Below, one piece after another: positions 1 through 64,000 of a stretch of DNA of 64,000 nt. Source of the DNA: Holophagales bacterium (lineage in GTDB: Bacteria; Acidobacteriota; Thermoanaerobaculia; Multivoradales; Multivoraceae); the NCBI GenBank assembly GCA_009837885.1, contig VXSP01000045.1, positions 325,526 to 389,525 of the forward strand, in the 5' to 3' direction. The translations under genes were made by a program, and so were the position numbers. Numbering within the stretch: the stretch's first letter is position 1; each line of letters starts with the position of its first letter. The notes under the pieces were generated by a model, which was not told the DNA's origin, did no database searches, and saw only the letters and a program-made list of their open reading frames with translations.

Positions 1-2
1 AC

Positions 3-764
3 GAAGCGGCGCGCCGCTTCGAACGCGCCCTGGGACTCCGGCCGTCGTACTGGGCGGCGCGCGTCCGGCTCGGCAACGCCCTGCTAGCCGCGGGTAACGC
101 GAGTGGCGCCGAGGCGGCGTTCCGCGCGGTGCGGGCCGCGTCTCCCGGCACGCCCTGGGGCGAACTCGGATTGGGCAAGACGGCCCGCCGCCAAGGCGAG
201 CCCGAGACCGCGGCTCAACATCTGCGCACGGCGCTGGCGCTCGATCCGGCCCATCGCGAGACCCGCTATCTGCTGGCGATGACGGAGCGGCAGCTCGGCA
301 ACTCCGAGCGCGCCGGAGAACTGTTGGCCGGCCTGGAGGCCGCGGAAGTCTCCAGCCTCGACGATCCGATGCTGGAGGCCGTGTTCGAACTCGTCCGGGA
401 CACGCAGACCATGATCCGGACCGCGAACCAGCGGTTGGCCGAAGGGAACCACGTCGCCGCGGGGCGCCTCTACCGCGAGGTGCTGCGGCTCGATCCGGAT
501 TCCTACGACGCGCACCTCAACCTGGGCGTGCTCCACGGTCTGGCCGACCGCAACCAGGAGGCCGCCGCGGCGCTGGAGAGGGCGCTCGAGATCGATCCGG
601 ACCGGGCCGACGCCTACGCGCTTCTCACGATCGCCTACATCAGGACCGGACGTGCCGAAGAAGGCTTGCGTCAGTTGGAAAAGGCGCTCGAGTTGGACCC
701 CGATCATCCTCGTGCGCGAGAGATTCTCCGCAGCCTGGGCGGCAGTTTGGAACAGTTGCGCTAA
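3..764 (+). CDS. TPR-repeat protein, 5' end outside the window
   Basis: Frame 3 is open from the window edge. Repeated TPR-like motifs are present (ALxLDPxxxxAxxxLG...). The track ORF 129..764 is the in-frame 3' part. Confidence 0.6.
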   Translation, partial: EAARRFERALGLRPSYWAARVRLGNALLAAGNASGAEAAFRAVRAASPGTPWGELGLGKTARRQGEPETAAQHLRTALALDPAHRETRYLLAMTERQLGNSERAGELLAGLEAAEVSSLDDPMLEAVFELVRDTQTMIRTANQRLAEGNHVAAGRLYREVLRLDPDSYDAHLNLGVLHGLADRNQEAAAALERALEIDPDRADAYALLTIAYIRTGRAEEGLRQLEKALELDPDHPRAREILRSLGGSLEQLR

Positions 765-1024
765 CATCTGATGTTTGGCCCCACTGGGACGGCTCTTGCG
801 CCGCCTGGTCAACGGCGCGCCGGAGTTGTCCTGGTGAGACTCCAGGTCGGTTCCCCGGCGTGAAGCAACGTCCGAGGCTCCGACCCGGAGTTGAACGGGC
901 AGCCGGGAATCACGAAGCGTGGTGATTCCCTCGGCTCACAGGGGTCTTCTCCAGCAGACGGGAGAATGCCTCAGGCGGCCGGAAGTGGCCGGTACGAGAT
1001 CGGAGATGGCCGGTCTGTCCGGCT

Positions 1025-1044
1025 GGAGAGTCAATTGTCTCTCC
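1025..1044. promoter_or_regulatory. Near-palindromic 20-bp site (GGAGAGTCAATTGTCTCTCC) about 60 nt upstream of the nuclease gene
   Basis: Dyad symmetry with two mismatches, seen directly. Candidate operator. Confidence 0.25.
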
Positions 1045-1102
1045 GCCCCTCGCTGCCCGTCGGGTCGCGATTCAGCGAAGGTCGACCGAGAGGGGGGTTC
1101 AG

Positions 1103-4100
1103 ATGGATACGAGAGTCTTGTGCGCGGCGCGGCGTTTCGCCGCGGGCTGCGTGTTGTCCATGGGTGGCGTTGGGGCTGGTTACGGACAGATCGTGATCAA
1201 CGAGATCATGCAGAACCCCAGTGCTGTCAACGACAACCAGGGCGAGTGGTTCGAGCTCTACAACGCGGGGAGTGAGACGGTCGACCTGAACACCTGGACG
1301 ATCAAGGACGATGGCAGCAACACGTTCACCATCTCCAGCAGCACGGAAATCACTGCGGGCGGTTACCTCGTCTTCGGAATCAACGCGACGACATCGTCCA
1401 ACGGGGGCGTCACGGTCGACTACGACTATCCGAACGGCTTCTCTCTGAGCAACGGCGACGACGAACTCGTGCTTCTGGATGGCACAAGCACGGAGCAGGA
1501 CCGCGTCAACTGGGACGGCGGACCGAACTTTCCCGACCCGAACGGAGCCTCGATGGCGCTCAAGGCGACCGACCTCGACAACAACGTCGGTTCCAACTGG
1601 TGCGAGGCGACGACCAGCTACGGCGACGGCGACAAGGGCACGCCCGGCGCCGCGAACGACTGTCCGACGGCGCCGGTGGACTTCACGGGCGCCATCTATG
1701 ACATTCAGGGGAGCGGTGCCGAAAGCCCCCACGTTGGCGCCAAAGTCACGACGAACGACAACGTAGTGACCGCGGTAGGCGCGGGCGGCTTCTTCATCCA
1801 GACCCCAACCGCGGCCAGCGACAGCGACGCCGACACCTCGGACGGGATCTTCGTTCTCTACGACGGAACGACGACGATCAACGCAGGCGACCAGGTCGAC
1901 GTGGTGGGCGAAGCCGAGGAGTTCTTCGGTTTCACCCGGATCAACGCCACGATGTCCATTACCGATGCGTCGGTCACCGTCGACGCCAGCAACCAGACGT
2001 TGCCCGATCCGGTGGCTTTCGGCGCGACGGTGCCTTCGGGTGACCCAGCGAGTCCCAGTTGCGCGATCGAGTACGAGTGCTATGAGGGCATGCGGATCCG
2101 GATCGCGTCGGGCACGGTGAGCAGCGGCAGCCAGTTCTTTCGTAGCGACCCGGTTGCCGAGATGTACATCACTCCCACTTCGTCGCGCGCGTTTCGGGAG
2201 AAGGGTCTCGAGTATCCGGGCGACACGACGAACACGAACATCCCCGTTTGGGACACGAATCCCGAGCTCTTCGAACTCGACCCGAACAAGCTGCGTGACG
2301 AGAACGAGTCCTGGGTGCCCGGGACGGCGTTTTCGGCAACGGGTGTCCTCGGTTACGAGTTCGGTGGCTATGAACTCTGGCCGACCGAGTTGACGCGCCT
2401 CACCGCAGCCACCGCTCTGCCACGACCGGTCCGGCAGCGAAGGGCGGGCGAGGTGTCGGTCGCGTCACTGAACCTGCTGAACCTGAACGCTTCGGCCGGG
2501 GACTACGACACGAAGCTGGTCAAGCTGTCCCGCTACATACGTGAGGTCTTGCGATCTCCGGACGTCATCGGCATCCAGGAGGTCTTCACGATCGAAGCAC
2601 TGACCGCGCTGGGCAACAAGATTCGAACCGATGGCGGTCCTACGTACACGGCGTACGTCGAAGTGGGCAACCAGCCGACCGGGGCGAACGTCGGCTTCCT
2701 TGTGCGCTCGGGAGTCACGGTCGACGCGGTTACCCAGCACAACAAGAGCGAGACGTTCGTCAACCCGACAACGACCAACAACGACATCCTGCACGACCGG
2801 CCGCCGCTGCAGCTCGATGCGTCCGTCACCGGCATCGAGTTCTCGGTGATCGTCATTCACAACCGCTCGTTCATCGATGTCGACACCGATCGGGTGCAGG
2901 TTAAGCGCCTGGAACAGGCCGAGTCCGTAGCAGCCCTGGCTCAGGCGCGCCAGGACTCGAAGCTGATCATCGTCGGCGACTTCAACGCGTATCAGTTCAC
3001 CGACGGCTACTCCGACATCGTCGGCGTGATTTCGGGCGACTTCACGGCCAGTGAGAGTAAACGTCCCGGAATGGACCTGGTGAATCCGAACCTCAAGAAC
3101 CTGGTCGCGGATCTGGAAGCAGCGGAACAGTACTCCTACGTGTTCCGGGGCAACGCCCAGGCGCTTGATCATGCTCTGGTCAATGCAGAGATGCAGCCGA
3201 GCGTGGTCGAGATGGTCTACGCGCGGGGCAACGCGGATGCGGCGGAAGGCGAGGAGGAAAACGCGGGCTCAGCTCTCTACGCCTCCGACCACGACGGTTT
3301 CGTGGTGTTCCTGTCGGCGCCGGGTCGTGCGGCTCCGCAAGCGCCGGGCGATCCGGGTGGCGGCACACCGCAGACAGCGGATCTGGACCTCGGCGCCGAA
3401 AGCCAGATCGTCTCGAACAGCATGGTTCGCTACGACGTCAGTGTCGAAAACGAGGGTCCCGGCATCGCTCGTGACGTCGTTGTCATGAGTTCCTTCTCGG
3501 GCGGCGTCGCCCCAGTGGAGGCGAGGACCTCCGGCTGCGAGGAGGATCCGGGTGGCGTACCGGAGTGCAGTCTCGGCGACATCCGGGTCGGAGAGTCCGC
3601 CTCGTTCAGGATCAACGTAGACACCGGCGGCGCCAGTGAGGCGTCGCTCCGGTACAGCGGCTCCATCGTCAGCGACACGTCGGATCCGACGCCGGAGGAT
3701 GACGATATCGACATCTCCCAGCCGCTCGGTCCGCCGAACATTCCCAGCGATCTCGTGGCGACGGCGATCAGTTCGACCGAGATCGAACTCCGCTGGAAGG
3801 ACAACTCGAGCGTCGAGACCGGCTTCGAGGTCTTCCTTCAGGGTCCAGGCGACTCGAGGCTGCGGCTGATCGGGTCGGTGCCCCGGAACACGACCTCCAT
3901 GATCGTCGCCGATCTGGTGCCCGACATCAGGTACAACTTTGCTGTCGAAGCACACAATGGCCCGCTGCGCTCGGGACAGACGCCGAAGGCAACCGCGACG
4001 ACATGGTTCTCGGACGCAGCCGGCTGTGCTGATGATTCCGTGCTCTGCGTCGGGAGCTTTGAGGTCGAGGTCGAGTGGACAGCGGCCGACGGCAGGACGG

Positions 4101-4834
4101 GGCGCGGCGTCGCCGAGCGGTTGACCGCGGAGACCGGGGACTTCTGGTTCTTCCATCCGGCGAACATCGAGATGGTGATCAAGGTACTGGACGGTTGCCG
4201 GATCAACGGTCACTACTGGGTCTTTGCCGCCGGTCTGACCGACGTCCAGGTGACGACGACCGTTCGCGACCTCCGCAGTGGCCTGGAGATGAGCTGGACC
4301 AACCCGCAGGGCACCCTGTTCGAGCCAATCGCGGATTCGGAGGCGTTCGCCACCTGCGGAAGTGCGTCGAGCGTGGCCGTCGCGAGCCGGGTACGGCTCA
4401 GCGGCGCTCCGCGGGAACGCGCTGTCGACCTCTATCAGGCGAGTCTGGCCGAGAGTGATCGACTCGATCTGGCCAGCACGGCCTGTGCGGCGAGCGAGAC
4501 AGCGCTGTGCCTGCAGAGTGCCCGCTACGAGGTGCGTGCGAACTGGCAGGCCGGTGAGCAGGAGGGCGAGGCGATGGGCATGCCACGCACTCCCGACACC
4601 GGCATGTTCTGGTTCTTCAACCCGGACAACGTCGAACTGATCGTCAAGGTGCTCGATGGTTGCGCCCTCAATGGCCACCGCTGGGTGCTGATGGGCGGTC
4701 TGACGGATGTCGGCGTCGATATCTTCGTGACGGACAGCGAAACCGGCGAAGCGAGGATCTACGGGAGTCCGGGCGCTTCGGCTTTCCAGACGATGTTCGA
4801 CACAACGGCGTTCTCATGTGGCGCTGGGAAGTAG
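1103..4834 (+). CDS. Large secreted multidomain nuclease: lamin-tail domain (LTD) + EEP endonuclease/exonuclease/phosphatase domain + FN3 + two tandem Cys-containing C-terminal repeats
   Basis: N-terminal signal peptide. The LTD signature reads NEIMQNPSAVNDNQGEWFELYN. EEP motifs are present (IGIQEV, IIVGDFNAY, YASDHDG). The FN3-like stretch is PSDLVATAISSTEIELRWKD. Two roughly 105-aa repeats are visible (DFWFFHPANIEMVIKVLDGC... and MFWFFNPDNVELIVKVLDGC...). Confidence 0.8.
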   Translation: MDTRVLCAARRFAAGCVLSMGGVGAGYGQIVINEIMQNPSAVNDNQGEWFELYNAGSETVDLNTWTIKDDGSNTFTISSSTEITAGGYLVFGINATTSSNGGVTVDYDYPNGFSLSNGDDELVLLDGTSTEQDRVNWDGGPNFPDPNGASMALKATDLDNNVGSNWCEATTSYGDGDKGTPGAANDCPTAPVDFTGAIYDIQGSGAESPHVGAKVTTNDNVVTAVGAGGFFIQTPTAASDSDADTSDGIFVLYDGTTTINAGDQVDVVGEAEEFFGFTRINATMSITDASVTVDASNQTLPDPVAFGATVPSGDPASPSCAIEYECYEGMRIRIASGTVSSGSQFFRSDPVAEMYITPTSSRAFREKGLEYPGDTTNTNIPVWDTNPELFELDPNKLRDENESWVPGTAFSATGVLGYEFGGYELWPTELTRLTAATALPRPVRQRRAGEVSVASLNLLNLNASAGDYDTKLVKLSRYIREVLRSPDVIGIQEVFTIEALTALGNKIRTDGGPTYTAYVEVGNQPTGANVGFLVRSGVTVDAVTQHNKSETFVNPTTTNNDILHDRPPLQLDASVTGIEFSVIVIHNRSFIDVDTDRVQVKRLEQAESVAALAQARQDSKLIIVGDFNAYQFTDGYSDIVGVISGDFTASESKRPGMDLVNPNLKNLVADLEAAEQYSYVFRGNAQALDHALVNAEMQPSVVEMVYARGNADAAEGEEENAGSALYASDHDGFVVFLSAPGRAAPQAPGDPGGGTPQTADLDLGAESQIVSNSMVRYDVSVENEGPGIARDVVVMSSFSGGVAPVEARTSGCEEDPGGVPECSLGDIRVGESASFRINVDTGGASEASLRYSGSIVSDTSDPTPEDDDIDISQPLGPPNIPSDLVATAISSTEIELRWKDNSSVETGFEVFLQGPGDSRLRLIGSVPRNTTSMIVADLVPDIRYNFAVEAHNGPLRSGQTPKATATTWFSDAAGCADDSVLCVGSFEVEVEWTAADGRTGRGVAERLTAETGDFWFFHPANIEMVIKVLDGCRINGHYWVFAAGLTDVQVTTTVRDLRSGLEMSWTNPQGTLFEPIADSEAFATCGSASSVAVASRVRLSGAPRERAVDLYQASLAESDRLDLASTACAASETALCLQSARYEVRANWQAGEQEGEAMGMPRTPDTGMFWFFNPDNVELIVKVLDGCALNGHRWVLMGGLTDVGVDIFVTDSETGEARIYGSPGASAFQTMFDTTAFSCGAGK

Positions 4835-5011
4835 GTCCGCCGGCAGATCCTCAACGCCGAGATACTTCGCGTCGTAGGCGGTCCCCCAGAACACCTGCGT
4901 GGGGTGGTCCACGGCGGCTGCGGGCGAGTAAGTGCCGCGGTCCTGGGCGGGTAGGGCGCCGGTCAGCGACACGGCTGCCACGGTGCCGAGCAACGCGGTG
5001 TTCGGCTTCAT
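4814..5011 (-). CDS. Small secreted protein (about 65 aa), hypothetical; convergently overlaps the nuclease 3' end
   Basis: ATG at 5011 is preceded by a strong SD (GGAGGT about 10 nt upstream). The N-terminus is signal-peptide-like (MKPNTALLGTVAAVSLTGALPAQ). No homology is recognised. Confidence 0.3.
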   Translation of the reverse strand: MKPNTALLGTVAAVSLTGALPAQDRGTYSPAAAVDHPTQVFWGTAYDAKYLGVEDLPADLLPSAT

Positions 5012-5094
5012 CCCCTGGCTACCTCCGGAAGTAGGGTCGGCGGCGTAGCCGCCGGTCGCTATCATCGCGCGCTTGGACGGAAGGAGGCGGCGAC

Positions 5095-6126
5095 GTGTTG
5101 AAGGCGGTTCAGTTGGGTCAGAAGTGCGGACTCCGGGTGTCGGAGCTGTGCCTGGGAACGATGAACTTCGGAGAGCCGGGCAGGGGTCACCAGGGCGACT
5201 GGACGCTCGATATCGACGCCTCTCGGCCGATCTTCCAGGCCGCCATTGAGCGTGGACTCTTCTACTTCGACTGCGCGGACATCTATGGCATCGGCGCCTG
5301 CGAGCGGGTGGTCGGGGCGCTCCTGCGCGAGCTGCTGCCGCGCGACGAGTACGTGATCTCGACCAAGGTGTCCATGCCGATGGGCCGGTCGCCGAACCAG
5401 GGCGGGCTGTCCCGCAAGCACATCATGGAGGGGGTCGACGGTTGTTTGCAGCGGCTGGGCCTGGACTACATCGACCAGTTGATCATCCATCGCCACCCGC
5501 ACGGCATTCCCGGCCAGGTCCAGGCGCCGATCGAGGAGACGCTGGAGGCCCTGCACGACGTGGTCAAGGCCGGCAAGGCCCTCTACCTTGGCGCGTCGTC
5601 CATGTTCGCGTGGCAGTTCACCGAGCTCCAGATGACGGCGCAGCGGAACGGCTGGACCGAGTTCGTGTCGATGCAGAACCACTACAACCTCGTCTACCGG
5701 GAGGAGGAGCGTGAGATGAACCCGTACTGCGCCCGGACCGGCGTGGCGCTGACTCCGTGGTCGCCGCTGGCACGCGGCATTCTCACGGGCTCGTACAAGG
5801 GCAGCTTCGACGAGGGCGGAACGGACCGCTCGAAGGGCGGCGACCGGGTCCGCACCGAGATGCTCTACGGCGGCGCCGCCACCTTCGACATCGCCGACCG
5901 GGTGGTCGAAGTGGCCGGGAAGTACGGCCGCACGCCGGCGCAGATCTCGCTGGCCTGGCTGGTGAACAAGCCCGAGGTCACATCGCCCGTCGTCGGCGTG
6001 TCGAAGATCTCCCAGATCGAGCAGCTCGTCGAGGCGACGACGATCGACCTCGATGCGGAGGACGTCGCCTACCTGGAGGAGCTGTACCAGCCGGTCGAGA
6101 ACCTGCTGTCGCGCGGTCACTCCTGA
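5095..6126 (+). CDS. Aldo/keto reductase family oxidoreductase
   Basis: AKR signature regions are readable in the translation (LGTMNFG, YFDCADIYG, STKV, LGLDYIDQLIIHR). Length is 343 aa. Confidence 0.85.
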   Translation: MLKAVQLGQKCGLRVSELCLGTMNFGEPGRGHQGDWTLDIDASRPIFQAAIERGLFYFDCADIYGIGACERVVGALLRELLPRDEYVISTKVSMPMGRSPNQGGLSRKHIMEGVDGCLQRLGLDYIDQLIIHRHPHGIPGQVQAPIEETLEALHDVVKAGKALYLGASSMFAWQFTELQMTAQRNGWTEFVSMQNHYNLVYREEEREMNPYCARTGVALTPWSPLARGILTGSYKGSFDEGGTDRSKGGDRVRTEMLYGGAATFDIADRVVEVAGKYGRTPAQISLAWLVNKPEVTSPVVGVSKISQIEQLVEATTIDLDAEDVAYLEELYQPVENLLSRGHS

Positions 6127-6176
6127 GCGTTCCCGGCCTGCCGTCGGGCGCCCAGCCGCTATCATCGGCGGCGACC

Positions 6177-8015
6177 TTGAAGCATCGCGTTCATCCGGGA
6201 GGCTGCGCGGCGGTGGCGATCGCCTGCTGCATCGCCCTGCCTGTAGCTGCCATCGGCGCGCCGGTCGATACGGCCGGCCACGCCTGGGTCGGCGACCTGG
6301 CGCCGCTGGCCGAGTCGGACTTCGGTTACGAGCAGGCGGCGCACCTGCTGGAACGGGCCGGCTTCGGCGGTACGCCGGCGGAGATCGAGGAACTCGTTTC
6401 GCTCGGGCTGGAAGGCGCCGTCGCCCGGCTCGTGGACTACGAGACGATCGACGACTCGGCGCTCACGCCGTTCGACGAATCCGGGATCTGGGATCCGGGC
6501 ATGGACCCGTTCCCGCCCAGCCGGGCGGCGGCGGTGCGGCGAGCGCGGCGGCACGGCCGGTCGCTCGGCGTGGACGTCCTACCCGAGGGTTCGTCGCGGC
6601 CGATCCAGCCGGTGGTCGACAAGTTCTTCTACGGGCTGCGCAGCAACGTGCTGGAGACGCGGCGGCTGGCGCTGTGGTGGGCCGATCGGATGGTGGTGAC
6701 GCCGCGGCCGCTGGAAGAGAAGATGACCCTCTTCTGGCACGACCACTTCGCGACCTCGGAAGTCAAGGTCCGCGACGCGCGCAAGATGCACCTCCAGAAC
6801 CGGACGTTGCGTACTCATGCCACGGCGGACTTCAAGAGCCTGGTGCTCGCGGTAATGCGCGATCCGGCGATGCTGGTTTACCTCGACAACCGGGAGAACG
6901 TGAAGGACCACCCGAACGAGAACTTCGGCCGCGAGCTGCTCGAGCTGTTCACGATGGGGGTCGGCAACTACACCGAGCAGGACATTCGCGAGGCGTCGCG
7001 GGCGTTCACCGGCTGGACGAACGACGTCCTCGACTTCCGGTTCGACGCCGATCTCCATGACGGTGGCCCGAAGACCTTCCTGGGGCGCGAGGGGAACCTG
7101 GGCGGCGAGGAAGTGCTCGACATCATCCTCGAGCAGCCGGCGACCGGCGAGTTCATCGCCGGCAAGGTTTACCGCTACCTGGTGCGGGAGGAACTCGACC
7201 CGGCGCTCCAGGTCGAACTGGGCCGGCGCCTGCGCGAATCGGGATACGAACTGAAGGCGCTGCTGCGAACGATCCTGTCGTCGCGGGACTTCTACAGTCC
7301 GCCGTCGGTCGCCACCCAGATCAAGAGCCCGGTCGCTCTCTTTGTCTCGACGTACCGCAAGTTCGGCGTGCCGACGGCGCCCACGGTACCCGACATGAAC
7401 AGCCTCGCGGGTCGCCTGGGCCAGCAACTGCTCTACCCGCCGAACGTGGCCGGCTGGGCGGGCGGGCGCACCTGGATCACGCCGGCGACGTTGCTCGAGC
7501 GCGGCAACGCGATGCGTTCCGTCCTCTTTCCGCCGGCGCTCGAGGAGTTCGGCCATCCGGACCGGCGGATGCCCGGGATCTATCGCCAGGTCGGCGAGCG
7601 TCTGGCGCGGGGCATGACGATCACGGCGGCGACGAAGCAGGGCGACGCCGCGTCGAACACGCTGGCCGACGCGGATGAGGAGTACAACACCCGCTACGGC
7701 GGCTATCGCGGCTACGTGGTGGCCTACGAGCGGGTCAAGCTCGTGCCGCGCCACGTCCTCGACGTCGACGTGCGAGGCATGGTGTTGGCGGCCGGCGCCA
7801 CCGACGCCGGGGGAGCGGTCGACCACCTCCTCCACCGGTTCCTGCGTGTTCCGCTGACCGAGCAGGGACGCGCGGCGCTGGTGCGGCACCTGGAGCGCGA
7901 ACTCGAGTCGACCGGCCTGGAGGCACAGGCACCGGGCGCGACCGGGAAAGTCGAGGAAGCGCTACGCTCGACCCTCTACCTCGTCTTCAGTTCGCCCGAG
8001 TATCAGTTGGGCTGA
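6177..8015 (+). CDS. DUF1800 family protein (secreted)
   Basis: Conserved DUF1800 core is present (FWHDHFATS, VMRDPAMLVYLDN, ELFTMGVGNYTEQDIREASRAFTGW). The track ORF is over-extended 5' into the AKR gene. TTG at 6177 gives a signal peptide (MKHRVHPGGCAAVAIACCIALPVAAIGA). A CTG at 6123 overlapping the AKR stop is an alternative start. Confidence 0.7.
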   Translation: MKHRVHPGGCAAVAIACCIALPVAAIGAPVDTAGHAWVGDLAPLAESDFGYEQAAHLLERAGFGGTPAEIEELVSLGLEGAVARLVDYETIDDSALTPFDESGIWDPGMDPFPPSRAAAVRRARRHGRSLGVDVLPEGSSRPIQPVVDKFFYGLRSNVLETRRLALWWADRMVVTPRPLEEKMTLFWHDHFATSEVKVRDARKMHLQNRTLRTHATADFKSLVLAVMRDPAMLVYLDNRENVKDHPNENFGRELLELFTMGVGNYTEQDIREASRAFTGWTNDVLDFRFDADLHDGGPKTFLGREGNLGGEEVLDIILEQPATGEFIAGKVYRYLVREELDPALQVELGRRLRESGYELKALLRTILSSRDFYSPPSVATQIKSPVALFVSTYRKFGVPTAPTVPDMNSLAGRLGQQLLYPPNVAGWAGGRTWITPATLLERGNAMRSVLFPPALEEFGHPDRRMPGIYRQVGERLARGMTITAATKQGDAASNTLADADEEYNTRYGGYRGYVVAYERVKLVPRHVLDVDVRGMVLAAGATDAGGAVDHLLHRFLRVPLTEQGRAALVRHLERELESTGLEAQAPGATGKVEEALRSTLYLVFSSPEYQLG

Positions 8016-8025
8016 GGAGTTCCCG

Positions 8026-9282
8026 ATGGCTGAACGACTTCCCTGCGGCTGTTCGCGGCGCGACTTCCTGCACCGTGGCCTCCTTGGACTTGGCGTCGCC
8101 GCCGGTCTTCCGGCGGTTCTCGGACGTACGTCCGCGGCGCTCGCGCTCGAGGAACTGCGGTCCGGGATCTCGGACGCGTCGGGGCGCATCCTGGTCGTGG
8201 TCGAGCTCTCTGGCGGCAACGACGGGCTGAACACCGTCATCCCGTTCCGCAACGACGAGTACTACCGGGTGCGCCCGAACCTGGGCATCCGCCCGAAGCG
8301 GGCGATCGCCGTCACCGAGGAGGCCGGGTTCCACCCGTCGCTCGTCGGCATGGAGGGCCTCTACAAGGACGGGAACCTGGCGGTCGTCGAGGGCTGCGGC
8401 TACCCGAACCCGAGTCTGTCCCACTTCTCGTCGATGGGCTTCTGGCACACCGGCGTGCCGAACGGCGGCGAGGCGCTTGGCTGGCTGGGCCGTCTCGCGG
8501 ACGATCACGGCCCGGACGGCACGCCCAACTACATCGTCAACGTGGCCAGCTCGCAGTCCCTGGCGGTGCGCGCGGCCAGGCACTCGCCGCTGGTCTTCGA
8601 CGACCCGGGCCGCCTCCGGCGCCAGGGCACGCCGGGCGAGAAACAGGCGCTCGGCCAGTTCGGCACGGACGAGGCGAGCGGCAACGACGCCCTCGACTTC
8701 CTGCGCGGCACGGCCGCCAACGCCGCTTCCAGTGCGGCGCTCGTGCGCGACGCGTGGTCCGGCTACCGCACGCCAGTCGACTACGGCATCGGCGGCCTCG
8801 GCGCCGACCTGCGCAAGGTCGCGGCCTTGATCGAGGCCGAACTGCCCACGCGCATCTACTACGTCAGCTTCCGCGGCAACTCGTTCGACACCCACGTCCA
8901 CCAGGCCGACACCCACGCCCGGCTGCTGATGTACATGTCCGACGCGGTCGCCGGCTTCCTGCGCGACGTCGACCGGATCGGCCGCGCCGACGATGTGGCG
9001 GTGCTGATGTTCACCGAGTTCGGCCGGCGGGTGGAGGAGAACGCGAGCCTCGGCACTGATCACGGCACCGCGGGCCCGATGTTCGTCGCCGGCAAAGGCG
9101 TCGCCGGCGGCTTCTACGGCGACACGCCGAGCCTCACCGACCTCGACGACGGCAACCTGAAGATGACGACCGACTTCCGGCGCGTCTACGCGTCGATGAT
9201 CGAGGGCTGGATGGGAATGGACGACGCCTCCGCGGTCCTCAAGGGCGAGTTCCCGGCGCTGCCGGTGTTCGGCGCGACGTAG
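8026..9282 (+). CDS. DUF1501 family protein (TAT-secreted, sulfatase-like fold)
   Basis: Twin-arginine motif SRRDFLHRGLLGLG. DUF1501 motifs follow (VVVELSGGNDGLNTVIP). It lies immediately downstream of DUF1800, the usual pair. Confidence 0.75.
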   Translation: MAERLPCGCSRRDFLHRGLLGLGVAAGLPAVLGRTSAALALEELRSGISDASGRILVVVELSGGNDGLNTVIPFRNDEYYRVRPNLGIRPKRAIAVTEEAGFHPSLVGMEGLYKDGNLAVVEGCGYPNPSLSHFSSMGFWHTGVPNGGEALGWLGRLADDHGPDGTPNYIVNVASSQSLAVRAARHSPLVFDDPGRLRRQGTPGEKQALGQFGTDEASGNDALDFLRGTAANAASSAALVRDAWSGYRTPVDYGIGGLGADLRKVAALIEAELPTRIYYVSFRGNSFDTHVHQADTHARLLMYMSDAVAGFLRDVDRIGRADDVAVLMFTEFGRRVEENASLGTDHGTAGPMFVAGKGVAGGFYGDTPSLTDLDDGNLKMTTDFRRVYASMIEGWMGMDDASAVLKGEFPALPVFGAT

Positions 9283-9397
9283 GCTTCGGGCTGGCGTTGG
9301 TTGGTGCCGAGATCGCGGCCTGGGAGCGTTCCCTTTCGGCAGTCGACTTCGTTCTCGGTTGACACCGGGAGTCGTCTGTGGTCGGATCCGACATGCG

Positions 9398-9421
9398 AAA
9401 AGACCCGCCGAGAGGCGGGTC
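9398..9421 (-). terminator. Intrinsic-terminator-like hairpin on the minus strand (GACCCGCC-tctc-GGCGGGTC followed by UUUU)
   Basis: Perfect 8-bp stem with 4-nt loop, followed by a T4 tract when read on the minus strand. No minus-strand CDS ends nearby. Confidence 0.4.
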
Positions 9422-9480
9422 GCAGATAGCCATCCGGCCCGAAGCGCTAAGCAACTACAATGGGCGGCTGGCTTTTCATG

Positions 9481-9500
9481 GGGGCTCCCTCGGGAGCCCC
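9481..9500. other. GC-rich perfect hairpin (GGGGCTCCC / GGGAGCCCC) in the DUF1501–NYN intergenic region
   Basis: 9-nt perfect inverted repeat seen directly, 27 nt upstream of the NYN start. Confidence 0.35.
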
Positions 9501-9526
9501 TCGTTAGTTTGCGGCGGAGAGGGTCG

Positions 9527-10117
9527 ATGGACTACGTGGCGGTCTTCGTGGATGCTGGCTACCTGTTCGCCCAGGGCTCGCAGGTCCTTACCGGCACGAA
9601 GCTCCAACGTGGCGAGATGCGGCTCAACGTGGACGGCGCGGTGCGGGCGCTGACAGACCTCGCCGTTCGGGCTTCTCGCGAACTTCGGCTCCTCAGGATC
9701 TACTGGTACGACGGCACCTCGGGGGAGCCATCTCACCAGCACCGCACCCTCGCCCGACACGCTCACATCAAGGTGAGACTCGGCATCGTGAACAGGCAGG
9801 GCCAGCAGAAGGGCGTGGACTCACTCTTGGTGACGGACATGATCACGCTGGCACGGAACCGGGCGATGGCAGAGTGCGTTCTGCTCTCCGGTGACGAGGA
9901 CGCGACCAGGTTCAGGACTTCGAGGCGCTCGGCATCGAAGAACAGGTTCTCGTACACGGAAACCAAGCCAGCCGCAACGACCCACTCGTCCTCAAGCGCC
10001 TGGAGCACCTCGCTTCGTTTCGTCAGGCGGTCGGCAGCCTCCTTGACCTCCTCCAGGAGCCCTTCCTCCAGGGTCTCGGTCTCCGGCGACGGGCCGTGGT
10101 CCGTCTCAGTCATTTAG
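9527..10117 (+). CDS. NYN-domain (LabA/DUF88-like) protein; C-terminal third uncertain
   Basis: MDYVAVFVDAGYL...KGVDSLLVTDMITLA...LLSGDED matches the NYN/PIN-like core. RBS GAGAGG sits before ATG 9527. After about residue 125 the frame is low-complexity (S/R/T-rich) and may not be genuine. Confidence 0.55.
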   Translation: MDYVAVFVDAGYLFAQGSQVLTGTKLQRGEMRLNVDGAVRALTDLAVRASRELRLLRIYWYDGTSGEPSHQHRTLARHAHIKVRLGIVNRQGQQKGVDSLLVTDMITLARNRAMAECVLLSGDEDATRFRTSRRSASKNRFSYTETKPAATTHSSSSAWSTSLRFVRRSAASLTSSRSPSSRVSVSGDGPWSVSVI

Positions 10118-10176
10118 CGGCAGAGAGCCTACCCTTCGAGGGTGCTCGCCCTGGCAGGTCGGACAGCTCTCGCGGC

Positions 10177-10425
10177 TTACTGCCGAAGTTGGGGCAGTGA
10201 GCCTTCGGCGCAGGCCTCGATCTGGAAGCGTCGGATCAACGCCTTGACGAAACGGCGCTGGACTTCACCGCGGCCCGACCGCTGCCGGCTGTGCTGGCCG
10301 CTCGGAAGAAAGGCGCTGCTGGCGTCGTAGGTGACGATCCAGTTGTGTTGACCGCGTTTGACGGTGTAACCGGGAGCGCAGACGTCCAGCATGGCGAAGA
10401 CGCTCCGAAGCTGAATCTGCGCCAC
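10177..10425 (-). CDS. Possible HicA-like (YcfA-fold) toxin, 82 aa
   Basis: GYTVKRGQHNWIVTY resembles the HicA G-x-x-x-R-x-GSH core. It lies 4 nt downstream of the HicB-like ORF. The match is weak. Confidence 0.35.
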   Translation of the reverse strand: MAQIQLRSVFAMLDVCAPGYTVKRGQHNWIVTYDASSAFLPSGQHSRQRSGRGEVQRRFVKALIRRFQIEACAEGSLPQLRQ

Positions 10426-10428
10426 GAA

Positions 10429-10917
10429 TCAGGCGGCTTCGGGCAGTCCGGCGAGGACCAGTTCGGATGGCTTGGGGTTGTTGGCGGGTCCGGTCTCGAC
10501 GAACAACGTGACGCTATGGCGAAGGGCGGGATTCGGTCGCACCGGGAGTTCGGACTGGACCTGGCCGGCTGCGACCTTCTCTCGCGCCGCGTCGAACGCG
10601 TGAGCGGCCCATGCGTCCGTGTCCTTGAAGAACCTGGAGACCTTCCGCTCGAACACGTCGAAGTCGGGCGCGTCCGCCGCGATGTCGTACAGCGCGAGTT
10701 CCGTGTTCGCCTTCAGGTCGAGGTAGGCCTCGATCAGGGTGTCGCCCACGCCGGCGACGCCGCCCGGCTTCAGGCCGTGCGCGAGGAAGCCGTCCTCCTC
10801 TTCGGTGACCACGGCGCCCCCACGAAACTCGACTCCGGCGGCGAAGCCCGGGCCTTGTACGGGGATCTGCAATCGGAACACGATCGGGTAGACCGTGTCC
10901 GGCATGGGATCGATCAT
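10429..10917 (-). CDS. HicB-like (UPF0150) antitoxin-family protein, 162 aa
   Basis: YPIVF...EEEDGFLAHGLKPGGVAGVGDTLIEAYLDLKANTELAL matches the HicB N-domain pattern (YPxVxE.EEDG...PG..GDTLEEA). Confidence 0.45.
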   Translation of the reverse strand: MIDPMPDTVYPIVFRLQIPVQGPGFAAGVEFRGGAVVTEEEDGFLAHGLKPGGVAGVGDTLIEAYLDLKANTELALYDIAADAPDFDVFERKVSRFFKDTDAWAAHAFDAAREKVAAGQVQSELPVRPNPALRHSVTLFVETGPANNPKPSELVLAGLPEAA

Positions 10918-11081
10918 GTCGGTCTCCCTCTTCGACGTGGGAGGCGGGAAGGTTTGGATCAGCGGCTTGACCGGCCGGCAGCCGGGTGCTGGAAGGCGAT
11001 GAGTATACCGAGGAGTCCGAGCGGGATCACCGCTCCCGGCGCCAGGGTCGGCATGGCGCCTCCCACGTTGGCGGCTTTCGA

Positions 11082-13229
11082 CTACGGGGCCGCCGCGGCC
11101 TGCTCGTCCGCGAGCATGTTGCGGCGGTGGAGGACGTAGGCCTTGAGCAGGGCGACATCGTCGCGGTCGAGGACGGGGTCGAAGCTGGGCATGCCGACAT
11201 CGACGAGTGCGCCTTCAAGCAGCGCTGCTTCGTAGGAGTCGAAGACGCGCTGTGACGATTGCCGCAGGTCGGGCGTGACGCCGCCGGAGACCGCGCCGTA
11301 GCCGTGGCAGACGAGGCAGTACTGGTTGAACAGCCGGCGCCCGGCATCGATGTCCTCCGCCTCTGCGCCATGGTCCACGCGGGTGACCCGGATCTCGCGG
11401 CGCTCCTGCCGCTCGATCGGCCGGCCGGTGGCGCCGAGGGCGTAGACGACGATCCGGCCTTCGGACTCGACTGCCTGCCGGGCGGAGCGGCTGCCGACGA
11501 TGCCGAAGGCGCCGCCCCAGCCGGACATGACGGCGATGTGCTGGGTGCCGCCGGACTCGAAGGTGATCGGCGGCGCGATGACGCCGCTGCCGGTGTAGCT
11601 CTCCCAGAGCTTCTCGCCGTCATCGGCTCGATACGCGGTCAACTGGCCGAAAGGCGTACCCTGAAAGACGAGGTTGCCGGCCGTGGCAAGCACGCCGCCC
11701 GACCAGGGCATCGTGTACTGCGCCCGCCAGGCCTCCCGCTGGGCGACGGGATCCCAGGCCAGCAGGTGGCCCGAGAGCAGGGCCGGCGGCGCGTCCTCGG
11801 CCAGCATCTGGCCCGAGAGGCCGGTGGCGTCGACGATTGCCTGGGGGATGTCCTCGGGAGCCGCGGCGCGGACACCCAGGTTCCATTGTCCGGGGGTGTA
11901 CTGGTAGTTCGGGTCCGGAACGTAGAAGTTCCCCATCTCCATCGCCGGGATGTAGACGAGGCCGGTCTTCGGACTGAACGCCATCGGATGCCAGTTGTGG
12001 CCGCCGAGTGGGCCCGGCGAGACGTTCACGGTCTGGTCGGTGTAGCGCGCCCCGGCGAGTTCGACGGGCCGGCCGCTGGCCAGATCGACATGGCTGGCCC
12101 AGGTGACGGTGACGAACTCCTCGGCCGAGATCAGTTCGCCGGTGCGGCGGTCGAGGACGTAGAAGAAGCCGTTCTTCGGCGCCTGCATCAGGACCTGGCG
12201 GACGCGGCCGCCGATCGGTAACTCGGCGAGCATGATCGGCTGGGTGGCGGTGTAGTCCCAGGTGTCGCCGGGCGTGGTCTGGTAGTGCCAGACGTACTCG
12301 CCGGTGTCGGGCTTAAGCGCCACGATGGACGACAGGAACAGGTTGTCGCCGCCGCCGGGGCTGCGCAGGTTGCGGTCCCAGGGCGCGCCGTTGCCGACGC
12401 CGATGTAGAGCAGATCGAGTTCCGGGTCGTAGACGATCGAGTCCCAGACCGTGCCGCCGCCGCCGCCGGTCCACCACTCGCCGGTCCAGGTCTCGGCGGC
12501 CATCCGCATCGCCTCGTTCTCGAAGCCGTCGGCCGGGTCCCCCGGCACGGTGTAGAAGCGCCAGGCTCGCTCGCCGGTTTCCGCGTCGTAGGCGTCGACG
12601 TAGCCGCGCACGCCGTACTCGGCGCCGCTGTTGCCGATGATCACCTTGCCCTTGGCGATCCGGGGCGCGCCGGTGATCGTGTACATCGAGTCCTCGGGCA
12701 CGGTCATCGTCGACCAGGCGAGTTCTCCGGTCTCGGCGTCGATGGCGATCAGCCGTCCGTCGAGCGTGGCGGAGATCACCTTGCCGCGGTAGAGGGCGGC
12801 GCCGCGGTTCACCGCGTCGCAGCAGGTCTTGTTCGCGATCGAACGCGGAACCTCCGGGTCGTAGGTCCACAGCGGTTCGCCAGTCACCGCGTCGAGGGCG
12901 TAGATGACGTTCCAGGCGCCGGTCGCGTACATCACGCCGTCGACGATCAGGGGCGTGGCCTCGAGACCCCGCTTCGTGTTCGTCTCCTGGACCCAGGCGA
13001 TGCCGAGCTGATCCACGTTGCCATCGTTGATCTGGTCCAGCACGCTGTAGCGCTGCTCCTTGTAGGTGCCGCCGTAGGTCAGCCAGTCGGCGGTGCGGCC
13101 GGCGGCGCCGACCAGCGCGGCGTCGTCGACTCCGTATGCGGCCTCGGCCCGCCGCGGCGGCGGTTGGGAGGCCGCGGCAGTGGCCAGCAGGAGCGCCACG
13201 AGCGTGGCGATCGGAGTGTGGATCTTCAT
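11082..13229 (-). CDS. Quinohemoprotein PQQ-dependent alcohol dehydrogenase (type II ADH, C-terminal cytochrome c domain)
   Basis: ATG at 13229 has an AGAGGAA SD. Signal peptide present. PQQ beta-propeller motifs are visible (DWLTYGGTYKEQRYS, W repeats). The C-terminal CLVCHG reads as a CxxCH heme-c site. The track ORF is over-extended 5'. Confidence 0.85.
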   Translation of the reverse strand: MKIHTPIATLVALLLATAAASQPPPRRAEAAYGVDDAALVGAAGRTADWLTYGGTYKEQRYSVLDQINDGNVDQLGIAWVQETNTKRGLEATPLIVDGVMYATGAWNVIYALDAVTGEPLWTYDPEVPRSIANKTCCDAVNRGAALYRGKVISATLDGRLIAIDAETGELAWSTMTVPEDSMYTITGAPRIAKGKVIIGNSGAEYGVRGYVDAYDAETGERAWRFYTVPGDPADGFENEAMRMAAETWTGEWWTGGGGGTVWDSIVYDPELDLLYIGVGNGAPWDRNLRSPGGGDNLFLSSIVALKPDTGEYVWHYQTTPGDTWDYTATQPIMLAELPIGGRVRQVLMQAPKNGFFYVLDRRTGELISAEEFVTVTWASHVDLASGRPVELAGARYTDQTVNVSPGPLGGHNWHPMAFSPKTGLVYIPAMEMGNFYVPDPNYQYTPGQWNLGVRAAAPEDIPQAIVDATGLSGQMLAEDAPPALLSGHLLAWDPVAQREAWRAQYTMPWSGGVLATAGNLVFQGTPFGQLTAYRADDGEKLWESYTGSGVIAPPITFESGGTQHIAVMSGWGGAFGIVGSRSARQAVESEGRIVVYALGATGRPIERQERREIRVTRVDHGAEAEDIDAGRRLFNQYCLVCHGYGAVSGGVTPDLRQSSQRVFDSYEAALLEGALVDVGMPSFDPVLDRDDVALLKAYVLHRRNMLADEQAAAAP

Positions 13230-15218
13230 GACTTCGGTTCCTCTAAGGCTGCAGGCAGGGCAAGCGCGACGAGTTCGGGGGGCGTGCCGCCGCCGCCGAT
13301 GCCGAAGCGGCCGCCGCCGGTGGCGACGGCCAGGTACTGCCGGCCGTCGTGTTCGTAGATGATGGGGTTCGAGTTCGGGGTGCCCGGTAACTCGATTCCA
13401 CCGAGGTACTCGCCGGTCTTCTTGTCGTAGACGCTGATCTCCGGCGGCACGTCGGGTTCGTCGGCCTCGGGATCGGCGGTGCGTTCCGGGGCGGCCGTGA
13501 CGAAGAGCAGGGTGGGCGTGACCAGGGGAGCCGCGGTGTGATTGGCGACCCCGAGCCGTCCGAGTTCGAGGTCGGCGATGGCTGGATGGTTCACCGGACC
13601 GACGCCGTGCGGGACCATCCACAGGTGCTCGCCGGTGTTCAGATCGATCGCCGTGATTCGCCCGTATGGTGGCTTGACCAGGGGCAATCCACGGGGTCCC
13701 TCGACGGTCCGGTACCAACGATCCGGCACGAAGTTCAGGTCGGAGCGGTTCGGATCGGGCCTGGTCAGGGAGACGCTGGCCGAACGGGTGTGGGAGACGA
13801 CGTAGAGGATTCCGGTTTCGGGATCGACCGCGGCGCCGGTCCAGTTCGCGCCGCCGCCGTCGGCCGGCAACTGGATCGTCGGCTTTCCCGCCTCCTCGAA
13901 GCGCGGCGGCGTATAGAGCGGCACCAGGTCGTAGTCGGCTGCGATCTCGATCGCCTCGGCGCGGAGTTCGGGAGTCCAGTCGATCAGGTCGTCTTCGGTG
14001 ATGCCCTGGCGATCGAAGGCGGCCGGCCGGGTGGGGAAGGGCTGGGTTGGCGCGGCACGCTCGCCCGGCACGTCGCTTGGCGGCACCTCGCGTTCCTCGA
14101 TCTCCCACACCGGCTTGCCGGTCACACGGTCGAAGACGAAGGCGAAGGCCTGCTTGGTGACCTGGACCACGCCGCGCACCCGCTCGCCCTCCACCGTCGC
14201 CTCGAACAGGTTGGGGGCGGTCGGCGGGTCGTAGTCCCAGAGGCCGTGGTGGACGAACTGGTAGTGCCACTGGCGCTGGCCCGTTTCGCAGTCGACCGCG
14301 ACGATGCTCTCGGCGTAGAGGTTGTCACCGAGCCGGTGGCCGCCGTAGAGATCGTTGGTCGGCGTGCCGACCGGCAGATAGGCGGTGCCGGTCTCCTCGT
14401 CGACCGCGATCATGGACCAGACGTTCGTGTTACCGCTGTAGCGCCACGACTCGTCCTCCCAGGTTTCGACGCCGAGTTCGTCGTTCTGCGGGATGGTGTG
14501 GAAGACCCAGGCGAGATCGCCGGTCGGGATGTCATAGGCGCGCACGAACCCGGGCGGCGCTTCCTTGTGGGTGGCGAAGTCCGCCACGATCGAGCCAACG
14601 ATCACGGTGTTGCCGCAGACTGCCGGCGGCGAACTGTGCGTCGTCAGGCGCTCCATCACCTCGCGACCCAGGTGCGGCGTCATCTCGACCGCGCCGCCGT
14701 TGCCGAAGTCCGGATCAGGCTCTCCGGTTGCGGCGTCCAGGGAGATCAGCCGCCGGTCGTGGGTGGGGATCAGCACCCGCTCCTGCTGGCCGTCCGTCCA
14801 CCAGGCGACTCCGCGGTGGTGGAAGCCGAGGTTGGCCGGCCGGCCGGCGCGCCAGCTTTCCGGGTCGTAGGCCCAGAGCGTCTCGCCCGTCCCGGCGTCG
14901 ATCGCGGCGACCTGGCTGAGCGAGGTAGCGACGAAGATCCGGCCGCCGACCTCGAGCGGAATCGCCTTGAACTGGCCTCGTCGCACGCTGCTCGGGACTT
15001 CGGTGTCCGCGGCGATCGAGCGCCAGCGCCAGACGACCTCCACGTCCTGGAAGTTGGAGCGGTCGATCTCGTCGAGCGTCGAGTACTTGCTGTTGCCGGG
15101 ATCGCCACCGAAAGCCGGCCAGTCGCCGGAGGTTCCGGCCTGGGCCGTGAGCGGCGAACTCGCGAGTGAGCTGGCGAGCGCCGCGAGAGCGACGGCGAGG
15201 CTGGAATGGGTACTCAGG
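13226..15218 (-). CDS. PQQ-dependent dehydrogenase (second quinoprotein, no heme domain)
   Basis: The conserved mature N-terminus GDWPAFGGDPGNSKYSTLDEI and propeller repeats are present. There is no ATG/GTG/TTG between the upstream stop and this conserved N-terminus. The only candidate start is CTG at 15217, overlapping the upstream TGA (CTGA). ATGA overlap with the downstream ADH. Confidence 0.75.
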
Positions 15219-15687
15219 ACAGCAGCCCGATCAGGCGGGCGTAGACCGAAACGCTGGTCCAGATGCCGATCGAGAGAAAGCCGACCACCTTGGGCCAGTG
15301 TCCGAGCGTTCCTTCCTCGGCGAAGGCGACCCGGCGGCGGATCGTGAAGTTGAAGAGCAGCCCGATGACGATGATCTGAATCTTCCACCAGAAGAACGGG
15401 CTGTAGTACTGCTTGAGCGCCGTGGACAGGACCTGGGGCGCGCCGGTCACGAACAGGGCGACGAAGCTCCAGATCATCCACCGGTCCATCTCTCGGGCGA
15501 GCTGGTTGAGAGGCGTCTTGATCAGGCCGCGTCCAAGCAGGCGCATGTCGACGACCAGGACGGCGCCGGCGAAGCCGACCAGCGCCACCAGGTGAGCGCA
15601 CTGGATGATCGGCGACGCCCAGGTCTCCTCCAGCATCCAGGCGCTGAAGGGCAGGCCCTGCATCCACTCGAAGAAGGACTGCAACAT
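15214..15687 (-). CDS. 4-TM membrane protein, paralogue B (unknown function)
   Basis: Hydrophobic 157-aa ORF, paralogous to the upstream 174-aa ORF. Shared pattern: FEW..LP.S....E.......P.I...H.....FAG....DMRL.G. One His is conserved in TM1. Confidence 0.55.
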   Translation of the reverse strand: MLQSFFEWMQGLPFSAWMLEETWASPIIQCAHLVALVGFAGAVLVVDMRLLGRGLIKTPLNQLAREMDRWMIWSFVALFVTGAPQVLSTALKQYYSPFFWWKIQIIVIGLLFNFTIRRRVAFAEEGTLGHWPKVVGFLSIGIWTSVSVYARLIGLLS

Positions 15688-15711
15688 GTGGACGTTTCCT
15701 CCGCGGCCTCT

Positions 15712-16236
15712 TCAGGCGCCGATGTTCAGGTTGTTCCACCAGCCGGGCATCAGGCCGCTGTAGGCCATCATCCGTCCGGTGACCACGACCGCCGCCCACA
15801 ACACGAGGGACACGACCCCGGCGAGTCGGGCGTTCAGCGGAATCTCGCGGCCCTGGTCCCACGCCTGGACCGACTTGTAGGTCGCGTAGTGGAACCAGAA
15901 CATGTTGATGCCGGCGACAAGCATCAGCGCCATCTTGGCCCAGAAGTAGAAGTTGCCGTAGTACCGCATCGGCTGGCTGTAAAGCAGCAATGCCCCGGTG
16001 ATCAGGTTGATGCCGTAGCCGGTCAGCGCCCACGGGAAGAGGCGGGTCGGGATGTTCGATACCGGCACCTTCTTGAGCGTGAACCCGATCAGGCGCATGT
16101 CCCAGTACGCGATCAACCCGGCGAACAGGCACATGCTGACGACGTGGATCGTCAGCATGGTCGGGTAGGCGTTCAGCGACTCCCGCAGCGCGATGCTGCT
16201 GGGAAGCGCATCGACCCACTCGAAGAGGCTACGCAT
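15712..16236 (-). CDS. 4-TM membrane protein, paralogue A (unknown function)
   Basis: 174-aa hydrophobic ORF in the same operon and orientation. Paralogue of 15214..15687. Confidence 0.55.
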   Translation of the reverse strand: MRSLFEWVDALPSSIALRESLNAYPTMLTIHVVSMCLFAGLIAYWDMRLIGFTLKKVPVSNIPTRLFPWALTGYGINLITGALLLYSQPMRYYGNFYFWAKMALMLVAGINMFWFHYATYKSVQAWDQGREIPLNARLAGVVSLVLWAAVVVTGRMMAYSGLMPGWWNNLNIGA

Positions 16237-16292
16237 GAGCTATGTAGGGGAGGGTTCAGCGGCTCCCGGCCTGCGCCGGGGCGAATGCGGGC

Positions 16293-16826
16293 TCAGTCGT
16301 CGCAGCGGTCCTGGTACTTGCGGTAGACGAAGTGGCAGTCCTCGCAGGCGCCGGCAAGCTCGTTGGTGAGGTCGCTGACCTTGTCGCGGTCCTTCTCGTG
16401 GGCGGCGGTGTAGATCTTCTTGGCGACCTCGGTGAGCTTGCGCGCATACTCCTGATAGTCGTCTTTCTGGACCGGCGCCGGCTTGCCGTTCTCGCACATC
16501 CGGTCCGGGTTCAGGATCTGCGGTTCGACCTCGGCCAGGGCAAGCGCCGCCTGCTGGGGAACCTGCCAACCCGTGTAGATACTGGCGAAGCGGGCCGAAG
16601 CGGAACCGTCGCCGCTGTCGGACGCTTCGGGCGGCGCCTCCGGATCGTAGGACTGGACATCGAACAGGTGGTTCGAGTTCGGGAACAGGATGGCGCGCAT
16701 CAGTTCGGCCAGGTTGCCTACCGGCTCCTCGTGCTCGGAGGCTGCGACGGACGGCGCCACAATCGCCATACACGCTGCGAGGGCCACCGCGGCGGTGAGA
16801 ATCGGCGCGAGTCTGGTCAGGCGCAT
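16293..16826 (-). CDS. Class-II-like c-type cytochrome (C-terminal CxxCH), periplasmic
   Basis: ATG at 16826 has a GGAAGGAGAA SD. Signal peptide MRLTRLAPILTAAVALAA. The single CEDCH motif sits near the C-terminus, typical of cytochrome c'/c556 four-helix-bundle cytochromes. Confidence 0.6.
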   Translation of the reverse strand: MRLTRLAPILTAAVALAACMAIVAPSVAASEHEEPVGNLAELMRAILFPNSNHLFDVQSYDPEAPPEASDSGDGSASARFASIYTGWQVPQQAALALAEVEPQILNPDRMCENGKPAPVQKDDYQEYARKLTEVAKKIYTAAHEKDRDKVSDLTNELAGACEDCHFVYRKYQDRCDD

Positions 16827-16965
16827 TGTGCGGTTCTCCTTCCCCCGGAACAAGGGGATTGACGTTGGTTTCGGTTGGCTGGCGGAATCGCGAGCCGGGA
16901 GTGTAACTCAGAAACGGAGGCCTTCACGGGGGAAGCGGGTGCCGCCCGCGACGGCCTGGAGCTGC

Positions 16966-17466
16966 TCAGTCGTCGGACTCTTCTCCGGACGAACCCGTGA
17001 CGGGTTCAGCCATCGTTGTCGTCGCGATCAGCCACTGCATGTCGAGCCCCGCGGTGCGGTGGACCGAGTACTCGGCGACGCGCGGGTCGCCGATGATGCG
17101 GAGGAACTCGGCCCGCGAGGGGTACTCCATCAGGGCGATCGCGTGGAAGTACTCGTCCGTGTCGCCGATCACCATCGAATCGACCCGGCCGGACCAGATC
17201 AGACGGGCGCCCTGAGAGGTGACCCACTGGACCATCTGGGCGCCATACCTGCCGTACGCCTCCTCGCCCGTGAGGCCCTCGTCGGGGGCGTCGGCCTCCT
17301 TCTTGAAGCGCAGCAGGTTGACCATGACGACCGGCTCCTCGGCCGGGCCTTCCATGAGTTCCTGGATCTGTTCGGGTTCGGGTGCGATCTGGGCCATGGC
17401 GCCTCCAGCGGCCAGCAAGGCCACGGAAAAGGTGATGAAGGTAGCGGCGGAAAGGGGGCGGATCAT
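16966..17466 (-). CDS. DUF1330 domain protein (secreted)
   Basis: ATG at 17466 with AAAGGAG SD. Signal peptide present. The DUF1330 core is visible (VMVNLLRFK...YGRY...IALMEYPSRAEFL). Confidence 0.7.
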   Translation of the reverse strand: MIRPLSAATFITFSVALLAAGGAMAQIAPEPEQIQELMEGPAEEPVVMVNLLRFKKEADAPDEGLTGEEAYGRYGAQMVQWVTSQGARLIWSGRVDSMVIGDTDEYFHAIALMEYPSRAEFLRIIGDPRVAEYSVHRTAGLDMQWLIATTTMAEPVTGSSGEESDD

Positions 17467-17489
17467 GACAGGCTCCTTTCGAGTGGACG

Positions 17490-18755
17490 TCAGGCGGGCG
17501 AGCGAACCGCCATCGGTTGGAACTTCATGTAGGTGAGGGAACGCCACAGCCACTCCAGCGGTCCGAAGCGGAAGCGGGCCAGCCACCACGGCGACCAGAT
17601 CAGTTGCGCTGCCCAGATCGCGACGACGATGCCGAACTGGCCGAGGCGGCCGACCTGCTCGAACTGGCCGAGGCCGTGGCCGTAGAAGATAAGCGTGCAG
17701 ATGACGCTCTGGCTGATGTAGTTCGACAGCGCCATCCGGCCGGCCGCCTGGAGCCGGTGCTGCAAGCCGGGCAGCCAGCCGCGCAGAACGGCCAGCATGA
17801 CGAGCGCGACGTAGCCAAGAAAGACGATCGTGGCTCCAACGAGGTTGAAGACCATCCCCTGGAACATGGAGTGCTCGAAGGCGAAGCCGTGCCGTGTGTT
17901 GAACACCGCGCCGAGGATGACGATCGGCAGGCCGACGCCGAAGCTCGCGGCCAGAAGGCGCCGGTAGAAGGTTGGCGAGCGGCGGGCGGAAAACACACCG
18001 AGCTTGTAGAGGCCCATGCCCACGAGCATCAGGCCGCCGCTGCGCCAGAAGAACAGCACGAGGAAGACGAAGGTCTCCGCGCCCAGGGCCGTGGCGCTCC
18101 GGTGCGGAAGCTGGGTGAGCCAGCTCCCCCGATAGGTGGCGATCTCGGCCTCGATGGCGGCCGCCGCCGGCGCCCAGTCGCCGGCGAACTGGGCTTGGGC
18201 TTCGGCCGGCATGGACGGTAATGCCGTGCCGGTCAGCAGAAAGAACCCCGCCGGCACGACCGTCATCGCGAAGCCGCCGATCAGCAGCTTCTTCGGGCTC
18301 AGGTTGCGCAGGCTGTAGAGCAGGAAGCCGCACAGGGCATAGGGGACCAGGATGTCGCCGTACCAGATCAGGTGGGCGTGGGCGAGGCCGATGAGCAGCA
18401 GCCAGAACTGCCGGCGGTAGTGAACGCCCGTCGCCGAGCCTCCTCGGGCGGCGGCCCGCTCGGCCATCAGCGCCATTCCGGCGCCGAACAGGGCGGAGAA
18501 GATGGAGATGAACTTCATGTCGAAGAACACGTGCGCGACGAGCCAGGCCCAGTAGCCGGCGCCGACGCCCCAGTCGTTGGCGGCCGGGTTCAGATACGCC
18601 GCTTCGATCATCGAGTAGCTCTGCACGTTCATCGCCAGGATGCCGAGCACGGCGAAGCCGCGCAGGACATCGAGCGCCGCGATGCGCTCGCCGGAGCGGA
18701 CGGGCACCGCCCTGGGCGGGGCGGCGGATTCGGTGGGTGAGTCGGCGGTCGTCAC
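17490..18755 (-). CDS. DUF418 (YeiB-like) membrane protein
   Basis: LDVLRGFAVLGILAMN...DMKFISIFSALFG plus multi-TM hydrophobic profile. GTG start about 18755; the track ORF is over-extended. Confidence 0.7.
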   Translation of the reverse strand: MTTADSPTESAAPPRAVPVRSGERIAALDVLRGFAVLGILAMNVQSYSMIEAAYLNPAANDWGVGAGYWAWLVAHVFFDMKFISIFSALFGAGMALMAERAAARGGSATGVHYRRQFWLLLIGLAHAHLIWYGDILVPYALCGFLLYSLRNLSPKKLLIGGFAMTVVPAGFFLLTGTALPSMPAEAQAQFAGDWAPAAAAIEAEIATYRGSWLTQLPHRSATALGAETFVFLVLFFWRSGGLMLVGMGLYKLGVFSARRSPTFYRRLLAASFGVGLPIVILGAVFNTRHGFAFEHSMFQGMVFNLVGATIVFLGYVALVMLAVLRGWLPGLQHRLQAAGRMALSNYISQSVICTLIFYGHGLGQFEQVGRLGQFGIVVAIWAAQLIWSPWWLARFRFGPLEWLWRSLTYMKFQPMAVRSPA

Positions 18756-18772
18756 GGGGCTCGGCTCTTGCG

Positions 18773-19678
18773 TCAGTCGGCGAGAAACGCCCGCGCCACG
18801 GCGACGAACTCGTCGAGCTGGTCGTGATGGACCCAGTGGCCGGCGCCTTCGAAGTTGCGAAGCTCCGCGCTTTGGAACGCTTCGATGCGGCCGTCCTCGA
18901 CCGGGTCGCTGGCCCAGCTCTCCGTGCCCCGAACCAGCAACGTGGGGCAGGTGATCCGGCCCCAGATGCTCCGCAGTTCCTCCTCGTCGTAGCGGTAGGG
19001 CGGGAAGGAGCGCACGTAGTTGTCGAACTTCCAGGTGTAGGTGCCGTCCTCGTTGCGCGCCATGCCGTTGACGGTGAGGTGGCGGGCCTGTTCGGGGCTC
19101 AGGAAGCTGTTCACCTCCTGCATCCGCTCGGCTGCGGCGCCGAGCGACGGGTAGCGCCGGGGCTGCCGCCCCGCGAGCTTCTGCATGTTGCCGACCCAGC
19201 CTCGCATACGCTCGTCGACCGCCGCGTTGACCCGGTCGGCGAGGATGCGGGGAGGCGGTCCCATCCCTTCGATCGCCACCAGCTTGTGGACGTTCCCGGG
19301 GTAGAAGCCCGTGTAGTGCAGCGCGATGTTCGCGCCCAGCGAGTGGGCGACGATGCGCACCGGGAAGCGGTCCAGTGCTTCCAGCAGCTGCGCGATGTCG
19401 AGGACGAAGTCGGTGATCGCGTACATGCCGCCGATCGCCCATTCGCTGTCGCCGTGACCGCGCAGGTCCGGCGCCACGATGTGGTAGTCGTGACGGAGCG
19501 CGTTCGCCACCCAGTCCCAGTTGTGGGCGTGGTCGCGACCGCCGTGGATCAGCACCAGGGGCGGTTTGTCCTCGTTGCCCCAGTTCAGGTAGTGAAGCCG
19601 CAGCCGCTGGGAGATGTAGAACTGGGACGACGGGCCGACGATGTCCCGGAAGCGACTGTCGCTGAAGGCGGTGCTCAC
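18773..19678 (-). CDS. Alpha/beta hydrolase fold protein
   Basis: HGGRDHAHNWDW and the nucleophile elbow AHSLGA are present. Length 301 aa. Confidence 0.8.
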   Translation of the reverse strand: MSTAFSDSRFRDIVGPSSQFYISQRLRLHYLNWGNEDKPPLVLIHGGRDHAHNWDWVANALRHDYHIVAPDLRGHGDSEWAIGGMYAITDFVLDIAQLLEALDRFPVRIVAHSLGANIALHYTGFYPGNVHKLVAIEGMGPPPRILADRVNAAVDERMRGWVGNMQKLAGRQPRRYPSLGAAAERMQEVNSFLSPEQARHLTVNGMARNEDGTYTWKFDNYVRSFPPYRYDEEELRSIWGRITCPTLLVRGTESWASDPVEDGRIEAFQSAELRNFEGAGHWVHHDQLDEFVAVARAFLAD

Positions 19679-19763
19679 CGGTTGGCGTCGGATCGCGGGC
19701 CGGAGGTTGCTGCGATCATGACGTGCGCGCGGGCGCTCTCCCGTTGCTGCGAATCGAGGTTTG

Positions 19764-20378
19764 TCATTGGCCGCTGGCGTCGGGGCGAGGGGGATTGATC
19801 ATGATGTGCGCACCCGCGGTGCCGGGGAACATCAGCCAGGGCGCGCCGGGCACCGGCCGGGTCGTCAGTCCGGTCGACTCGGGCGTTGCGTACGGCGTGT
19901 AGATCACCCAGCGCAGGTAGGCGTCACTCACTTCACCGGTCGCGGCGTCGAAGCCGCTACCGTGGAGCACGTACAAGGTGCGCGGCTCCCGCGGCATCGG
20001 CAGCTTGCCTTCCGCGATCTCCCGTTCACGAATCTCGATTCGTTCCTGGCCCTCGATGCCCTGGGCCGTCAGTTCGCGGCCGCGGGCCATGAACGGCTCC
20101 AGCGACTCGTGGTAACAGGCGACGCTCCACTGCGCGTCGCCAGGCCGGGCCGCCAGGCAGACGAGGTCGTTGCTGCCGGTCCGGAGTTCCACCACCTTGC
20201 CATCGGCGGTCCAGCCAAGCACGCGCGCGCCGTCCCGCCGGTCTTCCGGCGCCGCCTGGATTGCGGCGGCGAGCTGAGCTTCGGCATCGCCCGGTTCCGC
20301 CGCCGGTGAGGCTGCAGCCAGACAACCCAGCGCGAGCGCGGCGATCACTGCTTTCGATGTCCTCGTCCTGACGTGCAC
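19764..20378 (-). CDS. Hypothetical lipoprotein
   Basis: Lipobox LALGC follows an N-terminal basic region. No recognisable domain. Confidence 0.5.
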   Translation of the reverse strand: MHVRTRTSKAVIAALALGCLAAASPAAEPGDAEAQLAAAIQAAPEDRRDGARVLGWTADGKVVELRTGSNDLVCLAARPGDAQWSVACYHESLEPFMARGRELTAQGIEGQERIEIREREIAEGKLPMPREPRTLYVLHGSGFDAATGEVSDAYLRWVIYTPYATPESTGLTTRPVPGAPWLMFPGTAGAHIMINPPRPDASGQ

Positions 20379-20491
20379 TTCGTTCCTCCTGTCTCGCCCG
20401 CTACCTGGCGCACGGGCGCGGAGAGCGTATCGCGGGCGGGTCGGCGAGTCCGCTAACCTCCGGGCGTTTTCATCTCAGGGGGAGCATCGCG

Positions 20492-21226
20492 ATGATCGAT
20501 CTGCACTACTGGCCGACGCCGAACGGCAAGAAAGTCACGATCCTGCTCGAGGAGTGCGGGTTGCCCTACCGCATCGTGCCCTGCCGGATCGGCTTCGGTG
20601 ACCAGTTCAAGGAAGAGTTCCTGGCCATCTCGCCGAACAACCGGATGCCGGCGATGGTCGATCACGAGCCGGCCGACGGCGGTGAACCGATCGCGCTCTT
20701 CGAGTCCGGCGCGATCATGATGTACATCGCCGAGAAGGCCGGCCGGTTCTACCCTCAGGATCTCCGTGCCCGCCACGAGGTGAACCAGTGGCTCATCTGG
20801 CAGATGGCGAACCAGGGGCCGAAGTCCGGCGAGTGCGGTCATTTCCGTCGCCTGCGCGACACGGAAGGCGACCAGAGCTACGCGGTGCGCCGCTTCACCG
20901 ACGAAGTGAACCGCCTCTACGGCGTGATGAACAACCGCCTCTACGACCGGCGTTACCTGATCGGCGACGAGTACACGATCGCCGACATGATCTGCTATCC
21001 GTGGACGGTTCGCTGGGAGGACCAGCAGCAGGACATCGAGGAGTTTCCGTACTTCAAGCGCTGGTTCGAGGAAGTCGGTGCCCGTCCGGCGGTCCAGCGG
21101 GGCATGGACGTCTCGAGCGGCGAGGCGATCGACTACGCGAACCTCTCCGACGAAGAACGCGAACGCCTGAAGAAGCTGCTCTACAACCAGCGCGCCCGGC
21201 CGGCGCCCGAGGGCGGGCTGCTGTAG
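20492..21226 (+). CDS. Glutathione S-transferase (Nu/YfcG-like)
   Basis: MIDLHYWPTPNGKKVTILLEE...LAISPNNRMPAMVDH...ESGAIMMYIAEK matches the GST N-domain. Confidence 0.85.
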   Translation: MIDLHYWPTPNGKKVTILLEECGLPYRIVPCRIGFGDQFKEEFLAISPNNRMPAMVDHEPADGGEPIALFESGAIMMYIAEKAGRFYPQDLRARHEVNQWLIWQMANQGPKSGECGHFRRLRDTEGDQSYAVRRFTDEVNRLYGVMNNRLYDRRYLIGDEYTIADMICYPWTVRWEDQQQDIEEFPYFKRWFEEVGARPAVQRGMDVSSGEAIDYANLSDEERERLKKLLYNQRARPAPEGGLL

Positions 21227-21250
21227 CGGGGCGCCGTCGGACGCACCCGC

Positions 21251-21424
21251 CCGCGTCGCGGCCCGAGGGGTCAGCTCCCAGGTGACGCTCGCGCTTGAGA
21301 GGAGATGGAAGGGGTTGCGCTCGCTCCGCTTCACTCGCTCCGGTTGGGCGTCGGTTGGTGGAGTGTCGTCGGGCGTCGCTCGTTCAGAGGCACCTGGGAG
21401 CTGACCCCTCGGGCCGCGACGCGG
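21251..21424. repeat. MITE-like element: 34-bp perfect terminal inverted repeats flanking a 106-bp core
   Basis: 21251..21284 (CCGCGTCGCGGCCCGAGGGGTCAGCTCCCAGGTG) is the exact reverse complement of 21391..21424. It lies in the convergent intergenic region GST / sulfotransferase. Confidence 0.55.
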
Positions 21425-21456
21425 GCTGGACATCGGTGGACCGCACTGCGCTTCAG

Positions 21457-21484
21457 ACTGGGTGCGCCGGCGTCCTCGCCGGCC
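21457..21484 (+). repeat. REP-like conserved hairpin copy A (ACTGGGTGCGCCGGCGTCCTCGCCGGC)
   Basis: Stem GCCGGCG/CGCCGGC with 4-nt loop. Near-identical to copies at 43719 and 57235. Confidence 0.5.
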
Positions 21485-21505
21485 TCTTGAGGATCGTGCG
21501 AGGCG

Positions 21506-22366
21506 CTAGCCTCGCTCCTTTGCGAATGCGACTGTGCCGCGCAGCTCTTCGTAGGAACTGTGACCCGTCGCCGGTTTCACGATCCGCTGCCACTCTCGAT
21601 CCCAGACCTCGAGGACTTCGCGCGGTACTTCACGGGAGCCTTCTCCCGACTTTCCCTTGCGGACCTTTGTTGTGGTGCCGGAGGCGGGGAGGCCGCAGGG
21701 GGCGTTTCGGGCGTTGCGGACCAGGTGGTCGTCGAACTTCGAGCTGTGTTCGCGCATGAAGCCGATTGACGCTTGCCGGGTCGCGATCTCGATGTTGGGG
21801 TGCTCCGGGTCGAGCTTGAGGAACGCCGCGACGCGGGCGGTGGCGGCGGGGAGGTCGGCGACGATGTCCTCGAAGCAGAGCCAGAGGGTCTCCGGGTCCA
21901 GGCGCTCCGGCCACCAGGACACGAGGTGTTCCCAGTAGCGGCCGCTACGGGTGCCGTGGAAGATGAAGTCGAGGGCGAAGTCGCGGATCGAGACGGTCCC
22001 GGGCTCGAACACCCAGCCGCTGAAGAAGTGGAAGAAGGAGACGAGCGAATCGACCGGGTCGCGGACGACGAAGATGTTGCGCCCACCTTTCGGTGCCAGT
22101 TCCCGGCTCAGGTGGGTCTTGAACGCTCTGGGCTCGGCCCGCTGGTGTGCGTCGAGGTCGAGGCCGATGTCGTGGGCGACTTCGAGCCAGGGGACGACTT
22201 CCGTGATCTCGTCGAAGTCCATGTCGCCGCCGGTGCGGAGCCCGTGGACGATCTGCTGCATCAGGGTCGTGCCGGCCTTGGGATAGGTGGCGATCAGGAT
22301 GTCGCTGGGCCGCAGACTGAAGTCGAGACCGCGCCGTACTCCTTCTCGTGTGGCGAAGCCGGCCAT
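21506..22366 (-). CDS. Sulfotransferase family protein
   Basis: PAPS-binding motifs YPKAGTTL and RDPVDSLVS are present. ATG at 22366. An alternative GTG at 22426 overlaps the exoIII stop (GTGA). Confidence 0.75.
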   Translation of the reverse strand: MAGFATREGVRRGLDFSLRPSDILIATYPKAGTTLMQQIVHGLRTGGDMDFDEITEVVPWLEVAHDIGLDLDAHQRAEPRAFKTHLSRELAPKGGRNIFVVRDPVDSLVSFFHFFSGWVFEPGTVSIRDFALDFIFHGTRSGRYWEHLVSWWPERLDPETLWLCFEDIVADLPAATARVAAFLKLDPEHPNIEIATRQASIGFMREHSSKFDDHLVRNARNAPCGLPASGTTTKVRKGKSGEGSREVPREVLEVWDREWQRIVKPATGHSSYEELRGTVAFAKERG

Positions 22367-22422
22367 GCGCCGCCTGATGCCCTCGACCGTAGTGGCCCGG
22401 TGAGGCGTCACGGCGCTGTCGC

Positions 22423-23232
22423 TCACCCGAGTACCTCGGCCGAAAGGTCGACGCCGACCGGGCAGTGGTCCGAGCCGGTCACGTGCGTCAGGATGAACGC
22501 CCGCTCGACGAAACGCATCGCGGCCTCCGAGGCGAGCACGAGGTCGATCCGCCAGCCGACGTTGCGCTCGCGGGCCTGGAAGGCCTGCTTCCACCAGCTA
22601 TAGCGCACCGTGTCGGGGTGCAGGGTCCGGAAGGTGTCGATCCAGCCGGCGTCGAGCCAGCGCTGGACCTCGTCGCGTTCCTCCGGCAGGAAGCCGGAGT
22701 TCCTCGCGTTGTCCTTCGGGCGCGCCAGGTCGATCGGCTGCGGCGCCGTGTTGAAGTCGCCGATGACCAGGACGCGATAGCCGGCGGCGCGGGCCTGGTC
22801 GAGCTGGGCGAACAGGGCGCGGTAGAAGCCCAGCTTGTAGGGCACGCGGCTGTTGTCTCGCTTGCTGCCGCTGCCCTTCGGGAAGTAGACGTTCGCCACC
22901 AGCAGTTGGCCGAAGAGAGCCAGTTGCAGACGGCCCTCGGCGTCGAAGCGCGGTTCGCCGAGCGAGGTGCGGACCCAGGCCGGCTCCAGGCGGGAGTAGA
23001 GGCCGACGCCGGAGTAGCCTGGGCGCTCGGCGCTCGAGAAGGAGGTGTGCCAGCGCGTGGGCCGGCGAAGCTCCGGCGCCAGTTGCCCGGCGCGGGCCTT
23101 CGTTTCCTGCAGGCCGACGATCTGAGCCCGGCTCTTTCCCAGCCAGTCGAGGAAGCCCTTGCGCCCGGCGGCGCGCAAGCCGTTCACGTTCCAGGAGACG
23201 ACGCGGATGCGACGGCGCTTCCGGGGGCTCAG
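22423..23232 (-). CDS. xth: Exodeoxyribonuclease III
   Basis: The full ExoIII core runs from RIRVVSWNVNGLRA to DHCPV. The track start (GTG 23187, VNGLRA) truncates the conserved N-terminus. There is no canonical start upstream; CTG at 23232 overlaps the GNAT TGA stop. Confidence 0.75.
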   Translation of the reverse strand: MSPRKRRRIRVVSWNVNGLRAAGRKGFLDWLGKSRAQIVGLQETKARAGQLAPELRRPTRWHTSFSSAERPGYSGVGLYSRLEPAWVRTSLGEPRFDAEGRLQLALFGQLLVANVYFPKGSGSKRDNSRVPYKLGFYRALFAQLDQARAAGYRVLVIGDFNTAPQPIDLARPKDNARNSGFLPEERDEVQRWLDAGWIDTFRTLHPDTVRYSWWKQAFQARERNVGWRIDLVLASEAAMRFVERAFILTHVTGSDHCPVGVDLSAEVLG

Positions 23233-23852
23233 GTGCGGCTCCGCTTCCCGGCGCCCAGGTCGTAGGACATGATCATCATGTCGCGGGTGCGCCCGGAGCG
23301 GTCGATGACCCAGTCGGTGAGCAGCGCCTCGGGCGAGAACCCGAGGCGCTCGAACACCCGGCGTGCTCCAATCTGCTCACGCGTCATCTGCGCTACCAGC
23401 TTGAGCAGACCCAGCTCTCTGGCCGTCTCGAACACCCGCTCGGTCAGCACGTGGCCGAGCCCGCAGCGGCGATGGGCCTCGGCGATGATCACGCGGATCT
23501 CGCCGAGGTGACTCATCCAGTGCAGGCCTCGAAGGTTCAGGCTGCCGTAGCCCACCAGCTCGCCTTCGTAGTGGGCCAGGGTAGTGAAGCGGCTGCCGGT
23601 GTCGGCGTCGTGGATCCATCCCTCCACCACGTCCGGATCGGTCAGGTCCGAGCGCAGGAACTGGAGGTCGATCTCGGGCAGGGCGCTGGCGAGCGAGACG
23701 ATGTCGTCCCGGTCGGCAGGGCGCAGGCGGCGCAGGTCGTAGGTGCGATCGCCGCACTGGACCTGGTCGACGGATTGGGTGCTCACGGGCCGCTCGGTCG
23801 TGCCCGGGTGGCGCGGCCGCGCCACCCGTGCCCCAGTCCGCGCGCCCGTCAT
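23229..23852 (-). CDS. GNAT family N-acetyltransferase
   Basis: Acetyl-CoA binding region RRCGLGHVLTERVFETARELG. ATG at 23852. Confidence 0.7.
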   Translation of the reverse strand: MTGARTGARVARPRHPGTTERPVSTQSVDQVQCGDRTYDLRRLRPADRDDIVSLASALPEIDLQFLRSDLTDPDVVEGWIHDADTGSRFTTLAHYEGELVGYGSLNLRGLHWMSHLGEIRVIIAEAHRRCGLGHVLTERVFETARELGLLKLVAQMTREQIGARRVFERLGFSPEALLTDWVIDRSGRTRDMMIMSYDLGAGKRSRT

Positions 23853-23938
23853 TGGGTGCGCGGATGGCAACCTGCAAAGCTAGCAGGTTCGCCGTCGGGT
23901 ATCGTCGCGCGCGAACGGAATCAGGGAGGGCGGGAGAA

Positions 23939-25018
23939 ATGGCTCCGATACCGAAGGGCGGGACGGTCGCGGTGACGGGTAGCGCCGGCTTTGTCGGCGG
24001 CTGGGCGGTTCGGCTGCTACTGGACAAGGGCTACCGGGTGCGTGCATGCGTGCGCGACGCCAACGACCCCGGGAAGACGACCTTCCTGCGGGAGATGCCG
24101 GGTTACGCCTCCGGGCGCTTGACGATCCACTCGGCGAACCTGGACGAGCCGGGCTGCTTCGACGAGATCTTCGCCGGTTGCCACGGCGTGGCTCACATCG
24201 CCCACGTCAGCGACTACAACGACTTCGACTACGTGAAGAACGTGTGCGACCACATCGTCGAGAGCGTCGAGAAGTCGGGTTCGGTGACCCGCGTGGTCGT
24301 TACCTCGAGCATCGCCGCCGTGATCATGGAGGCCGACATCTACGAGTTCGTTCGGCGGCCGGTCCTGTACGAGGACCGCTACCCGGACGAGTCCAACCCG
24401 AAGCGGACGCCCGAGCGCGGTCACGGCTATTCGATGAGCAAGATCTACGCTCAGCAGGCGTTCACCAGGGCCGCGGAGAAGAGCGGGCGCTGGGACGCGA
24501 TCACCTGCTGCCCGGGCGACAATGTCGGCCCCATCCTGTCGGCGCACCAGAAGGAGAAGGGGCCCTGGCAGCACAACATCGAACTGATGCTGCTGGGCGA
24601 GTGCAAGCAAAACCAGGCCTACCGGCCGTGGATGACGGTCGATGTGCGTGATGATGCGGAGTGCCACATCCGGTTGCTTGAGAGCATCAGTGTCCGGAAC
24701 GGCGAGCGGTTCATCGCGTGGTCCGCGGACGCGGTGCCGGTGGAGGAGATCAACGCCGGCATCGATCGCCTGCTGCCCGAGCTCCGCCATGACACGCCCG
24801 CGATCACGGAAATCCACCCCGACCACATACAGAAGCGCGAAGAGGAACTGCGAGGCATCTGGGCCGGTGTCGAACTGCGCAACGACCGGATGCGGGCGGC
24901 TACGGGCGTCAGGTTCCGGCCGTTCGACGAGTCCCTGCGTGACTGCGTCGAATCGCTGATCTCAGTTGCCGGGGTCGAACCGCAACGGCGGCCCGAGGTG
25001 GACGCCAGCGACGGCTAG
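23939..25018 (+). CDS. NAD-dependent epimerase/dehydratase (SDR extended family, cinnamoyl-CoA-reductase-like)
   Basis: ATG at 23939 with AGGGAGGGCGGGAG upstream. VTGSAGFVGGWAV Rossmann motif. YxxxK is present. Confidence 0.8.
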   Translation: MAPIPKGGTVAVTGSAGFVGGWAVRLLLDKGYRVRACVRDANDPGKTTFLREMPGYASGRLTIHSANLDEPGCFDEIFAGCHGVAHIAHVSDYNDFDYVKNVCDHIVESVEKSGSVTRVVVTSSIAAVIMEADIYEFVRRPVLYEDRYPDESNPKRTPERGHGYSMSKIYAQQAFTRAAEKSGRWDAITCCPGDNVGPILSAHQKEKGPWQHNIELMLLGECKQNQAYRPWMTVDVRDDAECHIRLLESISVRNGERFIAWSADAVPVEEINAGIDRLLPELRHDTPAITEIHPDHIQKREEELRGIWAGVELRNDRMRAATGVRFRPFDESLRDCVESLISVAGVEPQRRPEVDASDG

Positions 25019-25071
25019 ACGCCCTACAGACGAGAAGGTCGCCGTCGACCGCTTTCTGATGTCCCGCGCGG

Positions 25072-27418
25072 TCAATCTTCGTTCCCGCTCTCGATCTCGT
25101 TGTCGCCACCGTTCTCCTTCTGCTTCACGGTAAGCGGCCAGCCGTCGAACTGAGTACTGGCGGCGCCTTCTGAAGCAGGGAAGCGGAAGGCCTCGAGCAA
25201 GTAGGTCTTCGCCGTCGTGTCGATCGTGACCAGACCGAAGCCGCTGCCCCTGTTGCGCGCTGTGACGTAGCGGTCCGTCGCCTCCAGCTCGGTCCCCGGA
25301 TTGGCGACGGCATAGACGTACATGTAGTTGCCGAAACCGTCTCGGTACTCGCCGGTGTTGGCCCGCTCGTGACTCGGCCGGTTGGCCACCGTGAACCAGT
25401 TCGTGTGCTCGTCCGGCCGCCACCAGCGCACCCAGCCGGTGCTGATCGCAGGCGTGCAGAACGCCCAGCAACTGTCGCGTTGCGCGTCGGCGCCGTACTG
25501 GATCAGGGACGGCAGGTGCAGATCGCCGCACACATGCAGGCACTTCGCCGTCTTCAGGATGCGCACGAGGCGGTTCCGCGGCGTCTGGGGCCAACTGCTG
25601 CTGTCGGATGGCCCGGATGAAGTTGTGGCGGGCCCCGTGGTGCGTCGCCGCCGCGGCGAACAGCGTCTGGCTGAGGAGGACTTTCATCGCGTGGCCGTTT
25701 CGGTCGGTGGACCAGGCGGCCAGGAAGTCCTCCTGCCGCCGGCCGAGCAGGTGGAGGCCAGGCGCGTCCAGCGTGGCCGTGTCGATGCTGTCGTCGTACA
25801 CGTGGTCTCGCGGGCCGACACCGGTGTTCACGCGCTCGGGGCCGCTCTTGAACTGGCGGTCGCCGACGATCGCAAAGCTGACGTTCCCGTAGACGAGGTC
25901 GCCGTAGTAGACGCTGATGCCCCGATTGGCCGGCCTCGAGTCGTAGGGGTCGGGATGATGAGATGTATGCGTGTGGTGGACCACGTTGACCATCCGTACC
26001 GGCTCGATGTAGCCGCCGTTCGAGGACGGGTTCTTGCCGGCGCCCATCGCGTTGCCGCTCTCGCCCCAGAGGTTTCCCTGGAAGACGTCGTGGTCGTCCG
26101 GGATGCACACCGTCGGCCGGTCCCGCATCGCCTCGCGAAAGGCCCACCCGAACATGTAGAACTTGCGCAGGTAGCTCAGGATCGCCAGCGACGCCGGGTT
26201 CCGAACGATGCCGTAGCCGCCGTTGTCCTCGTAGACCTGATCGCCCGAGAAGAACAGGAGATCGGGGTCCTTCTCCGCGACCTCCCTGGCGAGCGGGACG
26301 TAGGGGAAGGAGTAATCCTTCTGGCAGGTGAGCGCGGCGAGTTTCATCGACCCGCCCGTCGGATTCGCCCGGATCGTGCCTTGCCACTCGTGGATCGTCT
26401 CGGAGCCGTCCGCGTGGCGCTCCCGGTACGCGAACCGGTACGGCGTTGCCGTCGTTTGGTCCCAGTTCGCCAGTTTGAAGGTGGCCGTGTACGCGTCCGG
26501 GTTGAAGTCGACGAAGCCGTGGGATCGCCAGTTGCCGCTCCGCTGCGTGAGAAGCTCCACGCGCCGGTCGTCCTGAGCGCCCAGTGGAGGCAGGATCGCT
26601 GTCAGCTTGACGACGAAGCCCTCGGCCCCGCGCGTGTCGTCCAGGGTGTACATGGCCCACAGGACCGCCCCGAACCGGCGGTCCATGTTGACTTCGAAGG
26701 CGCTGCCGCTCGCCTTCCAGTCGCTGAAGCGATAGCGGCCGCCCTGTCCCTCCTGGATGGTGCGGTCGAAGTTGCTGACGATGGCGACGTTGCCGGCGAT
26801 GTTGGCCGCGGCCACCGAGTGGGTGACCGTGCCGAGTTCGGTGCCGGCGGCTGACAGCGCCTTCAGTGTGAGATCGGTCATGCTGCCGGTGCCGGGCGCT
26901 CCGCTCAGGATCAGGACGACGCCGTCATTGAAGGGGCCGGCGATCGTCGAAGTGGCCGTCCCCAGCGTCAGGCTCCCGTTGATCAGGCCGGCGATCATTC
27001 CGCCAGCGCGTACGAAGCAGTTGCTCCGATAGTCGTCGATGGCGTGGCGAATGCCGATCCGGAACCCCGCGCCGCCGTCCATCGCGCCGGTCTTCACGCG
27101 CCGGCAGTGGACCGACATCTCGAAGCTCCCGGTCGAGGTCAGCCGATGGGTGAGCAGGTGAACGCTGCGGTCGCCGGAGTCCCTCCGCGTCTCGGCGCCG
27201 CCGTTCACGACGCTCCAGTCCTCCATGGGATTGGCCCAGAAGGACTCGCCCAGCCAGACCCGGTCGCGGGTCTGATGCCACTTGTCGACCCGCGTGGTGT
27301 CGGAAGTGGATTGCTGCTCGCGCTGCTGCCTGGCGTGGGCGGGCCTGATCCGTTTCGGCAGGGAGACGATGGCCGCCAGCAGGCCGAGGAGTCCGCGTCG
27401 ACTGAGGCTGTACTTCAC
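25072..27418 (-). pseudogene. TAT-secreted PhoD-like phosphodiesterase/alkaline phosphatase with an apparent frameshift near 25566–25640
   Basis: N-terminal TAT signal MKYSLSRRGLLGLLAA. PhoD-like metallophosphatase motifs (FFSGDQVYEDN, IPDDHDV). The homologous reading continues in a different frame (track ORF 25072..25566: CLHVCGDLHLPSLIQY...). Either a real disruption or an assembly indel. Confidence 0.55.
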
Positions 27419-27665
27419 GATGGGCCTCGACTATTCCTTTTCGAACGAGAAGCCACGCCCCAGTCGCCCTTCACGTTACACTATTTCTTGTGAAAATTTG
27501 GTGAGTTGGAGGGGTGCTACGTGATTTTTTGGCGACTTACCGAGTGTACCTGTGGGGTTTTGTCCTCGTCGTCCGCGTCGTGATGGGTAACGTTGTCTTT
27601 GTGTTCGGCCTGGCGGAGGAGTAGGGTCCGGGCAGGTCGGCGCGAACCGGGCGGAGGTTTCGGAG
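27419..27665. promoter_or_regulatory. Divergent promoter region (PhoD-like / TonB receptor) containing 16-nt direct repeats
   Basis: Locally AT-richer. GTGAAAATTTGGTGAG at 27489..27504 and GTGATTTTTTGGCGAC at 27521..27536, start-to-start spacing 32 nt. Confidence 0.4.
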
Positions 27666-30275
27666 ATGGGAGTTCCTTGCTGGCGTCTTTTGGCGCTTGG
27701 GCTGTTGCTCGCCCAGTTCCTGGTTGGTCCGTTGTCCGGCCAGCAGGACGGCGGGGCCGAGGCGGCGGATACCGCGCACGACGAAGCGGAGTCCGACGAG
27801 CCCGCGGCCCACGTCGACGAGGAGATCGTCGTCACCGGCAGCCGGGCGCGGGAGCGTTCGGTGACGAAGTCGATGGTGCCCATCGACGTGATCTCGGCGG
27901 AGCACGTGGCGCATCAGGGGGAGACGAACCTCGACCAGCTTCTGCGCACCGTGGTGCCGTCGCTGAACATCAGTTCGATCAGCGGCGACGCGGCGACCAT
28001 CGTGCGGCCCACGAACCTGCGCGGCCTGGCGCCCGATCACACGCTGGTGCTGGTGAACGGCAAGCGGCGGCATCGCGGGGCCGTGATCCTGTGGTCGCGA
28101 ATCGGCGTCTCCCACGGCGCGCAGGGGCCTGACCTGTCCGCGATTCCGGCGATCGCGCTTCGCCAGGTCGAGGTGCTGAGGGACGGCGCTTCGGCGCAGT
28201 ACGGCTCCGACGCGATCGCGGGGATCATGAACTTCCGGCTCAAGGAGGCACGTGCCGGCGGTTCACTGGAGGTACTGACCGGCCTGTACGACGCGGGCGA
28301 CGGCGAATCCGTGACCGTTGCCGGCAACGTCGGCCTGCCCTGGGGCGAGACCGGTTTCGCGAATCTGAGCCTCGAGGTCGGCGGCGCGAACCCGACGAAT
28401 CGCGCAATCCAGCGAGCCGACGCGGCGGCCCTGGTCGCCGTGGGCAACACCCACGTGGCCGATCCCGCTCAGAGGTGGGGCAAGGCCGAGGTCGACGACG
28501 ACCTGAAGTTCTTCATCAACTTCGGCCGGCCGCTGGGAAGCAGCGGGACGGTGCGGTTCTACGGCTGGGCGAACCACGCGGACCGCAATGTGACGGCGAG
28601 GAACTTCTTCTTTCGGAACCCCAACACCCGGGACGCGGTCTACAGCGGCGACGGCGGCGCGACGCTGCTGATCGGCGACGCCCTGGACGCGGCGGACGGG
28701 GCGCCGGACGGCTCGGCCGGATGTCCCGTCGTCGCGGTGACGGATGCGTTGCCGGATCAGGACGCGCTCGCCCGGGTACTTGACGATCCGAACTGCTTCA
28801 GCTTCCAGGAGCTCTTTCCGGGCGGCTTCCAGCCGGTGTTCGGCGGCGACCGCGTGGACTCTTCGCTCGTCCTCGGAGTTCGCGGGTTCACCGCCTCCGG
28901 CACCGTATGGGACGTGAGCGTCAGCACCGGCCGGAACGAGATCGACTTCCTGCTGTTCGACAGCGTGAACGCCTCGCTCGGGCCGCTCAGCCCGACATCC
29001 TTCGAGCCCGGCCTCTACGGCCAGCGCGATGTGAGCGCGAACGTCGATCTGTTGCGTCAGTTCGGCGAACGGCTCTACCTGGCCGGCGGCCTGGAGTGGC
29101 GGGAGGAGCGGTTCGAGATCGGCCTCGGCGACCCCGCCTCCTGGCAGATCGGCCCCTACGCCCGGCAGGGATTCAGTTCCGGCTCGAACGGCTTTCCCGG
29201 GTTCAGCCCGGTCGCTGCGGGAGACTGGAGCCGTGCCAACGCGGCGGTCTACGGCGACCTGGAGTACGGGCCGCCGGACGAGTCCTGGAACCTGGGCCTG
29301 GCGCTGCGCTTCGAGGACTACGAGGACTTCGGCTCGACGCTCAACGGCAAGGTCGCTGGCCGCCGTCAGGTGTCCGAGGCGCTCGCCCTGCGCGCGAGTG
29401 CGTCGACGGGCTTCCGGGCGCCGACGCCCGGCCAGCAGAACGCGTTCAACGTCTCCACGCAGTGGGACGCGGAGCGGTTCGAACTGGTGAACAACGGCAC
29501 GATCCCGCCGGCCTCCAGGGTGGCGGAGCTACGGGGAGGCAAGGCGCTCGACGCGGAGAAGTCGGTCAACCTGGCCGCCGGCGCGGTCCTCGAGCGCGGT
29601 CCGTTGACGCTCACGGCGGACGTGTTCCGCGTCGACGTGAGCGATCGCCTGGGGGTCACCGGCCTGTTCGCTCTTCAGCCCTTCGAGGTCGAGCAACTGC
29701 TGGCGGAAGGCATCACGAGCGCCGCCAACATCACGAACTTCCGTTTCTTCGCCAACGACTTCGAGACCCGCACCGAGGGCCTGGACCTGGTCGTCACCTG
29801 GCGGCCGCCCCAGGCCGGCGGGCACACGACGCTCGACCTCGCGCTCAACGTGACCTCGACCGAGGTCGTGGACTTCAACCCGCTGACCCTGGACCGGCAG
29901 CGCATCCGCGAGCTGGAGGAGGCCCTGCCGGGCGTGCGCTGGAATGCGACGCTGCACCACGAACTGGGCCGTCACACCGCGACCCGGCGGCCGGTCGAGT
30001 TGCTCGCCCGGCTCGGCTACTACGACGGCTGGTACGACCCGTTCATCTCCGTCGACTTCAGCGGCGTGTACCTGCTCGATGCCGAGGTTGGCTTTCCTTT
30101 GCGCGACGGAGCCCGGCTGGCGATCGGCGCTCGCAACGTCCTGGGCGAGACCGGCACGGGCAATCCGACGCCGACGCGGCTGGGCAACCTGCACAGCACC
30201 CGCGCGCCGTTCGACGTCAGCGGCGGTTACTACTACGCCCGGTTGCAGTATGGCTGGGGCGGCGCGGCCCCCTGA
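27666..30275 (+). CDS. TonB-dependent outer-membrane receptor
   Basis: Signal peptide. TonB box/plug region (EEIVVTGSRA, DxISAE). Long beta-barrel with a C-terminal aromatic-rich end. Confidence 0.85.
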   Translation: MGVPCWRLLALGLLLAQFLVGPLSGQQDGGAEAADTAHDEAESDEPAAHVDEEIVVTGSRARERSVTKSMVPIDVISAEHVAHQGETNLDQLLRTVVPSLNISSISGDAATIVRPTNLRGLAPDHTLVLVNGKRRHRGAVILWSRIGVSHGAQGPDLSAIPAIALRQVEVLRDGASAQYGSDAIAGIMNFRLKEARAGGSLEVLTGLYDAGDGESVTVAGNVGLPWGETGFANLSLEVGGANPTNRAIQRADAAALVAVGNTHVADPAQRWGKAEVDDDLKFFINFGRPLGSSGTVRFYGWANHADRNVTARNFFFRNPNTRDAVYSGDGGATLLIGDALDAADGAPDGSAGCPVVAVTDALPDQDALARVLDDPNCFSFQELFPGGFQPVFGGDRVDSSLVLGVRGFTASGTVWDVSVSTGRNEIDFLLFDSVNASLGPLSPTSFEPGLYGQRDVSANVDLLRQFGERLYLAGGLEWREERFEIGLGDPASWQIGPYARQGFSSGSNGFPGFSPVAAGDWSRANAAVYGDLEYGPPDESWNLGLALRFEDYEDFGSTLNGKVAGRRQVSEALALRASASTGFRAPTPGQQNAFNVSTQWDAERFELVNNGTIPPASRVAELRGGKALDAEKSVNLAAGAVLERGPLTLTADVFRVDVSDRLGVTGLFALQPFEVEQLLAEGITSAANITNFRFFANDFETRTEGLDLVVTWRPPQAGGHTTLDLALNVTSTEVVDFNPLTLDRQRIRELEEALPGVRWNATLHHELGRHTATRRPVELLARLGYYDGWYDPFISVDFSGVYLLDAEVGFPLRDGARLAIGARNVLGETGTGNPTPTRLGNLHSTRAPFDVSGGYYYARLQYGWGGAAP

Positions 30276-30341
30276 GCTACGGCTACTGCTGCCGCTTGGC
30301 GGGTTGTGGCTCGGGCGGCGACGGGTGAGTCGGTCTCGCGT

Positions 30342-33300
30342 TCAGGCCTGAACCCGGGAGCGCTGCATCGCGGGGGCGCCCTGCGGGAGGTGCATGCCGG
30401 CCTGCCGCGCCGCCTTCCGACGGCCGCGAATGGCGCGCCGCCGTTCCCGCCCGCGCTCGACCAGGAGATAGAGCGAGGGCACGAAGATCAGGGTGATCAG
30501 CGTCGAGGCGAGCAGGCCACCGACGACCACGCGGGCCAGCGGCGCCTGGAGTTCGGAGCCCTCGCCGATCCCGAGGGTCAGCGGCAGCAGGCCGAGGGCG
30601 GTGGTCAGCGTCGTCATCAGGATCGGCCGCAGGCGGCGTCTGGAGCCGCGGATCAGCGCCTCGTGGAGGGTGCAGCCGACGTCCCGGCGCATGCGGTTCA
30701 CGTTGTCCACGAGCACGATCGCGTTGTTGACCACGATGCCGACCAGGACGACCAGGCCGAGGAAGGAGTTCATGTTCAGGGTCGTGCCCGTAACCGCCAG
30801 GGTCAGCAGCACGCCGAGCAGCGAGAACGGCACCGCGGTCATGATGACCAGGGGCTGGACCAGGGACTCGAACTGGACTGCCATCACCGTGTAGACGAGG
30901 AAGACCGCGAGCAGCACGCCGATCAGGAGCTCCACGAAGACCTGGCGCTGCTCTTCCAACTCGCCGCCCATGTCGATCGTGAAGCCGTAGGGTGTTTCGA
31001 TCCGCGCCAGGGCCGCCTCGACGTCGTTCGCCGCATCGCTGAACCTTCGTCCGTCGATGCCGGCGAGGACCTGCATGTAGCGCTCCTGGTTCTCACGGTT
31101 GATGGACAGGGGCCCCTCGCCGGGATTGATGCTGGCGACCGAGCCCAGGGGCACGATGTCGCCGCGCGGAGTGACGATGGGTAGTTGCGGCAGCTGCTCG
31201 ATGCGCAACCGATCCTCGGGCTGGAGCTGGACCCGGATGTCGAACTCGTCGCCCTGGTCGCGGAACTTGGTCGCCACCCGTCCGAGGACGTAGTGCTCGA
31301 CGGCATCGGCGACCTGGCTGCCATTGAGGCCGAGTTCGGCGAGGCGGGCGCGATCGACTCGCAGGGTCCGCTCGAGCTGGCCGGATTCACGGTCGAGGCG
31401 CGGGTGGACGACCCCGGGGACCGCGGCCATCGCATCGATCACGCGCTGGGCGAGCTCGTTGCCCTGGTCCAGGTCGTGGCCGCGGATCTCGACGACGAGA
31501 CGGGCGTCCTGGCCGCCGCGCATCATCCTCATCATCATGTTGTTGGACGAGGCGTAGAGCTGCACCTGGGCGGCCGGCACGTCGGCGATGGCGTGGCGGA
31601 TCGACGCGAGGACTTCCTCCTGGCCGCGAGTTCGTTCGGTCAGCGGGGTGAGCAGGATCTCCATCGTGCCCTGGTTGGACTGGGCGGGCCGCCACCAGCT
31701 CTCGGGACCGGCGGTGGTGATCAGGCTGTCGAGTTCGTCGGGTCTGAGCGCGCCGCGGACCCGGGCTTCGATCTCCTCCATCGTGCCGGTGGTCTCATCA
31801 AGGGGAGCGCCCACGGGCATCTCGACCCGCATGTTGAGCCGGCCCTCGTCGCTCTCGGGCATCAACTCGAGGCCGATGATGGGCACCAGGGCGAAGGAAC
31901 CGAGCAGGAGCACGACCGCCGTGGCCATCACGCGGCCGGGCCTGCCGAGGGCCCACTCGATCATCCGGCCGTAGGCCATGTCGACCGGCCCGAGGGCGGC
32001 GACGCACTCGTCCGTCACCTGGCGGCTCTTCGGGACTTCCCGCAGCCAGCGGGCGGCGGCGGCCGGAATCAGCGTCAGGGCGACGAACAGCGCGCAGAGC
32101 AGGGCGAAACTGACCGTGATCGCCAACTGGTTGAAGAAGATGCCGGCGAAGCCGGAGATGAAGACGACCGGCAGGAAGACGGCCACCGTGGTCAGCGTGC
32201 CGGCCGCGATCGCCATCGCCACCTCGTTGCTGCCGGCGACCGCCGCGGCGGTGGGGCGTTCGCCCTCGTGGAGCCGGCGGTAGATGCTCTCGAGCACCAC
32301 GATCGAGCCGTCGACCAGCATGCCGACGCCGAGCGCGATGCCGGCCAGGGAGATCACGTTCAGCGTGAAGCCGTTGAAGTACATCAGGGCGATCGTCGCC
32401 AGCACCGAGATCGGAATTGCGGCGCCGACGATCAGGGTCGCCCGCATGTCGCGGAGGAAGAACATCAGCACGAGCACCGCCAGCGCGGCGCCGAACATGG
32501 CTCCCAACTGGACGTTGTTCACGGCCTGCCGGATGAAGGCGGCGCCGTCCATGAGGATCGTGATCTCGGCGCGACCGGCGTAGTCGCGGTTGATCGCGTC
32601 GATCTCGCGCTTCAGGCGATCCACGACCTCGACCGTGTTCGAGCCGGACTGCTTCATCACGAACATCCGCATGCCTTCGGCGCCGTTGATCCACAGCTCG
32701 TTCGTCATTTCGCGGATGCCGTCGTCGACCCGACCGACATCCCGCACCAGGATCGGCCGGCCGTCGCGGATCGCGACGATCGTGTTCTCGACGTCGACCT
32801 TGCGCTCGAACTCGCCGATCGCGCGGATCAGGACCTCCCGCCCCGTCTCCAGCATGTCTCCGGCGGAGACGTTGCGGTTTTCGCGGGACAGGGCGTTGGT
32901 GACCTCGCTCGGCGTGATTCCGAGGGCGGCCATCCGGTCGGCGGCGAGCTGGACCTGGATCTCCCGCACGCGGCCGCCCTGGATGTCCACCGAGGCAACG
33001 CCGGGCAGGCGTTCCAGCCGCCGGCTGATCGTCTGTTCGGCCATGTGGCGGACCTGGCGCGCGTCGCCCGTGCCCGACAGGCCCAGGAAGACGACCGGCA
33101 TGTCGGAGAGGTTGAACTTGAACAGGGTCGGTTCGGAGGCGTCCTCGGGCAGCATGCCGCGCACGAAGTCGAGCTGCTCCCGGATGTCGTTGACCACTTC
33201 GTTCAGGTCGACGCCCCAGTCGAACTGTGCCTGGATGCTGCTCATGCCCTCCGCGGACATGGAGTTCAACTGGTCGAGACCGGTGACGGTGGACAGGGCC

Positions 33301-33506
33301 TGCTCGACCGGCCGGGTGATCAGGCTCTCCATCTCCTCCGGCGCCACGCCTTCGTAGGTCGTCGTGATCGAGATCCGGGGCATGTCGACTTCGGGCATCA
33401 GGTCGACGGCGAGCTGGCGCACGGCGACCAGACCGATCACGACGACGCAAACGTAGAGCATGGTCACGCCCACCGGGCGGTTGGCGGAAAGGCGGGGGAG
33501 GTTCAT
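30342..33506 (-). CDS. RND efflux transporter permease (AcrB/HAE1-type)
   Basis: ATG at 33506 (MNLPRLSANRPVGVTMLY...). About 1054 aa with the 12-TM RND architecture. The track ORF is over-extended 5'. Confidence 0.9.
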   Translation of the reverse strand: MNLPRLSANRPVGVTMLYVCVVVIGLVAVRQLAVDLMPEVDMPRISITTTYEGVAPEEMESLITRPVEQALSTVTGLDQLNSMSAEGMSSIQAQFDWGVDLNEVVNDIREQLDFVRGMLPEDASEPTLFKFNLSDMPVVFLGLSGTGDARQVRHMAEQTISRRLERLPGVASVDIQGGRVREIQVQLAADRMAALGITPSEVTNALSRENRNVSAGDMLETGREVLIRAIGEFERKVDVENTIVAIRDGRPILVRDVGRVDDGIREMTNELWINGAEGMRMFVMKQSGSNTVEVVDRLKREIDAINRDYAGRAEITILMDGAAFIRQAVNNVQLGAMFGAALAVLVLMFFLRDMRATLIVGAAIPISVLATIALMYFNGFTLNVISLAGIALGVGMLVDGSIVVLESIYRRLHEGERPTAAAVAGSNEVAMAIAAGTLTTVAVFLPVVFISGFAGIFFNQLAITVSFALLCALFVALTLIPAAAARWLREVPKSRQVTDECVAALGPVDMAYGRMIEWALGRPGRVMATAVVLLLGSFALVPIIGLELMPESDEGRLNMRVEMPVGAPLDETTGTMEEIEARVRGALRPDELDSLITTAGPESWWRPAQSNQGTMEILLTPLTERTRGQEEVLASIRHAIADVPAAQVQLYASSNNMMMRMMRGGQDARLVVEIRGHDLDQGNELAQRVIDAMAAVPGVVHPRLDRESGQLERTLRVDRARLAELGLNGSQVADAVEHYVLGRVATKFRDQGDEFDIRVQLQPEDRLRIEQLPQLPIVTPRGDIVPLGSVASINPGEGPLSINRENQERYMQVLAGIDGRRFSDAANDVEAALARIETPYGFTIDMGGELEEQRQVFVELLIGVLLAVFLVYTVMAVQFESLVQPLVIMTAVPFSLLGVLLTLAVTGTTLNMNSFLGLVVLVGIVVNNAIVLVDNVNRMRRDVGCTLHEALIRGSRRRLRPILMTTLTTALGLLPLTLGIGEGSELQAPLARVVVGGLLASTLITLIFVPSLYLLVERGRERRRAIRGRRKAARQAGMHLPQGAPAMQRSRVQA

Positions 33507-33514
33507 CGTCGGCC

Positions 33515-34807
33515 TCAGAGTCCGGCGGCGCCAGTGGGCGAGGGCTGTGCTTCTGATGGTTGGGGCTCGTTGCGGACGACCCGAACGGGCGCGCCGTGTC
33601 CCAACTGGTTGTGGCCCATCGTCAGGACGAGCTCGCCGGCTTCGACGGGACCGGCGATCGCGCTGTACTCCCCGGAGCGGCCCGCGACCGTGACCGCGCG
33701 CCACTGGGCGAGGCCGTCGACCGGCACCATGACTCCCGTGGAGCGCGCGCCGTCCATCGCCACCCGTTCGAGCAGGGCGGTACCCGGTACGATCAGTGCG
33801 TTTTCGAGATCCCGCAGGCTGACGGAGACGTCGGCGTACATGCCCGGCAGGAGCAGGTCGTCCGTTTCGGCCAACTCGCCCTCGACGAGCACGGTGCGGT
33901 CGTTGCGGCGCACCTCGCCGGCGACCCGGCGCACGATGCCGCCGAAAGTCCGGTCGCCCGTGGCTTCGGTGACCACGTCGAAGGCGGCGCCGGTCTGGAC
34001 CGCCGAAAGATCGCGTTCCGGAACCCGAAACTGGACCAGAAGCGGCGCCTCCTCGACCAGGCGCAGAATCGGCGTGCCCGGCTGGACCAGGGCGCCGCGG
34101 TCCAGGTAACGATCCGAGACGACGGCGTCGAACGGCGCCCGCACGCGGGTGTTCGCGAACTGCTCGGCGAGCAGCGCCTCGCGGGCCGCGGACTGCTGGA
34201 CCTGGGCCTCGCCGGCGGCCAGGTTCGCCTTCGTCGTCGCGTACTGGGAACTGACCTGCTGCTGCTCCTGCTCGGAGAGGAGACCCTGGTCGTAGAGCTC
34301 CATCGCCCGCTGGTAGTCGGCTTCGACGCCGACGAGCTCGGCGGCGGCGCGATCGCGGTTGGCCTCCGCGACGCCGAGTTGACCGCGCGCCTCCTGGAGC
34401 TGGTTCCTCACTTCGACGTCGGCGATCACCGCGATCACCGTGCCGGCCGCGACCCGCTGGCCGATTCGTGCCGGGACGTCGATCAGGAGCCCGGAGACCT
34501 GGGGTGAGATGTCGGAGACCTCCCCCACGAGTTCTCCCGAATAGGCGGTGCGCACGGAGAGGAATCCGCGCCACGCGGCGACGGCGCGCACGGGTACTGC
34601 CTGGGTCATCTGCGCGTCCGCCGCCTGGCCGCCTGCACGCGCCTGGGACCCGCGGCCGAAGGCGAACACGGCGGCCGCGACGAGCACGAGGGCCGCGACG
34701 GCAAGCCCCGCGATCTGCGGGCGGCTGATCCGGCGGCCGGGTTTCGGAGCGGCTCTCGGGGAGCGCGGCATTGCGCCGCCTCCATTGGGTTGCTGAGCTA
34801 TAGCCAT
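33515..34807 (-). CDS. RND efflux periplasmic adaptor (membrane fusion protein, HlyD family)
   Basis: N-terminal TM anchor. Coiled-coil (NQLQEARGQL...) and lipoyl/beta-barrel motifs. Directly upstream of the RND gene. Confidence 0.8.
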   Translation of the reverse strand: MAIAQQPNGGGAMPRSPRAAPKPGRRISRPQIAGLAVAALVLVAAAVFAFGRGSQARAGGQAADAQMTQAVPVRAVAAWRGFLSVRTAYSGELVGEVSDISPQVSGLLIDVPARIGQRVAAGTVIAVIADVEVRNQLQEARGQLGVAEANRDRAAAELVGVEADYQRAMELYDQGLLSEQEQQQVSSQYATTKANLAAGEAQVQQSAAREALLAEQFANTRVRAPFDAVVSDRYLDRGALVQPGTPILRLVEEAPLLVQFRVPERDLSAVQTGAAFDVVTEATGDRTFGGIVRRVAGEVRRNDRTVLVEGELAETDDLLLPGMYADVSVSLRDLENALIVPGTALLERVAMDGARSTGVMVPVDGLAQWRAVTVAGRSGEYSAIAGPVEAGELVLTMGHNQLGHGAPVRVVRNEPQPSEAQPSPTGAAGL

Positions 34808-34850
34808 GAGATCGTCGTTTCTTTCTGGTCTGACGGTTCTTCCGCGTCGT

Positions 34851-35393
34851 CTACGCGGTGCCGGGTCGGGAGTTGCCGTCGTCGCCCGCCATCGCCGCGA
34901 GCACGGAGTTCAGGCTGTCGGCGAGGATCGAGTAGAAGCGGATGAACCGATCCAGCCGCTCGGCGACGACGCCGCCGGCGCCGGACTCGGGAAGGAGCGC
35001 CTGCTTCATCTCCTCGGCGCTGGCTTGCCGCGCCCGGTAGCGATCGACGATCCGCAGCAGGAGGCCCGGCTCCTCGTTGATCTTGAAGTAGTCGCGGCGG
35101 TCGCCCGGACGGGTCACGCGCTGGATGACGCCCATGTTCTCCAGCAGGCGCGTGTTCGTGCTGATGCTGCCGCGGCTGACCCGAAGGCGCTCGGTGAGAT
35201 GGTCGAACCGGACGGGTTCGGGCGAGAGGATGAGCAGGCCGACGAGGCGGCCGGCGATCCGGGGCAGGCGGTCCTCTTCGTGCGCGAGCCCCATCGCTTC
35301 GATGAAGCGCTCCTCCGCGACGCGCAGGCTGAAGTCGGCGGCGGAGGACTCGGCGGCTGGATCCGGAACGGGAATCGGTTCGGAGACGGTCAT
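34851..35393 (-). CDS. MarR/GbsR-family winged-helix transcriptional regulator
   Basis: wHTH region ISTNTRLLENMGVIQRVTRPGDRR. First gene of the efflux operon. Confidence 0.7.
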   Translation of the reverse strand: MTVSEPIPVPDPAAESSAADFSLRVAEERFIEAMGLAHEEDRLPRIAGRLVGLLILSPEPVRFDHLTERLRVSRGSISTNTRLLENMGVIQRVTRPGDRRDYFKINEEPGLLLRIVDRYRARQASAEEMKQALLPESGAGGVVAERLDRFIRFYSILADSLNSVLAAMAGDDGNSRPGTA

Positions 35394-35498
35394 GAGTCAG
35401 GGATGTTGGATCATCCGGTTTGTTTTGTCAAGACTGAACAGGATGAAACTGATGAACGAAGTGGGCTTTCCTGAGCGCCAGCTACTAGGCTCGCGAGA

Positions 35499-35882
35499 AT
35501 GCGGTCTTCGCGGCCTCGCTCAAGCCCCCGATTCCTGCCCCTGCTGCTCGGCCTGGCGATGCTGGTCTTCGCCCTGCTGCAGATCAACGACCCGGATCCG
35601 CTGATCTGGGTGACCTACTACGCCGCGATCGCCTGCGCCTGCACGATCGCCGCCTACCGGCCGCTGCCCCTTGTCGTCTTTCTGGCGCTCGCCGCGGTCA
35701 CGGCGGCGGGCGTCGTGCTGACGCTGCCCGGGTTCATCGACTGGCTGCTGAACCGTCCGACCAGCGACCTGTGGGCGCCCATGTCGGCCGGCCGGATGTA
35801 CATCGAGCACAGCCGCGAGCTACTCGGACTGCTGATTGCCGGCGGTTTTCTCGTGATGGCGGACCGGCTGTCGCGGAGTTAA
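35499..35882 (+). CDS. TMEM220-like small membrane protein
   Basis: LLQINDPDPLIWVTYY matches the conserved TMEM220 family motif. 4 TM segments. Confidence 0.55.
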   Translation: MRSSRPRSSPRFLPLLLGLAMLVFALLQINDPDPLIWVTYYAAIACACTIAAYRPLPLVVFLALAAVTAAGVVLTLPGFIDWLLNRPTSDLWAPMSAGRMYIEHSRELLGLLIAGGFLVMADRLSRS

Positions 35883-35885
35883 CTG

Positions 35886-37187
35886 CTACTCCTCCGGGAC
35901 CGCGGCGCTCATCATGAAGCCCATCATCATCTCGTCGGTGGAGGGCTGGCCGAAGCGGACCTCGCGGTTCGAGTCGAAGCCGTAGCGAGCGGCCTTTTCG
36001 GGCGAGTTGTCGTACCAGGCGGTGTACTCGATTCGCGTGCCCTTGGGGATGCGCTTCATCTGGTCGTAGTAGTAGACCGTCTGCCAGGAGAAGTCGAACT
36101 CGGGCACGTCGAGCAGCACTTCACTCGTGCCGTCGGGGTAGAAGGCCTCGAAGCGCGCTGCCTTGCCGCGCATGTGCATGTGCGGCATGAGCGCGATGAT
36201 GTCCGAGTCCCTCCGGGCGACGGTGGAGTAGGGGCCCACCTGGTGGTTGCCGTCGTTCGGCGGTATCGCGAAGGTGAAGTCCATGATCGGCCGCAGACCC
36301 GACCCGAGCGAGCGGGTGACCGGCTCGTCGGCGAAGATGAAGCCGATCGACGACTGGTCCCACACGCCCGTGCCGGCGCCGGGCTCCTTGTGGTAGTGGA
36401 TGTCGAACGTCACCCGCGAGCCCTTCCTGAGCAGGAAGCCGTAGCCCTCCGGGTAGCGGTTCGCGTCGCTGCCGGAGGAGACGCCGCCCATGTAGTTGCC
36501 CGCGTTCTCCGGTGACGGGGCGATCTGATCCTGGTTGGGGAACGCGGGTGGAGGCGGCAGCTCGCCGTTCTCGTCCGGCGCCAGCAGGTGAAGGTTGAAG
36601 TGGTGGATGATCTCGCTGTCCGGCTTGCACTGGAAGGCGACCACCCAGCGGTCCTCCGGCAGGTCTTCTTCGGTCAGAACGTAGGAGAACGCTGCGTAGA
36701 GGTCTTCGACATCGTCCTCGACGAAGTAGGGCTCGGGCATCGTCACGACCAGGTCGGGTTCGCCCACGACCCAGCCGCCCGTGCTTGGGAACTCGCGCGG
36801 CGGCGGGGCGTCGGCGGCCTCGCCGGGAGCGGCGCCGCTGCCGGCCCAGTTGACCAGGGTCTCGATCTCGGCCGCGTCCAGCACCCGTTCGTTCGCGAAC
36901 GTGCCGTCGTGTTGCGGATGAGCGTCCCAGGGCGGCATCTCGCGGGCGGCGACCGTACGGGCGATCGACCGGGCCCAGGGGCGCACCTCGGCGTAGGTGG
37001 TGAGCGCCATCGGCGCCCTCATCCCGCCATAGTTGGCTCCGGCCGGGCGGTGACAGTCCTGGCAGTGCATCTGGAGCACCGGCAGCACGTCGGCGTAGAA
37101 AGTCGGCGCGTCGCGATCGGCGGCCGTCGCGGGCGCGGCAGCGACCGCGAGCAGAAGGGCGAGGCAAAGGAGGACTGAACGCTTCAT
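35886..37187 (-). CDS. Secreted copper type II ascorbate-dependent monooxygenase-like protein (PHM/DBH fold) with N-terminal CxxCH (PSCyt1-like) domain
   Basis: Signal peptide. FYADVLPVLQMHCQDCH (PSCyt1-type F..V.PIL..C..CH). CuH-like HHF...H and CuM-like HMHMRG...TDEMMMGF motifs. Confidence 0.5.
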   Translation of the reverse strand: MKRSVLLCLALLLAVAAAPATAADRDAPTFYADVLPVLQMHCQDCHRPAGANYGGMRAPMALTTYAEVRPWARSIARTVAAREMPPWDAHPQHDGTFANERVLDAAEIETLVNWAGSGAAPGEAADAPPPREFPSTGGWVVGEPDLVVTMPEPYFVEDDVEDLYAAFSYVLTEEDLPEDRWVVAFQCKPDSEIIHHFNLHLLAPDENGELPPPPAFPNQDQIAPSPENAGNYMGGVSSGSDANRYPEGYGFLLRKGSRVTFDIHYHKEPGAGTGVWDQSSIGFIFADEPVTRSLGSGLRPIMDFTFAIPPNDGNHQVGPYSTVARRDSDIIALMPHMHMRGKAARFEAFYPDGTSEVLLDVPEFDFSWQTVYYYDQMKRIPKGTRIEYTAWYDNSPEKAARYGFDSNREVRFGQPSTDEMMMGFMMSAAVPEE

Positions 37188-37207
37188 CGCGTTCAGATTA
37201 CCAGCAC

Positions 37208-40200
37208 TCAGGCGGTCGCCAACTGGCGCTCGGGGTGCATCTCGTCGACGTCGACGCCGACGATCTTCGAGACCCCGCGTTCCTCCATCGTGACCCCGTA
37301 GAGCGTGCTCGCGACCTGCATCGTCAGCTTGTTGTGGGTGATGACGAGGAACTGGGTCTCCGCCGACATCCGCTCCAGCATGTCGACGAAGCGCAGGATG
37401 TTCGCGTCGTCGAGCGGCGCGTCGACTTCGTCGAGGATGCAGAAGGGCGAGGGCTTGGTCTGGAAGAGGGCGAACAGCAGGGCGATCGCGGCCAGAGCCT
37501 TCTCGCCGCCTGAGAGCAGCATGATGTTCTGGGCCCGCTTTCCCGGCGGCCGGGCGGTGATCTCGATGCCGCAGTCAAGCGGATCCTCCTCGTCCATCAG
37601 GCGCATTTCCGCGTCTCCTCCGCGGAAAAGCTCCGTGAAGGTCCGCCCGAAGTTCTCGTTGACCTCGCTGAAGGTGGCGACGAAACGCTCGGAGGAGGTC
37701 CTGTCGATGTCGCGAATCGTGCGTTTCAGGCTCTCGACAGAGGACGCCACGTCGGCCCGCTGTCCGGCCAGGAAGGTGTGGCGCTCCTGCTGCTCGTCGT
37801 ACTCGTCGGCCGCCAGGACGTTGACCGGCCCCATCCGCTCCAGCAGGGTGCGCCGGCGTTCGAGCTCCTCGGTCATGGTCTCGAGGTCGGCGGCCTCGCC
37901 GTCCTGCGTTGCCGGCGCCTCCCGGGTGGCCAGCTCGCGCCGGAACTCCTCGCGGTACTCCCGTTCCAGGTGTTCGGCGTCCTGACGCAGGCCCGCCTGC
38001 CGCACGCGCAACTCCTCGATCCGGTCACGCAGTTCGTCGCGCCGGGTGCCGAGGTCGCGCATCCGGGCATCCAGTTCGCGTCCGCGGTCCCTCTCAGCCT
38101 CGAGAGCCTCCTGGGCGCCGGTCGCTTCGTCTCTGGCGCTCGTCCGCTCGGCCAGGGCGTCGTCGAGTTCCCGCCTCGCCCGGGTGGATGAGTCCTCGAG
38201 TTCGACAAGACGCCCGCGCAGCCGCTCCTGCTCGACCAGCCATTCCTCGTCGGCCTCGCGCAGACCCGCGATTCGTCCCTCGAGCCGCTCGGTTTCGTTC
38301 CGTTCGGTGGCGGAGCGCTCCTCGATCAACTCGAGTTGGCCCTGGCGGCCGGCGCCCGCGGTGACGTGCTCCTCCCGTTCTTCCCGAGCCCGCTCGACGG
38401 CGGCCGCCGCTTCCTGCACTGCCCGTTCCAGACTGCGGTGAACCGTCTCCCGGGCCTCGATGTCGGTCTGGATCCGGGCCTGCCGACTCTCCGTCTCGGC
38501 GATTCCGCGGATCAGTTCGTCGCGCTCGGTCTCGGCCGCCGCGCTCTCGCGGGCCTGCACGTCGCGTCGTTCGGTGATGTCCTGGAGCCGGGCCTTGGCG
38601 ACCGCGAGCTGTTCCCGTAGCCCGGCCGCGGCCTGCTCGATCCGTCGACCTTCCAGAGCGGCGTCGCGGACGCTCTCAGCGGCGGCATCGATGTCCCGAC
38701 CCAGTGCCGTGCAGCGCGCCTCGAGTTCGTCAGACCGTCGAACGAGGTCGTCGAGTTCGCGCTGGCGGCCCAGGGCGCCGGGCGCCGCGCCCTCGCCGCG
38801 GACGGTGACACGGCCGGCCTCGATCCAGAGCCGGTCGCGGCACAGGAAGGCGACACCCGGGTTGTCCGCCGCCAGGCGTTCCGCCGCTTCGGGGCTCTCC
38901 ACGAGACAGCCGGGCTGAAGCGAGCCCCGCAGATCCTCGGGGAGGCCCAGCGCGGTCCACACGTCGCCGACGATCTCCGGATCGTCGAGTTCCCCGAGTG
39001 CCGTGAGTTCCGACAGGGGCTGCGGCGGATCAGCCGGCCGGAGAAGTGTGACCTGGTGGTCGAAGCCGGCGAGAGCTCGGGCAATGGCGACCGCGTCTTC
39101 GTCGCCGGGGGCCAGGATCGCATTGCGCAGCGGACCGAGGAAGAGGTCCAGGCTGTCCTCCCAGCCCGCCGGGACGTTCACTTCGTCGCCGAGAAAGCGG
39201 GGCTCGGAGAGTTCCAGCTCGATCAGCGCGTCCCGGATTCCGGCCCGCAGTTCCTCGTCTCGCCGACCGAGCTCTCGGAGAACAGCCGCCCGCTTCTGGG
39301 CTTCGACCAGCTCCTCGCGGCGCGTTTCCAGTTCGGCCTGGGCGGTTTGCCGTCGGTCCCGGCTCGCTTCCAGGGCCACGGCCGCCCGCCGGGCGGCCTG
39401 GGTTTCGGTCGTCAGGGCGAGTTCCAGCGTTTCCACCTTGGCGCCCACGTCTCTGACGTCGACGTCGATCGAGCGGAGGGCTTCCTGGCTGCGTTCGAGG
39501 GTCTTTTCGGCGCGGTCGCGGCGGTCGACCGCCTTTTCGCTGACGATGCGCTCCGCGACCAGACTGCTTCGCAGTTCGTCGATGCCGACCCGCGATGCCG
39601 CCTGTTCCTCGAGCAGATCCCGGTGTCGTCTGCGCGCATCCTCGATCGCGGTATCGGCCTCGTCGATCCGCCGGCGGTCCTCGTGGACCTTCGCCAGCGC
39701 CTCTTCGCGCTCCGAGAGGAACATCTGGCGGCGTCCGGCGAGAACGGCGAGCGCCTCTTCGGCCGTTGCCAGTTCGCGGCGCCGCGTCTCCCCATCGCGG
39801 GCGCCTGCCTCGAGCCTCTCGGCGATCTCCGCTCGGGTGGCGCCGGCTCCCTTGATCAGTTCGCTCCGCCCCTCGATCGTCGCCAGCAGGGTGGCCTGAC
39901 GTTCGTGCGAGCGAACGGCCTCCTCTGTGCGCGCGTCGATGACGTGACGGGATTCGGCGAGTGCCGCGTTGCCGCGGGCGATCTCGGCCAGGAGTTCCGC
40001 CTCGCGGTCGGCCTCCCGTGCGAGAGCCGACCCGAGTTCCTCGAGCTCGCCACGGAGCTTCGCCCAGCGCGCCAGGAGCACGGCGTCGAGCAGTTCACGA
40101 TAGGCGTCCCTGCGCTCACGGTGGCGCCGGGCGGCGTTCGCCTGACGCTTGAGGGAGCGAAGACGGCGCTCGACCTCGGAGATGATGTCGTCGAGCCGGA

Positions 40201-40768
40201 GCAGATCGGCGGTCGCGTCCTCGAGCTTCAGGCTGGCCAGCCGCTTGCGGTTCTTGTAGCGGGTGATCCCGGCCGCTTCCTCGATCAGCTTGCGGCGTTC
40301 CTGGGGCTTGCCGGAGAGGATCATCCCGATCCGCCCCTGCTCGATCACGGAGTAGGCGCGAATGCCCAGACCCGTGTCCATCAGGATGTCGCGGATGTCC
40401 TTGAGCCGGGCCACCCGGTCATTCAACCGGTACTGGCCCTCGCCGCCCCGGAAGATTCGCCGCCCGATCGTGATGCGGCCATCCTCGGCGTTTTCGACGC
40501 TGCCGTCGGTGAGGAAGGTGAGGCTGACCTCGGCCATCCCCAGGGGCTTGCGTTGGCCGCTCCCGTTGAATATGACTTCCTCCATGGAGCTGCCGCGGAG
40601 CGACTTCGGGCTCTGTTCGCCGAGCACCCAGGTGATGGCCTCCGCCAGGTTGCTCTTGCCGCAGCCGTTGGGTCCGACGATCGCCGTGATGCCGCGGGCG
40701 AACCGGCTCGTTACCGGGTCGACGAAGGTCTTGAAGCCGTTGACTTCAAGGCTCTCGAGTTTGAGCAT
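37208..40768 (-). CDS. smc: Chromosome segregation protein SMC
   Basis: N-terminal Walker A GPNGCGKSN. Long coiled coils. C-terminal LSGGEKALAAIALLFA...ILDEVDAPLD. ATG at 40768; the track ORF is over-extended 5'. Confidence 0.9.
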   Translation of the reverse strand: MLKLESLEVNGFKTFVDPVTSRFARGITAIVGPNGCGKSNLAEAITWVLGEQSPKSLRGSSMEEVIFNGSGQRKPLGMAEVSLTFLTDGSVENAEDGRITIGRRIFRGGEGQYRLNDRVARLKDIRDILMDTGLGIRAYSVIEQGRIGMILSGKPQERRKLIEEAAGITRYKNRKRLASLKLEDATADLLRLDDIISEVERRLRSLKRQANAARRHRERRDAYRELLDAVLLARWAKLRGELEELGSALAREADREAELLAEIARGNAALAESRHVIDARTEEAVRSHERQATLLATIEGRSELIKGAGATRAEIAERLEAGARDGETRRRELATAEEALAVLAGRRQMFLSEREEALAKVHEDRRRIDEADTAIEDARRRHRDLLEEQAASRVGIDELRSSLVAERIVSEKAVDRRDRAEKTLERSQEALRSIDVDVRDVGAKVETLELALTTETQAARRAAVALEASRDRRQTAQAELETRREELVEAQKRAAVLRELGRRDEELRAGIRDALIELELSEPRFLGDEVNVPAGWEDSLDLFLGPLRNAILAPGDEDAVAIARALAGFDHQVTLLRPADPPQPLSELTALGELDDPEIVGDVWTALGLPEDLRGSLQPGCLVESPEAAERLAADNPGVAFLCRDRLWIEAGRVTVRGEGAAPGALGRQRELDDLVRRSDELEARCTALGRDIDAAAESVRDAALEGRRIEQAAAGLREQLAVAKARLQDITERRDVQARESAAAETERDELIRGIAETESRQARIQTDIEARETVHRSLERAVQEAAAAVERAREEREEHVTAGAGRQGQLELIEERSATERNETERLEGRIAGLREADEEWLVEQERLRGRLVELEDSSTRARRELDDALAERTSARDEATGAQEALEAERDRGRELDARMRDLGTRRDELRDRIEELRVRQAGLRQDAEHLEREYREEFRRELATREAPATQDGEAADLETMTEELERRRTLLERMGPVNVLAADEYDEQQERHTFLAGQRADVASSVESLKRTIRDIDRTSSERFVATFSEVNENFGRTFTELFRGGDAEMRLMDEEDPLDCGIEITARPPGKRAQNIMLLSGGEKALAAIALLFALFQTKPSPFCILDEVDAPLDDANILRFVDMLERMSAETQFLVITHNKLTMQVASTLYGVTMEERGVSKIVGVDVDEMHPERQLATA

Positions 40769-40912
40769 CGTGCGTGTGGTGGCCAATCGGGCTGGTTGAG
40801 CTTCGGGGAACATAACAGGGTTCATGCATAAGTCACAAGTGGTTGTGCCGGCGACGGACCGCGTCCACAACATGTGGCGTCGCGAGCGCGCCGCTGATAC
40901 GCTGCCGCGGCC

Positions 40913-41466
40913 GTGAGTGCGCTGACTGTCAAGCGGATGCTGTTCGACGCGCCGCAGATGGCGCGGATGATGCGCCGGATGGCGTTGGAGGTGGTCGAGC
41001 GGGCGGGGGGCACCGATTCGCTGATGCTGGTCGGCGTGCGCACGCGCGGCGTGCCCCTGGCCGACTTCGTCGCCGCCGAGATCAAGCGCACCGAAGGCGT
41101 CGCCGTGCCAGTGGGCGTGCTCGACATCACGCTCTACCGGGACGATCTCTCGACCATCGCGCCGCAGCCCGTGGTCAAGGAGAGCGTGATGCCGGTGCCG
41201 ATCGACGACCGAATCGTCGTGCTCTGCGACGACGTCCTCTACAGCGGCCGCACGATCCGGGCGGCGATGGACGCTCTGATCATGGACTACGGCCGGCCGC
41301 GGGCGATCCGCCTGGCGGTGCTGATCGACCGTGGCCACCGGGAACTGCCGATCCACGCCGACTGCGTCGGTGAACACGTGCAGACGACCGACACCGAGGT
41401 GATCAAGGTCTCTTACGCCGCCACCGACGGCGGCAAGGAGATGGTCGAGCTCCTGGAACGCGAGGG

Positions 41467-41470
<4 letters not shown>
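40913..41470 (+). CDS. pyrR: Bifunctional pyrimidine operon regulator/uracil phosphoribosyltransferase PyrR
   Basis: PRTase motif [22 protein letters not shown]. 185 aa. Confidence 0.85.
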
Positions 41471-42416
<946 letters not shown>

Positions 42417-42420
<4 letters not shown>

Positions 42421-43706
42421 GCGGATCGCTGGTGATTCGGGGGGGCCGGGTTGTCGATCCGACCCAGGAACTCGACGGCGCGGCGGACGTCCTGATCGAG
42501 GGCGGCAGGGTGACGGCCTGCGGACCCGGTCTCGCGGCGCCGGAGAACGTGCGCGAGTTCGACGCCGCGGGGTTGGTGGTCGTACCCGGCCTGATCGACA
42601 TGCACGTCCACCTGCGCGAGCCGGGCCAGGAGTACAAGGAGACGATCGAGACCGGCACCCGCGCGGCGGCGTCGGGCGGGTTCACCGCCGTCGCCTGCAT
42701 GCCGAACACGGACCCGGTGAACGACGATCCGTCACTGACCGAGTTCATGCTCAAGCAGGCGGAGCGGGCGGGCTGGACTCGTGTGTACCCGATCTCGGCG
42801 GTCAGCCGGGGGCTGGAGGGCCGCGAGTTGACGGAGTTCGGGGCGCAGCGGCGGGCCGGCGCGGTAGCGGTCTCGGACGACGGCCATCCGGTCTGGAGCG
42901 CCGCCCTGATGCGCCAGGCGCTGCGATACGCCCGGCACTTCGACCTGCCGGTCATCCAGCACGCCGAGGAACTCGCACTCTCGGGCGACGGGGTCATGCA
43001 CGAGGGACGCTTCTCGACGCGGCTCGGCGTCGAGGGGATCCCCGGCGCCGCGGATGACGTGATGGTCTCCCGCGATCTGCTCCTGACCGCTGATACGGGG
43101 GGCCGCTACCACCTGGCGCACATGTCGACCGCGCGCAGCCTGGACCTGATCCGGGCCGCCAGGGCCGATGGCCACCGGGTCACCTGCGAGGTCTCGGCCC
43201 ATCACCTGCTGCTGACGGACGAGGACGTCTTCGACTCGGGGCTGGACCCGAACTTCAAGATGCATCCGCCGCTCAGAACCGCCGGCGACCGCGACGCCCT
43301 GGTCGGGGGCCTCGCCGATGGTTCGATCGACGCGATCGCGAGCGATCACGCCCCCCACCATCCGGACGAGAAGGAGCTCGACTTCGTCGCCTCGCCGAAC
43401 GGCATCGTCGGGCTCGAGACGACGCTCAGCCTCTGCCTGGACCGGCTGGTGAGGAAGGGCGTGATCGACATGGCGCGCCTCGTCGACCTGCTGTCGACGG
43501 CGCCCGCGAGGATCCTCGGCGTGCCTGGGGGCAGCCTCGCGCCCGGTTCGCCCGGCGACGTGACCCTGATCGACGTGGAGCGCGAGGTCGAAGTCGATCC
43601 GGCGACGTTCCGGAGCAGGTCGCGGAACACGCCGTTCGCGGGCTGGGAGCTTCGCGGCGCGCCGGCCGGCACCGTCGTCGGCGGTCGCGTGATCGAGCTG
43701 CCGTAG
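42417..43706 (+). CDS. pyrC: Dihydroorotase
   Basis: [10 protein letters not shown] metal-binding motif, amidohydrolase fold. GTGA overlap with the pyrB stop. Confidence 0.9.
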
Positions 43707-43718
43707 CCGGGAACCGCC

Positions 43719-43747
43719 CACTGGGCGCGCCGGCGTCCCCGCCGGCA
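43719..43747 (+). repeat. REP-like conserved hairpin copy B (ACTGGGCGCGCCGGCGTCCCCGCCGGC), 13 nt after the pyrC stop
   Basis: Same 27-nt element as at 21457 and 57235. Stem GCCGGCG/CGCCGGC. Confidence 0.5.
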
Positions 43748-43784
43748 TCCGGAGCGAAGCGACGGGCTCTGGGTGTCCGCTGAA

Positions 43785-44591
43785 CTACCCGATACTCCGC
43801 CCGCCGTCGATGTCGAGGCAGACGCCGGTGAGAAAGGCCGCGTCGTCGGAGGCGAGGTAGGCGACGGCGGCGGCCACGTCGGCCGGTTCGGCGAGTCGGC
43901 CCAGCGGGATCGTCTTCTGAAGGACATCGCGTCCCGATGCGTCCAGCTTCCGTCCCCCCGAGGGGCCCTTCATGAAGTCGGTGTCGGCGGCGACGGGGTT
44001 GACCGCGTTGACGCGGATGCCATGAGGCGCGAGTTCAGTCGCCAGTCCCCGGGTCAGTGTGATGACCGCCCCCTTCGTCGCGTTGTAGGCGGTGATCAGC
44101 GGTCGCGGGCGGACGGCGCCGATCGACGCCGTGTTCACGATCACCCCGCCTCCGCGCTCGAGCAGCCGCGGCACGCCGTGCACCACGCCCAGATAGACGC
44201 TCTTCGTGTTCACCTCGAAGACCCGGTCGTAGTCGGCCTCGGCGAGCTTCCAGAGGGGCCGGGCCCGGTGGCAGTAGCCCGCGTTGTTGACGAGGATGTC
44301 GATGCCGCCGAACGCGCCGCAGGTCCGCTCCATCAGCCGCCGCACGTCGTCGCCCTTCGATACGTCGACCGTCTCGAAGAGGACCCTGGCGCCGCGCTTT
44401 GCGAGCTGGGCCGTGGTCCTCTTCCCCTTGCCTGAATCGATGTCCGCGAGCGCGACGGCCGCGCCTTCTTCGGTGAGCCTTCGTGCGATGGCGCGGCCGA
44501 AACCGCCGGCCGCGCCGGTCACGACCGCGACCTTTCTCGCGAACCGGGAAGTGGCTGTCGCGCTGTCGTTCTTGCTGTTCGAGTCGTTCAT
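43785..44591 (-). CDS. SDR family short-chain dehydrogenase/reductase
   Basis: TGAAGGFG Rossmann motif, NNAG, YNATK catalytic motif. Confidence 0.85.
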   Translation of the reverse strand: MNDSNSKNDSATATSRFARKVAVVTGAAGGFGRAIARRLTEEGAAVALADIDSGKGKRTTAQLAKRGARVLFETVDVSKGDDVRRLMERTCGAFGGIDILVNNAGYCHRARPLWKLAEADYDRVFEVNTKSVYLGVVHGVPRLLERGGGVIVNTASIGAVRPRPLITAYNATKGAVITLTRGLATELAPHGIRVNAVNPVAADTDFMKGPSGGRKLDASGRDVLQKTIPLGRLAEPADVAAAVAYLASDDAAFLTGVCLDIDGGRSIG

Positions 44592-44717
44592 GGTGAGTAT
44601 CTCCCCGGGTTTCGGGCGGCTACGCTACCTTGCCATCCGCGCGCCCCACGAAGGGGCGCACGGAGTGGGACGCGGGTGGCGCGAAACGCGCCACCCGGGT
44701 TCAGCGCGGGAGGCAAG

Positions 44718-46214
44718 ATGATGGGAGAGCCAGCAGCAGGTAAGCGGCGCGTGGTCGTCGTCGGCGCCGGCAACGCGGCGTTGTGCGCCGCCCTCGCGGC
44801 CCGGGAGGAGGGCGCGTCGGTAACCGTGCTGGAGCGTGCGCCGCGCGCGGAACGGGGAGGGAACAGCCGCTTCACGATGGCGGCGATGCGCTTCGCCTAT
44901 GACGGCCTGGACGATCTGCGCGAGGTGGCCGCTGGTCTGGGCGAGGAGGAGATCGAGGCCAGCGATTTCGGAACGTATCCGGCGCGGCGATTCGCCGAGG
45001 ACCTCGAACGGACCGGTGGCGGTCGCGCCGACTCCAAGCTGGTCGGAACCCTGGTGGGGGAGAGCCTCCGGACGCTGCGCTGGATGCGTGGCCAGGGGGT
45101 CGAGTTCGTTCCGCTCTACGCGGGTCAGGCGTTCGAAGTCGACGGCAAGCGCCGGTTCTGGGGCGGCTTGACATTGCAGGCGCGGGGAGGCGGCCCCGGC
45201 CTGGTGGCGGCCCTCGAGCGGGCGGCGGAGAGTGCAGGAATCGAGACGCGCTACGGCTGCCGGGCTTTGAGCCTGCGGTTGGAAGAGGACGCCGTGTGCG
45301 GCGTCGAGGTCGAGGAGGAGTCGGTTCGGCGCGTCCTCGAGGCCGACAGCGTGGTTCTCGCCAGCGGCGGCTTCGAGGCGAATCGTGAGTGGCGCCGCCG
45401 CTACCTCGGCGAAGGTTGGGAGGAGGCCAGGGTCCGGGGCAGCCGCTACAACGAGGGCTGTGGCATCCGCATGGCCCTCGAAATCGGCGCCGGACGGGCC
45501 GGACAGTGGTCCGGCTGCCACGCCGTGGCGTGGGATCTGAACGCGCCTGAGGTCGGCAACCTCGAGGTCCGCCACCGCTACCAGAAGCACAGCTATCCGC
45601 TTGGCATCGTCGTCAACGCGAGGGGAGAGCGGTTTCTCGACGAGGGCGCGGACTTTCGGAACTACACCTACGCCAGGTACGGCCGCGAGGTGCTGGAGCA
45701 GCCGGGCCGTTTCGCCTGGCAGGTGTTCGATGCGCGGGTCGCTCACCTGCTGCGGGACGAGTACCGGAAGCGGCACGCGACGCGGGTCGAAGCCGACTCG
45801 CTCCCGGGACTCGCCGACCGTCTCGAGGGTGTGGACGGCGAGACGTTCCTGCGGACGGTCGGCGACTTCAACGCCGCCGTGCGCCGGGAGGTGCCTTTCG
45901 ATCCCAGCGTCCTTGATGGCCGCTCGACCCGCGGTCTGGTCCCGAACAAGTCGAACTGGGCCAACCCGATCGAGGAGCCGCCGTTCGAGGCCTTCGCCGT
46001 GACCTGCGGCATCACGTTCACGTTCGGGGGCCTGTCGGTTGACCGGCGCGCCAGGGTGCTCGACGACGGCGGACGGCCGATTCCGCACCTGTTCGCGGCG
46101 GGCGAGCTCGTCGGCGGCCTGTTCTACGACAACTACCCGGGCGGTTCCGGGCTGACGGCGGGCGCGGTGTTCGGCCGTCTGGCCGGCCGGGGGGCGGGCC
46201 GGTTCGATGGCTGA
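44718..46214 (+). CDS. FAD-dependent oxidoreductase, TcuA (tricarballylate dehydrogenase)-like flavoprotein
   Basis: ATG at 44718 with GGGAGG SD. VVVVGAGNAALCAALAA...GGNS and ASGGFEANREWRRRYLGEGW resemble TcuA / fumarate-reductase-like flavoproteins. Confidence 0.7.
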   Translation: MMGEPAAGKRRVVVVGAGNAALCAALAAREEGASVTVLERAPRAERGGNSRFTMAAMRFAYDGLDDLREVAAGLGEEEIEASDFGTYPARRFAEDLERTGGGRADSKLVGTLVGESLRTLRWMRGQGVEFVPLYAGQAFEVDGKRRFWGGLTLQARGGGPGLVAALERAAESAGIETRYGCRALSLRLEEDAVCGVEVEEESVRRVLEADSVVLASGGFEANREWRRRYLGEGWEEARVRGSRYNEGCGIRMALEIGAGRAGQWSGCHAVAWDLNAPEVGNLEVRHRYQKHSYPLGIVVNARGERFLDEGADFRNYTYARYGREVLEQPGRFAWQVFDARVAHLLRDEYRKRHATRVEADSLPGLADRLEGVDGETFLRTVGDFNAAVRREVPFDPSVLDGRSTRGLVPNKSNWANPIEEPPFEAFAVTCGITFTFGGLSVDRRARVLDDGGRPIPHLFAAGELVGGLFYDNYPGGSGLTAGAVFGRLAGRGAGRFDG

Positions 46215-47250
46215 GCCTTCGGCCGATGCCAGCGTTCCCCTCGGGAACCTCCAGATCCACAGCCCGCGCGGGCGCGTGCGCTACCTCAAGGTAACCGCCG
46301 CGAAACTCCAGCTTGGGCTGGCGGCGCTGATTCTCGTTGGTTCCCTCGTGGTCAATGCCGCTCTGATCGCTCCCGTCGTCGTACGCTCCCAGTTCTCGAG
46401 GGCCGAGCAGGTCGAGGTGTTCGGGGAACACAGGCGGCTGGCGGCCCGTTTCGAGGCACTGGCCGAACGCTACTCGGAGGTCCGCCAACTGGCGTCGGAG
46501 CTCGATAGTCGACTGTGCAAGATCGTCCTTGCCTACGGTGTCGGGGCGCCAGCGAACGAAGGATGCGGCGAGGCCGTCGACGTCCTGGAGGAACCCGCCC
46601 TCACCTTGCGGCAGGGCGAGGTGGTGCTGATCGAGTCAGGCGTCGAGGAAGACGTGGAACGGGTGACGGGGCGCATCGAGGGCCGGCTGCAGGCGGCCCT
46701 CGAGGTCGAACGGGCCGAGCCCGAGCTCGTCGAGTCGACGCCGTCCGCGGTTCCGCTTCGCGGCGACGACTTCGTCCTCGTCGGCCCGTTCGGACAGACG
46801 AGAAACCGGGTGACGGACGTTGAAGAGTTCCACCAGGGCATCGATCTCGCGGCGTCCGCCGGGGCGCCGGTGCTGGCCACTGCGGCCGGTCGCGTGACGT
46901 ATGCGGGACGGGGCGCAGCTTTGGGCCGTTCCTGGGTTCGCTACGGGCGGATCGTGGGAATCCGGCATGGTGACCGCTTCATCACCCTGTTCGGCCACCT
47001 GGATACGACGGAGGTGCGAGCGGGGCAATCGGTCAGCCGCGGACAACGCATCGGCACCGTCGGCGCGACCGGATGGAGCGTGGAACCGAATCTCCACTAC
47101 GGCGTGCTGCGGCGGCGCGGCGACGGAGGCTACTTCGCCGTCGATCCCCGCATCCACATCCTGGACTACCGGTGGAACGAGGAAGGCTTCATCGCCTCCG
47201 ATCGGACACCGGCGGATCCCCTGACCCTGCCGGCCACGTTGCGGCGATAA
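46207..47250 (+). CDS. M23 family metallopeptidase (LytM domain) with N-terminal TM segment
   Basis: HQGIDLAA...HGDRFITLFGHL...GATGWSVEPNLHY. ATGA-type overlap with the upstream stop. Confidence 0.8.
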   Translation: MAEPSADASVPLGNLQIHSPRGRVRYLKVTAAKLQLGLAALILVGSLVVNAALIAPVVVRSQFSRAEQVEVFGEHRRLAARFEALAERYSEVRQLASELDSRLCKIVLAYGVGAPANEGCGEAVDVLEEPALTLRQGEVVLIESGVEEDVERVTGRIEGRLQAALEVERAEPELVESTPSAVPLRGDDFVLVGPFGQTRNRVTDVEEFHQGIDLAASAGAPVLATAAGRVTYAGRGAALGRSWVRYGRIVGIRHGDRFITLFGHLDTTEVRAGQSVSRGQRIGTVGATGWSVEPNLHYGVLRRRGDGGYFAVDPRIHILDYRWNEEGFIASDRTPADPLTLPATLRR

Positions 47251-47260
47251 CGGGAGAAAC

Positions 47261-47950
47261 GTGTTCATGAGCTATCGAGCAGTCATCTTCGACCTGGGCG
47301 GAGTCGTCTTCGGCTCCCCGCTGCACGCCATCCGGCGCTACGAACAGGCGAACGGCATCGAGGAGAATTTCGTCAACCGCCTGGTCGTGGCGGCCGGGCC
47401 GGGAGGCTCCTGGCAGCGGATGGAGCGCGGCGAGCTGGTCATGGGGCCGGGCTTCTTCGCCGCCTTCGACGACGATGTGAGGGCGGCCGATCCCTCGGTG
47501 GCCGAGCGTTTCTCGGCCGAGGAGATGATGGCGGCGATCGCGGAGGAGTCAAAGCCCAGGCCGCAGATGATCGACGCGCTGCGGCGGTTACGCGCCGGCG
47601 GCTACACCGTGACGGCGTTGACGAACAACTGGGTCAGCGAGGAGGAACGGGAACCCGCGGATGCCGAGGAGGCCGCGATGCGGGCCGAGGTCCGTGCCCT
47701 GTTCGACGACTACGTCGAGTCGAGCGTCGTCGGCCTGCGCAAGCCCGATCCCGCGATCTACCGACTGGCCTGCGGCCGGATCGGCGTCGAACCGCGCGAG
47801 GCGGTGTTCCTGGACGACATCGGTTCGAACCTGAAGAGCGCGCGGGCACTCGGCATGACGACGATCAAGGTCGACGACGCCGACGACGCCCTCGCGGAAC
47901 TCTGGCGGACGCTGGCCAGGAGGCGGCGCGACAGAAACGACATGGAGTGA
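47261..47950 (+). CDS. HAD-superfamily hydrolase (subfamily IA)
   Basis: Motif I VIFDLGGV. VFLDDIGSNL (motif IV region). Confidence 0.75.
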   Translation: MFMSYRAVIFDLGGVVFGSPLHAIRRYEQANGIEENFVNRLVVAAGPGGSWQRMERGELVMGPGFFAAFDDDVRAADPSVAERFSAEEMMAAIAEESKPRPQMIDALRRLRAGGYTVTALTNNWVSEEEREPADAEEAAMRAEVRALFDDYVESSVVGLRKPDPAIYRLACGRIGVEPREAVFLDDIGSNLKSARALGMTTIKVDDADDALAELWRTLARRRRDRNDME

Positions 47951-48021
47951 GTTCTGTCGCGAAGCCTCCTGGCGAGGTGGGGGCTGGGGGCCAAACAGCG
48001 AGCCTGCGAGCGGTTTGGCGG

Positions 48022-48816
48022 CTACTCCGGAAGGGTGAACGTGAGATCGAGCGTCGCGGCGAGCCCGTCGAGCAGCGTCACGCCGGACCGCATCGTGCCG
48101 AGACGTTCGTGCCACGCCTCGATCGTGTAGGTGCCGGCCGGGAGCCCGGGAATCTCGAACGAGCCGTCCGGCCCGGAGACGGCGAAGTAGGGGTGGCTGA
48201 AGACCCCGACATAGCTCGACATCCACGGGTGGACGTCGCACTTGATCCGGAACGCCGGCTCCTCGTCGGTGAACGAGAACGTGGCCTGCTTGATGGCCGC
48301 CGGCATGGCCCGGTTGAAGGGGCGGTTGACCTCGGACAGCGAGTGGACGTTGTGGAGCAACTCGTCCGAGTTCAGCACCTTGAGCTCCTGGCCCACCATG
48401 ATGCCTGCGACGCGGGGCGTGTAGCGGCAGCCCTGCTGGTCGATCACGGGCGGTTCCGCCGGCGGGTAGGGCCCCTGTGGAACGTTGTCGGCGACGTAGA
48501 CGAGGACGTTGGCCAGGCCGGCCTGATCGTCGACCGCGAGGATCTCCGGATAGACCGGCTCCGTGTGCTTGGCGGCGCAGGCGGGATCGGCATGCATGTT
48601 GAGCGGCCGGAGTTCCGGCACCTCGCCGTCGAAGCGAACGACGCCGGCGATCGAACTGTTGCCGAGGGGTTCGGTGGGTGTGGCTTCGGGGGCTGAGGGA
48701 GTGTCGCCGCCGGAGTGCTCCGGGGCATCGCCGGCGCAGCCGGCCAGGAGGAAGGCGAAGGGAAGAAGGGCCGTGGAGAGGGCCAGCGGAAGCGTAGTTC
48801 TCGATGCGCAGATCAT
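48022..48816 (-). CDS. Cupredoxin (amicyanin-like type-1 copper) lipoprotein, paralogue 1
   Basis: Lipobox LLAGC. T1-Cu ligand pattern LHNVHS ... CDVHPWM (H, C-x2-H-x2-M). Paralogue of 52397..53113, with an extra C-terminal beta-sandwich tail (DGSFEIPGLPAGTYTIEA). Confidence 0.55.
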   Translation of the reverse strand: MICASRTTLPLALSTALLPFAFLLAGCAGDAPEHSGGDTPSAPEATPTEPLGNSSIAGVVRFDGEVPELRPLNMHADPACAAKHTEPVYPEILAVDDQAGLANVLVYVADNVPQGPYPPAEPPVIDQQGCRYTPRVAGIMVGQELKVLNSDELLHNVHSLSEVNRPFNRAMPAAIKQATFSFTDEEPAFRIKCDVHPWMSSYVGVFSHPYFAVSGPDGSFEIPGLPAGTYTIEAWHERLGTMRSGVTLLDGLAATLDLTFTLPE

Positions 48817-48971
48817 GCGCCTATTCTAATGGGCCGCAGGACGGTTGCACCGGGGTTCTTCTCGCCGTACGGCCCGTTTCCTTGACCGCGATAGGGGCGG
48901 GTGTTAGCTTCCGCGCGATTCGTGGCCCGGCCGGCCCTTGAGGGCACAGCCGCCCTATCTCCAGGCCCTCG

Positions 48972-50432
48972 ATGGCACAGAGTCAGGACAACACTCAGGA
49001 ACCCGTCGCCGGGCGTGCGCCGCTGATCGTCGGCGGTTACGACTTCCGTTCCCTGACGGAAGCGGTCGCGGTGCCGGTCGAGCGCAAGACGCCGATCGGC
49101 TGGTGGTTCTTCTTCCTGCCGTCGCTGGCGATGCTGGGCCTGTTCGGCGTTTCGATCGGCTGGCTGTTCTGGGAGGGCACCGGCATCTGGGGCCTGAACA
49201 ACCCGGTCAACTGGGGCTTCGCGATCGTCAACTTCGTCTTCTGGGTCGGCATCGGCCATGCCGGCACGTTGATCTCCGCGATCCTCTTCCTGTTTCGGCA
49301 GAAGTGGCGCACGTCGATCAACCGCGCGGCGGAGGCGATGACGATCTTCGCGGTCATGTGCGCCCTGGTCTTCCCGGGAATCCACGTCGGCCGCGTGTGG
49401 GTCGCCTACTGGATGTTCCCGCTGCCGAATCAGATGGACATGTGGCCGAACTTCCGCAGCCCGCTGATCTGGGACGTGTTTGCGGTGTCGATCTACGGCA
49501 CGGTGTCCCTGATGTTCTGGTACGTGGGCCTGATCCCGGATCTCGCGACGATCCGCGACCGCGCCAAGACGCGGATCAAGCAGATCGCCTACGGCATCTT
49601 CGCTCTCGGCTGGCGCGGTTCGCACCGGAACTGGCTCCACTACGAGCGGGCCTACCTGATGCTGGCCGGTCTGGCGACGCCGCTGGTTCTCTCCGTCCAC
49701 TCGGTCGTGTCGATGGACTTCGCCACCGCCCAGTTGCCGGGCTGGCACACGACGATCTTCCCGCCGTACTTCGTCGCCGGGGCGATCTTCTCAGGCTTCG
49801 CCATGGTCATGACCCTGATGCTGATCTGCCGGGTCCTGTTCAAGATGGAGGACATCATCACGATGCGCCACCTCGAGAACATGGCCAAGATCATGCTGCT
49901 GACGGGGTGCATGGTCGGTTACGCCTACGGCATCGAGATGTTCATCGCCTGGTACAGCGGCAACCCGTACGAGCAGTTCGCCTTCGCCAACCGGGCCCTC
50001 GGGCCCTACGCCTGGGCCTACTGGATCATGGTGAGCTGCAACGTGCTCACGCCGCAGTTGTTCTGGTTCAAGAAGATGCGCAACCACATCGGCTGGCTGT
50101 TCATCTCCTCGATCCTGATCAACATCGGCATGTGGTTCGAGCGTTTCGTCATCGTCACCTCGTCGCTGCACCGCGACTTCCTGCCCGCGAACTGGGACTA
50201 CTACCAGGCGACCTTCTGGGACTTCGCTTCGCTGATCGGCAGCTTCGGCCTGTTCTTCACGATGTTCTGCCTGTTCGCCCGGTTCCTGCCGCTGGTGGCG
50301 ACGGCGGAGGTCAAGACCGTGCTGCCGGAGGCCGACCCGCACCAGGGCGAGGAACTGGTGCGCGTGGTGCCAGCCGGCTCCGGAGTGGAACCCGCGCCGC
50401 AGGCGGCGCCGGCCGGCGGGGGAGGGTCCTGA
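48972..50432 (+). CDS. actC: NrfD/PsrC-family polytopic membrane protein, alternative complex III ActC-like
   Basis: 486 aa, about 10 TM, NrfD-like profile. Followed by DUF3341 and a second NrfD-like gene, as in act operons. Confidence 0.6.
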
Positions 50433-50433
50433 C

Positions 50434-51042
50434 ATGGGCCTGATGACCCTGGACGTGCCGGAAGCGTCGGCGGGTTACAGCCACTACGGTGTGCTGGCCC
50501 GCTTCGAAACCGCGAAGGCGCTCTACCGGGCCTGTGAGGCGGTCCGGGACGCCGGCTACTCGAAGTGGGACGCGCTGACGCCGTTTCCGGTTCATGGTCT
50601 CGAGAAGGCGATGGGGCTGAAGCCGTCCAGGCTGCCGTTCCTCGTGCTGGCCACGGGACTTTCCGGCGCCGGGCTCGGCTTCGCCCTGCAGAGCTGGGTC
50701 CACATCAAGGGCTACCCGCTGATCATCAGCGGCAAGCCGCTGTTCACCTGGCCCGCCTTCGTGCCGGTCACCTTCGAGCTCGGAGTGCTCGGCGCTGCGC
50801 TGGGGGCGGTGCTCGGCATGTTCGCCTTCAACAAGTTGCCCACCTACCACCATCCGCTCTTCCGGTCGAAGAACTTCGCGCGCGTGACGGACGACGGTCT
50901 GTTCATCGCCATCGAGGCCTGGGATCCGAAGTACGACGACCAGGACACCGCGGAGTTCCTGAGCAGGCTCGGCGCGGTCGAGGTGGAGCACGTGCCGATC
51001 GACGATCCCGCGGACGACGGTGACGGGGGAGGCGCCGCCTGA
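50434..51042 (+). CDS. actD: DUF3341 membrane protein, ACIII ActD-like
   Basis: 202 aa. Soluble N-terminal part followed by 2 TM. Position between the two NrfD-like genes. Confidence 0.55.
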   Translation: MGLMTLDVPEASAGYSHYGVLARFETAKALYRACEAVRDAGYSKWDALTPFPVHGLEKAMGLKPSRLPFLVLATGLSGAGLGFALQSWVHIKGYPLIISGKPLFTWPAFVPVTFELGVLGAALGAVLGMFAFNKLPTYHHPLFRSKNFARVTDDGLFIAIEAWDPKYDDQDTAEFLSRLGAVEVEHVPIDDPADDGDGGGAA

Positions 51043-52277
51043 TGGCCCACGGACCGCGCATCGTTCATCTCGATCAATTGGTCATCCGGCCGGGCAGCGG
51101 CTGGGCGCGCCTGCCTTTGATCGCGGGCGCGGTCGGCGTCGTCTTCACGGTCGTGTCGATCGTGCTGGCGATGGGGTCAAAAGAGAGCACCAAGCAGTTC
51201 TTCCACTCCTGGCTCGTCGCCGTCGTCTTCTTCCTCTGCATCGGTCTCGGCTGCCTGTTCTTCGTGCTGATTCACCACGCGACGAAGGCCGGCTGGGGCG
51301 TCGTGGTGCGCCGTCTGGCCGAGAACCTGGCCTGCACGGTGCCTGTGCTGGCCGTCCTGTTCATTCCGGTCGTGGCCCTGGGCATGTACGACCTGTTCCA
51401 CTGGACCCACGCCGACGCCGTGGCGCACGACCGGTTGCTGCAGGTCAAGGAACCGTGGCTCAACGAGACCGGCTTCTGGATTCGGACCGTCATCTACTTC
51501 GTGATCTGGAGTGGGCTGGCCCTCTACTTCCGGAACGCGTCGCGGCGCCAGGATGACAGCGGAGACGAGGCCCTTTCCCACCGGATGGCGCGATTCAGCC
51601 CCGTCGCGGTCGCCATGTTTGCCGTGACGCTGACGTTCGCCGGTTTCGACTGGCTGATGTCGCTGGAGCCGCACTGGTACTCGACGATGTTCGGCGTCTA
51701 CTTCTTCGCCGGTACGGTCGTCTCGGCGTTCGCGGCGCTTACGGTCCTCACCCTGGCCTTCGAACGGTCGGGCCACTTCCGGGGCGTGATCACCGGCGAG
51801 CACTTCCACGATCTCGGCAAGCTGCTGTTCGCCTTCACGGTCTTCTGGGCCTACATCGCCTTCAGCCAGTTCTTCCTCATCTGGTACGCGAACATCCCGG
51901 AGGAGACGAACTGGTTCCTGAGCCGGCTGCACGGCACGGCCGACAATCCGGCGAACTGGCGCCCGGCGACCCTGCTTCTGGCCATCGGCCACTTCGCCGT
52001 CCCGTTCTTCTTCCTCATGCCCCGGACGATCAAGCGCAACCGCACCCTGCTGCTGATCGGCGCCCTCTGGATGCTGGCCATGCACCTCTGGGACGTGTTC
52101 TGGCTGGTCATGCCGAACCTGCACCGGGAGATGACGTTCTCCCTGCTCGACCTGACCTCGCTGCTCGGCGTGGGCGGCGTGTTCCTGGCAACCGCGGGCT
52201 GGCTGCTGGGCCGCGGCTCGCTGGTGCCGTCCCGCGATCCGCGGCTGGTCGAGTCGCTGGCCTTCGAGAACATCTGA
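51042..52277 (+). CDS. actF: NrfD-like membrane protein, ACIII ActF-like (quinone-binding subunit 2)
   Basis: 411 aa polytopic. TGATG overlap with actD. No cytochrome c (ActE) gene lies between. Confidence 0.55.
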   Translation: MAHGPRIVHLDQLVIRPGSGWARLPLIAGAVGVVFTVVSIVLAMGSKESTKQFFHSWLVAVVFFLCIGLGCLFFVLIHHATKAGWGVVVRRLAENLACTVPVLAVLFIPVVALGMYDLFHWTHADAVAHDRLLQVKEPWLNETGFWIRTVIYFVIWSGLALYFRNASRRQDDSGDEALSHRMARFSPVAVAMFAVTLTFAGFDWLMSLEPHWYSTMFGVYFFAGTVVSAFAALTVLTLAFERSGHFRGVITGEHFHDLGKLLFAFTVFWAYIAFSQFFLIWYANIPEETNWFLSRLHGTADNPANWRPATLLLAIGHFAVPFFFLMPRTIKRNRTLLLIGALWMLAMHLWDVFWLVMPNLHREMTFSLLDLTSLLGVGGVFLATAGWLLGRGSLVPSRDPRLVESLAFENI

Positions 52278-52396
52278 GACGTTCAGGGGCCCTCCCAGTC
52301 CGTCAGCCGTTCGCCTTGTTCAGTCCGCCGGTCCTTGCTACGCTGCGCACCGTCTCAGGACCTCTTGCAACACCTCTCCCGTCAAGGAGCATCGAC

Positions 52397-53113
52397 ATGA
52401 TTCCGAAGCAGACGATTCGCGTCTGTGCCGTTCTTCTCGCCTTCGCCCTGGCTTCCTCCTCGGTTGCGCTCGGCGGCACGATTGTCGGCAAAGTCACGTA
52501 CGAAGGCCGGACGCCCCCGCAACGCCCGATGAGGATGGACGCGGACCCCAAGTGCGCCGAGAAGCACAGTGGCACGGTCCTCGACCAGACCTTCATGATC
52601 GGGGATGGCGGCGCCTTCGCCAACGTCTTCCTGGTGATTACCGAGGGCCTGGACGGGAAGTCGTTCGACACGCCTTCGCAGCCGGTGGTCATGGACCAGA
52701 ACGGCTGCATCTACACGCCACGCGTCATGGGCATCCAGGTCGGGCAGCAGTTCAAGGTGAAGAACTCGGACGGCCTGCTGCACAACGTCCACTCCCTGTC
52801 CAAGGACAACCCCCCGTTCAACCGGGCGATGCCGGCCAGCGTGACGGAGGCCGACTACAGCTTCGACAAGACGGAGCGCTTCCGCATCAAGTGCGACGTC
52901 CACCCCTGGATGACGTCCTGGGTGACGGTCGTCGATCATCCGTTCTACGCGGTTTCGGGCGCCGACGGCAGTTTCCGCATCGAGAATGTTCCGGCCGGCA
53001 CCTACACGATCGAGGCCCGGCATGAGTTCGAGAGGTTCAGGATCTACTCGGAGACCGTCGAGGTCGGCGACAGTGGCGAAGCGACGGTGAACTTCGTCTT
53101 CAAGCCGGAGTAG
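52397..53113 (+). CDS. Cupredoxin (amicyanin-like type-1 copper) protein, paralogue 2, secreted
   Basis: ATG at 52397 with AAGGAG SD. Signal peptide. LHNVHS ... CDVHPWM ligand set. Same architecture as 48022..48816. Confidence 0.55.
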   Translation: MIPKQTIRVCAVLLAFALASSSVALGGTIVGKVTYEGRTPPQRPMRMDADPKCAEKHSGTVLDQTFMIGDGGAFANVFLVITEGLDGKSFDTPSQPVVMDQNGCIYTPRVMGIQVGQQFKVKNSDGLLHNVHSLSKDNPPFNRAMPASVTEADYSFDKTERFRIKCDVHPWMTSWVTVVDHPFYAVSGADGSFRIENVPAGTYTIEARHEFERFRIYSETVEVGDSGEATVNFVFKPE

Positions 53114-53154
53114 ACGAGGCAACCCCAGAAAGTAGCTAGAAAGGAGCGGCGTCC

Positions 53155-54912
53155 ATGGCGGAGCCCGTTCACGCTTCACCTGCACACGACGAGCATCACC
53201 ACGAGCAGAGCTTCTGGCGGAAGTACATCTTCTCGACCGATCACAAGGTGATCGGCGTCCAGTACTCGGTCACGGGTCTGGCGTTTCTCCTCTTCGGGTT
53301 CGTCCTGATGATGGTGATGCGCTGGAACCTCGCCTACCCGGGCGAGCCGATTCCCTTCATCGGCTCGCTCCTCGGCGAGAACCGGGCGCCCGGCGGCATC
53401 ATGCTGCCGGACTTCTACAACGAGCTCGGCGCCATGCACGGCACGATCATGGTGTTCCTGGGGGTCGTGCCGCTGGCGGTCGGCGGCTTCGGCAACTTCG
53501 TCATGCCGCTGCAGCTCGGCGCCCCGGACATGGCCTTCCCGCGGATCAACATGATCAGCTACTGGTGCCTGTTCCTGGGCGGCGTGACGATGTTCGCCAG
53601 CTTCTTCCTGCCGAACGGCGCCGCGGGCAACGGCTGGACCTCCTACTCGCCGCTGGCCGACATCGCGCTGAACGGCCAGACCGCCTGGCTGATCGGGATG
53701 ATCTTCCTGATCACGTCGTCCCTGCTGGGCGCGGTCAACTTCATCACCACGGCGATCCAGCTCCGGGCTCCGGGCATGACCTGGATGCGACTGCCCTTCT
53801 TCTGCTGGGCGCAGATCGTGACCGCCTTCCTCCTGCTGCTGGCCTTCCCGCCGCTCGAGGCCGCGGGCGTGCTGCAGTTGATGGACCGGGTCGCGAACAC
53901 CAGTTTCTTCATTCCGGAGGGCCTGGTGGTCGGTGGCGAAGTGGTCGACCGGAGCGGAGGCGGCAGCCCGCTGCTCTGGCAGCACCTGTTCTGGTTCCTG
54001 GCCCACCCGGAGGTCTACGTGCTCATCCTGCCGGCGATGGGGATCGTCGCCGAGGTGATCGCGAACAACTCCCGCAAGCCGCTCTGGGGTTACCGCTCGA
54101 TGGTCTACTCCCTGATCTTCCTCGGCTTCATGAGCTTCATCGTCTGGGCGCACCACATGTTCATCACCGGCATGGGCTCGGTGATGTCGACCTTCTTCCA
54201 GACGACGACGATGATCATCTCGATCCCGTCGGTCATCATCCTGAGCGCGCTCTTCATCTCGCTGTGGGGCGGTTCCATCCGCTACAACACGCCGATGCTG
54301 TTCGCGCTCGGCTTCCTGCCGATGTTCGGCATAGGAGGGCTGACCGGGCTGCCGCTCGGTCTCTCGGCGGCGGACATCCCGCTCCACGACACCTACTACG
54401 TGATCGGGCACTTCCACTACGTGGTGGCGCCCGGAACCCTGTTCGCGCTGTTCGCCGGCGTCTACTACTGGTTCCCCAAGGTGACGGGGCGCAAGATGAA
54501 CGAGTTCCTGGGCAAGCTCCACTTCTGGCCCTCGCTCGTCTTCATGAACGGGGTTTTCTTCCCGATGATGATCCAGGGCCTGAACGGCGTATCGCGCCGG
54601 CTCGCCGACGGCGGCATCACTTACGACTTCGCGGGCGAGGTCGCCGGGCTGAACCGGATGATGTCGGTTTCGGCCTGGTGCCTGGCGGTGGCGCAGATTC
54701 CGTTCATCATCAACTTCTTCATGAGCATCCGGAACGGCGAGAAGGCCGGACGCAACCCCTGGAACTCGACCACCGTCGAGTGGCTGGCGCCGTCGCCGGC
54801 TCCGCACGGCAACTTCGATCAGCCGATCGAGGTTGTGCGCGGGCCGTACGAGTACAGCGTCCCGGGTAGCGACAAGGACTACGTCCCACAGGCCGAACCG
54901 GCCTCAACCTGA
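53155..54912 (+). CDS. coxA: Cytochrome c oxidase subunit I (heme-copper oxidase, A-type)
   Basis: AAAGGAG SD. Canonical CuB/heme ligands are readable (WAHHMF, GHFHYV). 12+ TM, 585 aa. Confidence 0.95.
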   Translation: MAEPVHASPAHDEHHHEQSFWRKYIFSTDHKVIGVQYSVTGLAFLLFGFVLMMVMRWNLAYPGEPIPFIGSLLGENRAPGGIMLPDFYNELGAMHGTIMVFLGVVPLAVGGFGNFVMPLQLGAPDMAFPRINMISYWCLFLGGVTMFASFFLPNGAAGNGWTSYSPLADIALNGQTAWLIGMIFLITSSLLGAVNFITTAIQLRAPGMTWMRLPFFCWAQIVTAFLLLLAFPPLEAAGVLQLMDRVANTSFFIPEGLVVGGEVVDRSGGGSPLLWQHLFWFLAHPEVYVLILPAMGIVAEVIANNSRKPLWGYRSMVYSLIFLGFMSFIVWAHHMFITGMGSVMSTFFQTTTMIISIPSVIILSALFISLWGGSIRYNTPMLFALGFLPMFGIGGLTGLPLGLSAADIPLHDTYYVIGHFHYVVAPGTLFALFAGVYYWFPKVTGRKMNEFLGKLHFWPSLVFMNGVFFPMMIQGLNGVSRRLADGGITYDFAGEVAGLNRMMSVSAWCLAVAQIPFIINFFMSIRNGEKAGRNPWNSTTVEWLAPSPAPHGNFDQPIEVVRGPYEYSVPGSDKDYVPQAEPAST

Positions 54913-54932
54913 CCGTTCGAGGACCTCAAGAG

Positions 54933-55532
54933 ATGGAAATCCCCTACACGGTAGAGGCCCACCCCGAAACCGGCCTCAACAACGGGAAGATCGGGATCTG
55001 GCTGTTCCTGACCTCGGAGGTCATGCTGTTCGGGGCGTTGTTCGCCACGTTCATCATGCTGCGCCTGGGATCGGACGGCAACTGGGCCGCGATGCAGGCG
55101 GAAGCGGAGCTCAACATTCCGCTGGCGACGCTCAACACGGCCGTGCTGATCGCCTCCAGTCTGACGATGGTCATGGCCTGGGCGTCGCTGATGCGCGGGC
55201 AACTGGGCCGGTTCAAGCTGTTCGGCTGGCTGACCGTCGCCTGCGGCGGCGTCTTCTTGGTCATCAAGTACTTCGAGTACACGGCGAAGTTCGAGCACCA
55301 CCACTACCCGGAGTCGAGCACCTTCCTCGCCATCTACTTCGCGATGACGGGCCTCCACGCCCTGCACGTGATCGGCGGCATGGCCTGGAACGCCTACTTC
55401 ACCGGGCCGGGGTCGAAGCTTTTCCACACGAACCGGCAGTGGCTGACCGACCGGGTCGAGCACTCCGGTCTGTTCTGGCACTTCGTCGACCTGGTCTGGA
55501 TCTTCCTCTTCCCCGTCTTCTACCTGCTGTAG
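54933..55532 (+). CDS. coxC: Cytochrome c oxidase subunit III (short 5-TM form)
   Basis: 199 aa. Conserved subunit III motifs are present (IWLFLTSEVMLFG, WHFVDLVW). Confidence 0.85.
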   Translation: MEIPYTVEAHPETGLNNGKIGIWLFLTSEVMLFGALFATFIMLRLGSDGNWAAMQAEAELNIPLATLNTAVLIASSLTMVMAWASLMRGQLGRFKLFGWLTVACGGVFLVIKYFEYTAKFEHHHYPESSTFLAIYFAMTGLHALHVIGGMAWNAYFTGPGSKLFHTNRQWLTDRVEHSGLFWHFVDLVWIFLFPVFYLL

Positions 55533-55584
55533 CGGACATCTGCCGCCCTGAATCCCTGGTCTACCCTGGAGCGAGTCGCATTCC

Positions 55585-55914
55585 ATGAGTGAACACGTCG
55601 ATATCGACAAGCAGGTCCGCGTCTACTTCCTGGTTTTCGGCGCCCTGATGGTGGGTACGCTCGTCACGGTTCTTGCGGCGGAACTCGATGTTTCGGTGCC
55701 GGTGGCCCTCACCATCGGCCTGTTCATCGCCACCGCCAAGGCGTCGCTGGTCGCCTGCTTCTTCATGCACCTGATCGACGAGAAGAAGATCATCTACTGG
55801 ACGCTGGCCCTGACCGTCGCGTTCTTCATCGCCCTGATGGCGTTGCCGCTCCTGACCTCGGTAGCGGACCAGGTAGGGGAGTTCGCCGAAGTCGAGGCGC
55901 ACGAGCCGCACTGA
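55585..55914 (+). CDS. Cytochrome c oxidase subunit IV (prokaryotic CoxD/CtaF-like)
   Basis: 109 aa, 3 TM, in the typical position after subunit III. Confidence 0.6.
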   Translation: MSEHVDIDKQVRVYFLVFGALMVGTLVTVLAAELDVSVPVALTIGLFIATAKASLVACFFMHLIDEKKIIYWTLALTVAFFIALMALPLLTSVADQVGEFAEVEAHEPH

Positions 55915-55933
55915 CGATCCCGCTGAACGCGTC

Positions 55934-56407
55934 ATGAACCTGAAGGTCATTCACATCGTCTTCGTCGGCAGCGCCATTCTCCTGGCGCTGTTCTTCGGCG
56001 GCTGGTGTCTGGCGCAGGGGAGCGCGTTCGCGGTGGGCGCCGTTCTTTCCTTCGCGGTCGCGGCTGCGCTCGTCTGGTACGGCATCTGGTTCTGGCGCAA
56101 GATCACGACGCCCGAAGAGGAGTGGGCTCGCCGGCGCAAGCTGTTCCGCACGATTCCCGTTGCCGTGGTCGTCTGGCTCTTCGCCTCCGAGCCGGCGGCC
56201 TGGGCCTGCTCGGTCTGCTACGGGGCCGCTGAAGGGTCGATGATCGACGCGGCCCGGGCCGGGGTGTGGTTCCTGCTGGCGGCCGTGTTCGTGATGCAGG
56301 GGGCCTTCGTTCTCTTCTTTCTCTATCTCCGGCGCCGTGCCCGGCGTCTGCGAACCGACCCGGTGCCGCCCTGGTGGAGCACCGTTGAGGAGCCTGTCAA
56401 GTCATGA
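55934..56407 (+). CDS. Hypothetical 4-TM membrane protein with a CSVCYG motif, embedded in the oxidase operon
   Basis: 157 aa hydrophobic ORF. The CxxC sits at a TM boundary. ATGA overlap with the coxB start. Confidence 0.45.
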   Translation: MNLKVIHIVFVGSAILLALFFGGWCLAQGSAFAVGAVLSFAVAAALVWYGIWFWRKITTPEEEWARRRKLFRTIPVAVVVWLFASEPAAWACSVCYGAAEGSMIDAARAGVWFLLAAVFVMQGAFVLFFLYLRRRARRLRTDPVPPWWSTVEEPVKS

Positions 56408-57207
56408 TGGATGCCATGTTCCCGGCCGCGGCGTCGGAGCACGCCGGCCGGATCGACAACATGATCGACGCGGTGCACTACCTGATGCTCGCGCTCTTCA
56501 TCGTCTGGGGCGTGTTCTTCGTGTACGTGCTGATGCGCTTCCGCGCCAGCCGCAACCCGAAGGCGGACTACGTCGGCGTCAAGAGCAAGATGAGCACTTA
56601 TGGTGAAGTCGCCGTGGCGATCGCGGAAGGGATTCTCCTGCTCGGCTTCTCGATTCCCATGTGGGCGGAACGGGTGGACGAAGTGCCGCCGGAGTCCGAG
56701 GCGACGGTCGTGCGGGTCGTGGCGCAGCAGTTCGCGTGGAACGTCTGGTATCCGGGGGCCGACGGCGAGTTCGGCGCGCAGGACCTGTCACTGATAGACG
56801 AGGCGACCAATCCGATCGGCCTCGACCGCGACAGCGAGGCCGGCGCCGACGACATCTGGACGGTGAACCAGTTGCACCTCCCGGTCGACAAGGCGGCGAT
56901 CATCCACCTGACGTCCAAGGACGTGATCCACAGCTTCAACCTGCCGAACATGCGGATCAAGCAGGACACGATCCCGGGCATTTCGATTCCGGTCTGGTTC
57001 GTTCCCACCAAGACCACCGCCCAGATCCGCGAAGAGACCGGAAACCCGGACTACGTCTACGAGATCGCCTGCGCCCAACTCTGCGGCAACAGCCACTACT
57101 CGATGCGCGGCTTCCTGACCGTGCACACCGAGGAGGAGTTCCAGGCCTGGCTCGACGAGGAGGCGTCCTACCTCACCGGCAGCGACGACGACTTCTTCGA
57201 CTTCTAG
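56404..57207 (+). CDS. coxB: Cytochrome c oxidase subunit II (CuA), without a fused cytochrome c domain
   Basis: 2 N-terminal TM helices. CuA ligands are present (HSF...CAQLCGNSHYSM). The protein ends soon after CuA, so this is an aa3-type rather than caa3-type subunit. Confidence 0.9.
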   Translation: MMDAMFPAAASEHAGRIDNMIDAVHYLMLALFIVWGVFFVYVLMRFRASRNPKADYVGVKSKMSTYGEVAVAIAEGILLLGFSIPMWAERVDEVPPESEATVVRVVAQQFAWNVWYPGADGEFGAQDLSLIDEATNPIGLDRDSEAGADDIWTVNQLHLPVDKAAIIHLTSKDVIHSFNLPNMRIKQDTIPGISIPVWFVPTKTTAQIREETGNPDYVYEIACAQLCGNSHYSMRGFLTVHTEEEFQAWLDEEASYLTGSDDDFFDF

Positions 57208-57234
57208 GAGCCTGGCCGCGAGGCCGGTTCCTTC

Positions 57235-57262
57235 ACTGGGTGCGCCGGCGTCCCCGCCGGCT
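57235..57262 (+). repeat. REP-like conserved hairpin copy C (ACTGGGTGCGCCGGCGTCCCCGCCGGC), 28 nt after the coxB stop; flanked by 18-nt direct repeats
   Basis: Same element as copies A and B. Flanking GGCCGCGAGGCCGGTTCC (57214..57231) and GGCCGCAAGGCCGGTTCC (57290..57307). Shared downstream GCTCTGGGTGTmCGCT with copy B. Confidence 0.5.
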
Positions 57263-57335
57263 GCCGCCGGAGGCGGTGAGGAAACGTACCGGCCGCAAGG
57301 CCGGTTCCCTATGCTCTGGGTGTACGCTCTGAAGA

Positions 57336-58730
57336 ATGAGCGGTTGCACACCCCTCTGGGGCCGCCGCGAGCTGTTGAAGGCGGCCTGGGTAGGGCCTTC
57401 GGCGGCGGCCGCCGCGTTTAGCGCCCACGCCGCGGCGAGTCAGGAAGCTGACGAAGACGACGCCGCGGGGCAGCCGGCCGAAGAGGCGCTCAAGGCATAC
57501 CGGGCGGGCTTCGCCGCTCCGCCGCTCGAGCGGGTGCGGATCGGTTTCGTCGGCGTCGGCCTTCAGGGCGGCGGCCACGTCCGGAACTTCCTCCGCATCG
57601 AGGGGGTCGATCTCGTGGCGGTCTGCGACATCGACGAGCGTCGCGCCGAGGAGGTGGCCTCGTGGATCGTCGACGCGGACAACGAGCCGCCCGAGCTCTA
57701 CACCCGGGGCGAGACGGACTTCAAGCGTCTCTGCGAGCGCGACGATATCGACCTCGTCTTCAACTCGACCCCCTGGCGGTGGCACGTTCCCGTCTGCGTC
57801 GAGGCGATGGAAACCGGGAAGCACACCGCGGTCGAGGTGCCGGCCGCGATCACGCTCGAGGGCTGCTGGCGTCTGGTCGAGACCGCCGAACGCACCGCGC
57901 GGCACTGCGTGATGATGGAGAACTGCAACTACGGCCGCAGCGAGATGATGGTCCTGAACATGGTGCGCCAGGGCCTGCTGGGAGACCTTCTTCACGGCGA
58001 GGCGGCCTACATTCATGACCTGCGGTCGATCAAGTTCTCCGATCGCAACGAGGGACTGTGGCGCCTGCAGCACTCGGTGGAACGGAACGCGAACCTCTAC
58101 CCGACCCATGGCCTTGGGCCAGTAGCCCAGTGCATGGACATCAACCGGGGCGACTGCTTCGACTACCTCGTCTCGCTGTCGAGCCCGGCCAAGGGGCTGG
58201 CGCTCTACGCGGCGGAACGGTTCGGCGCCGACGATCCGCGGGCCAGGGTCCGCTACGCCCTGGGTGACATGAACTCGAGCCTGATCCGGACGCGGCGCGG
58301 GCGCAGCATCCTGCTGCAGCACGACACGACGACGCCCAGACCGTACAGCCGGCTCAACCTGGTGCAGGGTACCCGCGGCGTGTTCGCGGGGTTTCCGGAC
58401 CGGATCTTCATCGAAGGCGAGGCCGAGGGGCACGAGTGGAGCGATGTCGAGCCCTACCGGGAGCGCTTCGAGCATCCGTTGTGGGCGGAGCGGTCCGGCG
58501 ATGCCGAGGGCGCCGGCCACGGCGGCATGGACTACCTCGAGGACTACCGGCTGGTCCGCTGTCTGCTCGAGGGCACGCCCACCGACATGGACGTCTACGA
58601 CGCGGCGGCGCTGTCGGCGCCGGTCGAGTTGAGCGAACTCTCGGTCGCCCGGGGCAGCGAGCCGGTCGAGTTCCCCGACTTCACCCGCGGCGCCTACCGG
58701 ACGCGGCCGCCGCTGGGGATCGTCGCCTGA
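57336..58730 (+). CDS. TAT-secreted Gfo/Idh/MocA-family NAD-binding oxidoreductase (GH109-like)
   Basis: Twin-arginine motif RRELLKAAWVG. IGFVGVGLQGGGH Rossmann motif. EVPAAIT region. Confidence 0.8.
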   Translation: MSGCTPLWGRRELLKAAWVGPSAAAAAFSAHAAASQEADEDDAAGQPAEEALKAYRAGFAAPPLERVRIGFVGVGLQGGGHVRNFLRIEGVDLVAVCDIDERRAEEVASWIVDADNEPPELYTRGETDFKRLCERDDIDLVFNSTPWRWHVPVCVEAMETGKHTAVEVPAAITLEGCWRLVETAERTARHCVMMENCNYGRSEMMVLNMVRQGLLGDLLHGEAAYIHDLRSIKFSDRNEGLWRLQHSVERNANLYPTHGLGPVAQCMDINRGDCFDYLVSLSSPAKGLALYAAERFGADDPRARVRYALGDMNSSLIRTRRGRSILLQHDTTTPRPYSRLNLVQGTRGVFAGFPDRIFIEGEAEGHEWSDVEPYRERFEHPLWAERSGDAEGAGHGGMDYLEDYRLVRCLLEGTPTDMDVYDAAALSAPVELSELSVARGSEPVEFPDFTRGAYRTRPPLGIVA

Positions 58731-59776
58731 GAGTCGCCTACCTTCTGCCCGGCGCCGCCCTCTACGGCGGCGTCAAGGTGGTCTTGCAGCACGCCCGGGC
58801 GCTCCGCAGCCTCGGAGTCGACGCGACCGTCCACTCGCCGGATCCGTGCCCGGCCTGGTTCGACGGGGCGGACGCCTTCTACCGGCAGGTTCGGGCCCTC
58901 GACCGGCGATCGCTGCCGCGGGTCGAGGTGGCGGTGGGGACGCTGGCGCCGACGGTCGCTCCGGCGATCGAGGTCGCCGAGTACCTGGCGTGCCACCTGT
59001 GCCAGGGCTACGAGCCGGCCCACGAGACGCTGTCTCGCGCCGAGCGCGCTGGGATGCTGGCGGCGTACGAGTTGCCGGCCCGGAAGCTGGTCGTGTCGCC
59101 TCACCTCGTCCGCACGGTTCGCGAGCGGCACGGCGTCGAGGCTCACTGGATTCCGCAGCCGTTCGAGCCGGCGCTGTTCCGACCCCCGGAGGAGGAACGA
59201 GAAGACGATGGCCGGCTACGTGTGCTCGTTAGCGGCCACTGGGATCTCGAAGTCAAGGGAGTCGCCTGGTGCCTGCGCGCACTACGGCCGCTCTTCGAAC
59301 GAAGCGGTCGCCGTCTCGACCTGGTGCGCCTGTCGCTCGACGCGGATGCCGAGGAAGTCTCCTTCTGGCCGGAAGCGGAGCGGCATCGTCACGTTCTTCC
59401 CGCCGAGGTTCCGGCATTGATCCGAGGCGTCGACCTGTGCATCGGACCGTCGTCGCCGCTCGAAGGCTTCGGCCTGCTCGCGCTCGAAGCGATGGGCTGC
59501 GCCCGTTCCTGCGTTCTGACGGAGATTCCCTCCCACCGCGACCTCGATCCCGAAGACCGGGCCTCGATCAAGGTGCCGTTCGGCGACGCGGAGGCGCTTC
59601 GAGTTGCGGTGGAATGCCTGTGGCGCGACCGCGACCTGCGGTGGCGGCTCGGCATGGCGGGGCGGGCGATCGCCGAAACGTACACGGAACGCCGCACCGG
59701 CGAAGCGCTGATGCGGGCGTTCGGCGTCGACCCGGTGAGGCGGCAGCCCGCGGCTCAGACGAAGATCGAGACGTAG
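58727..59776 (+). CDS. Glycosyltransferase family 1 (GT4-like)
   Basis: Conserved N-terminus LRVAYLLPGAALYGGVKVV. C-terminal EGFGLLALEAMGCARSCVLTEI. There is no ATG/GTG/TTG before the conserved N-terminus; CTG at 58727 overlaps the upstream TGA. Confidence 0.7.
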   Translation: MRVAYLLPGAALYGGVKVVLQHARALRSLGVDATVHSPDPCPAWFDGADAFYRQVRALDRRSLPRVEVAVGTLAPTVAPAIEVAEYLACHLCQGYEPAHETLSRAERAGMLAAYELPARKLVVSPHLVRTVRERHGVEAHWIPQPFEPALFRPPEEEREDDGRLRVLVSGHWDLEVKGVAWCLRALRPLFERSGRRLDLVRLSLDADAEEVSFWPEAERHRHVLPAEVPALIRGVDLCIGPSSPLEGFGLLALEAMGCARSCVLTEIPSHRDLDPEDRASIKVPFGDAEALRVAVECLWRDRDLRWRLGMAGRAIAETYTERRTGEALMRAFGVDPVRRQPAAQTKIET

Positions 59777-60864
59777 AAGCCGGCCGTGGCCAGGCTCTCG
59801 CGGTCGGGTGTCATCGACGCGGGAAGCGCGTCGATGCGCTCCGGCAGGGGAGTGGTCTGGGCGTCGATCCGGTAGCGGTCGAAACCGGCCGCGTGGAGCC
59901 AGTCCTCGAGCGTGCGGCGAGTGAAGAAGCGGACGTGGGTAGCGCAGAGCAGACCCATGGGCACATAGTCCCATCGTCCGGCGATCAGGTCCTCGACCAC
60001 CGAGTAGTGGCCGACGTTGGGCACCGAGAAGACCATCCGGCCGCCGGGACGGAGCCAGCCGGCGGCCCGTTCCAGGAACGCCTGACCGTCCGTGAGATGT
60101 TCGAAGAGTTCGAAGGCGACGATGGCGTCGAAGGTCTCTCCGGGTTCCACGGTCTGGACGTCGCCCCGGATCACCCGGTCGAGCCGCCTCTCGGCCGCCA
60201 GTGCCGCTTCAGGATTCAGTTCGATGCCGACAGTGCGGCAGCCGAAACGGTCCTTGATCAGGGCCGCGGTCGCCCCGCGGCCGCAGCCGACCTCCAGAAC
60301 GGAGGATTCGGGCCCGAGGTCTTGGGGCAGGAGCGGCAGGACATCGGCACGTTCGCCGCCGTAGTAGTCGATGAACTCGTAGCAGAGGCCGGCTCGCGGA
60401 CCGGGTATCCGCTCGCCCGCGGCCAACCGTGCAGCGGCCGCGGTCGACAGCAGCGCGGCGGGGGAGGCCGCTTCGCCGGAAAGTGGCCCGGCCGTGTTTG
60501 TGGAGTCGGAGGCGAGCCATGCGGTCTCGGCCTGTTCAAAGTCGGCCAGAGTGAACAGGTCGCTGCTTGCTTCCGGGCCGGTTGTTGTCAGGTCGGTGGC
60601 GTAGAGGGCGCCGTTGCCTCCGTCGCGGCTGTTCGCCGCGAGTTCCTCCCGCATTCTGCGCAGGGACTTGCGGCCGATCAGGACGCGGCAGGACCCCAGG
60701 ACGAGGGTCGCTTCCGTGTCGTCGGGCGGTTCGGCTGGCAGCTCTGAAACAACCTGGACCTCGCCGAACACGGCGCGCGCCTCGCCGACCAGCCAGCGAC
60801 GGAGATACCACCACTCGGCTGACGCCTCGGCCTCGGCGTCCCAGGGCAGGACCAGCAGGAGCAT
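59755..60864 (-). CDS. Class I SAM-dependent methyltransferase with N-terminal extension
   Basis: VLEVGCGRGATAALI (motif I), AIVAFELFEHL, PGGRMVF. Convergent 22-nt overlap with the GT gene. Confidence 0.7.
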   Translation of the reverse strand: MLLLVLPWDAEAEASAEWWYLRRWLVGEARAVFGEVQVVSELPAEPPDDTEATLVLGSCRVLIGRKSLRRMREELAANSRDGGNGALYATDLTTTGPEASSDLFTLADFEQAETAWLASDSTNTAGPLSGEAASPAALLSTAAAARLAAGERIPGPRAGLCYEFIDYYGGERADVLPLLPQDLGPESSVLEVGCGRGATAALIKDRFGCRTVGIELNPEAALAAERRLDRVIRGDVQTVEPGETFDAIVAFELFEHLTDGQAFLERAAGWLRPGGRMVFSVPNVGHYSVVEDLIAGRWDYVPMGLLCATHVRFFTRRTLEDWLHAAGFDRYRIDAQTTPLPERIDALPASMTPDRESLATAGFYVSIFV

Positions 60865-60899
60865 GGCGTGATCGTAGCGTTGGCCCGAGGCGCGGGTCC

Positions 60900-61970
60900 C
60901 TACAGTCTCTCCATCACCTCATCGTGGAACTGCTGGATGACCCGTTCCTGGGTCGCCAGCGAAGGCAGGAGCATGAGCTGGTCGAGACCGGCGTCGGCGA
61001 GGGTGCGGACCTGTGCCCGTACCTCCTCGGCCGTACCCGCAAGGCAGGAGGCGCGGATGAGATCAGGGGTGACGAACCTCTCTTCTTCCGGCAGGGAGTA
61101 CGTACAGTGCCCGGCGTGGACGCGCAGGTGGCGCCCTCTCGCCGGCGTCTGCTCGACCAGCGCGCAGTACTCGTCCCAGACCGGCCGCACGTGCGGCGGC
61201 GGCTCGCGGTCGAACTGGTGCTGCTGGTCGTACAGGTAGTGCAGGCCGGAGAGGACGAAGGGCCCGCACTCCTCGATCACCCGCGGCGAGGTCAGGTCCT
61301 CGCCGGGCTCGAGAATCACGGCCGTGGTAAGCGAGCAGGTGTAGAAGCTGTCGGCGTCGAAGTCCCGGCCGGCCGCCTCGGCGCCCCGGCCGCAGTTCTC
61401 GATCGCGCGATCGAACAGCGAGGCGTTCGGCGGAATCGACATGACCAGGCCGTCGCCGACCTCGCCGGCCAGGCCCTGGCTCTTGGGACCGAAGCCGGAG
61501 ACGTACATCGGGATGCGCGGCTCGGTGGCGATGAAGCCCTGTTCCTCCATGAGGAAGCGGAGCGGCTCCGTGCGGCCGCGGAACGTGAAGTCGACCTCCT
61601 GGCCGTCGAGCAGCGCCCGCACCACGCGCAGGTACTCGCCGAACTCCTGGACGCCGACCGGGCGGTGCCCCATCAGTCGGAGCGCCGTGTTGCCGGCGCC
61701 GATGCCGAGGAAGGTGCGTCCCGGAGCGATGCGGTTGATCGTCGCGATGCTGTGCGCCGTGACCGGCGCGATCCGCGTGCCGGTGATCGCGACGCCGGTC
61801 CCGAGCCTGATCCGGCTCGTCCGCTCCGCCGCCAGCGCCAGCACCGCGTAGCAGTCCGACCAGATCATCTGGCTGTCGGCGATCCACGCATGGCTGTACC
61901 CGAGCGCTTCCGCCCTCTCGATGTAGCCGATGTCGTCGATCTTGCTGGCGACGCAGACGCCGAAGTCCAT
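60900..61970 (-). CDS. LLM-class (luciferase-like) flavin/F420-dependent oxidoreductase
   Basis: ATG at 61970 (MDFGVCVAS...). TIM-barrel LLM motifs (LGYSHAWIADS, LGIGAGNT). The track ORF is over-extended. Confidence 0.8.
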   Translation of the reverse strand: MDFGVCVASKIDDIGYIERAEALGYSHAWIADSQMIWSDCYAVLALAAERTSRIRLGTGVAITGTRIAPVTAHSIATINRIAPGRTFLGIGAGNTALRLMGHRPVGVQEFGEYLRVVRALLDGQEVDFTFRGRTEPLRFLMEEQGFIATEPRIPMYVSGFGPKSQGLAGEVGDGLVMSIPPNASLFDRAIENCGRGAEAAGRDFDADSFYTCSLTTAVILEPGEDLTSPRVIEECGPFVLSGLHYLYDQQHQFDREPPPHVRPVWDEYCALVEQTPARGRHLRVHAGHCTYSLPEEERFVTPDLIRASCLAGTAEEVRAQVRTLADAGLDQLMLLPSLATQERVIQQFHDEVMERL

Positions 61971-62201
61971 GGGGCCGGCAGTGTACCGCCGGAAGCTTCG
62001 GCTGCACCCGCCCGTTCCGGGCCTCAGGGGAGAGGGTCCCAGCGGGCTGGGCGGCGTAGACGTGCGTGCAGGCCCAACAGTGCATCGTCCTGGAGCCTTT
62101 GGCGGCGCAGTCTTGGCGGGTTCTGGTCCTTGTCGACCGTCTAGCCACCGGGAACTCATGCACCGACCTTGTGTTCTAACAGAATACTGTAAATTTAGTG
62201 A

Positions 62202-63260
62202 GTGCTGCTCCTGAGCCAGAGACCCTTGCGAGACAGAGATGGCGATCGGGCGCTCTTCACGGGTCGAGAGCCTGAGCTCGATCGCCTACTGCGAGCGTCC
62301 CGAGTTGGATTCAACGCCATCGTCTTGGGTGATCGAGGTGCAGGTACTAGCTCGTTGCTGGCTCGACACGCTTCCCACCTCGAAGGCCGGGGCGGTCGAG
62401 TGTGCCTCGTGACGGGAACCGCGGTCGACTCGATGCGTGGGCTCGCGGAAGCGATCCGACTCGCTGCCGAGGGAAGGCGGACTGTCGGCCGCGTTCCACC
62501 GGCTCAGGAACGGGGAGAGGACGAGCAGTCGGTACTCGGCAGGTTGATCCACGGTGACCCGCAGTCCTTGGGCCGGCTGCGTGACGTGTGCTTCGAGTTG
62601 GAGGAGTCCAACAACAGTGGGCGGCTGACCGTCATTCTCGACAATGTGCTGCGGCCAGAGATGGTCCACGGGCTCTTCGGCCGGTGCCGGGACGAAGTCT
62701 GGGAGTTACCAACGCGATGGGTGATTGCGGGGCGAGCAGATCGGCGCAGCCAGTATCTGAAGCCGCCGGCCGACTCCTTCTTCGACACTGAGGTGTACGT
62801 CGGAGCTCTTGAACCGGGAGTAGCGCGAGAACTGGTCCTTGCGCGCCTGAAGTCAGCCTTGCCCGAAGAGCGTGTCGACGCGGAACGAATCCGGCGCCGG
62901 CTTGACCAGATCGTGGAGCGCGGCGCGGGGAATCCCCGGCGGCTCTTGTCAGCGGCCAGGGACGTGCTCCTTAGTACCCAGGAGGAAGCGGAGAGCGGCG
63001 ACTCTGCCCTCGCCGCCGCTGCGTCGCTAGGCAAGACGGAGTTTGCTGCACTGCACTACTTGATGGACAGGGGCCCCGCGAGCGCGTCTGACTCGGAGTT
63101 CCAGGCAGACCTTGGAGTGACCCGTTCGCGTGCCACCCAGGTCCTGAAACGACTCGAAGACTCGAATCTCGTCACGGTCTTCGAGACGCGAACCGGCCGC
63201 GGCAGGCCGCGGAAGCTCTATCGTTCGATCGGCAGCGCGAGTGCGGAGGATCCTGCATGA
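62202..63260 (+). CDS. NTPase-like domain protein with degenerate P-loop and C-terminal winged-helix DNA-binding domain
   Basis: LFTGREPELDRLL...IVLGDRGAGTSSLL: Walker-A-like but lacking the Lys. C-terminal wHTH (LGVTRSRATQVLKRLEDSNLVTVFETRTGRGRPRKLY). The segment has lower GC than the rest of the window. Confidence 0.5.
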   Translation: MLLLSQRPLRDRDGDRALFTGREPELDRLLRASRVGFNAIVLGDRGAGTSSLLARHASHLEGRGGRVCLVTGTAVDSMRGLAEAIRLAAEGRRTVGRVPPAQERGEDEQSVLGRLIHGDPQSLGRLRDVCFELEESNNSGRLTVILDNVLRPEMVHGLFGRCRDEVWELPTRWVIAGRADRRSQYLKPPADSFFDTEVYVGALEPGVARELVLARLKSALPEERVDAERIRRRLDQIVERGAGNPRRLLSAARDVLLSTQEEAESGDSALAAAASLGKTEFAALHYLMDRGPASASDSEFQADLGVTRSRATQVLKRLEDSNLVTVFETRTGRGRPRKLYRSIGSASAEDPA

Positions 63261-63955
63261 GTCGCCACCTCCTCGTGTGGCTGCTCCAGACCCACGCCTT
63301 CGACGATGCTTCGCCACGCCACGACACCCGAGGCTACGAGCTGCCTACGGTACTCGGCGACCAGACTCTTCGGTACGTCCACGGCGGCATGGCTCCTCGT
63401 ACGCTGCCATGGCCGGGGCTGGAAGGAGTCGCTCCCGGCCAGAAGGGGCCAGCCGACTTTGGCCTGTCCTCGGCTTGGCCGCCGCAGCGACCGCTGCGTG
63501 CCGAGCGTCGACCAGTGACGACGACGCGGGAGGAGGTGATGGCGAACGTCTATGCGGCGTTCGGTTGGCGTGGAAGTCGCGAAGAGGGCGACGAACGGGT
63601 CGTTGTCCTGTCTGTGCGGACGCCGCCGGGCCTTCGGGACGTCCGGATCGACCACGGATTCGTGGAGCATGTGGCCAGGCACGCGAATCGCGGTGCCTTC
63701 GCGAACTACGTTTTGCCAACCCTGAAGGAACCCCATGAGGTCTGGTTGACGCACGTAGGTTCCAGTAGGGGTGGGGCCTTTCGGCATCACTTTCTTGCGG
63801 CTTTCGATGATGGAGTGACCGCGGTTGTCGTCGTGGAGCCCGGCGAGGCGCCGGTTGCTTGGAACTTCTTCCCCGTAAGGCGCCGGACGGATGTCCGGAA
63901 ACGGCGAAAGGGCATGCTCCTCTACTCTCGGCGCCAAGAAGGCGGGGAGGGCTGA
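63257..63955 (+). CDS. Hypothetical protein, translationally coupled to the NTPase-like/wHTH gene
   Basis: ATGA start/stop overlap. 232-aa ORF in the same lower-GC segment. No domain recognised. Confidence 0.45.
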   Translation: MSRHLLVWLLQTHAFDDASPRHDTRGYELPTVLGDQTLRYVHGGMAPRTLPWPGLEGVAPGQKGPADFGLSSAWPPQRPLRAERRPVTTTREEVMANVYAAFGWRGSREEGDERVVVLSVRTPPGLRDVRIDHGFVEHVARHANRGAFANYVLPTLKEPHEVWLTHVGSSRGGAFRHHFLAAFDDGVTAVVVVEPGEAPVAWNFFPVRRRTDVRKRRKGMLLYSRRQEGGEG

Positions 63956-64000
63956 CGGGCGCGCGTCGCGGGTTAGGAGAGGCTGGAGCCTGCCGCCGCC

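Follow-up and report, generated by a model that had tools for sequence, protein, structure and literature searches.

The locus analysed here brings together the membrane subunits ActC, ActD and ActF of alternative complex III (ACIII), a periplasmic copper protein (Cup) and an A-family haem-copper oxidase, and this cassette recurs across several phyla. The reading that we favour, at roughly even probability, is that Cup is the dedicated electron-entry partner of the oxidase, and that ActCDF works with ActA and ActB subunits encoded elsewhere.

The locus comprises one respiratory operon together with a divergent paralogue, cupA. It occupies positions 48022-57207 of the stretch of DNA studied (64 kb; the window), with cupA on the reverse strand followed by the tightly packed forward genes actC-actD-actF-cupB-coxA-coxC-coxD-x4TM-coxB (Table 1). 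Every gene that an initial annotation had placed here was present at its position, in a frame with strong GC3 bias (0.86-0.95), and the order it described, with ActCDF flanked by two cupredoxin genes and an oxidase operon downstream, is borne out. The junctions were read directly. A single base separates the TGA of actC from the ATG of actD, the TGA of actD overlaps the ATG of actF, and x4TM and coxB overlap in the sequence ATGA; there is indeed no space for actE between the act genes. The translational coupling of actC to the genes after it suggests that their products are made in stoichiometric amounts. A scan of the cupA-actC intergenic region for the sigma-70 consensus gave no match, so that its presumed promoter role is taken from position only. 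Upstream of cupA lie genes for a HAD hydrolase, an M23 peptidase, an FAD protein, an SDR, PyrC, PyrB and an SMC-like protein, in keeping with the earlier view that actAB does not adjoin this side. A GH109-like gene is found downstream of the operon, and the window also encodes a PQQ dehydrogenase to which a cytochrome c domain is fused.

Table 1. Features of the ActCDF-cup-cox locus, with positions in the 64-kb window.
Feature	Position	Strand	Description
cupA	48022..48816	-	lipoprotein paralogue of the oxidase-linked cupredoxin, 264 aa, GC3 0.89
cupA-actC intergenic	48817..48971	.	155 bp, divergent; presumed promoter region of both transcription units
actC	48972..50432	+	ACIII quinol-binding NrfD-like subunit, 486 aa, 10 predicted TM helices
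actD	50434..51042	+	ACIII subunit D, 202 aa; membrane Glu conserved in TFELGV
actF	51042..52277	+	second NrfD-like ACIII membrane subunit, 411 aa
cupB	52397..53113	+	secreted cupredoxin, 238 aa, amicyanin-type type-1 Cu site
coxA	53155..54912	+	A-family haem-copper oxidase subunit I, 585 aa; PF00115 2.7e-134
coxC	54933..55532	+	oxidase subunit III, short form, 199 aa; PF00510 9.2e-20; NCBIfam CtaE/CyoC-like
coxD	55585..55914	+	oxidase subunit IV, 109 aa; PF03626 8.3e-11
x4TM	55934..56407	+	uncharacterised 4-TM protein, 157 aa, periplasm-facing C-x-x-C-[FY]-G
coxB	56404..57207	+	oxidase subunit II, 267 aa, CuA site DVIHSF ... CAQLCGNSHYSM

Judged from their sequences, ActC, ActD and ActF are genuine subunits of ACIII. 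ActC matches Pfam NrfD (7.8e-26) and R. marinus ActC (PDB 6f0k_C, 6.7e-202), with 67% identity to the latter in a trimmed alignment. Its residues W81, I85, F88, P135, H138, S163, L165, D168, S241, H243, V246 and D249 correspond to R. marinus W82, I86, F89, P136, H139, S164, L166, D169, S245, H247, V250 and D253. All 12 quinol-pocket and coupling residues, in lists taken from PMC5928083 and PMC8076601, are kept in this ActC and in all 34 cupredoxin-linked ActC sequences. ActD matches PF11821 (1.5e-63), 6lod_D (9.1e-52) and 6f0k_D (8.7e-46), with the glutamate aligned. ActF has no match in Pfam; it matches PDB 6f0k_F (9.4e-88), the counterpart of ActF in known ACIII complexes being without a quinol site, and within its FWAYIAF motif lies the residue equivalent to R. 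marinus Tyr284. ActCDF is the complete ACIII membrane arm, in which the menaquinol pocket of ActC is intact, and ActD and ActF have the residues that are proposed to link quinol oxidation with proton movement. The label 'ACIII-like' given previously is too weak, since ActC keeps every quinol-pocket residue and the PDB matches are to ACIII; clearly the NrfD-like proteins do not classify outside it.

The cupredoxin-linked ActC sequences are monophyletic, and in the tree their clade is sister to ActC of R. marinus and F. johnsoniae. ActC is 69-77% identical between phyla, which ranks it with the best-conserved proteins of the operon, and its periplasmic loops are the class of positions most conserved within the clade (0.87). 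Compared with canonical ActC, conservation is 0.69 in the periplasmic loops, 0.65 in the TM segments and 0.58 on the cytoplasmic side. In the solved ACIII complex ActB binds the periplasmic face of ActC, and it is those loops that are best conserved here. The conservation of ActC between phyla, together with the translational coupling to the downstream genes, argues against ActCDF being an accessory with no electron transfer of its own, whether a scaffold, a proton-translocating module or a spare paralogous membrane arm, as the 12 clade-invariant residues are hard to explain without quinol turnover. We regard this explanation as decidedly improbable. According to it, the cupredoxin and oxidase would draw all their electrons from unrelated donors, either a separate ACIII or bc complex or else periplasmic dehydrogenases, an idea given some weight by the physical ACIII-oxidase supercomplexes of R. 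marinus and F. johnsoniae (PMC5928083), the PQQ dehydrogenase of the window, and the cup-cox operons lacking ActCDF discussed below.

The initial annotation held that only the membrane subunits of ACIII are present, and this stands: ActA, ActB and ActE are missing from the operon, and ActA and ActB from the window. No gene with CxxCH or an Fe-S motif was found within the operon, and inspection of the large ORFs revealed neither actA nor actB in the 64 kb. CxxCH occurs in just three window ORFs of at least 80 codons (11318, 16346 and 37064), none of them in the locus. Neither ActA nor ActB was found in the 10 kb past the right end of the window, and 13 close relatives lacked both in their 10-kb flanks. 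In a homologue search for ActB, none of the 120 matches listed fell on a large contig from a close relative, and the query protein itself was missing from the list. More generally, none of 31 ActCDF-cup-cox operons has ActA, ActB or ActE in cis, or any CxxCH or Fe-S ORF. At five loci (L003, L022, L032, L037 and L080) ActA and ActB are encoded divergently, directly upstream, which speaks for their supply in trans. The pair at L037 has its own ActC' (58% identity) and that at L032 its own cytochrome bd subunit-I-like protein. The ActA-ActB neighbours that were followed further thus own a membrane partner, and adjacency is no proof of sharing.

CupB consists of a signal peptide, an N-terminal beta strand, a DPxCxxKH segment, the cupredoxin core and a C-terminal CarboxypepD_reg-like sandwich, with the type-1 copper ligands His, Cys, His and Met in LHNVH and CDVHPWM. 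Its start, previously placed at an upstream TTG, is corrected to the ATG at 52397, which is preceded by an AAGGAG motif; close homologues are of 238-242 aa. The features of CupA are a lipobox (LLAGC), a linker rich in Pro, Thr and Ala, a copper site of LHNVH and CDVHPWM, and a C-terminal CarboxypepD_reg-like sandwich; its profile matches to CarboxypepD_reg (1.7e-6) and amicyanin TIGR02657 (0.005) are both sub-threshold. The two were rightly described as paralogues (51% identical over 209 residues, E 3e-74), one a lipoprotein and one secreted, as is read from the lipobox of CupA and the plain signal peptide of CupB. A divergent cupA is found at 10 of 30 ActCDF loci, all in close relatives. The proposed ligand set also holds, LHNVH and CDVHPWM being invariant in 24 homologues and conserved to 97% or more in 63. 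This excludes one half of the alternative in which canonical actA, actB and actE lie elsewhere and the cupredoxin-like proteins lack copper ligands.

In an AlphaFold model of Cup (pLDDT 90) the core of ~100 residues, matched by Foldseek to amicyanin, plastocyanin, pseudoazurin and CuA domains, is set between the N-terminal strand and the C-terminal beta-sandwich, a feature absent from the initial annotation. 'Amicyanin-like' is apt for the copper site, but not for the whole protein (17 bits against an amicyanin equivalog cutoff of 110). Cup and amicyanin (TIGR02657) have in common the HNVH and C-x2-H-x2-M motifs and the cupredoxin fold. The loop is CTPHPFM in amicyanin and CDVHPWM in Cup, which also has ~130 extra residues in extra domains, and methylamine dehydrogenase genes are not nearby. 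Cup is a new, widespread family of periplasmic type-1 copper proteins. Might these, instead of carrying electrons, be chaperones for copper or factors in the assembly of CuA or CuB? Cupredoxin-fold chaperones exist, and the S. pneumoniae protein CupA is among the Foldseek matches; in addition the CxxC membrane protein x4TM resembles a copper-handling factor, and the 24-homologue alignment reveals further invariant Cys, His and Lys residues outside the type-1 site. Yet a His/Cys/His/Met site with a short C-x2-H-x2-M loop, conserved at 97% or above, is the electron-transfer site of amicyanin, the top structural matches are electron carriers, and the cup gene lies between a complex-III-type module and an oxidase in several phyla. 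We consider a chaperone role very unlikely.

The oxidase belongs to a distinct clade of A-family haem-copper oxidases. CoxA, aligned to P. denitrificans 1ar1_A, contains HPEVY (with the glutamate and cross-link tyrosine), HHMF and HFHY. Its K-channel lysine is replaced by Ile362, and there is a 12-residue periplasmic insertion around 254-267. The cupredoxin-linked CoxA sequences form one long-stemmed clade in which the lysine is replaced by Ile, Val or Leu in 63 of 63 and the insertion is clade-wide; altered K-channels in A-family oxidases have been noted in evolutionary surveys (PMC8239418). CoxD scores 48 bits with TIGR02229 (caa3_sub_IV), over the cutoff of 37. In CoxB, aligned to 1ar1_B, the CuA ligands H...C-x3-C-x3-H-x2-M are all kept, Glu218 is replaced by Gln, and the CuA loop CAQLCG is present in 56 of 56 clade members; the match to TIGR02866 (1e-34) is below cutoff. 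CoxB ends 29 residues past the CuA methionine and has no cytochrome c domain, as had been claimed, but the haem type in the designation 'aa3' is not readable from sequence. The 4-TM protein with CSVCYG noted before coxB is a real ORF, and belongs to no Pfam or NCBIfam family. Its C-x-x-C-[FY]-G motif occurs in ~50 of 52 loci across phyla, and 69 homologues are unnamed, hypothetical or given scattered unrelated automatic labels, none with a Pfam domain. x4TM is a conserved member of the cup-linked oxidase operon.

How general is this arrangement? Among related genome loci, coxACD(x)B follows cup at 55 of the 66 with enough flank, and ActCDF lies directly upstream of cup at 30 of 68, with ActA, ActB and ActE in none of these operons. 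Complete genomes with the operon include OX638294.1, OZ244782.1, OZ242167.1, OZ242222.1 and OZ245033.1, and it is also found on the 3.9-Mb contig WTGQ01000002.1. The same gene order in at least 30 species-representative genomes is far beyond chance. In Latescibacterota the slot upstream of cup holds a Rieske protein, a split cytochrome b and an octahaem cytochrome c (at L059 Pfam bears this out), an entire quinol-oxidising complex encoded in cis. At loci labelled Gemmatimonas, Planctomycetales, Omnitrophota and Marinimicrobia there is a similar ORF of ~770-1,010 aa with 7-8 CxxCH upstream of cup, and at some of these loci the preceding ORFs have look-alike N-termini. Closely related Vicinamibacteria and other Acidobacteriota have cup-cox without ActCDF, several Vicinamibacteria being without any quinol-oxidising module in cis, which indicates that trans partners are normal for the cup-linked oxidase. 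What stays constant is the pair of cupredoxin and oxidase, and not the pair of ActCDF and cupredoxin, and Cup is thus best read as the electron-entry partner of the oxidase.

In the mechanism that we favour, ActC would oxidise quinol, and the Fe-S subunit ActB and haem subunit ActA, supplied from another locus, would carry the electrons out. The cupredoxin, replacing ActE or the fused cytochrome c domain of ACIII-caa3 systems, would pass them to CuA of CoxB, with reduction of O2 by CoxA. CupB is probably stably bound to the oxidase or its dedicated partner, CupA would be a second, membrane-tethered copy, and the whole may form a supercomplex. ActE is reported to be dispensable in F. johnsoniae (PMC8552683). 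The R. marinus and F. johnsoniae ACIII-caa3/aa3 systems (6F0K, 6BTM) have orthologous ActC, ActD and ActF, and there too the act genes are directly followed by an A-family oxidase operon. They differ in that the operon here lacks ActA, ActB, ActE and ActH, is without a cytochrome c domain on either CoxB or ActA, has a cupredoxin gene between actF and coxA, follows the order coxA-C-D-x-B, and encodes a CoxA without the K-channel lysine. The photosynthetic ACIII of Chloroflexus and Roseiflexus has as its periplasmic acceptor a type-1 copper protein tethered to the membrane, the cupredoxin auracyanin, which it reduces (PMC10873879); CupA likewise looks lipid- or membrane-anchored. However, that ACIII has ActA, ActB and ActE, and auracyanin is an azurin-like single domain encoded outside oxidase operons; the nearest structural matches of Cup are amicyanin, plastocyanin and pseudoazurin. 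Cupredoxins encoded with an A-family oxidase are also known in Acidithiobacillus ferrooxidans, as AcoP and rusticyanin, and AcoP binds both cytochrome c and the aa3 oxidase, whose activity it sustains (PMC4059628). That chain serves iron oxidation in an acidophile, is fed by an outer-membrane cytochrome and has no ACIII module; moreover AcoP is a single-domain green copper protein, in contrast to the His/Cys/His/Met site and CarboxypepD_reg-like sandwich of Cup. The caa3 oxidases (Thermus thermophilus 2YEV), whose subunit IV family CoxD matches, follow the same logic of a dedicated one-electron entry module on an A-family oxidase, there a fused haem c domain and here a separate copper protein.

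The initial annotation had offered two readings, a split ACIII and a copper-mediated route poor in haem c. The intact quinol pocket, the conserved periplasmic loops and the indistinguishable cupredoxins lead us to lean towards ActA and ActB acting in trans. Against this, they were not found for this lineage in the regions searched (window and 10-kb flanks), and the Rieske/cytochrome b version has its whole quinol-oxidising complex in cis. Furthermore, the 31 of 31 operons without ActA, ActB, ActE or CxxCH and Fe-S ORFs, and a monophyletic ActC over several phyla, as would fit the transfer of a functioning whole, are also expected of a self-sufficient unit. In that case ActCDF, Cup and CoxABCD (with x4TM) would make up a quinol oxidase free of haem c and Fe-S, with no need of ActA and ActB, in which Cup docks on ActC in the place of the [3Fe-4S] of ActB and single electrons pass from menaquinol to Cup to CuA. 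The strictly conserved pocket implies that quinol chemistry is kept, the separate ActA-ActB-ActC' at L037 makes ActCDF there an extra copy, and the two cupredoxin paralogues of the lineage could be two one-electron acceptors; a single such acceptor presents a semiquinone problem. We nevertheless think this unlikely. The periplasmic loops of ActC are not remodelled relative to canonical ActC, and an alignment of 63 cupredoxins revealed no residue telling those beside ActCDF from those beside Rieske/cytochrome b or nothing. We know of no exception to the pairing of an NrfD-like subunit with an Fe-S partner. Such pairing holds throughout the families covered by Table 1 of PMC8076601.

We found no description of the ActCDF-cup-cox cassette in the searchable literature, and it seems undescribed. 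It joins the quinol-binding membrane half of ACIII to a new blue-copper family and an unusual oxidase, and the self-contained route, if true, would be a new kind of quinol:O2 oxidoreductase.

The cassette at 48022-57207 contains eleven features, whose coding frames were chosen via third-position GC in a window with a GC content of 63-71%. The gene for one cupredoxin, CupA, diverges from an operon that begins with the membrane subunits of alternative complex III (ACIII), continues with a second cupredoxin, CupB, and ends with the oxidase genes, among which lies x4TM, encoding a small membrane protein with a CxxC motif. A single base separates actC from actD, stop and start overlap at actD/actF and at x4TM/coxB, and the remaining intergenic gaps in the operon are 19-119 bp. 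The flanking genes are unrelated, with a HAD hydrolase, an M23 peptidase, pyrB/pyrC and an SMC-like gene upstream and a GH109-like oxidoreductase downstream. A scan for promoter and terminator consensus sequences was uninformative in this region of 66% GC. The right-hand part of the window also occurs on a 568-kb sponge-metagenome scaffold (ENGE20-1_SAMN12347678), where the run of genes from coxA to the right-hand edge is identical. The coordinates of the initial annotation stand for all but one gene; the start of cupB is corrected to the ATG at 52397.

Features of the cassette, of the rest of the window and of related genome loci (L-numbers)
Feature	Location	Strand	Description
cupA		minus	cupredoxin CupA; 155-bp divergent spacer to actC
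actC		plus	ACIII membrane subunit
actD		plus	ACIII membrane subunit
actF		plus	ACIII membrane subunit
cupB	52394-53113 (as translated)	plus	cupredoxin CupB
coxA	53155-54912	plus	oxidase subunit
coxC		plus	oxidase subunit
coxD		plus	oxidase subunit
x4TM	55934-56407	plus	157-aa, 4-TM protein
coxB		plus	oxidase subunit
Gene pairs	5757-9282		DUF1800/DUF1501 and PSCyt1/PSCyt2/PSD1
PQQ-dependent dehydrogenase	11082-14270	minus	1,062 aa
Cytochrome c'-like protein and DUF6644 proteins	15214-16853	minus	haem protein of 186 aa (CEDCH)
PBECR2 protein	63257-63955		nuclease domain
Variant operon	L029:7653-9640		ActC-like and ActD
ActA-ActB pair	L032:3-5534	minus	followed by cytochrome bd subunit-I-like protein
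Rieske/cytochrome b module	L059:4046-9914		Pfam-confirmed
Gene pairs	L084:12314-17370		DUF1800/DUF1501 and PSCyt1/PSCyt2/PSD1

The two NrfD-like proteins and the DUF3341 protein between them had been read as ACIII membrane subunits, and all three assignments are borne out. ActC, a 10-TM NrfD-like protein, matches chain C of the Rhodothermus marinus ACIII structure (6f0k_C) at 6.7e-202, and is 67% identical to R. marinus ActC in the trimmed alignment. We take H139, D169 and D253 of R. marinus, together with hydrophobic residues, to form the ActC quinol pocket. At the 12 quinol-pocket and coupling positions the window protein is identical to that of R. marinus in every case, as are 34 of 34 related ActC proteins from operons of the same kind. 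Residues of the pocket and the proposed coupling path have been listed for R. marinus ACIII (PMC5928083) and for the NrfD family (PMC8076601). ActD matches PF11821 at 1.5e-63, the Roseiflexus ACIII chain 6lod_D at 9e-52 and 6f0k_D at 9e-46, and its membrane glutamate (TFELGV) aligns with that of Roseiflexus ActD. ActF, the second NrfD-like subunit, matches 6f0k_F at 9.4e-88 and has the equivalent of Tyr284. An intact quinol-binding, proton-path membrane arm of ACIII is encoded. The subunit matches, together with retention of the 12 ActC residues, the ActD glutamate and the ActF tyrosine, identify ActCDF, as judged from sequence, as a genuine and complete ACIII membrane arm and no decayed remnant. 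That ActCDF serves as an accessory or scaffold is, beside this set of retained residues, distinctly unlikely.

In a tree, the ActC proteins linked to the cupredoxin gene (cup) form a clade that is sister to the oxidase-coupled canonical ActC of R. marinus and Flavobacterium johnsoniae. Within this clade the periplasmic loops are the most conserved class of region (0.87); against canonical ActC the values are 0.69 for periplasmic loops, 0.65 for TM and 0.58 for cytoplasmic regions. An Acidobacteriota MAG carries a variant in which an ActC-like protein, 50% identical, and ActD stand directly before cup-cox. Its quinol pocket is degenerate, with 8 of the 12 mapped positions changed, and no ActF is present in the operon.

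ActB is a Tat-exported molybdopterin-like subunit carrying one [3Fe-4S] and three [4Fe-4S] clusters, and ActA and ActE are pentahaem and monohaem cytochromes c respectively. To our knowledge, every ACIII that has been solved or purified carries its redox cofactors on these three subunits, and it is in all three that the system encoded here differs from ACIII. The initial gene set stands in this respect too: its genes are found, and no ActA- or ActB-like protein occurs among 40 translations scanned from the 64-kb window. ActB is missing from the operon, from the window and from the flanks of 13 close relatives, and there are no act genes in the 10 kb past the window's right edge. Between 48022 and 57207 no ORF of at least 80 codons contains CxxCH in any frame; only three in the window do, all distant from the cassette. 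Neither a CxxCH nor an Fe-S ORF was found in any of the 31 actCDF-cup operons, L003 counted.

A divergent ActA-ActB pair does lie upstream of actC in five related loci (L003, L022, L032, L037 and L080), its continuation being cut by the locus edge in L003, L022 and L080. When the N-terminal 573 aa of L003 ActB were compared with a set of 5.8 billion proteins the best match was 54% identical, and the query's own protein was absent among the 120 matches listed. ActB of L037 precedes an ActC' of its own, which shares 58% identity with the window ActC; the two belong to a separate canonical ACIII, which makes the cup-linked ActCDF a second copy. L032, from a Binatia MAG, has a cytochrome bd subunit-I-like protein in place of ActC after ActA (with five haems) and ActB, which suggests that the ActAB module is able to pair with different membrane partners.

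Elsewhere in the window there are several genes of separate interest. The PQQ-dependent dehydrogenase has a C-terminal cytochrome c domain, and from its sequence could possibly be a periplasmic electron source for a high-potential chain. The cytochrome c'-like haem protein follows two paralogous DUF6644 membrane proteins in a small uncharacterised cluster. The DUF1800/DUF1501 and PSCyt1/PSCyt2/PSD1 gene pairs are usually considered to be of planctomycete type, and are present here and in L084 in an acidobacterial lineage. The planctomycete origin that such genes initially suggested is rejected, since the nearest genomes, at 96-99%, are Acidobacteriota/Thermoanaerobaculia MAGs. At the window edge, the PBECR2 (barnase/EndoU/colicin-like nuclease) domain protein adjoins an HTH regulator in relatives, and may be part of a toxin-antitoxin system or a mobile element.

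CupA and CupB are 51% identical. Pfam gives only a sub-threshold C-terminal CarboxypepD_reg match for either. The AlphaFold model of the cupredoxin (pLDDT 90) has a core of ~100 residues that Foldseek relates with a probability of 1.0 to amicyanin, plastocyanin, pseudoazurin and CuA domains. The sequences LHNVH and C-D-V-H-P-W-M are invariant in 24 diverse homologues, as are a Cys pair, a K-H dipeptide and the HP and HE motifs; among 63 homologues from genome loci the copper ligands and both extra cysteines are at least 97% conserved. The fold and the His, Cys, His and Met ligands in sequence and model are those of a type-1 copper protein, and we predict that CupA and CupB are electron carriers of this kind. 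Set against this full ligand set, a role as chaperone for the cupredoxin is highly improbable. The Cys/His/Met ligands claimed initially are confirmed by these alignments, as is the division into a predicted lipoprotein (CupA, with a long linker) and a secreted protein with a predicted cleavable signal peptide (CupB). The description as amicyanin-like is sound for the ligand set but not for family membership: the NCBIfam amicyanin equivalog TIGR02657 scores 17.1 bits against a cutoff of 110.2, and there are no mau (methylamine dehydrogenase) genes in the window.

Outside the type-1 site, C54, K57, H58, C105, H133, H182, H210 and E211 of the CupB translation are invariant, as is an FNRAMP loop. 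This is unusually many for a simple shuttle, and may point to a surface for fixed docking or to a further metal site. Cys54 and Cys105 likely form a disulfide, a simpler assignment than a haem site at the N-terminal CxxKH, which is unsupported; we know of no haem attachment motif of this form. No residue separates the cupredoxins adjacent to ActCDF from the others. Members of the family fall into at least 1,457 clusters when grouped at 90% identity, and in species-representative genomes at least 589 stretches are confirmed; giant repeat proteins inflate a count of 3,273 at E≤1e-30. Full-length single-unit matches of ~240-290 aa make up most of the best 150 clusters at 50% identity. Some homologues, P0246, P0264, P0269, P0270 and P0338 among them, have two tandem cupredoxin units in 540-600 aa or are fused to much larger proteins.

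As marks of an A-family oxidase we take the six His ligands, the cross-linked Tyr, the D-channel Glu (in HPEVY) and the K-channel lysine, K354 in Paracoccus denitrificans. CoxA (PF00115, 2.7e-134) has HPEVY, HHMF and HFHY aligned with the P. denitrificans subunit (1ar1_A), as expected of an A-family subunit I, and departs from the family in the K-channel lysine, which is replaced by Ile362. This position is I, V or L in 63 of 63 cup-linked CoxA proteins, all with a common 12-residue periplasmic insertion (residues ~254-267 in the window protein, before GGGxPxLWQH); the D-channel Glu and cross-link Tyr are kept. Five unrelated oxidases occur in the same loci, of which the A2-like L025 and L050 proteins keep the lysine and those of L040, L052 and L065 lack it. 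The cup-linked CoxA proteins form a single clade on a long stem in a neighbour-joining tree.

CoxB, encoded at 56404-57207, has the CuA ligands H176, C223, C227, H231 and M234 aligned with 1ar1_B, and thus the oxidase is not of the quinol type. The sequence C-A-Q-L-C-G (residues 223-228) is present in 56 of 56 cup-linked CoxB proteins, with Gln in place of the bridging Glu between CuA and the Mg/Mn site. As initially proposed, there is no cytochrome c domain of the caa3 type: CoxB ends 29 residues past the CuA Met and has no CxxCH. The haem type implied by the initial aa3 label is not a property that subunit sequences encode. Both the CoxA insertion and the CoxB Gln are located on the periplasmic face, and a cupredoxin bound to the oxidase might dock there. 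x4TM accompanies the oxidase nearly everywhere, before coxB or after coxD, with C-x-x-C-[FY]-G in ~50 of 52 loci. It matches no Pfam or NCBIfam family profile, and on this basis CtaM/DUF420 and other known assembly factors were rejected; it could act in copper handling or be an additional subunit.

How general is this arrangement? Of 79 genome loci retrieved with the cupredoxin profile, those with enough flanking sequence were compared. The cup gene is followed by coxA-C-D-(x4TM)-coxB in 55 of the 66 loci with enough downstream sequence, and immediately preceded by actC-actD-actF in 30 of 68 with enough upstream, again with ActA, ActB and ActE absent throughout the 31 operons. The closest relatives are Acidobacteriota MAGs whose CupB is 96-99% identical; Thermoanaerobaculia and Holophagales are the labels of one each, and two are labelled no further than Acidobacteria(ota). 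In 'Candidatus Multivorans', a genus of Thermoanaerobaculia, the value is 72-78%. Loci with actCDF-cup are labelled Thermoanaerobaculia, Vicinamibacteria and other Acidobacteriota, together with one Verrucomicrobiia MAG, one Binatia MAG, one 'delta proteobacterium' MAG and unclassified MAGs.

Loci labelled Latescibacterota, Gemmatimonas, Planctomycetales, Omnitrophota and Marinimicrobia have an alternative module upstream of cup, made up of a Rieske protein, cytochrome b in split form and a cytochrome c of ~1,000 aa with 7-8 CxxCH. In L059, L062 and L028 it immediately precedes cup; in L015, L026 and L076 it lies one to three ORFs further upstream. The full module is Pfam-confirmed in L059 only; the other five show just the large 7-8-CxxCH ORF, and in L062, L028, L026 and L076 the ORFs before it have look-alike N-termini. 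Both modules are missing in cis from the cup-cox loci of some Vicinamibacteria. Since the upstream modules differ or are missing among loci, the cupredoxin and oxidase are the invariant association and the complex-III-type module is variable. A type-1 copper protein family is genetically locked to a distinct CuA-containing A-family oxidase, and in many lineages a complex-III-type module lies directly upstream.

How might electrons pass from quinol to oxygen? We give about an even chance to a route in which quinol would be oxidised at ActC, and electrons would pass via ActB and ActA, made from another locus, to a cupredoxin. Standing in for ActE or a fused cytochrome c domain, the cupredoxin would reduce CuA, and CoxA would reduce O2, with a K-pathway that must use residues other than lysine. 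From the sequences we lean towards a retained ActB-type partner because the ActC clade is sister to canonical ActC, its periplasmic loops are best conserved and no cupredoxin residue distinguishes the neighbours of ActCDF. Against this, a monophyletic clade that spans several phyla is wholly devoid of ActA, ActB and ActE in cis, and the version with Rieske protein and cytochrome b has its full gene set in cis. The alternative is a self-sufficient menaquinol oxidase, in which ActCDF, the cupredoxin(s), the lysine-less oxidase and the CxxC 4-TM protein would form one assembly, and we regard this as rather unlikely. In it, type-1 copper would replace the entire Fe-S/haem wire of ACIII and lead straight from the ActC quinol pocket to CuA.

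We found no description of an ActCDF-only operon or of the cupredoxin-oxidase cassette in the searchable literature; an earlier mention in a survey of act clusters is possible, the main one reportedly being that of Refojo et al. in 2010. In its working the proposed route via ActB and ActA resembles the supercomplexes of ACIII with an oxidase in R. marinus and F. johnsoniae (PMC5928083), and also the Roseiflexus ACIII-auracyanin system (PMC10873879). The cupredoxin-oxidase pairing resembles that of AcoP/rusticyanin with aa3 in Acidithiobacillus ferrooxidans (PMC4059628). That the cassette is something categorically new seems to us improbable.

Our analysis reveals a cross-phylum operon that keeps only the cofactor-free, quinol-binding, proton-translocating half of ACIII, genetically coupled to a copper protein and an oxidase. 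An origin of ActA and ActB elsewhere would make ACIII modular, its membrane arms being exchangeable and each dedicated to a particular oxidase; otherwise, quinol would be oxidised here in a new way. In a self-sufficient assembly, a copper protein would for the first time serve an NrfD-family quinol site, and the segment of the respiratory chain from quinol to O2 would contain neither Fe-S clusters nor haem c. Independently of the ActA/ActB question, the oxidases form a coherent, widespread and apparently undescribed subfamily, marked in sequence by the cupredoxin partner, the missing K-channel lysine, the 12-residue insertion, Gln for the CuA/Mg-bridging Glu and the CxxC membrane protein. Its source labels are Acidobacteriota, Verrucomicrobiota, Binatia, Latescibacterota, Gemmatimonas, Planctomycetales, Omnitrophota, Marinimicrobia and Calditrichia; microbiomes of soils, sediments, the ocean and sponges are rich in several of these groups. 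Given that the cupredoxin is annotated in source databases as 'plastocyanin' or 'carboxypeptidase regulatory-like domain-containing protein', the aerobic chain of these groups is probably misread in metabolic reconstructions.
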